DNA of 36,550 bases. It comes from an uncultured virus (IMG/VR IMGVR_UViG_3300021087_000006) (taxonomy: Duplodnaviria > Heunggongvirae > Uroviricota > Caudoviricetes). Below are positions 1-36,550 of the stretch, in pieces. Where the stretch lies: IMG/VR virus record IMGVR_UViG_3300021087_000006. The stretch is one strand, 5' to 3'. Made by a program: the position numbers and the translations under genes. Each line of letters starts with the position of its first letter. Position 1 is the first letter of the stretch. The notes beneath the pieces were generated by a model. The model was not told the origin of the DNA. It made no database searches and worked only from the letters and a program-made list of their open reading frames with translations.

Positions 1-1
1 T

Positions 2-277
2 AATCCAGTTACTAACCCTCCAGCTACAAGTTCTGTGACACGCCCGACTATTTCACTCAACCCCGGACCTGCTTACCAGTCTGGGTCTCAAGGTTTTACA
101 AGACAACCCGGAAGAACTACAACAGGATTGAGTGGTGGCTCTTTGCAGATGCCTTTTCCCGGAATGGGCAAGCCAGCTTACACGACCACGACGGGCAAGC
201 CCGCTGGTAGGACTCAAACTCGTCGTCCAAACATAGCAATGAACCAATCTCGACCTACACAACAACAACTATTCTGA
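2..277 (+). CDS. 5'-truncated Pro/Thr/Gly/Gln-rich hypothetical protein ending in QQQLF
   Basis: Frame is open from window position 2 to TGA at 275-277; low-complexity sequence. Confidence 0.6.
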   Translation, partial: NPVTNPPATSSVTRPTISLNPGPAYQSGSQGFTRQPGRTTTGLSGGSLQMPFPGMGKPAYTTTTGKPAGRTQTRRPNIAMNQSRPTQQQLF

Positions 278-289
278 TAGGATATAAAC

Positions 290-478
290 ATGGCAGTTAA
301 TGAATCTCGCTCAATGAACCAAGACATGGCACAGGGTAAAAACGATGGCACCTACAAGCTGTTGTATCCTGACCGTGGCGGTGAAGTAGAAATGACAAAC
401 ATTGCTACACGTAGCCGTGAACTTCCTTGGCATTATGGCCTAGACGCAGACGGATTTCCTGTTAAGATAAAATCATAA
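290..478 (+). CDS. small hypothetical phage protein (leaderless)
   Basis: ORF preceded by TGA-TAGGAT (278-283), a 6-nt spacer and ATG. Confidence 0.7.
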   Translation: MAVNESRSMNQDMAQGKNDGTYKLLYPDRGGEVEMTNIATRSRELPWHYGLDADGFPVKIKS

Positions 479-507
479 CAATTAACCCCTAACACGGAGT
501 ACAATTT

Positions 508-1062
508 ATGCCCCGCTTACTAGTTTGTAAGCCCTGTGGTGTGGTATACAACATGCAGGACTACGATGGACCGCCCGAATACGATCAGGAATTACGTGAG
601 GTAATTGATCGACACCTAGGACAGGCATCCGATCCCCGACCAGAGTCTCATGGGTCCATGATATTTAGATGTGACAAGGAAACCGCCTCTAAGTTAGACA
701 TGGAAACCGAAGTCAAAAAAGAACTCATGAAAAATGAGATTGAAGTGAGGGAGCTAAGAAATGACCTCAAAGAAGATGCTCTTAAATGCTTTAGTAAGCA
801 TGGCCGCCCTAAGATGGACTGCTTGGACTACTGTAGTGAGGAAAAGACTATCGGTCGCAAGGTGGGTGTCCCCAAGAGTAAGAGACAATATCTTTGCATG
901 TACTGCCCAGTGCAGGAATACTATCAACACAAGATACGTGATGCTAAAGGATTGTATAGCACTAAGCACGACACCGTTGACAGAATGGTGGATGTTAAGC
1001 CTACTAGTCGGACTAACGCAAACGCCGACCTCGGTAAGAAGCTCTGGACTCCTAGAGGGTAA
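508..1062 (+). CDS. Cys-rich, probably zinc-binding hypothetical protein
   Basis: N-terminal CKPC; C-terminal C..H..CLDYC..CMYC; GGAG SD. Confidence 0.75.
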   Translation: MPRLLVCKPCGVVYNMQDYDGPPEYDQELREVIDRHLGQASDPRPESHGSMIFRCDKETASKLDMETEVKKELMKNEIEVRELRNDLKEDALKCFSKHGRPKMDCLDYCSEEKTIGRKVGVPKSKRQYLCMYCPVQEYYQHKIRDAKGLYSTKHDTVDRMVDVKPTSRTNANADLGKKLWTPRG

Positions 1063-1548
1063 ATGATATTAATAACAATGGACACCTTGGCATTACCAGC
1101 CGAGACTGTCGGAACACGCAAGCCCAGTGTTGAAGGGCGTGGGTTGTGGAACATGCTATTCCAGCAATATAACGGCAGTATTCTACTGATAGCTGATGTC
1201 AATGATGACAAAGACCACTTAGAGCATTGGCTTAAGACAAATGGGTACAAGCCCAGTATGTTGGATTTTGCCATTGACAATACACCTAGAGAAAAGGTCA
1301 GACGAGCTACGCAACTCAGGAACGCCTTTGGAACTGTACGCTGGTTTGTAGACGTTGATCCGTACTCTGCACAGTTAGCTTTAGAGGAGGGTCTACCCAC
1401 TTTAATTGCTGTGGCTCCCTCTGTACCACGAATTGAGTGGCGTACAGAGAACAAAGAGGCCAAGAGTACACCGTGGGACACACTGGTAGAGGAGATAGAC
1501 CGCCAGAAGGTTATGCGTGCAGAGGCTAGTTGGGGAGAGATAGAATGA
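1063..1548 (+). CDS. hypothetical protein, possibly HAD-like fold
   Basis: N-terminal hydrophobic strand followed by D (ILITMD) and later FVDVD; abuts neighbouring genes. Confidence 0.55.
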   Translation: MILITMDTLALPAETVGTRKPSVEGRGLWNMLFQQYNGSILLIADVNDDKDHLEHWLKTNGYKPSMLDFAIDNTPREKVRRATQLRNAFGTVRWFVDVDPYSAQLALEEGLPTLIAVAPSVPRIEWRTENKEAKSTPWDTLVEEIDRQKVMRAEASWGEIE

Positions 1549-2966
1549 AGGTTTACTTCGGTGGAGCGGAGAAGGGGTCTTACAGGTCGATACTATTATC
1601 AGCAGGAGTTACATCCTTTGGTATGAATTTGACACAGTTTGCTATACCCAAGCGTAAAGAATTAATACTCAGCGACAAGTTTGAGGGGGGTGACGTTCTT
1701 CTATACACCTCAGAAACCGATGAAGATATCCATAGGTTTGACTCGTTCGTGAGACAGCACGAGCAGGACTTGGACATTGTCATTGGCAGACCAGACTATG
1801 ACGGTGAATGGCTTGGGGCTAAGTACGTACCAATCTGGAATGACAAAGAGGACGTAGAGCGTCTGGCTTGGTTATGTCAGTCTTATGGTCGGGTGGCTTT
1901 AAGTGATAAAGGTATAACAGCAAAGACACTACCTCGCATCAACCAACTACAACAACGCTGGGGAACAAAGATGGTAGCCCTGACCTCTAAAGTGGACTCA
2001 ATCGAGGCAGGTAACTGGGACGCTGTGGTTGTGGGTTCTTGGACATCTGTAATACGTTATGGAGAAACACAGGTGTGGGATGGGCACGGGTTACGTAGGT
2101 ATCCCGCTCAACAAAAAGAAAGTGCTAGACGAAAGCATCGTGCTGATATTACTCGTATAGGTATTGACTATGCAGAAATAGAAGAGGAGTCGGTTACAGC
2201 TTTAGGTCTTCTAGCGATCAGATCGTGGCAGTTATGGTTGGGTGATTCTTCGGGCTATGACCTTCCAGATTCCTCTGTTGGGGGTAAGTCTGGGGACTCA
2301 GATAATACTGAGATAATTGATATCGACAGTAAAGACCATAGTGGAGATAATGAGGTTTCTAACCTACCTGATATTGCTATTGGTGCACCAAATAAGCGGC
2401 ACGAAAATGAACGAACATTGTTACCGGGTGTAGGTATAGAACGCATCACTTCTATGGGTGAGCAAATAGCCGATGAGCAGGGAGAATACACTGAAATCGC
2501 CCCAAACGTAGTTAACACACTAACCACTCAAGAGAGCATTTTGAGGCAGTGTGATAATTGCTATCTGGCATCACGATGTCCTGCATTCATGGAACATTCA
2601 GAATGTGGTTTTAAGTTACCTGTAGAGATAAGGACTAAGGATCAACTAAACGCTGCTATGAGGGTAATGATTGAGATGCAGGTAAGTAGGGTTTTGTTCT
2701 CTAGATTTGCTGAGGAGCTAGAAGGTCAAGGGTTAGACCCAGCACTATCTTCCGAGATGGATCGACTATTCAATCTCATAGACAAGATGAAAACTGTTAA
2801 TGAGTCTAGAGAGATGTTAAGTATATCTATGGAGACTAGAGGTAATAGTGGAGTTCTATCGAGATTGTTTGGAGCCAAAGCAGGAGAGACAGCTAGACAA
2901 TTACCCGGCGGTGGTTTTACTGAACAAGAGACAGACAACATAATTGATGGAACGGTGCTGGACTAG
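1545..2966 (+). CDS. large protein with a possible degenerate TGT/DpdA-like barrel and a C-terminal Cys cluster
   Basis: Start reassigned to ATG 1545 (ATGA overlap). KVYFGGAE start, SWTSVIRYG and CDNCYLASRC...C. The fold call is low confidence. Confidence 0.6.
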   Translation: MKVYFGGAEKGSYRSILLSAGVTSFGMNLTQFAIPKRKELILSDKFEGGDVLLYTSETDEDIHRFDSFVRQHEQDLDIVIGRPDYDGEWLGAKYVPIWNDKEDVERLAWLCQSYGRVALSDKGITAKTLPRINQLQQRWGTKMVALTSKVDSIEAGNWDAVVVGSWTSVIRYGETQVWDGHGLRRYPAQQKESARRKHRADITRIGIDYAEIEEESVTALGLLAIRSWQLWLGDSSGYDLPDSSVGGKSGDSDNTEIIDIDSKDHSGDNEVSNLPDIAIGAPNKRHENERTLLPGVGIERITSMGEQIADEQGEYTEIAPNVVNTLTTQESILRQCDNCYLASRCPAFMEHSECGFKLPVEIRTKDQLNAAMRVMIEMQVSRVLFSRFAEELEGQGLDPALSSEMDRLFNLIDKMKTVNESREMLSISMETRGNSGVLSRLFGAKAGETARQLPGGGFTEQETDNIIDGTVLD

Positions 2967-3109
2967 TGCTGTTGTTTTTGAATATACTCTTAGGAGTGCT
3001 GTTTGGGTGCATGGGTGGAACAGTATTTGTTTGGTATTGGGATTGGCTATTAGGCCAACATGATGATGATGGGACTTGGTGGGAAGATGGAAACGCCAGT
3101 ATGGATTAA
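2966..3109 (+). CDS. 47-aa membrane peptide (not in ORF track)
   Basis: GTG overlaps the previous stop; hydrophobic LLFLNILLGVLFGCMGGTVFVWYW followed by an acidic tail. Confidence 0.5.
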   Translation: MLLFLNILLGVLFGCMGGTVFVWYWDWLLGQHDDDGTWWEDGNASMD

Positions 3110-3473
3110 CACTGCACCATGCACTGGGAAAGCACAGTTTATGTGGTACCCACCTTGGGAGGCTAAAGACCCAAACCAGTGGTATGAAATGGGTAGGTTG
3201 GTGTGTGCCACCTGTGAGGTGTGGGAAGAATGCTTAGAGTATGGCAAAGATGAACGATGGGGTATGTGGGGCGGACTAACACCAAAGGAACGCAAGAAGT
3301 CATCTAAAACACATGGTAATTGGAGAGATTACAGGAGGGGCTGTGACTGTGGAGAATGCACAATCGCACATGTAATACAGATGTTAGAAGACCCAATCGA
3401 CATTGACGTGTTGCCAAACAAGGAAACTACTGAGTATGATGATCCGAGTGGACTACTATTTAACATTTTATGA
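3087..3473 (+). CDS. whiB: WhiB-family Fe-S transcription factor with an extra C-terminal HG..Y..GCxCxxC segment
   Basis: APC...CATCEVWEEC...WGMWGGLTPKER matches the WhiB four-Cys and G[VI]WGG signature. Confidence 0.9.
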   Translation: METPVWINTAPCTGKAQFMWYPPWEAKDPNQWYEMGRLVCATCEVWEECLEYGKDERWGMWGGLTPKERKKSSKTHGNWRDYRRGCDCGECTIAHVIQMLEDPIDIDVLPNKETTEYDDPSGLLFNIL

Positions 3474-3640
3474 ACTGCTGGAACTGTAAGACAGAACTAA
3501 TTTGGGGCGGTGATCACGACCTTGAAGCAGACTATATGCCTGCTATTATGGGCGAAGACTACACCATACTAACCAACTTGAGTTGCCCCAATGAAAACTG
3601 TGGTGCTTACGTAGAGGTTTACCACGGTAAAAATTGGTAA
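3470..3640 (+). CDS. 56-aa zinc-ribbon-like phage protein (not in ORF track)
   Basis: MNCWNCKTELIWGGDHD...NLSCPNENCGAYVEVY; ATGA overlap with the whiB stop. Confidence 0.75.
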   Translation: MNCWNCKTELIWGGDHDLEADYMPAIMGEDYTILTNLSCPNENCGAYVEVYHGKNW

Positions 3641-3662
3641 CAGACAAATAAGGAAGGTAACC

Positions 3663-4523
3663 ATGAGTTTGCTCGGTAGATATACCATCGGGTTTTTAAT
3701 AACCAGTCTTGTGTTTTTCCTGATAGCACTCATAGTGCAGGCAGAGGAACTAACACCACTACAAGACAACAATAGTTCTATGGTTGTTGCAACATTAGTG
3801 CCTTACACAGAAAATCGACTAGAAAGTCCATCACCTATTACAGCGTTAGACGCAGAAGAGGTTCTGATGTTCGTCAGGCACATGGACAACACTACTGACC
3901 GCCGTCAAGTAGCTACGACTACCACCATTTCCACAATTACGCCTTACAAGGTAACTAGTGAAGATGATGTGGAAGTGCCTTACCTAATTGATCAGCTTTA
4001 TGGGTATTACGAAAAAGGTAATCACATTAAAGCGTTACAGGAGCTACTAGGCATGGAGCAGGTAGATGGTGTGTATGGCAGGAACACTCGCAAAACACAC
4101 ATGGCATGGTTTGGCTCTAACACGGAAGCCTTACATCATTTCAATGACCGCAACCAGTGGTACATAGAAGCTATTGACCCTGAGCCTGCTGATGAATACT
4201 TAGGTCAGTACTGGTTGGACAGACCCACGCTGGGTGAACTCGTAGATGAGCACTTCAAACCTGAACACCGCTCGCTATTTTTGAAAATAGCCTTCTGTGA
4301 GAGTAGCGCTCAACCAGAAGACACTTTCAACGATGCTGTATCACCAGCGTTAGCCGTAGGTGCATTCCAGCACATGGCTCGCTACTGGCGCACTCGCTCT
4401 GAGGATGCCTCGATGAAGGGATGGGACATATTTGATATGAAGGCTCAGGTAAAAGTAGCCAGTCATCTTTTCTATACTTCTGGGATACACCATTGGAATC
4501 CTTCTCGTAAATGTTGGGGATAG
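3663..4523 (+). CDS. membrane-anchored or secreted lytic transglycosylase (SLT/Rpf-like) with a peptidoglycan-binding domain
   Basis: N-terminal TM/signal; IKALQELLG..VDGVYGRNT (PG-binding-1-like); IAFCESS...GAFQH catalytic-Glu motif; SD AAGGAAGG. Confidence 0.8.
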   Translation: MSLLGRYTIGFLITSLVFFLIALIVQAEELTPLQDNNSSMVVATLVPYTENRLESPSPITALDAEEVLMFVRHMDNTTDRRQVATTTTISTITPYKVTSEDDVEVPYLIDQLYGYYEKGNHIKALQELLGMEQVDGVYGRNTRKTHMAWFGSNTEALHHFNDRNQWYIEAIDPEPADEYLGQYWLDRPTLGELVDEHFKPEHRSLFLKIAFCESSAQPEDTFNDAVSPALAVGAFQHMARYWRTRSEDASMKGWDIFDMKAQVKVASHLFYTSGIHHWNPSRKCWG

Positions 4524-4538
4524 TGGTATTATTGATGT

Positions 4539-4937
4539 ATGCCCCAATCGCACGATAAGTTTGACCAATTCAAACCGTCAGAGTCAGATGATCTCGGAAT
4601 ACCTGAAGGTGTAATGGAGACTATGTCAGAGGGAGCTAAGATGATAGGTCAGGGAGCTAAAGCAGGTTTTCAGTCGGCTAGTCCATCCACCAAGATGGCA
4701 ACGGTAGCTACTGGTGTAGCTGGGGTGGTTGGGTCAGCTACAGGTCAATTACCACCTGATGTCGGTCTTGTTATAGCATCTAGCGCACCAGCACTTCCGT
4801 TTCTACGTCAGGGTGCAGAGATGCTAGGAAAATCGTCTGGATCTAGAAATAGTACCAGAGAACGTAAACCTATCAAGGAGGCACTTAACCCAGTGAAGGT
4901 TATAAAGGGGTTAATGGAGCCACCTAATAATCCGTAA
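4539..4937 (+). CDS. hypothetical protein (leaderless)
   Basis: TGG-TATTAT (4527-4532), 6 nt, ATG. Confidence 0.7.
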   Translation: MPQSHDKFDQFKPSESDDLGIPEGVMETMSEGAKMIGQGAKAGFQSASPSTKMATVATGVAGVVGSATGQLPPDVGLVIASSAPALPFLRQGAEMLGKSSGSRNSTRERKPIKEALNPVKVIKGLMEPPNNP

Positions 4938-5020
4938 TGTCAGCAGTCACTGTTGGTATTTCAGCGGTAATAATTGTTGCAACAATGATAGGATACTGGT
5001 TCTATCGGGAATACTTTTAA
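4937..5020 (+). CDS. 27-aa single-TM peptide (not in ORF track)
   Basis: TAATG overlap; MSAVTVGISAVIIVATMIGYWFYREYF. Confidence 0.4.
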   Translation: MSAVTVGISAVIIVATMIGYWFYREYF

Positions 5021-5086
5021 TTTCTCATTTTTTATTGCATTTATTGATATCTACCATTAAGGTGATGCTTATGGAGGAGGTGCGTT

Positions 5087-5272
5087 TTGGATGAATCTGG
5101 CTTTAAGGAAGACTTTATACAGCGAGAGACTCCCTTTGGTATCCAGACAATTTGGATCAAGGACAGTCCCAAGCATAAAGCTAAAGCTGGGACTTCATTC
5201 ATAGAACCTTACGAGGGATCACTTCCACCACGAACAATTAAATTAAAGAAGAAGTATAGACAACGATCATAA
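5087..5272 (+). CDS. small basic hypothetical protein
   Basis: Strong SD GGAGGAGG before TTG. Confidence 0.55.
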   Translation: MDESGFKEDFIQRETPFGIQTIWIKDSPKHKAKAGTSFIEPYEGSLPPRTIKLKKKYRQRS

Positions 5273-5281
5273 GGACATAAG

Positions 5282-5638
5282 ATGGTAACAACAAGGAAGG
5301 GCGAGTCAGGATCGACTGACAGACCAGTAATACAGATGGCTCCACCACCACCAGATGACTCTGGCACATACACAATGGCGTTGGTTTTTGATGTTGACCT
5401 AAGAGAAGAACACAAGTCGTACATGGAGTGGTCTAAAGACCAATCACCGCAAGATGCCAAACCCTTTTTAGATGAAATATCTGCCATAGGTACGGAGGTA
5501 GTTAACTCAATAACAACTTCTGGAATGCTTGACTCTGCTGGATGGGGTCTCTCAATCAGGCGTGGCAGAGTAATCATAAATGATGTCCGGCATGTAGTTA
5601 ACACAGAAGAACTTAATTCAGATGATGAACCATTTTAA
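5282..5638 (+). CDS. hypothetical protein
   Basis: ORF with AAGGA SD. Confidence 0.65.
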   Translation: MVTTRKGESGSTDRPVIQMAPPPPDDSGTYTMALVFDVDLREEHKSYMEWSKDQSPQDAKPFLDEISAIGTEVVNSITTSGMLDSAGWGLSIRRGRVIINDVRHVVNTEELNSDDEPF

Positions 5639-5641
5639 AGA

Positions 5642-5713
5642 TGTGGCGCGTACCACAGTGTTGGTTCGGGGTGTGCATCTTCCCACCAAGTCCCACGCCC
5701 CGAATCACCACAC
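5642..5713 (+). terminator. intergenic double hairpin (terminator or structured leader)
   Basis: TGTGG/CCACA (5642-5657), then a long stem GTGTTGGTTCGGGGTGTG ... CACGCCCCGAATCACCACAC (5658-5713). Confidence 0.5.
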
Positions 5714-5731
5714 ACTAACACATTCACAAGT

Positions 5732-6559
5732 ATGAAAGCATTTATAACAACAGTAATTGTTGCAGGCATTATTACAGCAGTAGCAACGTCAGTGAACGCT
5801 CATCACGACATGATCTACACACCATGTGACACAGCTACCGGGCATGTCCACATGAGCTACGAAGAAATGGTTGCTCGTATCACAATTATGGAGCAAGACG
5901 GAACTATTCCAGCAGGCATGATTTCAAGGTATATAGAAGCAAGGGATGGCGGTAAAGGGAACGAAGATCCTCGTTTCGTTTGGGCTAGGAACTTGGAAGA
6001 AGGGCAGATACTTTCTTTAGGTAACTGGGCTAGTGGTCACCATCCTGAGCTTGAGCAACTTATGTTTAATTCGGGACTGGTAGCTGAGTGGCAACTCGAT
6101 GCCAACAAGCAGGTGAGACGCTTTAACGATCCGTACTGGATGCAAGCCAATCCGCTGTCACCATCGTTTACAGTGTGGCAGTCATTGTGCATGGCTAACT
6201 TAGGGTACTCAATTCCTTTGTTTGAAATAGATGAAGCTGGTCAGTGGGTGTCGAACATACCTAGTACAACCACAACGACTACTACGACTACCACGACCAC
6301 TGTTCCACCTACAACTACCGTTACCCCATTAAATAATCCGATTCAAAAGTCCGTACCTAAAATCACAGACGACTATGACTGGTTTGATGCTGAGTGGGAT
6401 GGCTACCCATTTGAACCCACAATAATCCTATTAGAAAGTCGATACCCCCCGAATACATCTAACAAGAACCACTTTAGGTTGTCGGTGGCGGTAGAATTTC
6501 TTAAACAAGGTGGCTTGCTTAAAGGGCTAGATAACACATGGAATGGGGTGACTGATTAA
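5732..6559 (+). CDS. secreted protein with a Thr-rich linker
   Basis: Signal peptide MKAFITTVIVAGIITAVATSVNA; poly-Thr run. Confidence 0.75.
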   Translation: MKAFITTVIVAGIITAVATSVNAHHDMIYTPCDTATGHVHMSYEEMVARITIMEQDGTIPAGMISRYIEARDGGKGNEDPRFVWARNLEEGQILSLGNWASGHHPELEQLMFNSGLVAEWQLDANKQVRRFNDPYWMQANPLSPSFTVWQSLCMANLGYSIPLFEIDEAGQWVSNIPSTTTTTTTTTTTTVPPTTTVTPLNNPIQKSVPKITDDYDWFDAEWDGYPFEPTIILLESRYPPNTSNKNHFRLSVAVEFLKQGGLLKGLDNTWNGVTD

Positions 6560-6933
6560 TGCACTATGCGAGGGTACAAGTCAAAGGTAAGATGTATTAT
6601 CTAGGTCGCTTTATATCGAAAGAAATAGCTAACGCCACCAGACAGGGCGCTCTCACCATTTTAGAAAAATTGAATGTTGAGGAAAAAAGTAATGATAAAA
6701 AAGAGTACGAAAAACATCGTAATGTCTCAAAGCCTAAATTAGAAGTACTAGAAAAGATGATAAACACAGGTGTATTTGATGATGATGTTGAGGTTCTGGA
6801 CTCATTGGGATTTGCAATAAATAGGCGTAGAGAAATGGTCATGAGAATGAGAACGATGACATCTTCAAAGATAAATTTGTCATCAAAAGAAATTGCAGAA
6901 ATATCTTCTAGTGGGGTTGGTGAACATATCTGA
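6559..6933 (+). CDS. AP2-like DNA-binding domain protein
   Basis: N-terminal YARVQVKGKMYYLGRFISKEIANA resembles the AP2 consensus (A.I..gk..yLG.F...e.A). Confidence 0.6.
   Translation: MHYARVQVKGKMYYLGRFISKEIANATRQGALTILEKLNVEEKSNDKKEYEKHRNVSKPKLEVLEKMINTGVFDDDVEVLDSLGFAINRRREMVMRMRTMTSSKINLSSKEIAEISSSGVGEHI
6712..6725 (+). repeat. AAACATCGTAATGT motif copy 1 (inside AP2-like gene)
   Basis: Exact match to seven other copies. Confidence 0.95.
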
Positions 6934-6987
6934 CGTTAGTAGTATTGCTAATGTGTCTACATAACGACAACTCGAAAGGGAGGACAC

Positions 6988-8052
6988 ATGAGTCAAGAAA
7001 CGTCAGAGTGGTTGAACCAGAATGTACTGGTTGGGTTCACATCCAAGCGTGGTAACGCTTGGCACTACAAAGAATCAGATCAGGGTGATGAGCCAAATCA
7101 CTATGAAATGAATATACCTGTTGAAGATGTAGAACGTAGACTGTTCTACTGGGATGCAGTTTCATTTCCTGTCTCTGTGACAGTACCAACAACATCGTAT
7201 GATCCACATATTGATGGACTAGATAAACTAACAGGTTCGCCATATAAGCATAAGCACGTTGCGGACTGGCAAGCCATTGGCAGGTCAGATACTAATGAAG
7301 TATTCAGAATGTTCAAGAAGACTTATGAAATACATCAATACAAGAATTGGTTGCTGGACACAGTTGCCAACCTAGTTGACGACAGCGACATTGCCATCGC
7401 CAGCGCAGGGCTACTCAAGAATGGTGGAGTAGCGTGGGTAAGCATCGAGCTACCCGAGAACCTCCAAACTCCGCAGGGGTTTGACATTCGACCACAGCTA
7501 CTGGCAACCACTAGTCATGATGGATCACTTGCTACTACGTTCAAACAAACAGCGACAGCAGTTGTTTGTGACAACACACTTGCATGGGGACTTCGTGATG
7601 GTGGACAGGTCAGTCGTGTCCGTCACACAACTAACTCTGGATTCAAACTTCAGAATGTTCGTGAAGCTCTTGACCTAGTCCACCTAGCTGGTGATGACGT
7701 TATGGCAGAGATCGAGAGACTCTCCAACATCAAGGTCAACGATTTTCAGTTTGATCGAATACTGAAGAATCTAATTCCAGTACCGTCACTTGACACCAGT
7801 AACCAAGCTGGCGTGACCAGAGCTACTAACAAGAAGTCAAAGATCCGTAACCTGTGGAACGAAGATGAAAGAGTGACTCAATGGAAGGGTACTGCACTCG
7901 GAGTCGTCCAAGCGTTCAACACTTACGACCATCACTACATGGGCAAGAAAGAAAAGCGTGTAGAGCGCAACATGAATAATGCTCTTACTGGTCGTACAGC
8001 TAAGGCAGACGACCTAGTACTTCAGACCGTCTTAGAGACAGTCGGTGCTTAG
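6988..8052 (+). CDS. DUF932 / LGT_TIGR03299-family phage/plasmid protein
   Basis: AGLLKNGGVAWV, LLATTSHDGS, VVCDNTL, RHT and WKGTALGVVQAFNTYDHH; strong SD GGGAGG. Confidence 0.9.
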   Translation: MSQETSEWLNQNVLVGFTSKRGNAWHYKESDQGDEPNHYEMNIPVEDVERRLFYWDAVSFPVSVTVPTTSYDPHIDGLDKLTGSPYKHKHVADWQAIGRSDTNEVFRMFKKTYEIHQYKNWLLDTVANLVDDSDIAIASAGLLKNGGVAWVSIELPENLQTPQGFDIRPQLLATTSHDGSLATTFKQTATAVVCDNTLAWGLRDGGQVSRVRHTTNSGFKLQNVREALDLVHLAGDDVMAEIERLSNIKVNDFQFDRILKNLIPVPSLDTSNQAGVTRATNKKSKIRNLWNEDERVTQWKGTALGVVQAFNTYDHHYMGKKEKRVERNMNNALTGRTAKADDLVLQTVLETVGA

Positions 8053-8071
8053 GCGTTGATGGTAGCGATTT

Positions 8072-8105
8072 GGATAGGAGGGTTTGTGGTTATACCTTCC
8101 TATCC
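8072..8105 (+). terminator. hairpin after the DUF932 gene
   Basis: 12-bp stem GGATAGGAGGGT / ACCTTCCTATCC, followed by a second small hairpin GGTGTC/GACACC (8111-8125). Confidence 0.6.
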
Positions 8106-8135
8106 TTGTCGGTGTCCTCGACACCATACAATTAA

Positions 8136-8279
8136 ATGGTAAGTAAAAATATAAGAGGAGTCACTAGGTGTCAAGAATGTTTGTGGTACATAGGCAACAG
8201 AATCTTGAAAAAACATCGTAATGTCTGCCCGAATTGTGAAAGCGAGATAGAAGATGACATCGTCATACGAGAAAAGTAA
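8136..8279 (+). CDS. 47-aa CxxC..CxxC zinc-ribbon protein (not in ORF track)
   Basis: MVSKNIRGVTRCQECLW...KKHRNVCPNCESE. Confidence 0.55.
   Translation: MVSKNIRGVTRCQECLWYIGNRILKKHRNVCPNCESEIEDDIVIREK
8211..8224 (+). repeat. AAACATCGTAATGT motif copy 2
   Basis: Exact match. Confidence 0.95.
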
Positions 8280-8610
8280 AGACTACCGAAGCACAGTAGG
8301 TAGTGACATGGAAAAGATACATAGGCGGTTGGATGATATTGCCCAAGCCATAGGTTACCTAAGTCAAGTTTTAGAGGTAGCGATAAAAGAGTGGGAGAGG
8401 CGCAAAGAGTATGAGCATAGCAGAAGTACTTATGGTCTCTATGATCCACAGGAGTACCGCAGGTCGTATGACGAGTTTTCAGGTCGCTATGACAATCCAG
8501 TTCCACGATACGAACCATACGATCCAAAACAAGATCCTAGCAGAGTGGTAGTAACTGATGAGAGTATGGCATCAGGATTCAAAGAAGGCTCGGAAGAAGC
8601 TACTGATTAA
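8254..8610 (+). CDS. hypothetical protein
   Basis: ORF; start uncertain. Confidence 0.6.
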   Translation: MTSSYEKSKDYRSTVGSDMEKIHRRLDDIAQAIGYLSQVLEVAIKEWERRKEYEHSRSTYGLYDPQEYRRSYDEFSGRYDNPVPRYEPYDPKQDPSRVVVTDESMASGFKEGSEEATD

Positions 8611-8619
8611 TTAAATAAC

Positions 8620-8649
8620 TTGCAAAAGTTCTAAACATAGATATATAGT
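8620..8649 (+). promoter_or_regulatory. sigma70/SigA-like promoter for the small-gene operon
   Basis: TTGCAA (8620-8625), 18 nt, TATAGT (8644-8649); AT-rich upstream; SD at 8671. Confidence 0.6.
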
Positions 8650-8684
8650 ACTAAGTACACACATAGCAATAAGGAAGGTAACAC

Positions 8685-9032
8685 ATGAGTACAATAATCA
8701 CCATCTACCATCAGGGTAACTCGACACTTTTTAATGACTTCGATCCTGATACAGCAACACTCAAGCTGGCATACTCTTATCTTGATGACTCTTGGGAAGA
8801 AGATGACTGGATAGATCCTCCAATGTTCTTGGAGGGAGTGTTTCGTGACAACAACGCTGGTGCAGGAGGTCATGAACTAAATGTACAACATTGCACACGC
8901 TCGCTAAGTGATGGTGATGTGGTAGGACTACCCGATGGATTTGGATACTGGACAGTATGTGCTATGGGTTGGTCAGAAGTAACTGTTGACGAAGTTGAGC
9001 AGGCTCTCAACAGAAACATCGTAATGTCATGA
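8685..9032 (+). CDS. hypothetical protein (RSLSxGDVV motif, YodL-like)
   Basis: SD AAGGAAGG; TRSLSDGDVVGL. Confidence 0.75.
   Translation: MSTIITIYHQGNSTLFNDFDPDTATLKLAYSYLDDSWEEDDWIDPPMFLEGVFRDNNAGAGGHELNVQHCTRSLSDGDVVGLPDGFGYWTVCAMGWSEVTVDEVEQALNRNIVMS
9014..9027 (+). repeat. AAACATCGTAATGT motif copy 3 (one base before ATG 9029)
   Basis: Exact match. Confidence 0.95.
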
Positions 9033-9193
9033 GTAAAGTAAAAGAGCAACAACGTATCTGCAAGGGAGTGGAGAGGTGGAATCCCGATTGTACGACTGTT
9101 CTCAGTAGGTACAATCCCAACGACATCTGTCAGGCGTGTATTCGTAAGATACCTTCCATACATCTACCTGAGTTCTTGGAGATGAAGCTGTGA
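9029..9193 (+). CDS. 54-aa four-Cys protein (not in ORF track)
   Basis: ATGA/GTGA overlaps at both ends; RICK...CTTVLSRYN..ICQAC. Confidence 0.7.
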   Translation: MSKVKEQQRICKGVERWNPDCTTVLSRYNPNDICQACIRKIPSIHLPEFLEMKL

Positions 9194-9486
9194 GTCGAGG
9201 ATACCACAGACAACAGAAAGGTCTTCGGAGAAATCAAAAGCAACAGACTAAGCAAGGTCGCAGGATGGAAACCGAACAGCAAGAACGGAGACAGGAACAA
9301 ATCAAGTGGTGGAATCTATCACCTAGAGAGAAGAACGAATACTGGGCATGGGCAGAATTACGCAAGCAGAGAGCGCATCGCCTATTCAATCTTCACGATG
9401 GCGGTGAGACTACAGAACTCCGCTACTATCCAATGCCCGAAGAAGACTTAGAGAAAGAACTCAAACACATAAGGGGAGATGAATGA
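9190..9486 (+). CDS. hypothetical Gln/Arg-rich protein
   Basis: Coupled ORF. Confidence 0.65.
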   Translation: MSRGYHRQQKGLRRNQKQQTKQGRRMETEQQERRQEQIKWWNLSPREKNEYWAWAELRKQRAHRLFNLHDGGETTELRYYPMPEEDLEKELKHIRGDE

Positions 9487-9620
9487 TGAAGCGATACTAC
9501 TCAGGTGATAAAACTACTGAGTACCTAGATGAATTTGCTGAGGGCGAAGCTGACAACGAGGCGATGCTCTTTCTACTGAAAGAAGGGAGTGACCATCAGA
9601 AGTTTTTTGCAGATGAATAA
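9483..9620 (+). CDS. 45-aa acidic protein (not in ORF track)
   Basis: SD AGGGGAG; ATGA overlap. Confidence 0.55.
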   Translation: MMKRYYSGDKTTEYLDEFAEGEADNEAMLFLLKEGSDHQKFFADE

Positions 9621-9634
9621 AAACATCGTAATGT
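9621..9634 (+). repeat. AAACATCGTAATGT motif copy 4 (directly after a stop codon)
   Basis: Exact match. Confidence 0.95.
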
Positions 9635-9666
9635 ATTAACAACCAATAGGAAGGTAACAACAACAC

Positions 9667-9945
9667 ATGAGTAACGAAGAAGATGAAGTAATGATGCATG
9701 AGCCACCAAAGCCATACGCACCATCCATGTTCAGTCACACCGACTTCCATGCAGTCTGGGAAGAAGGTGGAGCGAACCACATCGAGTCCTACATAGAGGA
9801 GGAGGAGATGAAGATAGAGGAACTCAAAGATTTCATTCTTGAGATGGAAGTGTACGAGAGTCTGATGAAAGAGTGGGAAGAATACCAGTCAGAAGCAGAG
9901 TGGACTATTTTGGAAGCTCGACCAAATGGAGAAGTAACACAATGA
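9667..9945 (+). CDS. acidic hypothetical protein
   Basis: SD AGGAAGG. Confidence 0.7.
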   Translation: MSNEEDEVMMHEPPKPYAPSMFSHTDFHAVWEEGGANHIESYIEEEEMKIEELKDFILEMEVYESLMKEWEEYQSEAEWTILEARPNGEVTQ

Positions 9946-10226
9946 CTGAGGAGATGAAGCTGGCAATAAAACTACAACCAGTAATAGCACTACTTAACTT
10001 TGTTAAATCCTGTACTGAATATCATCCTGACGAAACCCCCGAATGGTTCTTGGAGGAAAACGACATTTCATACGAGGATTTGGATGCGACTGAGCATTAC
10101 GAAGCACTCGATAATGCTCACGATTCCTTCAGAGATGCATACGGAAGTGACGCTGATACTGACATCGTGCGCTCTATCTGTGAAGGTGCAAGACAACTAC
10201 TCAAAGACTTGGAGGTGGCAGTCTAA
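9942..10226 (+). CDS. acidic hypothetical protein
   Basis: Start reassigned to ATG 9942 (ATGA overlap, GGAG SD). Confidence 0.7.
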   Translation: MTEEMKLAIKLQPVIALLNFVKSCTEYHPDETPEWFLEENDISYEDLDATEHYEALDNAHDSFRDAYGSDADTDIVRSICEGARQLLKDLEVAV

Positions 10227-10438
10227 TGGCACACACATTTATGGTACAGATAACAGTTGAAGATAACCATACGCCTATTAGTGAAGGTGAAACCAAAACT
10301 AGATGGATTGAGAAAAAGGTTATGGATGTTCTCAACGAGAAACATGAATGGTCGTTTACTCAGTACGTGACTGTTCCAGAAGTTAAGAGGTTGATTGCGG
10401 ATCAGGTGAACAAGATAGTAAGCGTAAGGAGACAATAA
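10226..10438 (+). CDS. hypothetical protein
   Basis: SD GGAGG; TAATG overlap. Confidence 0.7.
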   Translation: MAHTFMVQITVEDNHTPISEGETKTRWIEKKVMDVLNEKHEWSFTQYVTVPEVKRLIADQVNKIVSVRRQ

Positions 10439-11001
10439 TGCCTAATGAATGTGCGAATGAAGTATCCGTGTACGGCTCAGTAGCGGAGCTAAAGAGATTC
10501 AAGGAAGCCATCACCAGCAAAAAGGATGACGGTATTGAATATGAGATATTCCGCAACCTGTTACCACTTGATTTCGATACAAGTGATAATCCTAGACAAC
10601 TAGCCATTGATGTATGGGGTAGTAAGTGGGGTGACTATGACACCGATGTTAGTGACATAACAGACGAGTATGGGTGGGAGGTATCATCCATATTTATGGA
10701 GTACCTATCTGCATGGAGTCCATGTGACTACACCAAGATTAGTGAGATGTTTCCCGACTTGACATTCCTAATGGTCTACTCCGAACATGGTTGGGGTTTC
10801 ATGGGTGTGACGGTCTATCAAAAGGGTGAAGAAGTGTTTAGTGATTTCGTTGATAGTACTAATGACCGTTATCCGCAGTTAAGGGAAGACTTACCTGAGG
10901 ATACTGATTGGCAGGCTCAGGAAGAATTTGATGAAGCTGAGATGGAATTAAGACATCAGTTCGATATTGAGGCTCTGAAGTTTGTAGGACTACTGACATG
11001 A
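10438..11001 (+). CDS. DUF1281 / YubB ferredoxin-like domain protein
   Basis: MPNECANEV...WGSKWG...SAWSP...FPDL.F...YSE.G..FMG pattern. Confidence 0.8.
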   Translation: MPNECANEVSVYGSVAELKRFKEAITSKKDDGIEYEIFRNLLPLDFDTSDNPRQLAIDVWGSKWGDYDTDVSDITDEYGWEVSSIFMEYLSAWSPCDYTKISEMFPDLTFLMVYSEHGWGFMGVTVYQKGEEVFSDFVDSTNDRYPQLREDLPEDTDWQAQEEFDEAEMELRHQFDIEALKFVGLLT

Positions 11002-11237
11002 ACCTAAAACACGCAAGACTAGAAAATGGAACTATTGAGTTCGCACTCGAAATCAATTTGCCCGATGATCGAGTACTTGTTGTCAACAGTTACGATGGGA
11101 AGTTGAACATGCACACTACCGACAACGAAGATACCTCTAGTGTGGAACTCACATTTGAGGAGTGGGCAAACTGGGTAGTCAAGAGAAAAAACATCGTAAT
11201 GTCATTTCTTGGAGAAGGTAGTCAGGGTAATGACTGA
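10998..11237 (+). CDS. hypothetical protein
   Basis: ATGA overlap. Confidence 0.65.
   Translation: MNLKHARLENGTIEFALEINLPDDRVLVVNSYDGKLNMHTTDNEDTSSVELTFEEWANWVVKRKNIVMSFLGEGSQGND
11189..11202 (+). repeat. AAACATCGTAATGT motif copy 5
   Basis: Exact match. Confidence 0.95.
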
Positions 11238-11553
11238 ACTTACACGCATGGTTTTGCTTGACAGTAAAAACAATGAAGACAATAGCACGTTGAGAATGCA
11301 CGTTATGTTTTTAGGCGATGATGACTTTGCCGATATGTGGGTGAATGATCCTGATGTGCTTGACAGGTTGCATGGTTTTGACAGCACGTTCGCCTACGAG
11401 TTTGATTTTGGTGAGTATCAGACCATTGAGGGCATGGTGGGTGAACCTGTTTATGACGACATGGAAATTACCGCAATATTGGAAGTTATGACTCTTGCGG
11501 AATACGGATGGGATTTCACCGAAGATATTAAACAATGGAAGGAAAACACATGA
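11230..11553 (+). CDS. acidic hypothetical protein
   Basis: Start reassigned to ATG 11230. Confidence 0.65.
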   Translation: MTELTRMVLLDSKNNEDNSTLRMHVMFLGDDDFADMWVNDPDVLDRLHGFDSTFAYEFDFGEYQTIEGMVGEPVYDDMEITAILEVMTLAEYGWDFTEDIKQWKENT

Positions 11554-11732
11554 GTAATAATATGGAATATGAGTTTCTTTGGGATGAAGCAACAGGGGAT
11601 GTAAATGCCATGTTCTTCAACGAGGTCATGGAATATGTGGGTAGACACATGAGGCAACACTTACCAGCATTCGATGATGTTCAAGAGACTTTGGTGGCAG
11701 AACTAGTGACACGTATGCAAGAGGAAGGCTAA
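11550..11732 (+). CDS. small hypothetical protein
   Basis: SD AAGGA and ATGA overlap at 11550. Confidence 0.65.
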   Translation: MSNNMEYEFLWDEATGDVNAMFFNEVMEYVGRHMRQHLPAFDDVQETLVAELVTRMQEEG

Positions 11733-11866
11733 TGCCTAGAACAATAACAGTAATGATAAAAGATGACTTCGATCCCACTCTTGGGGCAGATGTCATAGAG
11801 GCAGTCGAAGATTTTGAGCAACTACTTCAAGTGGAGTTCGAGGATAAGGAGAGGACTAATGCCTGA
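11732..11866 (+). CDS. 44-aa acidic protein (not in ORF track)
   Basis: TAATG overlap, GAGGAAGG SD; fills the gap exactly. Confidence 0.55.
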   Translation: MPRTITVMIKDDFDPTLGADVIEAVEDFEQLLQVEFEDKERTNA

Positions 11867-12386
11867 AGTAGAACAAGACAGATTACAAAACATCATTGAG
11901 TTGATTAACAACCCAAAGACACAAAACGTGAATAAGAACGAGATGATTTTACATCTTGAAAGCCTTGCCAACACAAGGAGCAAGTCTCATCATGTCGAAG
12001 CGTACCGGAGCATTATTGCCAAGTCCGAGATATGGGAAATATGGGGTTGCGATCATTGTGACGTTAAGTATCCATATTATGAGATTATTGCAGAAGAACA
12101 TGCGAAAGGACTTCGTGAAGCAGTTGGGATGTTCACATTCGTAGAGACAGGTAACTGGAGTCCAGCGAAATGCACGGACTACGCAAACATAATTAGTGAA
12201 CATTCTTACCTGTGCTGGAGTTGTGCAGAGGACTATCTCATTGATAATGGCGTTGAGCCGAACTATGAGCGTGAACCGATTATCGAAGCGTTGTTAGAGC
12301 CATTGACAGAAAACAGTCTAGGCATCTACACCAAGTTCATGACCGAATACATGGAAGAAAAGGAGAGGGCTAATGCCGACTTATGA
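11859..12386 (+). CDS. hypothetical protein with CxxC pairs
   Basis: Start reassigned to 11859 (SD AAGGAGAGG); CDHC and CWSC. Confidence 0.7.
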   Translation: MPEVEQDRLQNIIELINNPKTQNVNKNEMILHLESLANTRSKSHHVEAYRSIIAKSEIWEIWGCDHCDVKYPYYEIIAEEHAKGLREAVGMFTFVETGNWSPAKCTDYANIISEHSYLCWSCAEDYLIDNGVEPNYEREPIIEALLEPLTENSLGIYTKFMTEYMEEKERANADL

Positions 12387-12714
12387 AGATAGCAATTTAC
12401 AACAAAGCAATTCGCAACAACGCATGTTTGAATATCAAAAATATATACCAGAAGCAAGTGGTCATTACTTCACTGAACATTTACCTGATGGTTGGGATAC
12501 ATGGGAACATGAAGAACTAGAGAAGTGGTGTGAGGATCATGTTTGGCAACCATTTGAATACGATGATGTTCATTGGGTGTTTGAACAAGCAGACAATCTT
12601 GCAATATCTATCCACAGGTGTGTGGAAGAAGCAACCAAACCGTTGCATGAGGAGATAGCACGCCTCAACGATTCAATTCGTGGACTAGCGGAACTAGCGA
12701 AAAGAGGGGGATAA
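12373..12714 (+). CDS. hypothetical protein
   Basis: SD AAGGAGAGG. Confidence 0.7.
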   Translation: MPTYEDSNLQQSNSQQRMFEYQKYIPEASGHYFTEHLPDGWDTWEHEELEKWCEDHVWQPFEYDDVHWVFEQADNLAISIHRCVEEATKPLHEEIARLNDSIRGLAELAKRGG

Positions 12715-12848
12715 TGAAAACCGTCATATTCTGTGATTGGTGTCAAACTAACGATCACCCCTATTGGGATCATGTTCAAGAAATAGAGCATGAGGGTAGG
12801 TTAAAGAACCTTTGCTATGACTGTTTCTTAGATAGAGAGGATGACTAA
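12714..12848 (+). CDS. 44-aa CxxC..CxxC protein (not in ORF track)
   Basis: TAATG overlaps at both ends; CDWC...CYDC. Confidence 0.65.
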   Translation: MKTVIFCDWCQTNDHPYWDHVQEIEHEGRLKNLCYDCFLDREDD

Positions 12849-13012
12849 TGTTTCAAAACATCGTAATGTCCCTACTTGGATTTACTAATCCACTATGGGA
12901 GTACATAATTGCACCAGTAGCGCTGTGGGGTTTTGGTCTTGCAGTTGGATGGGGACTGGCAAGACACGAAATAAGAGAAATGGAAGAATTAATATGGGGG
13001 GAAGATGACTGA
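12848..13012 (+). CDS. 54-aa membrane protein (not in ORF track)
   Basis: MFQNIVMSLLG...IIAPVALWGFGLAVGWGLA. Confidence 0.6.
   Translation: MFQNIVMSLLGFTNPLWEYIIAPVALWGFGLAVGWGLARHEIREMEELIWGEDD
12856..12869 (+). repeat. AAACATCGTAATGT motif copy 6
   Basis: Exact match. Confidence 0.95.
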
Positions 13013-13463
13013 ACAATACGAACAACAAACTCTATTTGATGTCTCGAAGTATGAGAAATTGGATGGATCAGGAAAGGTAACTGAACAACCAACAGAAGAC
13101 GTAGTTGCTCAGTCTCTCATGCAGACAGACTACAACCAGTACTACTCTCGTATGGTTCATCTGAATGAAGTTGACTACCTGATTTCTCACAACATTGACT
13201 ACGAGGAAGGTGACCACGTAGAGATTAGCGTTCACATGAATTTCTTTGATTCACAAGATGCTTACGACAACTACCAACTCTCGGATGAGTTCGGTGGCGA
13301 CCACATGATTAGTCATATCCGATTAGACAAAGAGAGTATAGCTGGCACTTTGGAGATAGAACAGTTGGAAGAAATCATTAAATGGAAGAAGCAAGTTGAC
13401 TTGGAGTGGGAGATTAAACGTCTTACTCAAGAACTAAACAAAGTAAAGGAAGGGGAGTACTAA
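13005..13463 (+). CDS. acidic hypothetical protein with N-terminal QQTLF
   Basis: Coupled ORF. Confidence 0.7.
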   Translation: MTEQYEQQTLFDVSKYEKLDGSGKVTEQPTEDVVAQSLMQTDYNQYYSRMVHLNEVDYLISHNIDYEEGDHVEISVHMNFFDSQDAYDNYQLSDEFGGDHMISHIRLDKESIAGTLEIEQLEEIIKWKKQVDLEWEIKRLTQELNKVKEGEY

Positions 13464-13657
13464 TGGGACACGCAGACTCACAAGCATCAAGACCAGCACC
13501 ACCAACAAGAAAAGAATTGATGGAGCAAAGAGATAAAGATGCCGTTAGACTTAGACAGCGATGGGCAGAAGCCAAACTAGAAAAAGAGATACGAATACAG
13601 GAGACATTAAAATATGCGAATAGAAGAATTAGCGAGCGAAGTAGCAAAACTAGATAG
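13463..13657 (+). CDS. small basic helical protein
   Basis: SD AGGGGAG; TAATG overlap. Confidence 0.55.
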   Translation: MGHADSQASRPAPPTRKELMEQRDKDAVRLRQRWAEAKLEKEIRIQETLKYANRRISERSSKTR

Positions 13658-13973
13658 AGCAAGTAAAACAGCTAAAGCCAAACTAGACCAAGTTAAAGAA
13701 AAGATGATGGCTCAGATGGATGAGCATGACATCACCAAGTTCACACTTGATAGTGGTAGGGCAACGATTACTCTCGTAGATGCCGAGAGGTTAGACGTTG
13801 ATTATGAAACCCTAAATGAACTCGATTCAGAAATCGGTTCAAAAGTCCGTGCTGAAAAAGTGGACATCAAATTGTTCAAAGCTGGATTGGAAGCAGGACT
13901 CATTTCTACTGACTTGGCAAAAAAGGTTTCAAGTTTTACTCCATACCGTCAGATAAAAGTGACTCGTAAGTAA
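13614..13973 (+). CDS. coiled-coil phage protein (Gp157/Gam-like architecture)
   Basis: N-terminal helix AKLDQVKEKMMAQMDEHDITKF followed by beta strands; SD AGGAG. Confidence 0.65.
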   Translation: MRIEELASEVAKLDRASKTAKAKLDQVKEKMMAQMDEHDITKFTLDSGRATITLVDAERLDVDYETLNELDSEIGSKVRAEKVDIKLFKAGLEAGLISTDLAKKVSSFTPYRQIKVTRK

Positions 13974-13983
13974 GCTGTACTAA

Positions 13984-13997
13984 AAACATCGTAATGT
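13984..13997 (+). repeat. AAACATCGTAATGT motif copy 7 (intergenic)
   Basis: Exact match. Confidence 0.95.
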
Positions 13998-14094
13998 ATT
14001 GAGCTTTAAGACTCGCTTTATGGGTGTATATCTATATATATGCGGAAACCTATATTTATTATTATTTTGATTTTGTGAATTTTTCACAAGTGAA

Positions 14095-14110
14095 TCGTAC
14101 AAGTGTTCGA
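14095..14110. promoter_or_regulatory. putative actinobacterial LexA (SOS) box
   Basis: TCGTAC-AAGT-GTTCGA, one mismatch from TCGAAC-N4-GTTCGA, in a 500-bp intergenic region. Confidence 0.5.
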
Positions 14111-14130
14111 TTCTCTGAGCTGGGAATTTT

Positions 14131-14392
14131 CCTTGATTTTTCGGTATTTCCTCGTAGAAGCCTTCTAAGACGTTTCCAGTACTAATTTGGTGTAGTTATA
14201 CCTGAATGGGTATTGATGAGTTTAGAGATACCTGTACGCCTCTCTATCGGGAGATTACAAGTACTAGCTGGTTGCTGATAGCAATATAAAAAACATCGTA
14301 ATGTCATCGAAAAACCTTGATTTTTCGGGGTTTTATTAACACTCAAATAACCTGAAAAAACCTCGATTTTCCTTGATAAATCAGGGTTTTTT
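14131..14392. repeat. CCTTGATTTTTCGG direct repeats and associated inverted repeats
   Basis: 14131-14144 equals 14315-14328; hairpins CGAAAAA/TTTTTCG (14308-14327) and AAAAAACC..GATTT/AAATC..GGTTTTTT (14355-14392). Confidence 0.7.
14291..14304 (+). repeat. AAACATCGTAATGT motif copy 8 (intergenic)
   Basis: Exact match. Confidence 0.95.
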
Positions 14393-14473
14393 GGTAGCGA
14401 ATAGCAATAAATTCCTTATAGACTGAGGGTACACACAACAGGGTAAGAAAAGCCCTAAAAGGAGATACACATT

Positions 14474-14938
14474 ATGAGTATCAAATTAAACAATATGGGT
14501 ACGCCAGTTATTTGGCTAGCTCGTGAAGGTTGGGGAGGGGAGCGACCATTCATCGGATTGGTTGTTGCCTACCTCTTCAGTTCTCATCACAATTATGTGG
14601 TGTGGAATATGTCATCTCAAGACGGTGAGTCTTGGGATTGTTCACATGGTGATTACGTTCATGAATTGTCAGAAGCTGTTGACATATTCAATGACCGTGC
14701 GAAATTCATTTGTGAAACAGCGCAATGTATGAAAGCAAAATTCAAGCGTGAAGAACGTGAGCTTGCTGAGTGGTTGGCGGATCAGGAAAAGCGCCAAGCT
14801 CAAGACGGTGGCATCATCCATCTGAGTCCCGAAGGAAATTTCTGTGACGTGTGCGGTGTCGAAATGACATCAGGGAACACATCAATGATGCTTACCGCTA
14901 CGTGCGGAAATTGTAATTCAGTAGAGAGGGGTTACTAA
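14474..14938 (+). CDS. hypothetical protein with a C-terminal CxxC..CxxC zinc ribbon
   Basis: SD AAGGAG; CDVC...CGNC. Confidence 0.75.
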   Translation: MSIKLNNMGTPVIWLAREGWGGERPFIGLVVAYLFSSHHNYVVWNMSSQDGESWDCSHGDYVHELSEAVDIFNDRAKFICETAQCMKAKFKREERELAEWLADQEKRQAQDGGIIHLSPEGNFCDVCGVEMTSGNTSMMLTATCGNCNSVERGY

Positions 14939-14940
14939 TA

Positions 14941-15198
14941 ATGAGAAAGGTAACTGAAGTGATGCAGGACATGGGTATGCAACATGATGGTGCGTTTTGG
15001 ACATCGGGTTTGGAATTGTCGAATGATTGGGGATTCCAAGAGAACAACTATGACGTGGTTTTCTATGACGGAAGTCATTACCCCGATGGTCTATGGAGAG
15101 TCTGTGTTTACGGATTGAAGTATGACACGAATGGAAAAGACTGGACTGTTGATGAGTCCAACGTTATGTGGTTCACCGAGAATAAAAGGGAGGGCTAA
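14941..15198 (+). CDS. hypothetical protein
   Basis: SD GAGGGG. Confidence 0.7.
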   Translation: MRKVTEVMQDMGMQHDGAFWTSGLELSNDWGFQENNYDVVFYDGSHYPDGLWRVCVYGLKYDTNGKDWTVDESNVMWFTENKREG

Positions 15199-15557
15199 TG
15201 ACTGAGGTATTAGCACCAGCAGTATACGAAGCGTGGAAATTGTTTTCTTCATCGAAGTCAGTTCGGGAGATCGCCAAGCGATTTCCTGAGCTGGACATTT
15301 TTCCATCTTCATGTATCCACGATATGTACGTCATTGATCGGGACGTGATCTTCGTTCAGATTCTCTCGAAGGATGGAATGAGCTACAAAGAGTATGCGTA
15401 CGTAATTCCAATGAATTGCTCTCGTACTCATGGAGTACTCTTCGATCTTCGCAAAGCAATGTTCGAGACTTGCTCATTGGGCAAGGCTCTGCAAATACTC
15501 AAAGCCAATTTTGAATATGAGTTGATTGGTGAGTTCACATTAGGAGCGCAAGTATGA
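15198..15557 (+). CDS. hypothetical protein
   Basis: TAATG overlap, SD GGGAGG. Confidence 0.7.
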   Translation: MTEVLAPAVYEAWKLFSSSKSVREIAKRFPELDIFPSSCIHDMYVIDRDVIFVQILSKDGMSYKEYAYVIPMNCSRTHGVLFDLRKAMFETCSLGKALQILKANFEYELIGEFTLGAQV

Positions 15558-17122
15558 ACAACAAATTAGATGATCTGCTCGCAGGTCTTACTGAACAAAC
15601 TGAAGGAGCTACTGAGGTTCTGCCCAAGCGAGAAATCGTTCGGGTAGAACCTGAAGGTTCTCCATTTGAGTTGTATGAATTTCAGAATGAGGCTCTCGAT
15701 CATGCTCTTGAAAAAAAGAGAAGTTTGTGTGGTCTCGAAATGGGATTGGGCAAGACTCCGATCATGGCACATGCATCGTTGGCATGTGTCAAAGCTGGTG
15801 TGTCACCAATACTCGTAGTTGTGCCACCATCACTTCGACTCAACACTCGAATTGAGTTCGAGAGATTCTGTCCCGAGCTATCTACCGAGATTCTTCTTGG
15901 TCGTAAGCCTCATGAGATTCCAGATGTCGATGTCCTAATCATGGGTGACACATCTGTGAACGATTGGGCAGATGCTTTGGTCGAACATAAAATCCAATCC
16001 ATAATTTGTGATGAAGCTCATCGCTACAAGAATCCAAAAGCTCAGAGGTCGCAAGGTCTCTTGAGAATTTCTAGATCATTACCTGATGATGGTCTACGAC
16101 TCTTGTGTAGTGGCACGTTCACAACTAATGGTCGACCACAGGAACTAGCTGTGCCATTGCAAATCATTTCAAGAACTAGTGATCTTATGAATGGAAAGGT
16201 CTACGAAGATCCGATAGACAATTTCCAGCACACTAAAGATTTCTTGAATCGCTACTCGCCTCCCGATGGAAAAGGGTTTGGTGGTCGAGCGCCAGCAGTA
16301 CAACTACTACCTGAGCTACATGAGAGACTGGGCAATTACGCTCACTACCATCGCAAGCTACGGTCTGAAGTTACTGACCTACCTAACAAAGCTCGTTCGA
16401 TAGTTTTCATCGAGCCTGATAAAAAGGTCGAGAAGAAATACATCGAAGCTGAAGAAGATTTACGAAGTTACCTAAAGGGTGAAGGTCGTAATCGTTCTCA
16501 GATTGAGAGAGCATTTCGAGCAGAGACTTTGGTGAAGTTAGGTGTACTACGGAAGCTCTGTGGTCTTATGAAAGTTGAGTCAACATGCAAGTACGCACAA
16601 GACTTGATGGACATGGGCGAGAAAGTTTTCATCGTCACTTACTACAAAGACGAAGCCAACATGATTGCTGAGAAATTAAATGCAGTAAAAATAGTTGGTG
16701 GTATGTCAGATCATGCCAAGCAACAATCTGTCGAGAGATTCTCAAAAGATGTGGATGCTCTTGTGGGTAATCAAGTTAGTGCTGGTGTTGGGTTCACATT
16801 GCATGGAGCAGAGAAGATGGATGATGGTTCATTCTCTGATGCAAAGTGTCGCCATGTCATAACTCATAGTTTGGCGTGGCACTCATCTGATCTCCAGCAA
16901 TGCGAGGATCGTATTCACAGAATTGGTCAGAACCAAGAAGTTATTTCGAGCATCGAGATAGCTGGCATGACTGATCCAAACAGACAAAGTATTGACATAC
17001 ACGTTTGGGGATTGATCGAAGCCAAGTACGACCATACGGCAATGATACTTGATGGCAGAGAAGCTGATCTCGTAGACATTGACGATATTCATAATCACCT
17101 AATAGATATTTACTCAAACTAA
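15554..17122 (+). CDS. SNF2-family (SF2) helicase/ATPase, HARP-like
   Basis: LYEFQ, EMGLGKT, VVVPPSL, DEAH, SGT, AGVGFTL and QCEDRIHRIGQ. Confidence 0.92.
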   Translation: MNNKLDDLLAGLTEQTEGATEVLPKREIVRVEPEGSPFELYEFQNEALDHALEKKRSLCGLEMGLGKTPIMAHASLACVKAGVSPILVVVPPSLRLNTRIEFERFCPELSTEILLGRKPHEIPDVDVLIMGDTSVNDWADALVEHKIQSIICDEAHRYKNPKAQRSQGLLRISRSLPDDGLRLLCSGTFTTNGRPQELAVPLQIISRTSDLMNGKVYEDPIDNFQHTKDFLNRYSPPDGKGFGGRAPAVQLLPELHERLGNYAHYHRKLRSEVTDLPNKARSIVFIEPDKKVEKKYIEAEEDLRSYLKGEGRNRSQIERAFRAETLVKLGVLRKLCGLMKVESTCKYAQDLMDMGEKVFIVTYYKDEANMIAEKLNAVKIVGGMSDHAKQQSVERFSKDVDALVGNQVSAGVGFTLHGAEKMDDGSFSDAKCRHVITHSLAWHSSDLQQCEDRIHRIGQNQEVISSIEIAGMTDPNRQSIDIHVWGLIEAKYDHTAMILDGREADLVDIDDIHNHLIDIYSN

Positions 17123-17139
17123 GGAAGGAAATAATAAAT

Positions 17140-17361
17140 ATGAAAACAGAAACCACTACCCATGAAATTGACATCGAGCCTAATTGGAAGTTCATGAAAG
17201 AATTTACCAAGCGTGTAATATGCGAAGGCTCGATTGGAGGTGTGACCGTCACCCAAACTGGTCGTGTAAACCTAGAAGCCTTGATCGACTCTTATGAGGA
17301 GATCGTGGTTTACCTTGCGTCTGATGAAGGTCAGGCTCGTGAAAAAGAAAGGGGATTCTAA
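17140..17361 (+). CDS. hypothetical protein
   Basis: SD AAGGAAGG. Confidence 0.7.
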   Translation: MKTETTTHEIDIEPNWKFMKEFTKRVICEGSIGGVTVTQTGRVNLEALIDSYEEIVVYLASDEGQAREKERGF

Positions 17362-17363
17362 TA

Positions 17364-18077
17364 ATGGAATTACTAACAGAAAGGCAGTTGAAGTTCATCA
17401 ATAGTCTCTTGTCAGAACGGAAGACTATTCTCGGTATCGAGGATGTGCAGGCATACATGGATGATCGCATCTGCAAATTAAGCAAAAGAGATGCCAGCGA
17501 ACTAATTGGTAATCTTCTCGATCTAGGAGCAGACAAGGTCGAGATCGAAGGTCTTGATCTTCGAGACATCTGCATGGAACTCGGCAGAGTTTCACAATCC
17601 TACAATGGCAGGGAGTATAGGAATGTTCACTTACTTGCTAATGATGGCACTAGATTGCGGGTTTCATATTCACCACAGACTAAGTGGGTAAACGTGAAAG
17701 CTGGATCAGAATATGCAGAGCGAGAACAAGTAGGAACTCAACGACCTAATCATGGTTATGAAGGTTCTTACGTGGAGGATCTCGAAGCATTTGTGAAAGA
17801 TCCATCACCATTTGTTAAGCGTTATGCCGAAGTAACTGGTGCTTGTTGTGCATGTGGCAAAACCCTCGAAGATCCTTTGAGCTTGATTCGTGGCATGGGC
17901 ATAATCTGCTGGGATAAATGGAGCGGTATGTTTAGTGTTGAACACATCCAAGATGTTCAGGACAAAATCGCCCAGTTCAAAGCTGATGAGTCCTTCGATA
18001 CTGATACCTCTTATGGAGGTAGGGACTGGGATGAGGCTATGGCATATGATGATGAGGAATTAGGTTATTATTCCTAA
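17364..18077 (+). CDS. DUF6011-like zinc-finger protein
   Basis: TERQLKFI..L and SKRDASELI N-terminal motifs; CCACGKTLEDPLSLIRGMGIIC. Confidence 0.75.
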   Translation: MELLTERQLKFINSLLSERKTILGIEDVQAYMDDRICKLSKRDASELIGNLLDLGADKVEIEGLDLRDICMELGRVSQSYNGREYRNVHLLANDGTRLRVSYSPQTKWVNVKAGSEYAEREQVGTQRPNHGYEGSYVEDLEAFVKDPSPFVKRYAEVTGACCACGKTLEDPLSLIRGMGIICWDKWSGMFSVEHIQDVQDKIAQFKADESFDTDTSYGGRDWDEAMAYDDEELGYYS

Positions 18078-18107
18078 CTGAATAGGCAGAAAAAGCTCGC
18101 CCTAACT

Positions 18108-18173
18108 AAGAGCCCCAACTACTACTCACTACATAGAGAGACACTATAGAGAGAGATGGTGGTTGGGGTTCTT
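18108..18173 (+). terminator. long hairpin ending the small-gene block
   Basis: AAGAGCCCCAACTACTACTC pairs with GAGATGGTGGTTGGGGTTCTT. Confidence 0.65.
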
Positions 18174-18678
18174 TCGTGTGCGGATTATTACTATGGGTGA
18201 TGCGATTAGTAGTAGGTTTCGGGGCTTGGTCGCCAACTAAGATGCTGTTCGCATATGTAGACCTAAAATTAGGCATTAATTTATTGTCATCCAGCTCTTC
18301 GAGCAATTTATTGCCAGCAATACGCCCAATATGCTGGAATATCCATACCTATACTCTCTCTATGTAGGGCATTGGACTTCGATGAGTGCTGGCGGATTTC
18401 TTCGAGGTCTTTTTGCGACAGGATACCCCCCCATAGTTAAATCAACTTTTCAGGGGAAGATGTGGGTAGGGTGCAATCGCCACGTAGCACCCCCCTCGAA
18501 AATAGCCCCAAAACCGGCCAGCCAGCCAGCGATAGGCCCAACCGCTGTTTCACACCCGCTAGGGCGAACTATGTATACCGAAAGATTAAAAATTTGCGGA
18601 ATTAACGGTTCACTGTCACCGACTGGTCTCAGTACTTTAATAAATAAAACCCATTTGCTTCCGTGATATTATTGGTAC

Positions 18679-18879
18679 ATGTCCGCTGACCGACCTAAGC
18701 TACCCACTGATACTGGCGATGAAATCAAAGGTATATTTGCAGGTATAGGCGATACCATTTCTGGAGCAGTTCATGATAAGAATAAGCAACCAGATACTCC
18801 GAAGGAGCGACCCATCATACCTATGAAGGGCTCAACATGTAAAGGCTCTCGTGGACACTTTGATGCAGGTCATGTTTGA
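18679..18879 (+). CDS. small hypothetical protein (leaderless)
   Basis: TGA-TATTAT (18667-18672), 6 nt, ATG. Confidence 0.65.
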   Translation: MSADRPKLPTDTGDEIKGIFAGIGDTISGAVHDKNKQPDTPKERPIIPMKGSTCKGSRGHFDAGHV

Positions 18880-18894
18880 CCTACTAGCCACTAA

Positions 18895-18915
18895 GACGCA
18901 CTAGTCTAGTGTGTC
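18895..18915. terminator. hairpin between convergent genes
   Basis: GACGCACTAG-T-CTAGTGTGTC. Confidence 0.5.
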
Positions 18916-19093
18916 AACGACTAGCAGCAGGCTTGTCGGTAGAATAGAATCCTGAACCCTTAAACGCTAGTCCGGCTAATCCGTATACCTTCTTTGCTGT
19001 CTTACCGCATTCACATGTGGCAGGGCCGTCTGCTAGTGGATGATTGACCTCGAACTCGTTCCCGCAGTCACATCTGTATTGGTATAGGGGCAC
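18914..19093 (-). CDS. FmdB-family zinc-ribbon regulatory protein
   Basis: MPLYQYRCDCGNEFE...CECG...FKGSGFYSTD; leaderless GTG 6 nt after TGC-TAAGAT. Confidence 0.88.
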   Translation of the reverse strand: MPLYQYRCDCGNEFEVNHPLADGPATCECGKTAKKVYGLAGLAFKGSGFYSTDKPAASR

Positions 19094-19164
19094 CAAGTGA
19101 TCTTAGCACCATGTTCAAGTTGGGTGTGAAATTTTCGTCCGAAAAGCAAACGGCCCTATACTGC

Positions 19165-19992
19165 CTAAATTAAATCTTTAGCCACATGTTTTAATGCCTT
19201 ACTTTCTACTGGCATTATTAGCCCAAAGGGGTAACAGGACTTACCAAATGCCCACCATTTAGATGGTGTAACCCAAACGGGTGCTTCTGCACCTTGAAAG
19301 CGCACATGGACGGGATCTACTTTAGCATGTTTAAAAGCGTTAATAGTCTTCTGTAAATGCTCACTACCTAAAACTATCCCGTTAGGTATGTCATTAGTTA
19401 GTTTTTCTTTTTTAGGAATAACACTTTCAACCTTATGGCTCTTACCTTCTATTGGTTTCATGAACATACTACTAGTGCTCAGTATTTGGGGTTGCCACGC
19501 AATTCTATTAGAAGTAAGACTAATACTAACGAAAGCGTTTGCTATAGCATTCTGGGCAGAGTCCAAGTGCTCCTCATCCTTTAGAAGGTTTAGAAGGTTT
19601 TTAACATCATCTCTTCCTAAAAGGAAGTGACGGCCAGCACCATCTCCAAGTCCCTCATCAATACAATCGACATCAGCTATATCAGCATCTTTGTAGTAGT
19701 TTACAGGCCGTTCTAGTCTAACGTAATAACCCCCACACTTATATAAGTCAGTAGCGGTTAATCGGATAGCTTGACCATCTTCAACTTCTAAAAGGGTCAT
19801 TTTGATAGTGTCTAAGAGCATCTCAGACTTTCGGTCTTTGCTAGCAAACTCGCTAACAAACCTTAAACCCCTCGCAAGTTCTGAGCGGTTAATTTGAAAC
19901 TCAACAAGGCTACCACTTAAGCTAACATTGTTTGCCCAAGCCTCGTCAAAACTTTCCCGAAATCGGGCTTTGTTTAATTCTGGAAACTTCAT
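19165..19992 (-). CDS. DNA polymerase III beta-clamp (DnaN)-like protein, apparently two domains
   Basis: FASKD...L..I....LTATDLYK (central-domain ATD motif) and HL...I....V...F.GAEAPV...GLIMPV C-terminus; SD GAAAGG before ATG 19992. Confidence 0.75.
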   Translation of the reverse strand: MKFPELNKARFRESFDEAWANNVSLSGSLVEFQINRSELARGLRFVSEFASKDRKSEMLLDTIKMTLLEVEDGQAIRLTATDLYKCGGYYVRLERPVNYYKDADIADVDCIDEGLGDGAGRHFLLGRDDVKNLLNLLKDEEHLDSAQNAIANAFVSISLTSNRIAWQPQILSTSSMFMKPIEGKSHKVESVIPKKEKLTNDIPNGIVLGSEHLQKTINAFKHAKVDPVHVRFQGAEAPVWVTPSKWWAFGKSCYPFGLIMPVESKALKHVAKDLI

Positions 19993-20134
19993 ATAATTAT
20001 GAACCTTTCTTAGATATTTACTCCTTAACAAGACTTTTGTCAAGGCGCTCTAAATTCAAGCCGAAGTATTTGACCTACGGTCTTCGGCACGATGCTGCCG
20101 GTAGGCATCGCCGCGTTCATAATTAGTTGTTAAC

Positions 20135-20163
20135 AACATAACAAGCGTCCAACCCTTTTGCAA
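20135..20163 (-). promoter_or_regulatory. promoter for the clamp-like gene
   Basis: Minus strand TTGCAA, 17 nt, (TG)TATGTT. Confidence 0.55.
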
Positions 20164-20183
20164 CCATGTGTCATAATGTTTAT

Positions 20184-20939
20184 ATGGGTATTAAAAACTA
20201 TGTCAAAAAAGGCATAGAAGGAATGTGGGAACACGGTGGTTGGCGAAACACGAGTTACGGAAGCAACACAGAACTTGTGCCTATTGACTACTTTGACGAG
20301 ATGCCTTCTTTCAATGAGCCCTACCGTCGAGCAGGGGATGTTAACAACCTAAGCGTTGATATGGCACTGTACGCTAATACGGAAGAGGATATCGCTGACG
20401 TGCGTAGAAGCCATAAGGTATTTTCAGAAATCCAAGAAGAACTCAAGCAGGACATGAGTGAGAGAGGCTTAGACGAACCCATCATGATTACGTACGACCA
20501 TGATGCATCAGAGGGCCACGCACACGAAGAGAGTATGAAAGCGCATGAGAATTATGGAGTCACACACGCCACTGGGAGGGTATTGCTGGGTGAGGGTAAT
20601 CACAGACTTGCCGCTGCAAGGGATTTAGGTTGGGAAGCTATACCTGCCCGTGTGGTCAGAGGTCGTGTTGCAGCAGAAAGATTTAACCAAGAAGCTAAAA
20701 TTGAGGCAATGGGCGGTTTCGACGCTCGAGGTATACCTAGCAGAGCGGCTAGAGAAGAGCACGGAAAATACACCAAGAGTGTCGGAGAGAAAAAGCAACC
20801 TGCGAAGTACATAGGCAGTGAAGCTAGTCCTTCAGATATTGATATACCCATAATGCCCCATGGACCACACTCGCCTGAAGGTCCTGTGTCACCTGACCAA
20901 TTCACAGTTTTTCCCAAAAAAGTACGTAGAAGTAACTAA
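20184..20939 (+). CDS. ParB/Srx N-terminal-like domain protein (leaderless)
   Basis: DMSERGLDEPIMI...LGEGNHRLAAARDLGWEAIPARV; TGT-CATAAT, 6 nt, ATG 20184. Confidence 0.8.
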   Translation: MGIKNYVKKGIEGMWEHGGWRNTSYGSNTELVPIDYFDEMPSFNEPYRRAGDVNNLSVDMALYANTEEDIADVRRSHKVFSEIQEELKQDMSERGLDEPIMITYDHDASEGHAHEESMKAHENYGVTHATGRVLLGEGNHRLAAARDLGWEAIPARVVRGRVAAERFNQEAKIEAMGGFDARGIPSRAAREEHGKYTKSVGEKKQPAKYIGSEASPSDIDIPIMPHGPHSPEGPVSPDQFTVFPKKVRRSN

Positions 20940-20947
20940 GCAATCAG

Positions 20948-21340
20948 GTGACAGTTAATTCCGACCAGTTTGAGAATCACTCAATAGATGGTAAGGGCGA
21001 TTGCTTCGGTTATTGCATGAAAGGGGCTAAAGACTCTCTCATGGGCGAAGATGCGGATACTAAGTTTGTGCATGGCACTTCCAAGCTAATTGGGCCACAT
21101 GCGTGGATAGAGACCCCAGAAGGTTATGTGAAGGACTGGCAGACCAATGCCTCTCATAGAACAGCTAATCTTAGTACCGCCAAAACAGGTACGCCTAGGG
21201 ATGAGTTCTATGAAATGCACGGGGCAGAAGCCCATCAGACGTTTACAGGCGGAGAATTGTTCAGAATGGGCAATAAAGCTGGAAATATGGGGCCGTTTAC
21301 TCCAGAAGAGTTAGAAGCCCACGACTACGGTAGAATATAG
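20948..21340 (+). CDS. putative transglutaminase/papain-like Cys-His-Asp protein
   Basis: GDCF...VHG...PHAWIE....VKD pattern. Confidence 0.6.
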   Translation: MTVNSDQFENHSIDGKGDCFGYCMKGAKDSLMGEDADTKFVHGTSKLIGPHAWIETPEGYVKDWQTNASHRTANLSTAKTGTPRDEFYEMHGAEAHQTFTGGELFRMGNKAGNMGPFTPEELEAHDYGRI

Positions 21341-21342
21341 TT

Positions 21343-21822
21343 ATGGGTAAAATGAAAGACTACCTGTTCGATCAGGTAAGTGATTTGCACGAAGAGACAC
21401 AAGATATCATTCTTGGTGGTGTCCCAATGTACCATGGCTCTATGCACAGCTTCAAAAAGGGTGACATTCTTACTGGTGAAGACTCAAATATGTTTAAGGC
21501 CTATGATTACGCTGATTCAGATACACACGATCGTGTCTTTGCTACTACAAAGTTACAATTCGCACAATTCTTTGCTGAAGGATCAAGAGCTAACTCTCCC
21601 TTCCCCACCATGGGGGACGACCAAGTACGCGTTTATGAGGTTGAGCCTTATAGCGACAAACCTATGGGCATTGACGTTAACCTGCCCGGTAATCCCGAGA
21701 GCTTCACCTCAGACAAGTTCAGGGTAACAGATGTAGTCATGGATAAAAGTCATGAAGATTGGCCTGATGTGGTTGAAGGTCCTGACGGTATGCGGAGTGA
21801 CCAGTTTGCAGGGCCTATCTAG
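21343..21822 (+). CDS. Arr-like NAD+-dependent ADP-ribosyltransferase
   Basis: YHGS...GDIL, VFAT, RVYEVEP and D.N.PGNPESF.S..FRV parallel Arr (YHGT..GDLL..IYFT..VYEVEP..DPN..PGNPTRSYRS); leaderless TAGAAT, 6 nt. Confidence 0.8.
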   Translation: MGKMKDYLFDQVSDLHEETQDIILGGVPMYHGSMHSFKKGDILTGEDSNMFKAYDYADSDTHDRVFATTKLQFAQFFAEGSRANSPFPTMGDDQVRVYEVEPYSDKPMGIDVNLPGNPESFTSDKFRVTDVVMDKSHEDWPDVVEGPDGMRSDQFAGPI

Positions 21823-21953
21823 TTTTTAAGACTTAGTTCCCGCAAGTCTAATAAGAAGTCTTGAATCTCATCGGCAGAGAATAACTCTCTATTAGCCGTT
21901 AACTCTAAGAAGGATTCAATCTCGTCGATCAAAGTGTTTGCTATATCAGTCAT
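21819..21953 (-). CDS. 44-aa acidic helical protein (not in ORF track)
   Basis: MTDIANTLIDEIESFLELTANRELFSADEIQDFLLDLRELSLKN; leaderless TGA-TACACT, 6 nt. Confidence 0.7.
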   Translation of the reverse strand: MTDIANTLIDEIESFLELTANRELFSADEIQDFLLDLRELSLKN

Positions 21954-22008
21954 GATCCTAGTGTATCAGCATATGGTAAACTTAATCTATATCAGTTAGG
22001 GGATAACA

Positions 22009-22428
22009 ATGCCAGTAGGACCAGATGTAACTAGAGCAGGAAACGTGCGAGATTCGAGGCACGGTTTAGACGCTAGTGGAAGACCCATTGCACAACCTGC
22101 TAATGCACATCATGAAGCAGTTCCTTTTACTAAAAACACGATGGGCTACACTGACTGCCCAACTTGTGACACACCTGACATATACAACTCGGTGGATGAT
22201 GACGTAGTAGGTTGCCTCGGATGTGGTATGGGTGGGGAAGAGATGTCACATGAAGATTTTGAACAAACATTAGAGAGCCAAGGCCGTTATAATTTTACTA
22301 GAGGTGTTCCAAGTTCTGAGCAGGTTCAGTTCCATAGTGCAATAAACAATCGTGAATGGGCGGGTTTAATGCAGTTGCCTTATCCACCAGAGGGTGAAGA
22401 GATGTTCGATCCTAGAAGGGATAAATAA
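22009..22428 (+). CDS. zinc-ribbon-containing hypothetical protein (MPVGPD N-terminus)
   Basis: TGG-TAAACT promoter at 21977, SD AGGGGA; CPTC...CLGC. Confidence 0.75.
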   Translation: MPVGPDVTRAGNVRDSRHGLDASGRPIAQPANAHHEAVPFTKNTMGYTDCPTCDTPDIYNSVDDDVVGCLGCGMGGEEMSHEDFEQTLESQGRYNFTRGVPSSEQVQFHSAINNREWAGLMQLPYPPEGEEMFDPRRDK

Positions 22429-23525
22429 TGCCAATAGGACCAGATACAGACAGAGATGGGAACCCAAAGACGGGTGACCCATTCATACAGTATCCAAACA
22501 GATATGGGGACCCAACGACGGCTGGCCCAGAGATACCGTATAGACGGGATGTGGACAACCCTAATATAGAGACCCACCGAGCCGACCATTCTTGGTCTAA
22601 CAAAGACAAATCTATGCGTATAGGCGGACTCGCTGGTCACAGATCAGAAATGCCTATGTCCCGATACCAGCAGATTCGTGATGTCGCTTCTATTGCTGGA
22701 CCCTATGCAGGAAATATTGCAGGAAATATAGACACGTCAGCGTACCCCACAAAGACTAGTTCTGGTACTGACATTCCAAAGGAAGATATCTTAAAGTGGG
22801 CACACATGGAAAAAGAGACTGAACCTTTGGACGTGGATATGGATATGGAGGATACCGCCAAATACGTTGCACTTCAGGATCGTGTCGATGCGTCAAGTGA
22901 TCGGATGAATGCTATAGAAGCCCGTGAGGGGGATGCTTCAAGTCAGGAAGAATATAATGCCATTAGGGCCGACTGGCACAAAGAGTATGATACAGAATTT
23001 AAACCTCCGGCTAAGGAAACTACATGGCTTGACGACGATGGCAGACTGACCTTAGGGGCAAACCGTGAGGGTTACACAGACTTGCACGATATGCGTGTGA
23101 GCCAAGCCCAATGGTCTCTTGGTAATACCAGCAGCTACCCCATTACGGAGCCAATACCAGATAACTGGACGGCAAAGGACATTACTGAAGAACACTCAAT
23201 AAAGAAAGACCGCTTAGGTCACGCTCTTACAAGGCTACAGAACGTAGGTTCACTGACTCACACCCCCATGGCAGATGACACATTTTGGCAAGCATCCTCC
23301 GGAAGAAACGAACCCAAAACTCCAGAACTAGACGAAAGTTTACAAACTTGGGATGAGTACCTTAAGTACAAGGGAGAACAAACTCCTCCAGAAGAAAAGA
23401 CGACCGGATTATTTGGGGAAACTAAGCCACACGAAGCAGATTTAGAAAGTGATTGGACCACCGCTAGTGACCTTTTGCACGATGAGGCACTCATGAAAAG
23501 AGCAAAGGACTCGTTTTACCACTAA
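22428..23525 (+). CDS. acidic hypothetical protein (MPIGPD N-terminus)
   Basis: 365-aa ORF, TAATG overlap. Confidence 0.75.
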   Translation: MPIGPDTDRDGNPKTGDPFIQYPNRYGDPTTAGPEIPYRRDVDNPNIETHRADHSWSNKDKSMRIGGLAGHRSEMPMSRYQQIRDVASIAGPYAGNIAGNIDTSAYPTKTSSGTDIPKEDILKWAHMEKETEPLDVDMDMEDTAKYVALQDRVDASSDRMNAIEAREGDASSQEEYNAIRADWHKEYDTEFKPPAKETTWLDDDGRLTLGANREGYTDLHDMRVSQAQWSLGNTSSYPITEPIPDNWTAKDITEEHSIKKDRLGHALTRLQNVGSLTHTPMADDTFWQASSGRNEPKTPELDESLQTWDEYLKYKGEQTPPEEKTTGLFGETKPHEADLESDWTTASDLLHDEALMKRAKDSFYH

Positions 23526-23545
23526 TCCAAGAGGGGATTTTCAAC

Positions 23546-23863
23546 ATGGATAACGACTGGATGTTTGATGCTGGTGATGAGTGGGACGGACAAATGGACC
23601 CAATGGACGTGGCTAAAGAAAACAGATTAATTGAAGAGGGTCTTACTACATCTGAATTAGACATTACGATACCTGACACCATTGCGGAAGGTAATGCACA
23701 GACGATAGATCACCATGTGAATAAAATAAAAGACGATTGGAAGGCAGTGAAGAGTGTCCTGCACAGGGCGCAATTTGACTTTCACTTTGAAGCCTCCGAA
23801 GATCCCCTCGAAGACGCAAAGTGGGAAGATCTTGGAAAGAACGACCCACCAGTGCTGAAATAG
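23546..23863 (+). CDS. acidic hypothetical protein
   Basis: SD GAGGGG. Confidence 0.7.
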   Translation: MDNDWMFDAGDEWDGQMDPMDVAKENRLIEEGLTTSELDITIPDTIAEGNAQTIDHHVNKIKDDWKAVKSVLHRAQFDFHFEASEDPLEDAKWEDLGKNDPPVLK

Positions 23864-23865
23864 CT

Positions 23866-24735
23866 TTAAGCCTTCTCTAAAGCCTCTACTCTTGCTACCA
23901 GATCATTAATTATGGCACTACAGCCACATCCACATGAGAACTCTTCTGTTTCCTCAGCTTTTACCTTAGCGGCTTCCTCAGCAGCTTTCTGAGCTTCTAC
24001 ACGCCTTCTAATTTCGTCCCAGTCAATTTCAGGTGCTGGGGCTTCGGGACCAGTGTCTTCTGCTGGCTGTGGGCTTAAATCTAGTAGACAGTACTCGTCA
24101 ATGTCCATTGACATGTCTTTAGGGGCTACAGCGGCTCCGCCATAGTAGGCATCCAACCACGCTGTCACCACTTGGGTGTTTTCACCAACTTTTATGTTGT
24201 GGGATACCCATTCACCACCACCTACTCGTGCTCTACAGTATCCTTCATCAAAGTTTGCCTCAACTTCAAACAGTACGAAGTCTCCGCCAATCTTGATAGA
24301 TCCTACAGGTATAGAATCTCCCCAGTTACGCTTCTGGTTATTATGGTAGATGTACATACCAATGGGCAGTTCACCATTTTTAGTGTGCCCGTACCAAGTA
24401 CGAAATGAAAAACCGTCTGGTCCGGGTGCTCTATTGCCGTGTGCGTAAGACTGTCCTTTTGAGTTCTTCCAACGAAGGTCGGCAAAACCTAAGGTCTTAC
24501 CTGTACTATCAGAGTTCCAACTTGGGTTGGCCTTTACTTTGAAAGCCATCCGTACATGTCGAGAAGGTGTAACGTCTTTTTTCATACTACAGCCGTAGTG
24601 TGAGTCTTTTTTGTACAGTAGACGTAGTCCTGCGTGGCCTTGTGTGCTTGATCCTGTTTTATGAGCGTAGTGAAGCTTGCCGTGCCACGCTGATTCCCAG
24701 CCGTCTTCAAATCCCTCTTGTACTAAATTTCTCAT
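23866..24735 (-). CDS. polysaccharide-lyase (PL14-like) domain protein with a C-terminal coiled-coil tail
   Basis: GKTLGF...DGFSFRTW...YIYH...WGD...YYGG....D..ID pattern; start reassigned to leaderless ATG 24735 (TGT-TATACT, 6 nt). Confidence 0.65.
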   Translation of the reverse strand: MRNLVQEGFEDGWESAWHGKLHYAHKTGSSTQGHAGLRLLYKKDSHYGCSMKKDVTPSRHVRMAFKVKANPSWNSDSTGKTLGFADLRWKNSKGQSYAHGNRAPGPDGFSFRTWYGHTKNGELPIGMYIYHNNQKRNWGDSIPVGSIKIGGDFVLFEVEANFDEGYCRARVGGGEWVSHNIKVGENTQVVTAWLDAYYGGAAVAPKDMSMDIDEYCLLDLSPQPAEDTGPEAPAPEIDWDEIRRRVEAQKAAEEAAKVKAEETEEFSCGCGCSAIINDLVARVEALEKA

Positions 24736-24777
24736 TATTATAGTATAACAGTTAGCACATAATGGTATTATTAAGTC

Positions 24778-24954
24778 ATGGCAGGATACAAAACCACTAA
24801 GTGGAGACAATCAGGAAACACACAGTTTGGTAGGAGTGCCGGTGCCCATGACCGCAGGTTGGGCTGGAAGACTGCTAAAACGTACTCCTACAAGATGCGT
24901 CCTTCAGGAACTGCTAAAACAGCAAAGATATATAAACGATACAAGACTAAGTAA
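24778..24954 (+). CDS. 58-aa highly basic protein (not in ORF track)
   Basis: MAGYKTTKWRQSGNTQFGR...KIYKRYKTK; leaderless TGG-TATTAT, 6 nt. Confidence 0.7.
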   Translation: MAGYKTTKWRQSGNTQFGRSAGAHDRRLGWKTAKTYSYKMRPSGTAKTAKIYKRYKTK

Positions 24955-24956
24955 AT

Positions 24957-25349
24957 ATGAAAGAGCATCTTCAGTTAGAACTTTTCAAACCAGTTAGAGA
25001 CCTTTACAGCAACGTAAACCCAAATGAGGCTGATGATGTCGAGGATAACCAGTTTGCCACAGAACCGGGTGAGTCCTACCGCAGAACTGAGACTACTAGA
25101 GAGATGATGGATCGTAAAGTACGAGAGACTAAAGGTGGCACTCATGACAACCCAGAACCCGGATACAAAGGTAAACAATGGGTAGGGGGCACGTTCTATA
25201 GTGACATGGAGGCAAGGGGCGTGAAGAATCCCGTAGGGTACGACCCCGACTTAAACATGGTTATCGACGGGCATCACCGTGTAGCCGCCATGCACGAAAT
25301 TAATCCAGACGCTGAACTGTCAATATACAACTTTAGAACGAAATATTAA
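24957..25349 (+). CDS. ParB/Srx-like domain protein with N-terminal HLQLELF
   Basis: DMEARGVKNPV...VIDGHHRVAAM. Confidence 0.78.
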   Translation: MKEHLQLELFKPVRDLYSNVNPNEADDVEDNQFATEPGESYRRTETTREMMDRKVRETKGGTHDNPEPGYKGKQWVGGTFYSDMEARGVKNPVGYDPDLNMVIDGHHRVAAMHEINPDAELSIYNFRTKY

Positions 25350-25381
25350 GTACGCACCGTCAAGTCTGGTAAGATTGTAGT

Positions 25382-25687
25382 ATGACAAGAAGAGGCGATA
25401 TGCGTGTGCACCTACAGGGCAAGCTTTTTGGGCAGACAGTTGATGTGCCCTATGAGGCAAACCCGGGTGGTCGTGCAGATGTAGCTGAACGTTTGTCTAA
25501 TATCGGCAACATTGATTTCGACCCCGGAACACCTGATTGTCCCGGATGTGACGCTCCCCTATCTGAAGAGTATTACATGGAAAGATATAGTGGACCAGTT
25601 GATGATGAAGGTACCATGCCCACAATAGAATGCCCATCTTGCGAAGCGTATAGTCACCCCGACAGTATCCAAGACCACCTCCTCTAA
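25382..25687 (+). CDS. zinc-ribbon protein with N-terminal HLQGKLF (leaderless)
   Basis: CPGC...CPSC; TGG-TAAGAT, 6 nt. Confidence 0.72.
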   Translation: MTRRGDMRVHLQGKLFGQTVDVPYEANPGGRADVAERLSNIGNIDFDPGTPDCPGCDAPLSEEYYMERYSGPVDDEGTMPTIECPSCEAYSHPDSIQDHLL

Positions 25688-26070
25688 TGCCCCGAAAGCT
25701 CATTGCGGAAAGCTACCCGCACCAAACCATTTTCTACCCGCCAGATGCACCAAAGACATATATGGATGCACCTAAGAATGATCGTCAATTACCTCATGCA
25801 ATGATCCCCTCAGCGTCCCCAGTACCTACTAGGTTCGTTGAAGAATCGCAAGAAGGTATGTGGGCAGCAGCCGCTAGGTTAGCACCACAGCTTATGGGTA
25901 TGGCAGGTAAATCTGCTGCCATCTCCTTCGGTGCGACCGCAGGTGGCAACCTAGGCAATAAAGTGACTGGCGGTGGTTCAGCAGGATCATCAGCAGGGGA
26001 TGCACTATCAGGGTTATCAGGGGATTTACTATCAGGATTTTCAGGGGCGGAAGGGACGACTGGTTATTAA
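25687..26070 (+). CDS. hypothetical protein with a Gly/Ala-rich C-terminus
   Basis: TAATG overlap. Confidence 0.7.
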   Translation: MPRKLIAESYPHQTIFYPPDAPKTYMDAPKNDRQLPHAMIPSASPVPTRFVEESQEGMWAAAARLAPQLMGMAGKSAAISFGATAGGNLGNKVTGGGSAGSSAGDALSGLSGDLLSGFSGAEGTTGY

Positions 26071-26088
26071 TATGAAAGCAAATACCTC

Positions 26089-26277
26089 ATGAGAGAGCAA
26101 GAACACCAACGGGGTAGAGCCATACACCACCACGACAAACATGCAGCCCACAAGGCAGGACATCGGCCAGACGATCCGCATGGCGTAACAGCCATGAGCG
26201 CCGAGGAGGAAGAGGCACAAGCCGACTATCAGGTCAGCGTTCATCTTGAAGAAGAGCGTATGAAAGAGGGCAGATGA
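26089..26277 (+). CDS. His-rich small protein, paralog 1
   Basis: First 34 aa nearly identical to the next ORF. Confidence 0.75.
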   Translation: MREQEHQRGRAIHHHDKHAAHKAGHRPDDPHGVTAMSAEEEEAQADYQVSVHLEEERMKEGR

Positions 26278-26483
26278 GAGATCAAGAACATGAACGCGGT
26301 GCGTCACTACACCACCACGACAAACACGCCGCACACAAGGCAGGACACCGTCCAGATGATCCACATGGTGTAACAGGTCCTGCAACGGCCGAAGAACTAA
26401 TGAGTCTCGATCCTCAAGCCTTAGACCTGCTCGGTAAGGCGATGGAAACAGGTTTTAACATGCTCGATGAGGCGATGGACTAA
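26274..26483 (+). CDS. His-rich small protein, paralog 2
   Basis: ATGA overlap; shared HHHDKHAAHKAGHRPDDPHGVT. Confidence 0.75.
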   Translation: MRDQEHERGASLHHHDKHAAHKAGHRPDDPHGVTGPATAEELMSLDPQALDLLGKAMETGFNMLDEAMD

Positions 26484-26570
26484 TCGAGTAGTGCCTGAAG
26501 GTGTGTACGCCGATGAGAGACGGGAAGCTCTGGTACGCACAAACCTTCAATTATATTTAGACCGAAAGGG

Positions 26571-26693
26571 TAGACAAGAGTGTCACCCCTCCCTAGTCAC
26601 AGGTGACTACCCCCCTAGACATCAGTGACTACCCCCCTAGTCACCAGTGTCCTGTTATTCAGATTATAGTAATCAGATTTAGGTATTCAGATT
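26571..26693. repeat. iteron-like 22-bp repeats plus AT-rich repeats with a 14-bp period (putative replication origin)
   Basis: Related units start at 26571, 26594, 26616 and 26638 (core copies TAGTCACAGGTGACTACCCCCC and TAGACATCAGTGACTACCCCCC); TAWTCAGATT at 26656, 26670 and 26684. Confidence 0.8.
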
Positions 26694-26806
26694 AATTTAC
26701 GACCAGAGGTCGTGTTTAAAAAATAAGGATAGTAAAAGTTGCAAAGGTGACGCAGTGATGGTGTAGAGTGACCATCTCGGTACCCGCCCTCTAGTAGATT
26801 AGATGA

Positions 26807-28726
26807 ATGTCACTTTCGCCAGAATTTGTAAAACGTTACTCCGGTAAAGAACCCCCATGGGGATTTGACGGACTTGGATACGTGGTTTATAAACGCACCT
26901 ATGCTCGGGTGACAGATGAGAAGCAGAACATCACGGAGGAGTGGTGGCAGACGCTACAGCGTGTCGTCGATGGAGCAGAGGCTATTGGTGCGGGACTGAC
27001 TAAGGACGAGTCGGAACGTTTGTTCGACTACATGTTCAACCTCAAGGCTTCTGTTGGTGGTCGGATGCTGTGGCAACTAGGAACACCCAACAATGAACGA
27101 CTGGGCGGCGACTCACTCGTCAACTGTTGGTTCGTGGACATTACTAAGCCCGAAGATTTCTCGTGGATGTTTGAGAGACTGATGCTTGGTGGAGGCGTAG
27201 GATTTTCAGTAACACACCCAGAGTCACTTGGTGTTGTCAGGCAGGGAACAGCCCAGCACCTTAATGAGGCAGACGCTGACTTCATAGTTCCTGACAAGCG
27301 CGAGGGTTGGGCACAGGCCGTCCTATTAGCCATCAAGACTTACTTGGGAACAGAAGATGACACAGATACCATTACGTATAACACGAGCCTCATACGCCCT
27401 GCTGGTGCTCCTATAAGGACATTCGGAGGCAAGGCTTCTGGACCCGGAATACTTGTTGAGGGTATAGAAAAGATTTCGACCATACTGAATGGTGCCGTTG
27501 GCAGGTTTCTTACATCTGTAGAGGTTCTTGACATAGGCAACATTATTGGATCAGTAGTTGTGGCTGGCAACGTCAGACGCTCTGCTGAAATAGCTTTAGG
27601 GCTTCCTAACGATATCGACTTCTTAAGTGCTAAGAGGTGGGACTTGGGAACCATACCAATGCACCGAGCCATGTCTAACAACTCCGTAGTGGTTGAGGAC
27701 ATACAGCAACTGCCGGAGGAATTTTGGGAGGGGTATCATGGTAATGGCGAGCCTTATGGCATGTTCAACCTTCAAACATCTCGCACGTATGGCAGAACCG
27801 GAGAAGTTCTCCCAGACAAAACCATCACAGGTACAAACCCATGTGCTGAGATAGGTTTAGCAAATCGTGAGTCTTGTAATCTAAGTGAGATATTTCTTCC
27901 CAACGTTGAATCCAAAGAAGAACTCATAGACATCGCCAAGCTGTTGTACAAGGTTCAGAAGGCAATAGCGTCCATGCCATACCTTGACAGAGAGTCCGAT
28001 GATATCACTAGTCAGAACATGAGGCTGGGTCTTGGTGTAACGGGCGTGGCACAGGCACACAAACAAATGGAATGGCTAGATGACACCTATCGTGCTTTAA
28101 GGGAGTTTGATAAAGAGTGGTCTATGCAGAACGATTGGCCAGAGTCTAAGAGACTCACGACTGTCAAGCCCAGTGGAACACTATCCTTGTTAGCTGGGGT
28201 GACACCCGGAGTACATCCCGGATACAGCAAGCACCACATTCGGAGGGTTCGTATGTCTGTTGGAGATCCCCTGCTTCAGTATTGTTCCGACATGGGATAC
28301 AACGTTGAGTGGGTCAAGAACCTCGATGGCACAGTATCTGACCGTACTAAATTGGTTGAGTTTCCATGCACATTTCCTGAAGGCACAGTCTTAGCTGAGG
28401 ACCTGACTGCTATACAACAAATGCAACTACAAGCACAGTTACAGAGGAAATGGGCAGACAATGCCGTAAGTGTAACAATCTACGTAAAAGAGGGTGAACT
28501 AGAGGAAGTGCAGGAGTATTTAAAGAGCAACTGGGTAAACATGAAATCAGTATCCTTCCTTCTACATTCCGACCATGGATTTGAACAGGCTCCTCTGGAA
28601 GCCATAAGTAATGCAAAGTATGCTCAACTAGTAAGTAAAGTTAGACAAACTGAAGTTGGACCACAAGGTGGTGTCAGTGAATTGCTAGATGACGACTGTG
28701 TTAACGGGTCGTGCCCAATTAGGTAG
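26807..28726 (+). CDS. nrdJ: class II (adenosylcobalamin-dependent) ribonucleotide reductase, monomeric RTPR type
   Basis: VYKRTYAR, VNCW, GGGVGFS, GNVRRSAEI, TNPCAEI, CNLSE, TVKPSGT and C-terminal C..GSCPIR. Confidence 0.93.
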   Translation: MSLSPEFVKRYSGKEPPWGFDGLGYVVYKRTYARVTDEKQNITEEWWQTLQRVVDGAEAIGAGLTKDESERLFDYMFNLKASVGGRMLWQLGTPNNERLGGDSLVNCWFVDITKPEDFSWMFERLMLGGGVGFSVTHPESLGVVRQGTAQHLNEADADFIVPDKREGWAQAVLLAIKTYLGTEDDTDTITYNTSLIRPAGAPIRTFGGKASGPGILVEGIEKISTILNGAVGRFLTSVEVLDIGNIIGSVVVAGNVRRSAEIALGLPNDIDFLSAKRWDLGTIPMHRAMSNNSVVVEDIQQLPEEFWEGYHGNGEPYGMFNLQTSRTYGRTGEVLPDKTITGTNPCAEIGLANRESCNLSEIFLPNVESKEELIDIAKLLYKVQKAIASMPYLDRESDDITSQNMRLGLGVTGVAQAHKQMEWLDDTYRALREFDKEWSMQNDWPESKRLTTVKPSGTLSLLAGVTPGVHPGYSKHHIRRVRMSVGDPLLQYCSDMGYNVEWVKNLDGTVSDRTKLVEFPCTFPEGTVLAEDLTAIQQMQLQAQLQRKWADNAVSVTIYVKEGELEEVQEYLKSNWVNMKSVSFLLHSDHGFEQAPLEAISNAKYAQLVSKVRQTEVGPQGGVSELLDDDCVNGSCPIR

Positions 28727-28727
28727 A

Positions 28728-28877
28728 CTACCTGCGTCGGTTACCAGTATTACCACACACCCAACATTGCGAACTTTTATTTCGTTTAGGAACTATCCAG
28801 TACACATCACAGTCGGAGCACTCCCACAGGTTTGTGTACGGTTTTATCTTCCCTTCAAAAATAATTGGCAGACGCAC
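28728..28877 (-). CDS. 49-aa zinc-ribbon protein (not in ORF track)
   Basis: WECSDCDVYW...CWVCG; leaderless TACTAT, 6 nt, GTG. Confidence 0.6.
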   Translation of the reverse strand: MRLPIIFEGKIKPYTNLWECSDCDVYWIVPKRNKSSQCWVCGNTGNRRR

Positions 28878-28902
28878 TTACATATAGTAGTACAATATAA
28901 AC

Positions 28903-29064
28903 ATGATCGTTACTTACACTATTGATACTCCAATGATCCACGATGCTAGAGAACAGGCTGTTCGACTAGCGAAAGCACAGGGTTACTCTAGAGTGTCAGT
29001 CCTGTCAATAGAGAAGATGGGCACAGGAACTCAGTGGCAAGTAAAGATGCAATTATTTAGGTAG
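28903..29064 (+). CDS. 53-aa hypothetical protein (not in ORF track)
   Basis: Leaderless TACAAT (28891-28896), 6 nt, ATG. Confidence 0.65.
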   Translation: MIVTYTIDTPMIHDAREQAVRLAKAQGYSRVSVLSIEKMGTGTQWQVKMQLFR

Positions 29065-29069
29065 GTGGC

Positions 29070-29561
29070 ATGTCTGACAAAGTAAACCCCGGACAGTTCG
29101 GTGAACAATTTGGGATGTCTGAACAAGAACAGAGGCAGATCGAAGGACGAGCCCTTGGGAAGCATATATTCGAGGGAGTTGAAGAAGCAATGTTCGGGTA
29201 TGCAGGCGGAATGAAAGATCGGGTGGTCAATCAAGGTTGGGAGAGTGTTGAAAGTAATTGGTATGCTGAACATCGAGCTGGTCATGTAACTGCTGATCCT
29301 GACGACGACGACTATCCGGTTTATCGCCACGATTTAGGTGATGGCTACCATGCTACATATCCCATTGACGGTGTGTACGCAACCATCCATTATGGAAGCG
29401 GCAGTAGAGGGGGCTTAGACGTTGTTAACTTTTCCGCCGACGATGATGCCGATGAAGAAGCATCAATGATTCGACGTAGAGACCCCGACCATGTGCGGTC
29501 AACAATAGAACAACATCATAGGGAGTTTATTCTTCCTAATGAAGAGGACTATCTCAGGTGA
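29070..29561 (+). CDS. hypothetical protein with N-terminal VNPGQFGEQF
   Basis: ORF with AGGTGG SD. Confidence 0.7.
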   Translation: MSDKVNPGQFGEQFGMSEQEQRQIEGRALGKHIFEGVEEAMFGYAGGMKDRVVNQGWESVESNWYAEHRAGHVTADPDDDDYPVYRHDLGDGYHATYPIDGVYATIHYGSGSRGGLDVVNFSADDDADEEASMIRRRDPDHVRSTIEQHHREFILPNEEDYLR

Positions 29562-29573
29562 TAAACTAGAGAA

Positions 29574-30302
29574 ATGGTCTGGTACGTAAATTACGACATT
29601 GTCAAAGGTCTACCGTGGGAAAGATTGGTGATTGTTAAAGATCGACGCTCACACAGGGTAGTCACTCCATCTAAAGCTAGGGCTTACCTTAAAACTGGAA
29701 CAACCTCTCTTATGGAGATAAGTGCCAGTGTAACTGGTGAGAACGGTATTCAATTATCTTTAACCGCAGATCAAACAAAAGACCTCCCAACCGGAGAACT
29801 CTCATATGATGTTTTCGCAACTGTTAAACTATATGGAGCGGACACTGAAAAACAGGTAAGTAAAGGTTTACTAAACGTATCAACATTAGACCGCATAACA
29901 CCGGACGAGGACTCTAAATCATTGGAACTAAGATACACACAGAAAACAGACTTTTACAGAACCTTCACTTGGAAGGCTTCTAACGACACTGTTCAGACAG
30001 TGCAGTCGTCTTATATGCAGGCAAAGAACGCATCGGGTACCGTTGTGTTGGATCTGCGTTGGTACGCATCTAAACCGTCAGACTCAACTGTAGTAGCGCT
30101 ATCTCCGGCAAATAAACGAGGTTACCTAATTGCAGGTGAATCTGCGGACACAACCTTAGACATGCACATTTCCGACACAAACGATGTTGCAGCAGGAACG
30201 TACACCTACGACTTGTTTGTACAAGACTCGGCTGGTGATTGGGATGTGTTAGCCGCAGGTAACTTGGTGGTAGAGGCAGCAACTTCTAGTAATCCGTATT
30301 AG
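29574..30302 (+). CDS. virion structural protein with two BppU-like beta domains
   Basis: Repeated GELSYDV / GTYTYDL motifs; leaderless TGA-TAAACT, 6 nt. Confidence 0.65.
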   Translation: MVWYVNYDIVKGLPWERLVIVKDRRSHRVVTPSKARAYLKTGTTSLMEISASVTGENGIQLSLTADQTKDLPTGELSYDVFATVKLYGADTEKQVSKGLLNVSTLDRITPDEDSKSLELRYTQKTDFYRTFTWKASNDTVQTVQSSYMQAKNASGTVVLDLRWYASKPSDSTVVALSPANKRGYLIAGESADTTLDMHISDTNDVAAGTYTYDLFVQDSAGDWDVLAAGNLVVEAATSSNPY

Positions 30303-30304
30303 TC

Positions 30305-30718
30305 ATGCCACATAATTCTGAAACCGTAACAGTCACCAAGACTGATAAAGTCACGACTGTTACCGAGGGCTCTACTGATACCGTAGAGACATCTATACCG
30401 GGCAAGCCCGGACCAGTCAATGTCCTCACAGTAGGTACGGTAACCACTGGAAGTACTGACTCAGCATCAGCTACAATAACAGGAACATCGCCTAGTCAGG
30501 TACTTAACTTAGTACTACCAAAAGCTGCTGTGTATACACATACTCAAGGCTCGGCTGCTACAAGTTGGACAATCGCCCATAATCTAGGGTATTATCCAAA
30601 TGTTTCCATAGTTGATAGTTCGGGAAACGTTGTTATAGGAGATGTTCAGCACTCTTCAGCAAACCAAGTCGTGGTATCATTTAGTGGAGCCTTTAGTGGC
30701 TCGGCATATTTATCGTAG
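30305..30718 (+). CDS. tail-associated protein
   Basis: YTHTQ....WTIAHNLG.YPNVSIVD motif, Thr/Ser-rich. Confidence 0.7.
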   Translation: MPHNSETVTVTKTDKVTTVTEGSTDTVETSIPGKPGPVNVLTVGTVTTGSTDSASATITGTSPSQVLNLVLPKAAVYTHTQGSAATSWTIAHNLGYYPNVSIVDSSGNVVIGDVQHSSANQVVVSFSGAFSGSAYLS

Positions 30719-30727
30719 GGGCTGTTT

Positions 30728-31696
30728 ATGGCAACAAAGATTGTTACAAATCTTGATTTAAACCAAAACGAGATTCAGAACGTTCGTGTTCAGAATCTTG
30801 CATCAGCGCCCTCCAGTCCTGTCAGTGGTCAAATTTACTACAACACCACCACCCACACCCTGCATGTCTATTTAGCCTCTAGTTGGTTAAATCTTGCAGA
30901 GGGCGATGTTACTTCCATTGTTGCTGGCACAGGCTTATCGGGTGGTGGACTGAGCGGCGATATTACGGTAAACCTTGCTAACACGTCAGTTACTGCTGGT
31001 AACTATGGAAGTGCTACACAAGTACCGTCTTACACAGTAGACGCTCAAGGCAGGCTAACCGCCGCCGCAGACGTAACCATAGCTATTCCTTCCACGGCTG
31101 TCACCGACTTTACGGAGGCCGTACAGGATGTAGCAGGTGCATTTGTCAGTGGCACAGCCAATGAAGTTACAGCCACATACGACGATGCCGGTGGCACTCT
31201 AACACTAGGACTGCCAACTAACGTTACCGTCGCAGGTAACCTCACAGTAAACGGCACCACAACAACTATTAGTTCAACAACAATTACTGTTGACGATAAA
31301 AACTTAGAACTCGGATCTGTCGCCTCTCCTTCAGACACAACCGCTGATGGCGGTGGTTTCACACTTAAGGGCGCAACAGACAAAACATTTAACTGGGTAA
31401 ATTCCACAGATGCGTGGACTTCCTCAGAGCATATTGACTTAGCGTCAGGTAAAGAATTTAGAATCAACGGAGTAAGACAGCCTCAAAAGGTTTCTTCCAA
31501 CGTTGGTGATGGTAGTGCTACAGCAATAGCAGTAACCCACAACTTAGGCTCAGACGATGTCTTGGTTGAGGTTTATGATGCCACTAGTAAGGAATCGGTC
31601 ATATGCGACGTAGATCGCACCAGCACAAACGCTGTGACCTTAACATTCTCTACGGCTCCTGCCTCAAACGCATATCGAGTTGTAATTATAGGTTAG
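30728..31696 (+). CDS. tail fibre-like structural protein
   Basis: PSSPVSGQIYYNT, GNLTVNGTTTT..VDDK and C-terminal THNLG. Confidence 0.75.
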   Translation: MATKIVTNLDLNQNEIQNVRVQNLASAPSSPVSGQIYYNTTTHTLHVYLASSWLNLAEGDVTSIVAGTGLSGGGLSGDITVNLANTSVTAGNYGSATQVPSYTVDAQGRLTAAADVTIAIPSTAVTDFTEAVQDVAGAFVSGTANEVTATYDDAGGTLTLGLPTNVTVAGNLTVNGTTTTISSTTITVDDKNLELGSVASPSDTTADGGGFTLKGATDKTFNWVNSTDAWTSSEHIDLASGKEFRINGVRQPQKVSSNVGDGSATAIAVTHNLGSDDVLVEVYDATSKESVICDVDRTSTNAVTLTFSTAPASNAYRVVIIG

Positions 31697-31737
31697 TCCT
31701 GAGGGGCTACTGAACAGAATAGGAAACGGTTGAGGCC

Positions 31738-32163
31738 GTGGCAAGAGCATTTAAGACACTTATATCTATAGAGGATCTGGCGGCAGCGTCGTCTGAAGCC
31801 CTCCGCACCAAAGTTTCTGGTGATTCCAACGCCCGCATAACCGTAGACGCAGGCGGAAAACTAACTTGGGGTTCCGGTTCTGCAACGGGTGACACCACCC
31901 TCTATCGTTCAGCAGCAAATACGCTTAAAACTGATGATGCTTTTCAAGCGACATTAGGTGTAATAAACCTAACTTCGTCAGGAGCGCCTTCTGCCAGTTC
32001 GGCAGACGGCACTTTAGCGATTGACACAAGCAATCATAAGTTCTACTTCAGGTCAGGGTCGTCGTGGAGGTCAATCTCTACACAAGGAAATATTGATGGA
32101 GGAGTGGCTAGTACCACTGCCACACACTACGCATTTGGCGTTGACGGAGGAGATGCTACCTAA
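31738..32163 (+). CDS. small tail fibre-associated protein
   Basis: DTTLYRSAANTLKTDD, GTLAIDT...FYFR...W, IDGG. Confidence 0.7.
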   Translation: MARAFKTLISIEDLAAASSEALRTKVSGDSNARITVDAGGKLTWGSGSATGDTTLYRSAANTLKTDDAFQATLGVINLTSSGAPSASSADGTLAIDTSNHKFYFRSGSSWRSISTQGNIDGGVASTTATHYAFGVDGGDAT

Positions 32164-34745
32164 TGGCTGTAATTATTCAACTTAGAAGAGACAGTGCGTC
32201 TGACTGGACTAGTAACAACCCCACCCTTGCGGAAGGGGAAATGGGTGTTGAGCTAGACACCGCCCAGTACAAGATAGGGGACGGCTCTACTGTTTGGAAC
32301 TCTCTGGCTTACTCCTCGTTTCCGTCCAATGGTCTAAACCTAGACACCATAGCCGCCAAGGGAGACTTAATAGCAGGCACTGCTGATGATACTGCTGGCA
32401 TATTGACAGTAGGATCTAATGGTCAAACTCTTGTAGCAGACAGTTCTACTACAAGTGGTTTAAAGTGGGTAACCACTGACACAATAGTCAACTGGCATGA
32501 AGCCTGTAAATTAGCTTCAGCCGCCGCATTACCCAACTCTCCCACCTATAGCAACGGTACATCTGGTGTTGGCGCAACTCTTACCGCTGACTCAAACGTT
32601 CGTCTGGTGGTCGATGGCGTTAATGCCACTACCGGAGATCGAGTCTTGGTTCAGGATCAGGCAAGTGCTGTTCAGAATGGTATCTACGATGTAACCAACC
32701 AAGGAGCCGCAGGTTCTGCCGCTTGGGTGCTAACTAGGTCTGACGATTTGGATGGCTCACCTACAGGACAGATTAAGGCTGGCGATTCAGCTTATATCAC
32801 CGCTGGCTCAACAAATAATGGTCAAGGTTTTGTGGTCACCTCCACAAGTGATCCACACGTAGTTGGTACCAACAACATTACGTTCACTCAATTCACGGGT
32901 ACTCAAGCGTTCACCGCTGGTACAGGTGCAAGTATTACTGGTAACACTATCAATATTAATACAGCGAGCACTGCTCGTATTGTTGCTAACGCTAACGACT
33001 TGGACTTGGCTACAACTGCTGTTACAGCCGCTTCTTATGGAAGTGCTACACAGGTACCCAACTACACAGTCGATGCTTACGGCAGACTCACAGCGGCGGC
33101 TAATACAACAATAGCCATCGCCTCCAGCGCAGTGACTGACTTCACTGAAGCCGTTCAGGACGTTTCAGGAGCGCAACTTGCTACCAACGGATCACACACT
33201 GGCATCACAGCTACGTATGACGATGGCGGCGACGGAGCCATAGACTTGGCTCTAGTTACTGAGAACGTCCAAGACATTGTTGGAGCACAAATAGCAACCA
33301 ACGGCTCTCATACGGGATTGAGCGCCGCCTATGACGATGGTGGAGATGGTGCTGTGGACTTAACCGTCGCAGCTACTCTCGGAACGCACACATCAGGTAA
33401 CTACGTTGCCACAATAGCGGGTACAGCTAATGAAGTTGATGTCTCTGGGTCAGGCTCTGAAACAGCAGCCGTGACTGTAGGGCTTCCTTCTTCCGTAACA
33501 ATTACTACTGCTCTTACAACTCCTTCGCTAACGGTTTCCGGTGCGTCCATAATATTAGAAGGTGCTACAGACGACGGTCATGAAACAACATTGACTGTCA
33601 CTGACCCCACAGCAGACCGCACAATTACATTTGGTAATGAGTCGGGTACTGTGTTTACCACTGCCAGCGTTCAGGCTTTGGCTAATGGTGTTACCGCTAC
33701 AACCCAGTCACAGAGTGATGGTTCAACAAAAGTTGCGACTACTGCTTATGTGGACACTGGTCTTGGTAATCTCAGCAGTAACTCAATTTCAGATGCTGAC
33801 GCAGACACAAAGATCCAAGTTGAAGAAGGGTCTGACGAAGACATCATTCGCTTCGACACTGCTGGCACTGAAAGAATGACGATCGGTGCTACTGGCACCG
33901 TAACCATTGTTGGTGATCTCACAGTTAACGGAACAACAACAACTGTTAATTCAACAACGTTAACTGTTGACGACAAGAATATTGAAATAGGATCTGTAGC
34001 TTCCCCAAGTGATACCACTGCTGACGGCGGTGGCATCACCTTGAAGGGCGCAAGCGATAAAACATGGAACTGGGTTAACTCAACTGATGCTTGGACATCT
34101 TCAGAACACATCGCTCTCGCCACTGGCAAGAGTGTTTACATTGATGGTGTCATCCAGTTGTCGAAGAACTCACTCGCAGCGACTGTTGTTCTCGCTGATG
34201 GTGTTACTGCCACTACACAAGCGGCAGATGACAATACAACTAAAGTTGCAACCACTGCGTATGTCCAAACAGAGTTGGGCGCTCTAAGCAGTGACTCAAT
34301 CAAAGATGCTGATAACGACACCAAGATTCAAGTTGAGGAATCCTCAGATGAGGACAAGATCCGATTTGATACTGGAGGTACTGAACGAGCAGTCCTTGAC
34401 AGTTCAGCGCTTGATGTTACAGGTAATGTCATTTATAACTTAGGGCTGAACAGCCAGACGGGAACCACCTACACATTTGCGGCCACGGACAGGGGTAAGT
34501 TGGTAACTATGAACAACGGTTCTGCCCAGACTGTTACAGTTCCACCGAACAGTTCAGTAGCAATAGCTGTGGGATCACAAGTACAAGTCGCCGGTCTTGG
34601 TGCTGGTGAAATAACTATGGCCGCTGGTTCTGGTGTAACGTTACGATACACACCCGGCTTGAAACTAAGGGCGCAGTATTCATCTGTAACTTGTATTAAG
34701 ATCGCTACAGACGAGTGGATACTGGTAGGAGACCTTGAGGCATAA
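32163..34745 (+). CDS. long tail fibre with an Mtd-N-like N-terminus and internal repeats
   Basis: IQLRRD...W...NPTLAEGEMG.E.DT...KIGDG...WNSL.Y; GDRVLV.DQ...QNGIY; duplicated modules; C-terminal IKIATDEWILVGDL. Confidence 0.85.
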   Translation: MAVIIQLRRDSASDWTSNNPTLAEGEMGVELDTAQYKIGDGSTVWNSLAYSSFPSNGLNLDTIAAKGDLIAGTADDTAGILTVGSNGQTLVADSSTTSGLKWVTTDTIVNWHEACKLASAAALPNSPTYSNGTSGVGATLTADSNVRLVVDGVNATTGDRVLVQDQASAVQNGIYDVTNQGAAGSAAWVLTRSDDLDGSPTGQIKAGDSAYITAGSTNNGQGFVVTSTSDPHVVGTNNITFTQFTGTQAFTAGTGASITGNTININTASTARIVANANDLDLATTAVTAASYGSATQVPNYTVDAYGRLTAAANTTIAIASSAVTDFTEAVQDVSGAQLATNGSHTGITATYDDGGDGAIDLALVTENVQDIVGAQIATNGSHTGLSAAYDDGGDGAVDLTVAATLGTHTSGNYVATIAGTANEVDVSGSGSETAAVTVGLPSSVTITTALTTPSLTVSGASIILEGATDDGHETTLTVTDPTADRTITFGNESGTVFTTASVQALANGVTATTQSQSDGSTKVATTAYVDTGLGNLSSNSISDADADTKIQVEEGSDEDIIRFDTAGTERMTIGATGTVTIVGDLTVNGTTTTVNSTTLTVDDKNIEIGSVASPSDTTADGGGITLKGASDKTWNWVNSTDAWTSSEHIALATGKSVYIDGVIQLSKNSLAATVVLADGVTATTQAADDNTTKVATTAYVQTELGALSSDSIKDADNDTKIQVEESSDEDKIRFDTGGTERAVLDSSALDVTGNVIYNLGLNSQTGTTYTFAATDRGKLVTMNNGSAQTVTVPPNSSVAIAVGSQVQVAGLGAGEITMAAGSGVTLRYTPGLKLRAQYSSVTCIKIATDEWILVGDLEA

Positions 34746-35122
34746 TGGCTGAGTCAGAGGGTAGAACGGGGCCTAGAAAGGACACCGTTCCTAATATTGT
34801 TGGTCAAACTACGACCAATGCTGACTCACAGATAACGTCGGCCGGATTCACGGTAGGAAGTAAATCGACTACTAACGCTACTGGTTCACAGACAATAAAT
34901 ACCGTAGTGTCACAGGTGGTAGCGGCTAGTACAGAATACCCATTGGGAATGGCCATTGACTATACTTACTACAGCCCGTACTTCCCACCACACTTCCCAC
35001 CACACTTCCCGCCTCACTTTCCGCCACATTTCCCACCGTTCTTCCCACCGTTCTTCCCACCGTTTTTCCCACCGTTTTTCCCACCACACTTCCCGCCTCA
35101 CTTTCCGCCACATTTTGAGTAG
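34745..35122 (+). CDS. PASTA-domain protein with an (FPP[H/F])11 tail
   Basis: VPNIVGQ....A...ITSAGFTV...VVSQ (PASTA) followed by a tetrapeptide repeat. Confidence 0.8.
   Translation: MAESEGRTGPRKDTVPNIVGQTTTNADSQITSAGFTVGSKSTTNATGSQTINTVVSQVVAASTEYPLGMAIDYTYYSPYFPPHFPPHFPPHFPPHFPPFFPPFFPPFFPPFFPPHFPPHFPPHFE
34982..35113 (+). repeat. 11 x 12-bp coding tandem repeat (FPPH x4, FPPF x4, FPPH x3)
   Basis: Read directly; synonymous codon variation among units. Confidence 0.95.
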
Positions 35123-35133
35123 ACTAGGGGGTC

Positions 35134-35889
35134 ATGGACAAAAGAGTGGCCCGAGTGGACAAAATGAGATTCTATGGGGACTGGCCTAAGGTCAAACCCA
35201 ATGAGATTCTGGTCATTCCAAAAGATGACCGTCTTTTAGAGTTTCCACCATTTCGCAATTCAACTGGCTACCCTGAGTGGTTCAAGAATGCGCCAAAGAT
35301 AGAGATAGACGAATTAACAATTCAAAACTGTAAGGGCATACAGGATTACCTGTCACTGGGTATAACAGTACCGCTTTGGGGGGACGTTAGGGTACAGCCT
35401 ACAGAGGGTGGGGTGTCGGCGGCTATGGCTGACCCTTTCTTTACTACTACACAGTTTCCTAAATCGTCTGTAGAAGGTTGTCCAATTATGGATGATGTTC
35501 CCATGCCTCACGCAGGGTGTCCAGATTTAAGGTCTCCTTTTCTGTATAAAACCGCACCCGGGTATTCACTTCTAGCATTGCCCATATTGTACGAGCCAGA
35601 CACTAGATACCAAGTGTTACCATCCGTTGTGAATACCGACTATTTCCACAGAGTAAATCTGATATTTAGGGTGTTGACTGACGAGGAGTTTATTATCCCT
35701 GCTGGAACCCCGGTATATCACCTGATACCATTTAAACGTAAGGGTGGATCAAAAGTAAAAAAGGTCATAATGGGAGATTCTAGAATGTTTCCGATGTTAA
35801 AGAACAGAGGCATAGGTTGGGGAGGGTTTGAAACCTTCAGGCGTAAGAGGTTATATAGACAACATCAAAGGCAATCTGATGGAGAATAA
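35134..35889 (+). CDS. conserved hypothetical protein (possible beta-clip/double-stranded beta-helix fold)
   Basis: PEWFK..TI..C.GI.D...G...PLW.D...TAPGYS...VNTD...IPAGTP...LIPFKR pattern. Confidence 0.7.
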   Translation: MDKRVARVDKMRFYGDWPKVKPNEILVIPKDDRLLEFPPFRNSTGYPEWFKNAPKIEIDELTIQNCKGIQDYLSLGITVPLWGDVRVQPTEGGVSAAMADPFFTTTQFPKSSVEGCPIMDDVPMPHAGCPDLRSPFLYKTAPGYSLLALPILYEPDTRYQVLPSVVNTDYFHRVNLIFRVLTDEEFIIPAGTPVYHLIPFKRKGGSKVKKVIMGDSRMFPMLKNRGIGWGGFETFRRKRLYRQHQRQSDGE

Positions 35890-36538
35890 AGTGGAAGAAT
35901 CTTTAATAGAGCCGGGTCATTTTGGTGATTCAACTGACAATATAATTATAATTAAAGATTTTGTCTCTCCTTTAGATTTAGAACACATGGCGGCCTTTTT
36001 ACCCCACCTAAAGCAGTGGGACAACCCAAAAGAGACAGAGTACAACGAAGATGGTGTCTGTATCTATGATGCGTCGTACTGGTGGGATCGTGTTTGCGAG
36101 GGAGACACCTTGCACCGTGTGAATCCCTTTGTGTACGACATGGTAGCTAACTACACAAAAAAGATGGCCCATGTAATAGAGGATAAATTCGGAGTCTCGG
36201 TTTACACTAGAGATCCCGTGTTAGTTAGGTGGCTACCAGAATGTGTACAAGAGCCACATGCTGATAAGCAGTTAAACGATGGTTCTCCTAACCCTTTTCC
36301 CACATACGATATAAACTCCATCATATATTGGAATGACGATTTTGAAGGTGGTCAGTTTTACTACCCAGAGCACGGTATTGAGCTAGAGATAGAAGCAGGC
36401 ATGGCTGTGGTTCATCCGGGGGATATTAACTATCTACACGGCGTTAAGCCAGTAGTTTCTGGTGTAAGGTGGACAACACCATCGTTTTATACAATCACGT
36501 CGTTAAACACTTACGGACACTACGCATTTGGAGATTAA
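35879..36538 (+). CDS. 2OG-Fe(II) oxygenase, prolyl-4-hydroxylase-like
   Basis: HAD (HxD), Y.NDDFEGG..Y, YLHGV..V.SG.RWT; start reassigned to ATG 35879. Confidence 0.9.
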   Translation: MENKVEESLIEPGHFGDSTDNIIIIKDFVSPLDLEHMAAFLPHLKQWDNPKETEYNEDGVCIYDASYWWDRVCEGDTLHRVNPFVYDMVANYTKKMAHVIEDKFGVSVYTRDPVLVRWLPECVQEPHADKQLNDGSPNPFPTYDINSIIYWNDDFEGGQFYYPEHGIELEIEAGMAVVHPGDINYLHGVKPVVSGVRWTTPSFYTITSLNTYGHYAFGD

Positions 36539-36550
36539 ATGGAATACGCA

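Follow-up and report, generated by a model that had tools for sequence, protein, structure and literature searches.

The window analysed here, a single stretch of 36,550 nucleotides from an uncultured virus of the Caudoviricetes, amounts to about a third of the phage genome, whose size is put at 98.5 kb or more by a contig of 98,550 nt that carries an identical protein. It contains an array of around 25 small ORFs, very few of which could be named from Pfam or PHROGs, and among these lie eight exact plus-strand copies of one short word, AAACATCGTAATGT, spaced every 0.3–1.7 kb (Table 1). A scan of the whole window gave zero matches on the minus strand and a single match with two mismatches, on the plus strand. 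All eight copies are on the coding strand, where about 0.3 would be expected by chance: across 100 dinucleotide shuffles, matches with up to two mismatches averaged 0.28, with a largest count of 2. Eight co-oriented copies and no full copy elsewhere had been reported in the initial annotation, and both observations are borne out; the confinement of the copies to 7.6 kb is a statement about the 36.5-kb window, and so about roughly a third of the genome. When the scan was relaxed to four mismatches just weak additional matches appeared, the nearest being the 3′ half copy CGTAATGTCA. A terminator-like hairpin (4949-4968) lies 3′ of this half copy.

Table 1. Copies of the word and neighbouring sites, numbered from the first nucleotide of the window.
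Feature	Position	Strand	Context	Start codon and other observations
Copy 1	6710..6726 (core 6712-6725)	+	inside ORF 6559-6933 ('AP2-like'), reads KHRNV, predicted disordered linker	in-frame ATG 6757, 31 nt past core
Copy 2	8209..8225 (core 8211-8224)	+	inside 47-aa CxxC...CxxC ORF 8136-8279, reads KHRNV	ATG of gene 8254-8610, 29 nt past core; copy also present in relative L119
Copy 3	9012..9028 (core 9014-9027)	+	encodes C-terminus NIVMS* of gene 8685-9032	ATG 9029, just 1 nt past core; left edge of module absent from L119
Copy 4	9619..9635 (core 9621-9634)	+	intergenic, outside long ORFs, immediately 3′ of stop 9618-9620	ATG 9667 with ribosome site AGGAAGG, 32 nt past core
Copy 5	11187..11203 (core 11189-11202)	+	3′ end of gene 10998-11237, reads NIVMS	ATG 11230 with ribosome site GGAGAAGG, 27 nt past core
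Copy 6	12854..12870 (core 12856-12869)	+	codons 4-8 of ORF 12848-13012 (MFQNIVMS...)	ATG 12895, 25 nt past core, a doubtful start; next clear gene from 13005
Copy 7	13982..13998 (core 13984-13997)	+	outside long ORFs, start of ~500-nt AT-rich, mostly non-coding stretch 13974-14473	GTG 14024, 26 nt past core, a doubtful start
Copy 8	14289..14305 (core 14291-14304)	+	non-coding, outside long ORFs	next gene from 14474
Structured stretch directly after copy 8	14303..14398, ~95 nt	+	long imperfect hairpin, then T6; z −3.9 for 14271-14400	could be a small RNA, leader or terminator
Degenerate look-alike AAACAGCGCAATGT	14715..14728	+	2 mismatches, inside gene 14474-14938	probably not functional
3′ half copy CGTAATGTCA	4933..4942	+	gene 4539-4937 stops at the TAA within it	
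TGCTAATGT	6946..6954	+	TAATGT hexamer as in the word, with TGn extension (TGC)	33 nt before DUF932 start 6988; looks like an extended −10 promoter
Sigma-70-type promoter-like site TTGCAA-18-TATAGT	8620..8649	+	both hexamers retained in L119 (TTGCAA / TAAAGT)	35 nt before ATG 8685
Module present in window, absent from L119	9014..9935	+	copy 3, three small genes, copy 4, most of gene 9667-9945	

The motif was first described as 14 bp long. That core is invariant, and the conserved unit is slightly longer, at about 16 nt: AA, the 14 invariant bases, then C or A. Each of positions −2 and −1 is A in seven of the eight copies, and position +1 is C in six and A in two. The sequences flanking the copies are unrelated to each other and just these 16 or so nucleotides are fixed, which argues for selection on the word itself rather than for a recently copied cassette. 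An inverted symmetry between ACAT and ATGT, pointed out at the outset, is real, though as a DNA hairpin the 4-bp stem is worth only −1.4 to −1.6 kcal/mol.

Inside coding sequence the word reads KHRNV twice and NIVMS three times, as originally annotated. In copy 1 the KHRNV residues have a pLDDT below 50, and a homologue with 49% identity has a four-residue gap in their place; in place of the in-frame Met 31 nt downstream, the only homologue without the word has Leu. NIVMS alternates among homologues with EMVSQ or EMVTQ: it is present in those whose body identity is 99% or 78%, and the alternatives in those at 81% or 72%. Since the homologue with NIVMS at 78% and the one with EMVTQ at 72% pair most closely with each other (84%), the word goes with the sequence downstream of it, and its presence or absence is independent of the tree of the adjoining gene. 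At copy 5, NIVMSFLGEGSQ is retained in two homologues. The gap and the alternation support the earlier proposal that the word is conserved at the nucleic-acid level and imposed on the proteins.

All eight copies end in TAATGT. This hexamer fits the actinobacterial −10 pattern, TANNNT, and has the A at position 2 and the T at position 6 that characterise −35-independent promoters of the sigma-70 family. Directly before it stands TCG in 8/8 copies and TGn in none, and no −35 element accompanies the copies, the best match averaging 3.1 of 6 against a background of 2.75. In six of the eight copies a start codon opening an ORF of at least 25 aa lies 25–32 nt past the core (31, 29, 32, 27, 25 and 26 nt); with a background of 0.169–0.180, the probability of six or more in eight is about 5e-4 to 7e-4, for a spacing window picked post hoc, after the data had been seen. 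Three of the six (8254, 9667, 11230) clearly begin genes and have a purine-rich ribosome site. Several points count against a promoter. At the favoured distance from copies 6 and 7 the starts are doubtful and lack a ribosome site, and copy 8 stands 170 nt from the next gene, with a hairpin and T-run after it. Copy 3 ends 1 nt before ATG 9029 and so cannot serve that gene under sigma-type geometry. The 14 invariant bases, moreover, are more than a housekeeping sigma factor needs.

The orientation of the word with transcription, and its spacing to start codons, would also be expected of a site in the mRNA leader, read by a processing nuclease or by a translational regulator of each downstream gene. 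Four RNA runs yielded sparse contigs only, several of which bridge copies (8169-8319, 9006-9156, 9512-9655, 9515-9688, 13982-14132, 14182-14463), so that the word could be present in RNA. These bridging contigs fit read-through or DNA carry-over; no transcript 5′ end was seen in the four runs, whose sparse contigs are uninformative on starts. A role at the RNA level nevertheless seems very improbable. No common fold emerged, z lying about 0 (−0.9 to +0.4) in seven 74-nt folds, whilst the eighth, over a longer stretch of 130 nt around copy 8, gave a z of −3.9. Rfam has zero matches in the window, copies 3 and 6 overlap or follow the start codon that they would have to regulate, and the equivalent words of relatives are framed by −35- and −10-like hexamers, an arrangement that is sensible for DNA and not for RNA.

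These relatives come from 21 IMG/VR loci with a relative of the DUF932 gene, five of which (L251–L255) have the same gene order as the window. Conservation in related phages, which the initial annotation had proposed as a check, extends down to about 78% protein identity, but the word was found at up to two mismatches in 0/21 of these loci. Several of these lineages have instead a one-strand invariant word of their own in the same region. In L252, AATCTCCCTGCACTG occurs five times, between TTGCTA/TTGACA and TAGTAT/TAAGGT in 5/5 copies (background 0.012), its first copy immediately preceding DUF932 and its last the helicase, an arrangement that the window shares. L263 has six copies of CACTTGGTGACAA, followed 14–15 nt later by TANNNT in 6/6 (background 0.037), and L259, L260 and L268 have 6, 11 and 5 copies of TGCTATAATA, a textbook extended −10. 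Judged by their match to consensus, the words set in such promoter frames would themselves be promoters. In L261 (3/5 copies) and L264 (3/9), a palindromic word precedes TANNNT hexamers.

The last two cases look like an operator placed on a promoter, and the word of the window could be read similarly, as an oriented operator or roadblock at which a phage DNA-binding protein, a repressor or timing regulator, blocks or tunes transcription of the small genes; in a combined version, the operator overlaps the −10 of each promoter. A partly palindromic (ACAT..ATGT) yet asymmetric site of about 14–16 bp, pointing in one direction only and found at gene junctions or forced into coding sequence, is consistent with this, and a run of 14 invariant bases is more in keeping with a sequence-specific protein than with a sigma factor. 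The model for such a site is the stoperator of cluster A mycobacteriophages, whose bound repressor halts elongating RNA polymerase. Like the word, stoperators are short, asymmetric, exact or nearly so, in one orientation, at gene junctions and in phages of Actinobacteria; the relevant passages of two published accounts give them as numerous 13-bp sites of the L5 gp71-type repressor, asymmetric and mostly in one orientation relative to transcription (PMC6550527, PMC9283540). However, stoperators are genome-wide and belong to a temperate lifestyle with a known repressor, whereas the word is clustered within 7.6 of the 36.5 kb, and the 60 ORFs of the window, about a third of the genome, gave no match to repressor, integrase, recombinase or HTH families in Pfam or PHROGs. 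The initial analogies with stoperators and with nick sites thus find no support in the window. Among the proteins first named as candidates to bind the motif, WhiB was confirmed by family search, whilst the Zn ribbon scored under the Pfam cut-off, the 'AP2-like' ORF had no Pfam match and just a beta-beta-alpha N-terminus in a weak model, and no ParB family match was found in the window. A pure roadblock explains neither the start-codon spacing nor the built-in TANNNT, and the promoter frames of syntenic relatives also speak against an operator, which we consider unlikely.

The initial annotation had further suggested that gene gain and loss might map to the motif. One indel does so in part: the relative L119 lacks a 920-nt module whose left edge is exactly copy 3, with homology resuming at CACAATGAC, where the gene at 9942 starts. 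Together with its one-stranded, dispersed occurrence, this could point to a DNA transaction site, be it a strand-specific nick site, a hot spot for cassette-exchange recombination or a DNA-entry signal, and in T4-type phages recombination does use repeated promoter cassettes as its substrates (PMC2839356). No copy remains at the L119 junction, however, and the indel ends on its right at a sequence other than a copy; this indel is therefore no demonstration of recombination cassette by cassette, as had been envisaged; a second variant, which skips 9195-9466, lies away from any copy. Integron attC sites consist of imperfect inverted repeats able to form a recombinogenic hairpin, and have an integrase close by. 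The word has a 4-bp stem of −1.4 kcal/mol and no common, attC-like fold, and no integrase or recombinase family was matched in the window. Nick sites of the T5/phiKMV kind are physical single-strand interruptions in virion DNA. We regard a DNA transaction as very improbable.

Taken together, the TANNNT hexamer, the spacing to start codons and the promoter-framed words of syntenic relatives point to a phage-specific promoter. The word is probably a lineage-specific promoter, lacking a −35, that heads gene modules and works like the PeSL cassettes discussed below without being a member of that family. Such a promoter would head successive small-gene modules in the non-structural part of a marine, actinophage-like virus of ~100 kb. 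The TAATGT would serve as the −10 element, and additional specificity, instead of being provided by a −35, would come from the A-tract and eight invariant bases immediately before it (about −13 to −22). We infer that RNA polymerase initiates at the word, which may be read by the host enzyme with a phage-supplied factor or through an unusual sigma factor contact; the ORFs of the window, about a third of the genome, matched no family of sigma factors, RNA polymerases or activators. Transcripts would begin a few bases past the word, with leaders of ~20–25 nt containing the ribosome site. As the promoter would move together with the genes that it heads, modules gained or lost between relatives would have a copy at their left edge. 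The initial annotation inferred an undescribed system, and the exact string was not found in the phage literature searched; the anatomy, however, points to an ordinary category, and the word is most likely the promoter signal of the phage itself, new in sequence but familiar as a kind of phage feature.

Among known promoters, those of the extended −10 class carry TGn-TATAAT and are transcribed from 6–8 nt downstream. With the TGCTATAATA class of L259, L260 and L268 the word shares independence from a −35, a −10 hexamer with conserved bases directly upstream, and many exact one-strand repeats, placed in the same part of the genome in related phages; it differs in having TCG rather than TGn and a much longer invariant upstream part, to about −22. 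The gp36 sigma factor of phiEco32 uses single-element promoters with the consensus AATGTA centred at −11.5, as given in the relevant part of PMC12276001. These too are −35-poor with one conserved element around −10, and the word continues AATGT with A in two copies and C in six. The host of phiEco32 is of a different phylum, the word reaches 8–10 bases further upstream, and no sigma-like gene was found in the window; this resemblance in letters may be due to chance. A close parallel in organisation is with the promoter-early stem-loop (PeSL) cassettes of the T4-type phages RB49 and phi1 (Arbiol et al., 2010). That paper (PMC2839356) describes repeated early promoters upstream of ORFans and at indel borders, each a composite of an AT-rich tract, full sigma-70 −35 and −10 elements and a stable stem-loop terminator. 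The word, by comparison, has the −10-like TAATGT only, and copy 8 alone precedes a strong structure. PeSL indels arise by exchange of elements, whereas the one 920-nt indel seen here, from copy 3, does not follow a copy-by-copy pattern. Unlike stoperators, on the other hand, the word contains a −10-like hexamer at a promoter-like distance from start codons, and in common with PeSL elements it is repeated and co-oriented, lies in a plastic region immediately upstream of ORFans, is concentrated among small genes of unknown function, and is associated with indels that distinguish close relatives.

The word AAACATCGTAATGT occurs in eight exact copies in the window, all on the plus strand, which bears out the eight-copy, one-orientation array described in the initial annotation. 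A pattern search allowing up to two mismatches added a single two-mismatch match at 14715, also on the plus strand, and none on the minus strand, and dinucleotide shuffles of the window held a mean of 0.28 matches with a maximum of 2. The reading frames are likewise as first given: two copies encode the peptide KHRNV, three encode NIVMS and three lie outside long ORFs. When the copies were printed and aligned, the fixed unit proved longer than 14 nt, with an A at each of the two preceding positions in seven of the eight copies and a following base that is C in six copies and A in two; the flanks are mutually unrelated. The word consists of AAAACATCG and the 3′ hexamer TAATGT. The one addition from a looser scan was a 3′ half copy at position 4933 (CGTAATGTCA), whose TAA terminates gene 4539-4937. 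The inverted symmetry noted earlier between ACAT and ATGT is real, but the corresponding hairpin is trivial (−1.4 to −1.6 kcal/mol as DNA).

Almost all genes in the window lie on the plus strand. The top GenBank phage protein matches, none of which reaches 60% identity, come from phages of Rhodococcus, Gordonia, Mycobacterium, Streptomyces and Arthrobacter, and neither megablast nor blastn found a DNA match to the window among GenBank phages. A protein identical to the product of ORF 6559-6933 occurs on a 98,550-nt contig; taken with the actinophage-like genes, this indicates that the window is about one third of an uncultured marine phage of ~100 kb. The stretch 6500-14800 is present at no fewer than 74% of sampled 31-letter words in 14 marine DNA runs and at least partly present in 20 rows from 17 studies; the source sample itself may account for three of the DNA rows. 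Neither Rfam matches nor tRNAs were found in the window. Of the 24 related loci that were compared, 17 keep the DpdA-like protein, at 54–76% identity; going by its family name, it is a candidate for DpdA-type modification of DNA with 7-deazaguanine. Enzymes of this family modify a large share of G's, and we dropped the word as their target by inference, a 14-nt site being a poor match for such enzymes. Elsewhere, ORF 21343-21822 (159 aa) may have an ADP-ribosyltransferase fold: it matches rifampin ADP-ribosyltransferase families weakly, below the cut-offs of both Pfam (E 1.2e-4) and NCBIfam (E 5.6e-4). Tandem 12-nt repeats of TTCCCACCACAC / TTCCCACCGT units lie at 34982-35090 within ORF 34745-35122, a PASTA-domain ORF that adjoins the tail-fibre genes.

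Principal genes of the window, and repeated words in the window and in IMG/VR loci with a DUF932 relative
Feature	Location	Size or number	Details
DpdA-like gene	window 1530-2966	478 aa	PHROG 'queuine tRNA-ribosyltransferase', E 1.6e-34
WhiB gene	window 3060-3473		
DUF932 gene	window 6988-8052		
Small unnamed ORFs	window, after DUF932 and before helicase	~25	
SNF2-type helicase gene	window 15554-17122		
Class II ribonucleotide reductase and tail-fibre genes	window		
Word AAACATCGTAATGT	window, + strand: 6712, 8211, 9014, 9621, 11189, 12856, 13984, 14291	8 exact copies	
Word AATCTCCCTGCACTG	L252	5 copies	DUF932 identity 76%
Word CACTTGGTGACAA	L263	6 copies, one with 1 mismatch	DUF932 identity 48%
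Word TGCTATAATA	L259 / L260 / L268	6 / 11 / 5 copies	DUF932 identity 51-52%
Perfect palindrome ATGTTCCACGTGGAACAT	L261 / L264	5 / 9 copies	DUF932 identity 47-48%

The undescribed silencing, nicking or DNA entry system first proposed for the array is not supported by our analysis, and a private promoter word is what the copies most likely represent. The simplest account, which we judge probable, is that of a lineage-specific promoter. TAATGT would act as its −10 element, with the invariant proximal spacer and the A-tract in place of a −35; such a promoter would head successive small-gene modules from DUF932 to the replication genes, and would move with its modules upon gain or loss. The hexamer fits TANNNT, the −10 pattern of Actinobacteria, and recurs as TGCTAATGT 33 nt upstream of the DUF932 start codon. 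Directly 5′ of it the word has TCG, at the position where extended −10 promoters have TGn, and a −35 is absent: the best match to TTGACA at 16–19-nt spacing averages 3.1 of 6 positions, against 2.75 at random positions. A conventional TTGCAA-18-TATAGT site, conserved in a relative, lies 35 nt upstream of the ATG at 8685.

For six of the eight copies, the start codon of an ORF of at least 25 codons follows 25–32 nt after the word (31, 29, 32, 27, 25 and 26 nt). The background for this spacing is 0.169–0.180, giving a probability of ~5e-4 to 7e-4 for six or more of eight, with a distance window that was chosen post hoc, after inspection of the data. Only the starts at 8254, 9667 and 11230 are clear gene starts with purine-rich ribosome sites; that at 6757 is an internal Met, and those at 12895 and 14024 belong to doubtful genes. 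The copy at 9014 ends 1 nt before the ATG at 9029, and the copy at 14291 is directly followed by a structured stretch of ~95 nt with a T-run (z −3.9), the next gene being 170 nt away. By eye, no separate downstream −10 at a fixed offset, as seen in the related loci L252 and L263, accompanies the window copies. Mini-ORFs starting from the word's own ATG (2, 2, 2, 6, 9, 12, 12 and 48 codons) were dropped as they have no ribosome site. Several genes have a common start context, AGGAAGGTAAC...ACACATGAGTA (8672-8691, 9648-9670, also 6984 and 11546), which we take to be reminiscent of start-associated sequences of some mycobacteriophages.

Action of the word at the RNA level is less likely than a promoter. 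Seven 74-nt copy contexts fold no better than shuffles and none of them has an Rfam counterpart, so that a shared RNA structure is unlikely. The four RNA runs yielded sparse contigs, several of them bridging copies, and reported no starts or ends; their uncovered parts are uninformative, and they speak neither for nor against transcription starts. A peak of RNA-contig depth at 6261-6301 is an artefact, since this CAACAAC-type low-complexity coding stretch of ORF 5732-6559 draws unrelated, loose-ended contigs. The ~500-nt stretch 13974-14473, between the small-gene array and gene 14474, is AT-rich and mostly non-coding; within it are repeats of CCTTGATTTTTCGG (14131, 14315), the inverted repeat TGTGAATTTTTCACA and, at 14303-14398, a long hairpin with a T-run (z −3.9). 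The stretch may represent a leader or a small RNA, or else an origin-like region.

The suggestion that the word constrains the protein sequences that it crosses is upheld. In ORF 6559-6933, the 'AP2-like' ORF of the initial annotation, KHRNV forms residues 52–56 within a segment, 41–56, that is predicted to be disordered (pLDDT <50). It is kept in eight close homologues (94–100% identity), and the sole distant homologue (49%) has a 4-residue gap and KSVRV at this site, with Leu in place of the window's in-frame Met 31 nt after the word. In gene 10998-11237, NIVMSFLGEGSQ is unchanged in two homologues (89% and 84%) despite their varying N-terminal parts.

Homologues of gene 8685-9032 show that the word can be present or absent at a gene's end. 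Two of the four, at 99% and 78% body identity to the window, have the NIVMS ending, and the other two, at 81% and 72%, end in EMVSQ or EMVTQ. The 78% and 72% proteins are mutual closest relatives (84%) with a common 13-residue insertion, yet they differ in ending; presence of the word therefore assorts independently of the upstream gene. A metagenome scan returned four loci, of which L119, 88% identical to the window overall at the DNA level, alone is close enough to carry the word; it was not found in the high-GC loci L118, L120 and L121. L119 keeps the second copy within a ~99% identical block. At the site of the third copy L119 reads AGAGAGATGGTGTCACAATGA and the window AGAAACATCGTAATGTCATGA, after which L119 continues with a homologue of the window gene starting at 9942. 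The ~920-nt module that the window has and L119 lacks thus takes in the third copy, three genes, the fourth copy and the greater part of gene 9667-9945. The word forms the left edge of this module, and no copy stands at the right edge or at the L119 junction, which argues against copy-to-copy exchange as the origin of the indel. The word acts like a module's 5′ end, and a role in DNA transactions is less likely than a promoter. The idea that gene gain and loss map to the motif holds for the left edge of this indel, and fails for its right edge and for a variant at 9195-9466. In the latter, 270 nt (90 codons) of ORF 9190-9486 are missing from one RNA-run contig, in which 9195 is directly followed by 9466; the contig represents a strain variant with an in-frame deletion away from any copy.

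Two further observations concern these metagenome loci. Window and L119 are ~99% identical over a block that starts at the DUF932 stop and takes in the 47-aa zinc-ribbon ORF holding the second copy (window 8050-8320; L119 825-1095, alignment A2), and 80–88% identical in the flanking genes; a strong hairpin within the block at 8070-8105 (z −5.1 for 8040-8140) may mark a terminator or another conserved non-coding element. In L118, six to seven repeated intergenic cassettes lie on the opposite strand (6800-12100, minus strand), and in each a GC-rich hairpin is followed by AGAGAGAGAGAAC and then by ATG, so that every small gene is preceded by a unit of terminator and translation start.

Scans for the exact word brought up no second array of copies. 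A 14-mer scan of IMG/VR gave at least 117 loci, single-copy among the matches listed, and a complete 15-mer scan gave 85 single-copy loci, none with a second copy at up to one mismatch. In GTDB genomes a 17-mer had 44 single chance matches, with no cluster and no actinobacterium named among them. In the papers searched, the exact word was not found for phages, the string occurring only in the text of three unrelated papers. When each was scanned singly against IMG/VR, the DUF932 protein and the helicase retrieved no relatives, and an alignment of gene 8685 retrieved none from IMG/VR or GTDB; a profile of five DUF932 proteins gathered 21 IMG/VR loci. Five of the 21 (L251–L255) keep the gene order of the window from ORF 290 through DpdA-like, WhiB and DUF932, and three of these (L251–L253) have the helicase as well; the contig of L252 is 100,418 nt long. 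At up to two mismatches the word is present in none of the 21.

Several of these related lineages have an invariant one-strand word of their own in the corresponding region, and the promoter readings that follow rest on consensus. In L252, AATCTCCCTGCACTG has TTGCTA or TTGACA directly 5′ and TAGTAT or TAAGGT 4 nt 3′ in all five copies (background 0.012), an arrangement that would make a −35/18/−10 frame whose spacer is invariant. Of these copies, the first is 64 nt upstream of the DUF932 start and the last just upstream of the helicase; because the repeat unit extends beyond the word, the copies are not independent. At 9937-18113 of L252, and likewise in L251, the copies sit in five cassettes of ~60–100 nt between the −35-like and −10-like hexamers, with a G7..C7 hairpin after three of the five in L252. 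In L263, TANNNT follows CACTTGGTGACAA by 14–15 nt in 6/6 copies (background 0.037). The word TGCTATAATA, often with GTTGCAAAGC upstream and with a ribosome site and ATG 17–41 nt after it, looks like a textbook extended −10; alongside these putative promoters an operator-like palindrome, TGATATATCA, occurs eight times in L259 and seven times in L268. Finally, ATGTTCCACGTGGAACAT is followed by TANNNT after 12–16 nt in three of five copies in L261 and three of nine in L264. We take it to resemble the bacterial parS consensus; it might act as a promoter operator or make up a phage-borne array of ParB-type sites.

These promoter frames bear on the main rival, a stoperator-like operator or roadblock, which we regard as unlikely. 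The word has asymmetry and orientation in common with such sites. An operator leaves unexplained the clustering, the built-in TANNNT, the start-codon spacing and the frames of the relatives, and within the window neither the wide spread of sites nor the repressor that define the stoperator family was found.

If the word is a promoter, the length of its invariant part suggests a reader beyond the housekeeping sigma. The reader could be a phage sigma or a phage factor that acts on the host polymerase; alternatively, an operator could overlap the −10. Pfam (E ≤ 0.5), NCBIfam and PHROGs revealed no sigma, polymerase or HTH among the ORFs of the window, about one third of the genome. In the search for a cognate factor, ORF 3663-4523 turned out to look like a lytic transglycosylase or peptidoglycan-binding protein, and ORF 5732-6559 gave no usable Atlas match. 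For the 'AP2-like' ORF, the profile found nothing meaningful among PDB sequences (best E 0.2), and the structural model is weak (mean pLDDT 60.8). A broader scheme, which we put forward only tentatively and think rather doubtful, is that a ~100-kb aquatic actinophage-like family has lineage-private invariant promoter words, placed differently and each read by a co-evolving phage-encoded factor. The word would then coincide with the −35 region in L263, with the spacer in L252 and with the extended −10 in L259 and L260, and in the window with the −10 plus proximal spacer; the specificity factor would act on host RNA polymerase. Candidates would be dark proteins such as the WhiB-like one or the beta-beta-alpha/'AP2-like' ORF that holds the first copy. 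Were this scheme true, these phages of uncultured marine Actinobacteria would offer natural orthogonal promoter–factor pairs. The simpler promoter account, if true, would already make the word a ready marker of transcription units in an abundant uncultured marine phage and a handle for finding its reading factor.

Among known systems, the AATGTA element of the gp36-dependent promoters of phiEco32 (PMC12276001) has letters in common with the word, maybe by coincidence. The word works most like the PeSL cassettes of T4-type phages, repeated early promoters found upstream of ORFans, in plastic regions and at indel borders (PMC2839356). PeSL cassettes have a −35 and a stem-loop; the word has neither and is therefore not a member of that family, and the cassette layout of L252 and L251 is closer to PeSL than the word is. 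As a category, then, repeated phage promoters with a role at mosaic borders are known already from the T4-type phages. More interesting as a lead is how such words turn over from lineage to lineage in a ~100-kb aquatic phage family. The comparison of loci suggests that promoter words change between lineages as an architecture persists in which small-gene modules, with a private word at the head of each, line up between DUF932 and the helicase, and such turnover bears on how phage early programmes are insulated from one another and from the host.

What the first reader, a model, noticed from the sequence alone, without database searches (positions are those of the whole stretch)
19165..25429. 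Phage beta-clamp homologue together with several proteins bearing terminal QxxLF clamp-binding motifs
Seen: a DnaN-like gene (19165-19992) and QLELF (24972-24986, ParB-like), QGKLF (25415-25429, zinc ribbon), QQTLF (13023-13037) and C-terminal QQQLF (260-274). The two adjacent genes share HLQxxLF. Established: QL[SD]LF is the bacterial beta-clamp-binding consensus. Inference: non-replicative phage proteins dock on the phage or host clamp to hijack or block host replication. Alternatively, HLQxxLF is a variant of the QF tag.
Basis: partly seen in the sequence, partly recalled or inferred. Interest (0 to 1): 0.7.

Follow-up and report, generated by a model that had tools for sequence, protein, structure and literature searches.

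The report
Clamp-hook tags and a truncated phage clamp
An uncultured phage of actinobacteria puts a five-residue peptide that looks like the bacterial sliding-clamp docking hook at the very ends of several small unknown proteins, and it also encodes a shortened clamp relative; binding has not been tested.

Summary
All four QxxLF peptides sit where stated. They are the only four in my 69 called proteins, and all four are terminal: three at residues 6-7 and one as the last five residues. Shuffles give about 0.1 terminal cases, and 0 of 1000 shuffles reach four. Relaxing the pattern to [QN]xx[LM]F gives 7 of 7 terminal. Control patterns show no such bias.

The "DnaN-like" gene (19165-19992, minus strand) is not a full clamp. 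It belongs to a family of short phage "Pol III beta-like" proteins. These keep the central beta domain and only the second half of the C-terminal domain. Those are the segments that carry the peptide-contacting residues of E. coli beta.

The two adjacent genes share a 28-residue N-terminal module, M[KR]xHLQxxLF....

Reading the tags as clamp-docking hooks is the best explanation. Precedents are phage Mu MuC and mycobacterial DnaQ. Only near-identical homologues exist, so conservation could not be tested either.

Earlier notes of this scan report similar clamp-plus-QxxLF sets in other phages. I did not check them.

The parts
19165..19992 (-). Truncated DnaN (Pol III beta)-like protein, 275 aa. 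It has the central beta domain plus only the second half of the C-terminal domain, and no domain I.
   Evidence: The window protein itself has no Pfam or PHROG hit. Its only relatives are P0004-P0013. Ten of the 11 family members hit PF02767 (best E 4.1e-6) and PF00712. P0008 reaches 27.5 bits against a cut-off of 27 over the whole central-domain model. It also matches PF02768 model positions 61-114 of 121 only. hhalign places window residues 27-198 on E. coli beta 123-254 (E 0.02). ESM Atlas gives features 0.94 and TM 0.63-0.65 by query. Foldseek on a poor model (pLDDT 41) ranks sliding clamps first: beta clamps in PDB and REQ2/Horus short 'Pol III beta' proteins in BFVD (E 5.1e-4).
24957..25349 (+). 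130-aa protein. It has N-terminal MKEHLQLELF (QLELF at 24972-24986), a polar linker, and a C-terminal part with DGHHR (possibly ParB/Srx-like).
   Evidence: The homologues P0002 (89%) and P0003 (83%) keep residues 1-14 unchanged. No Pfam hit. The ParB lead comes only from Atlas scores of 0.88-0.89.
25400..25687 (+). 95-aa zinc-ribbon protein (CPGC...CPSC) with N-terminal MRVHLQGKLF (QGKLF at 25415-25429). The alternative start is 25382.
   Evidence: AAGAAGAGG lies before ATG 25400. One search shows the 28-residue N-terminal module shared with the upstream gene. One search gives weak zinc-ribbon/DUF7837 hits, all below the cut-off.
13005..13463 (+). 152-aa acidic protein with N-terminal MTEQYEQQTLF (13023-13037). 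It opens the gene run that leads to the Gp157-like gene and the SNF2 helicase.
   Evidence: GGGGGGAAG lies before the ATG. No Pfam or PHROG family.
2..277 (+). C-terminal 91 residues of a protein cut by the window edge. It is a P/T/G/Q-rich flexible tail that ends ...PTQQQLF-stop (260-274).
   Evidence: One search shows 73-93% disorder-promoting residues in five of the six full 15-residue blocks (60% in the fourth). The identity of the protein is unknown because its N-terminus lies outside the window.
12373..12714 (+). 113-aa protein with QQRMF at residues 15-19 (12415-12429). It is a relaxed-motif candidate.
8685..9032 (+). 115-aa protein with NSTLF at residues 12-16 (8718-8732). It is a weaker relaxed-motif candidate.
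23546..23863 (+). 105-aa acidic protein with NDWMF at residues 3-7 (23552-23566). It is a weaker relaxed-motif candidate.
20166..20939 (+). 257-aa protein with ParB-like/DNA-binding PHROG hits, transcribed divergently from the beta-like gene (context).
   Evidence: phrog_21912 E 7e-6, phrog_3264 E 7.7e-5, phrog_4715 E 1.3e-4. No Pfam hit.

Best explanation
The terminal QxxLF peptides are short linear docking tags for a beta-clamp-type peptide cleft. They are exposed at the extreme N-terminus of at least three small proteins and at the extreme C-terminus of one. The most likely receptor is the host DnaN ring, which would bring these proteins to replicating DNA or let them compete with host clamp clients. 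The phage's own truncated beta-like protein is a possible second receptor.

Shown: the motifs exist, they are restricted to termini far beyond chance, and two neighbours share the tag as a portable 28-residue module. Also shown: the phage encodes a beta-fold protein that keeps the cleft-forming segments.

Inferred: that the tags bind any clamp, which clamp they bind, and what follows from binding.
For: 1. Motif statistics: 4 of 4 QxxLF and 7 of 7 [QN]xx[LM]F are terminal, and 0 of 1000 shuffles reach either count. Control patterns with other residues in place of Q show no terminal bias.
2. Two annotated actinophages that carry short beta-like genes give a natural background. REQ2 has 0 QxxLF in 82 proteins. 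Hedwig has no in-frame terminal case in 70 proteins.
3. The sequences match the published consensus. QLELF compares with QL[SD]LF and with the Mor/MuC N-terminal consensus Qx[DE][LM]F. MuC carries QHDLF near its N-terminus (the tested substitutions are H3L and L5A) and QPDLF at its C-terminus, and needs both to bind the clamp (PMC12867686, passages). Mycobacterial DnaQ binds DnaN through a C-terminal Q[Y/L]ALF (PMC11348249, passages).
4. The same peptide works here at either end of a protein and next to polar, probably flexible linkers. This is typical of a docking peptide bound in extended form.
5. The only stretch conserved between the adjacent ParB/Srx-like and zinc-ribbon proteins is the N-terminal module that holds the tag.
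6. The beta-like protein aligns with E. coli beta at most of the cleft residues named in PMC3716654. The pairs are L177/C86, V247/V191, V360/L258, M362/M260, P363/P261 and H175/Y84.
Against: Conservation is untested at useful distance. The only homologues of the 130-aa protein are 83-89% identical. Searches of IMG/VR, cultured phages and metagenome contigs gave only near-identical contigs or nothing.

Only QLELF has the preferred L at position 2. QGKLF, QQTLF and QQQLF match just Q..LF.

Two other actinophages with short beta-like genes carry no such tags, so the tags are not a general companion of that gene.

In the window's beta-like protein three cleft positions are changed: R152 to E57, P242 to H186 and G174 to L83. 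Its structure model is poor (pLDDT 41).

The gene set and the terminal limits in the statistics were chosen after seeing the data.
Confidence: 0.45

Rival explanations
1. The receptor is the phage's own truncated beta-like protein. On this reading it is a free-standing QxxLF-binding module that gathers the tagged phage proteins as a hub, or soaks up host clamp clients as a decoy. It would not be a processivity ring.
For: The family keeps the central domain, the GxFPxxxxIP junction and the last beta-alpha-beta-beta-beta unit ending in hhMPV(R). Those are the segments that hold all ten clamp residues named as peptide contacts in PMC3716654. Domain I and the first half of domain III are absent. 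The tags and the beta-like gene lie in the same genome, within 6 kb of the tagged gene pair.
Against: The window protein has changed three cleft positions (E57, L83, H186). No confident structure was obtained. REQ2 and Hedwig have short beta-like genes but no tags. Whether a 1.5-domain fragment folds or forms a cleft on its own is unknown.
Confidence: 0.2
2. The terminal [QN]xx[LM]F peptide is a docking or sorting signal for another partner. Examples would be a capsid-targeting or injection signal like the shared N-terminal leader of T4 internal proteins (recalled), a protease or adaptor tag, or a hook for another replication or transcription protein.
For: The shared element of the two neighbours is a 28-residue module, longer than a clamp motif. 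Most tags are N-terminal. All tagged proteins are ORFans without a replication annotation. Three of the four core motifs lack the consensus L at position 2.
Against: The same pentapeptide also ends a flexible C-terminal tail exactly at the stop codon. That fits a clamp hook and is odd for an N-terminal leader. I know of no other Q..LF docking system.
Confidence: 0.2
3. There is no shared function. The motifs are chance or are inherited by tandem duplication, and the terminal clustering is an artefact of post-hoc selection.
For: Tandem paralogue pairs are common in this window: 22009/22428 and 26089/26274. The motif has only three fixed residues. The limits were set after inspection.
Against: 0 of 1000 shuffles reach the terminal counts, and matched control patterns show no bias. 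The four core carriers are otherwise unrelated proteins in three separate places. One carries the motif at the opposite terminus.
Confidence: 0.1

Closest known systems
Phage Mu MuC/Mor transcription activators (PMC12867686; abstract and passages read)
   Same: These are small phage proteins that are not replication enzymes. They carry a near-consensus clamp-binding pentapeptide at the extreme N-terminus (QHDLF) and at the C-terminus (QPDLF). The family N-terminal consensus is Qx[DE][LM]F. The tags dock on the host beta clamp.
   Different: The proteins here are unrelated ORFans: a ParB/Srx-like lead, a zinc ribbon and acidic proteins. Their host is actinobacterial, and binding is untested. 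Mu encodes no clamp homologue, to my recollection.
Cellular beta-clamp clients with QL[SD]LF/QxxLF, including mycobacterial DnaQ with C-terminal Q[Y/L]ALF (PMC11348249, passages) and UmuC/Pol II/Pol IV peptides (PMC3716654, passages)
   Same: The pentapeptide form is the same, with a terminal or flexible location. The QQQLF tail ends at the free carboxyl terminus, as in Pol II, Pol IV and DnaQ.
   Different: Most tags here are N-terminal, which among cellular clients is recalled mainly for Hda. The carriers have no known DNA-metabolic domain.
Short phage 'DNA polymerase III beta / sliding clamp' proteins. Seen here: Rhodococcus phage REQ2 Orf51, 266 aa, and Gordonia phage Horus, 238 aa. Other records only partly matched by REQ2 Orf51: Gordonia phage Jace (77% of the query), mycobacteriophage OkiRoe gp47 (42%)
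   Same: REQ2 and Horus are the best structural matches (E 5.1e-4 and 9.7e-4). REQ2 shares the ATD..., FP....(I/L)P and MP(V/I)R signatures.
   Different: Sequence similarity is marginal: P0006 against REQ2 gives E 0.05, and the window protein has no tblastn match in cultured phages. REQ2 adds a Lys/Ala-rich tail. I found no paper on the function of this short family.
T4 gp45 clamp with clients gp43, gp33 and gp55 (recalled; T4 is mentioned as a parallel in PMC12867686)
   Same: A phage-encoded clamp-fold protein occurs together with several phage proteins that share a short terminal hook.
   Different: gp45 is a trimeric ring of two full domains with its own loader. Here the protein has 1.5 beta-type domains, and no loader or polymerase lies in the window.
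Staphylococcus phage Twort Gp168 bound to host beta clamp (PDB 7evp; title seen, biology recalled)
   Same: It is a small phage protein that targets the host clamp.
   Different: I did not check whether Gp168 uses a QxxLF hook.

Membership tests
Bacterial beta sliding clamp DnaN (PF00712 + PF02767 + PF02768) | Three tandem domains, each of two beta-alpha-beta-beta-beta units | tested here: not met
   E. coli DnaN hits all three models end to end. P0008 covers PF02767 at model positions 3-116 but PF02768 only at positions 61-114 of 121. About 58 residues lie between the junction and the last strand. The AF2 secondary structure shows three unit helices.
Bacterial beta sliding clamp DnaN (PF00712 + PF02767 + PF02768) | Significant sequence match to the DnaN domain models | tested here: inconclusive
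   The window protein has 0 hits at E<=1. Ten of 11 family members hit PF02767 (best E 4.1e-6), and in the three members scanned singly only P0008 reaches the cut-off. The link from the window protein to P0004 has E 1.8e-28. A profile against PDB puts DnaN 2avt first at E 0.34.
Bacterial beta sliding clamp DnaN (PF00712 + PF02767 + PF02768) | Beta-clamp fold | tested here: met
   ESM Atlas gives TM 0.63-0.65 by query to DnaN-domain clusters. Foldseek on a low-confidence model ranks sliding clamps first (29 of the 30 rows shown; best E 4.6e-3). In BFVD the short phage beta-like proteins come first (E 5.1e-4). Support is weak because the model has pLDDT 41.
Bacterial beta sliding clamp DnaN (PF00712 + PF02767 + PF02768) | Closed ring around DNA (head-to-tail dimer) | not testable with these tools
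Domain I, which forms half of the dimer interface, is absent.
Bacterial beta sliding clamp DnaN (PF00712 + PF02767 + PF02768) | Hydrophobic peptide cleft between domains II and III | tested here: inconclusive
   Of the residues named in PMC3716654, L177, V247, V360, M362, P363 and H175 align with C86, V191, L258, M260, P261 and Y84. R152, G174, P242 and R246 align with E57, L83, H186 and S190. This rests on alignment only.
Clamp-binding motif (QL[SD]LF / QxxLF) | Pentapeptide matching the consensus | tested here: met
   The motifs are QLELF, QGKLF, QQTLF and QQQLF. The consensus is as quoted in PMC12867686.
Clamp-binding motif (QL[SD]LF / QxxLF) | Exposed position: a terminus or a flexible segment | tested here: met
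   The motifs start at residues 6, 6 and 7, and one forms the last five residues. Flanking blocks hold 60-93% disorder-promoting residues.
Clamp-binding motif (QL[SD]LF / QxxLF) | Conservation of the motif in homologues | tested here: inconclusive
   All 3 sequences of the 130-aa family keep it, but they are 83-89% identical. No distant homologues were found.
Clamp-binding motif (QL[SD]LF / QxxLF) | LF-dependent binding to a clamp | not testable with these tools
ParB/Srx (for the 130-aa protein) | Match to ParB_N/ParBc models | tested here: not met
   No Pfam hit at E<=5. A profile against PDB gave nothing relevant. The only support is the DGHHR motif and Atlas scores of 0.88-0.89.
Short phage Pol III beta-like proteins (REQ2 Orf51 type) | About 175-270 aa, with the central beta domain plus a partial C-terminal domain, encoded by a phage | tested here: met
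   Lengths of the named BFVD matches annotated as Pol III beta range from 173 to 266 aa.

The most novel reading that the evidence does not exclude
The short phage beta-like protein is a minimal QxxLF receptor. Evolution has cut DnaN down to the three units that build the peptide cleft: domain II, the junction and the last unit of domain III. The phage uses this module together with a family of N- and C-terminal QxxLF tags as its own docking system. It may work as a hub that assembles tagged phage proteins, as a decoy that strips clients from the host clamp, or, if four three-unit subunits close a twelve-unit ring, as a clamp of a new architecture.
Probability: 0.15. Interest if true: 0.8.

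Novelty: new variant of a known kind. Interest (0 to 1): 0.5.

Why it matters
If the tags bind a clamp, this phage would show that docking non-replicative proteins on the sliding clamp is a wider phage strategy. So far it has been shown for T4 and, in 2026, for Mu. Here it would use portable N-terminal tags on small, fast-evolving proteins.

It would also give a testable function to the widespread short "Pol III beta" genes of actinophages, which are annotated but unstudied. These genes keep the peptide-cleft part of DnaN and lose the ring-forming part.

Both ideas can be tested with simple peptide-binding assays.

Tried and rejected
Complex prediction of the beta-like protein with the N-terminus of the 130-aa protein was not possible.

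Single-sequence AF2 of the beta-like protein failed (pLDDT 33). With 11 sequences it was still poor (pLDDT 41, pTM 0.46), so no cleft geometry could be read.

Searches for more distant relatives of the tagged proteins and of the phage led nowhere:
- IMG/VR with the 130-aa protein, P0003, the helicase and P0004.
- Cultured phages by tblastn.
- Metagenome contigs, which gave only 98-100% identical contigs L001-L003.
- GTDB genome contigs with the beta-like pair.
- A degenerate DNA pattern for M[KR]xHLQxxLF....D in IMG/VR. It gave 6 loci. Four are ORFs of 12-41 aa and look like chance. Two near-identical loci are a 288-aa ORF of unclear start.

The one IMG/VR contig with a beta-like relative (L004, 5 kb) is too short to test for tags.

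I tested the idea that tags generally accompany short beta-like genes. REQ2 and Hedwig do not support it.

The promoter/terminator scan around the genes was uninformative, with 8 promoter-like sites against 13.8 expected.

I considered the N-terminal domain to be DnaN domain I and rejected this. The central-domain model scores better, and hhalign places it on beta 123-254.

In alignment A4 the MAFFT placement of E. coli residues 320-346 and of the REQ2 C-terminus is visibly wrong. I did not use those columns.

Full report
**What the window is.** The 36.5-kb window (GC about 45%) is part of an uncultured tailed phage.
- It encodes WhiB (3060-3473, PF02467, E 1.1e-9), a DUF932 protein (6988-8052) and an SNF2-type helicase (15554-17122).
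- It also encodes a DUF6011 protein, a class II ribonucleotide reductase (26807-28726) and tail-fibre genes.
- A DpdA/queuine-transglycosylase-like protein lies at 1530-2966 (phrog_887, E 1.6e-34).
- WhiB points to an actinobacterial host. So do the DUF932 relatives: of 525 matching phage records, 190 are Mycobacterium, 116 Streptomyces, 75 Microbacterium, 48 Arthrobacter and 40 Gordonia phages.
- No whole genome is held for the window, and no close relative exists among cultured phages or in IMG/VR.

**The observation.**
- QQQLF (260-274) is the last five residues of a protein whose N-terminus lies outside the window. The 91 residues seen form a P/T/G/Q-rich tail; five of the six full 15-residue blocks have 73-93% disorder-promoting residues.
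- QQTLF is residues 7-11 of ORF 13005-13463.
- QLELF is residues 6-10 of ORF 24957-25349.
- QGKLF lies in the zinc-ribbon ORF. That ORF more likely starts at ATG 25400, which is preceded by AAGAAGAGG. Both neighbours then begin M[KR]xHLQxxLF.
- BLASTP aligns only residues 1-28 of these two proteins (11 of 28 identical, E 0.002 for the single comparison). They share a portable N-terminal module and nothing else.

**Is it more than chance?**
- I called 69 ORFs (11,392 aa; the gene set is my own). They hold exactly four QxxLF, and all four are terminal.
- In residue shuffles the mean is 0.83 occurrences, of which 0.10 are terminal. None of 1000 shuffles reaches four terminal ones. An earlier run with slightly different limits gave 0 of 2000.
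- The relaxed pattern [QN]xx[LM]F gives seven occurrences, all terminal, against 0.31 expected (0 of 1000). It adds QQRMF (12415-12429), NSTLF (8718-8732) and NDWMF (23552-23566).
- Matched controls show no terminal bias (terminal of total): [ED]xxLF 0 of 4, [ST]xxLF 0 of 6, [KR]xxLF 1 of 2, Qxx[IV]F 0 of 1.
- Across all six frames there are 13 QxxLF. The other nine lie outside my called genes.
- Two annotated actinophages give a natural background. REQ2 has none in 82 proteins. Hedwig has no in-frame terminal case in 70 proteins.
- The limits were fixed after seeing the data, so the exact probabilities are soft. The effect is still large.

**The "DnaN-like" gene.** ORF 19165-19992 lies on the minus strand. 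It is 275 aa, the length of the public gene call P0001.
- By itself it hits nothing in Pfam, PHROGs or PDB sequences.
- An exhaustive HMMER search over 1.84 billion representatives found one relative, P0004 (E 1.8e-28, 38% identity). A profile search added nine more.
- Ten of the 11 family members hit PF02767 (best E 4.1e-6) and PF00712 (best E 9.9e-5).
- P0008 reaches 27.5 bits against a cut-off of 27 over the whole central-domain model. It also matches PF02768 only at model positions 61-114 of 121 (E 0.12).
- hhalign places window residues 27-198 on E. coli beta 123-254, including the GxFPxxxxIP junction (E 0.02).
- The ESM Atlas gives feature score 0.94 to viral clusters of about 200 aa with PF02767, and TM 0.63-0.65 by query to DnaN-domain clusters.
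- AF2 models are poor (pLDDT 33 and 41). Even so, Foldseek ranks sliding clamps first in PDB: 29 of the 30 rows shown are clamp entries, best E 4.6e-3.
- In BFVD, Foldseek ranks short phage "Pol III beta" proteins first: REQ2 (266 aa, E 5.1e-4) and Gordonia phage Horus (238 aa, E 9.7e-4). Further annotated Pol III beta entries of 173-250 aa follow at weaker E-values.
- The protein is therefore a real DnaN-fold relative, but of a truncated type. It has the central domain plus only the last beta-alpha-beta-beta-beta unit of the C-terminal domain, and no domain I.
- Proteins annotated as Pol III sliding clamp or processivity factor occur in REQ2, Gordonia phage Jace and mycobacteriophages such as OkiRoe and Gengar. 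The mycobacteriophage matches cover only 42% of REQ2 Orf51, and I did not check their lengths.
- I found no paper on their function.

**The cleft.** The UmuC-beta structure paper (PMC3716654, passages read) names the residues that contact the peptide.
- V247, L177, V360, P242 and M362 line the hydrophobic pocket.
- G174, M362 and P363 contribute backbone contacts.
- R152, R246 and H175 are further contacts.
- All of these lie in segments that the short family retains.
- In my alignment six pair conservatively with the window protein: L177/C86, V247/V191, V360/L258, M362/M260, P363/P261 and H175/Y84.
- Four are changed: R152/E57, G174/L83, P242/H186 and R246/S190. The P0004 clade keeps R152 and P242.
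- I did not use the alignment columns for beta residues 320-346, because they are misaligned.
- The retained part is therefore the part that builds the peptide cleft, while the ring-forming part is lost. Whether a cleft really forms is not shown.

**Reading.** The best explanation is that the terminal QxxLF peptides are docking tags for a beta-clamp-type cleft.
- Phage Mu MuC carries QHDLF near its N-terminus (the tested substitutions are H3L and L5A) and QPDLF at its C-terminus. It needs both to bind host DnaN and to activate late transcription. The Mor/MuC family shows the N-terminal consensus Qx[DE][LM]F (PMC12867686).
- Mycobacterial DnaQ binds DnaN through a C-terminal Q[Y/L]ALF (PMC11348249).
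- Three features fit such a peptide: it appears at either end of unrelated proteins, it sits next to flexible linkers, and it is the only conserved stretch between two neighbours.
- The receptor could be the host ring (I favour this), the phage's truncated beta-like protein, or both.

**What weighs against the reading.**
- Conservation could be checked only in homologues that are 83-89% identical. All three sequences keep MKEHLQLELFKPVR.
- Three of the four core motifs lack the preferred Leu at position 2.
- REQ2 and Hedwig have short beta-like genes but no tags.

**Rivals.**
- A different partner or a sorting signal. The shared module is 28 residues long, and most tags are N-terminal.
- Chance plus tandem duplication. 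Tandem paralogue pairs are frequent here.

**Earlier notes of this scan.** They describe similar sets in other uncultured phages: a phage clamp gene together with several proteins ending in QxxLF (e1-6073149, e1-5764503, e1-6081589). I treated them as leads and tested none of them.

**Verdict.** The clamp homologue is real but truncated. The clamp-docking interpretation is plausible and has good precedent, but it is untested. I rate this a new variant of a known kind, of moderate interest.

Noticed in passing
window 6713-14304 (+): sites at 6713, 8212, 9015, 9622, 11190, 12857, 13985, 14292: There are eight exact copies of AACATCGTAATGT, all on the + strand, against 0.03 expected. The extended consensus is AAAACATCGTAATGTC. 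The copies lie both inside ORFs and between them in the early region. They may be a phage promoter (TAATGT fits a TANNNT -10 element, recalled) or another regulatory site.
   Followed up: partly
window 22009-22428 / 22428-23525, and 26089-26277 / 26274-26483: Two tandem paralogue pairs share their N-termini. The first pair begins MPxGPDxxRxGN. The second begins MR[ED]QEHxRG...HHHDKHAAHKAGHR, a His-rich segment.
   Followed up: no
window 1530-2966 (+): This protein is DpdA/queuine tRNA-ribosyltransferase-like (phrog_887, E 1.6e-34). It suggests 7-deazaguanine modification of the phage DNA. Its own termini carry no QxxLF.
   Followed up: no
window 13973-14474: This 500-bp gene-poor stretch lies ahead of the replication and helicase genes. 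It holds direct repeats (CCTTGATTTTTCGG twice, and two copies of the AACATCGTAATGT site) and inverted repeats. It may be a regulatory region or an origin.
   Followed up: partly
window 21343-21822 (+): There is a weak match to rifampin ADP-ribosyltransferase Arr-ms (E 1.2e-4, 22.7 bits, below the cut-off of 25). This hints at an ADP-ribosyltransferase-like fold.
   Followed up: no
window 34745-35122 (+): This small protein has a PASTA domain (E 6.2e-6) and ends in FPPHFPPHFPPHFE repeats. It lies next to the tail-fibre gene.
   Followed up: no
L015 (Gordonia phage Hedwig) 35639-38512; window 19165-20939: In Hedwig the beta-like region is the N-terminal part of a 339-aa protein annotated as an FtsK-like translocase. 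It sits two genes after a ParB-like nuclease-domain gene. In the window the beta-like gene is transcribed divergently from a ParB-like gene. This may be a recurring pairing.
   Followed up: no
L009 and L014 (IMG/VR), match at 1501-1545: A 288-aa reading frame begins MRLHLQKTLF and is followed by a Cys-rich, basic region. It is unclear whether this Met is the true start or whether the tag is related to the window's.
   Followed up: no
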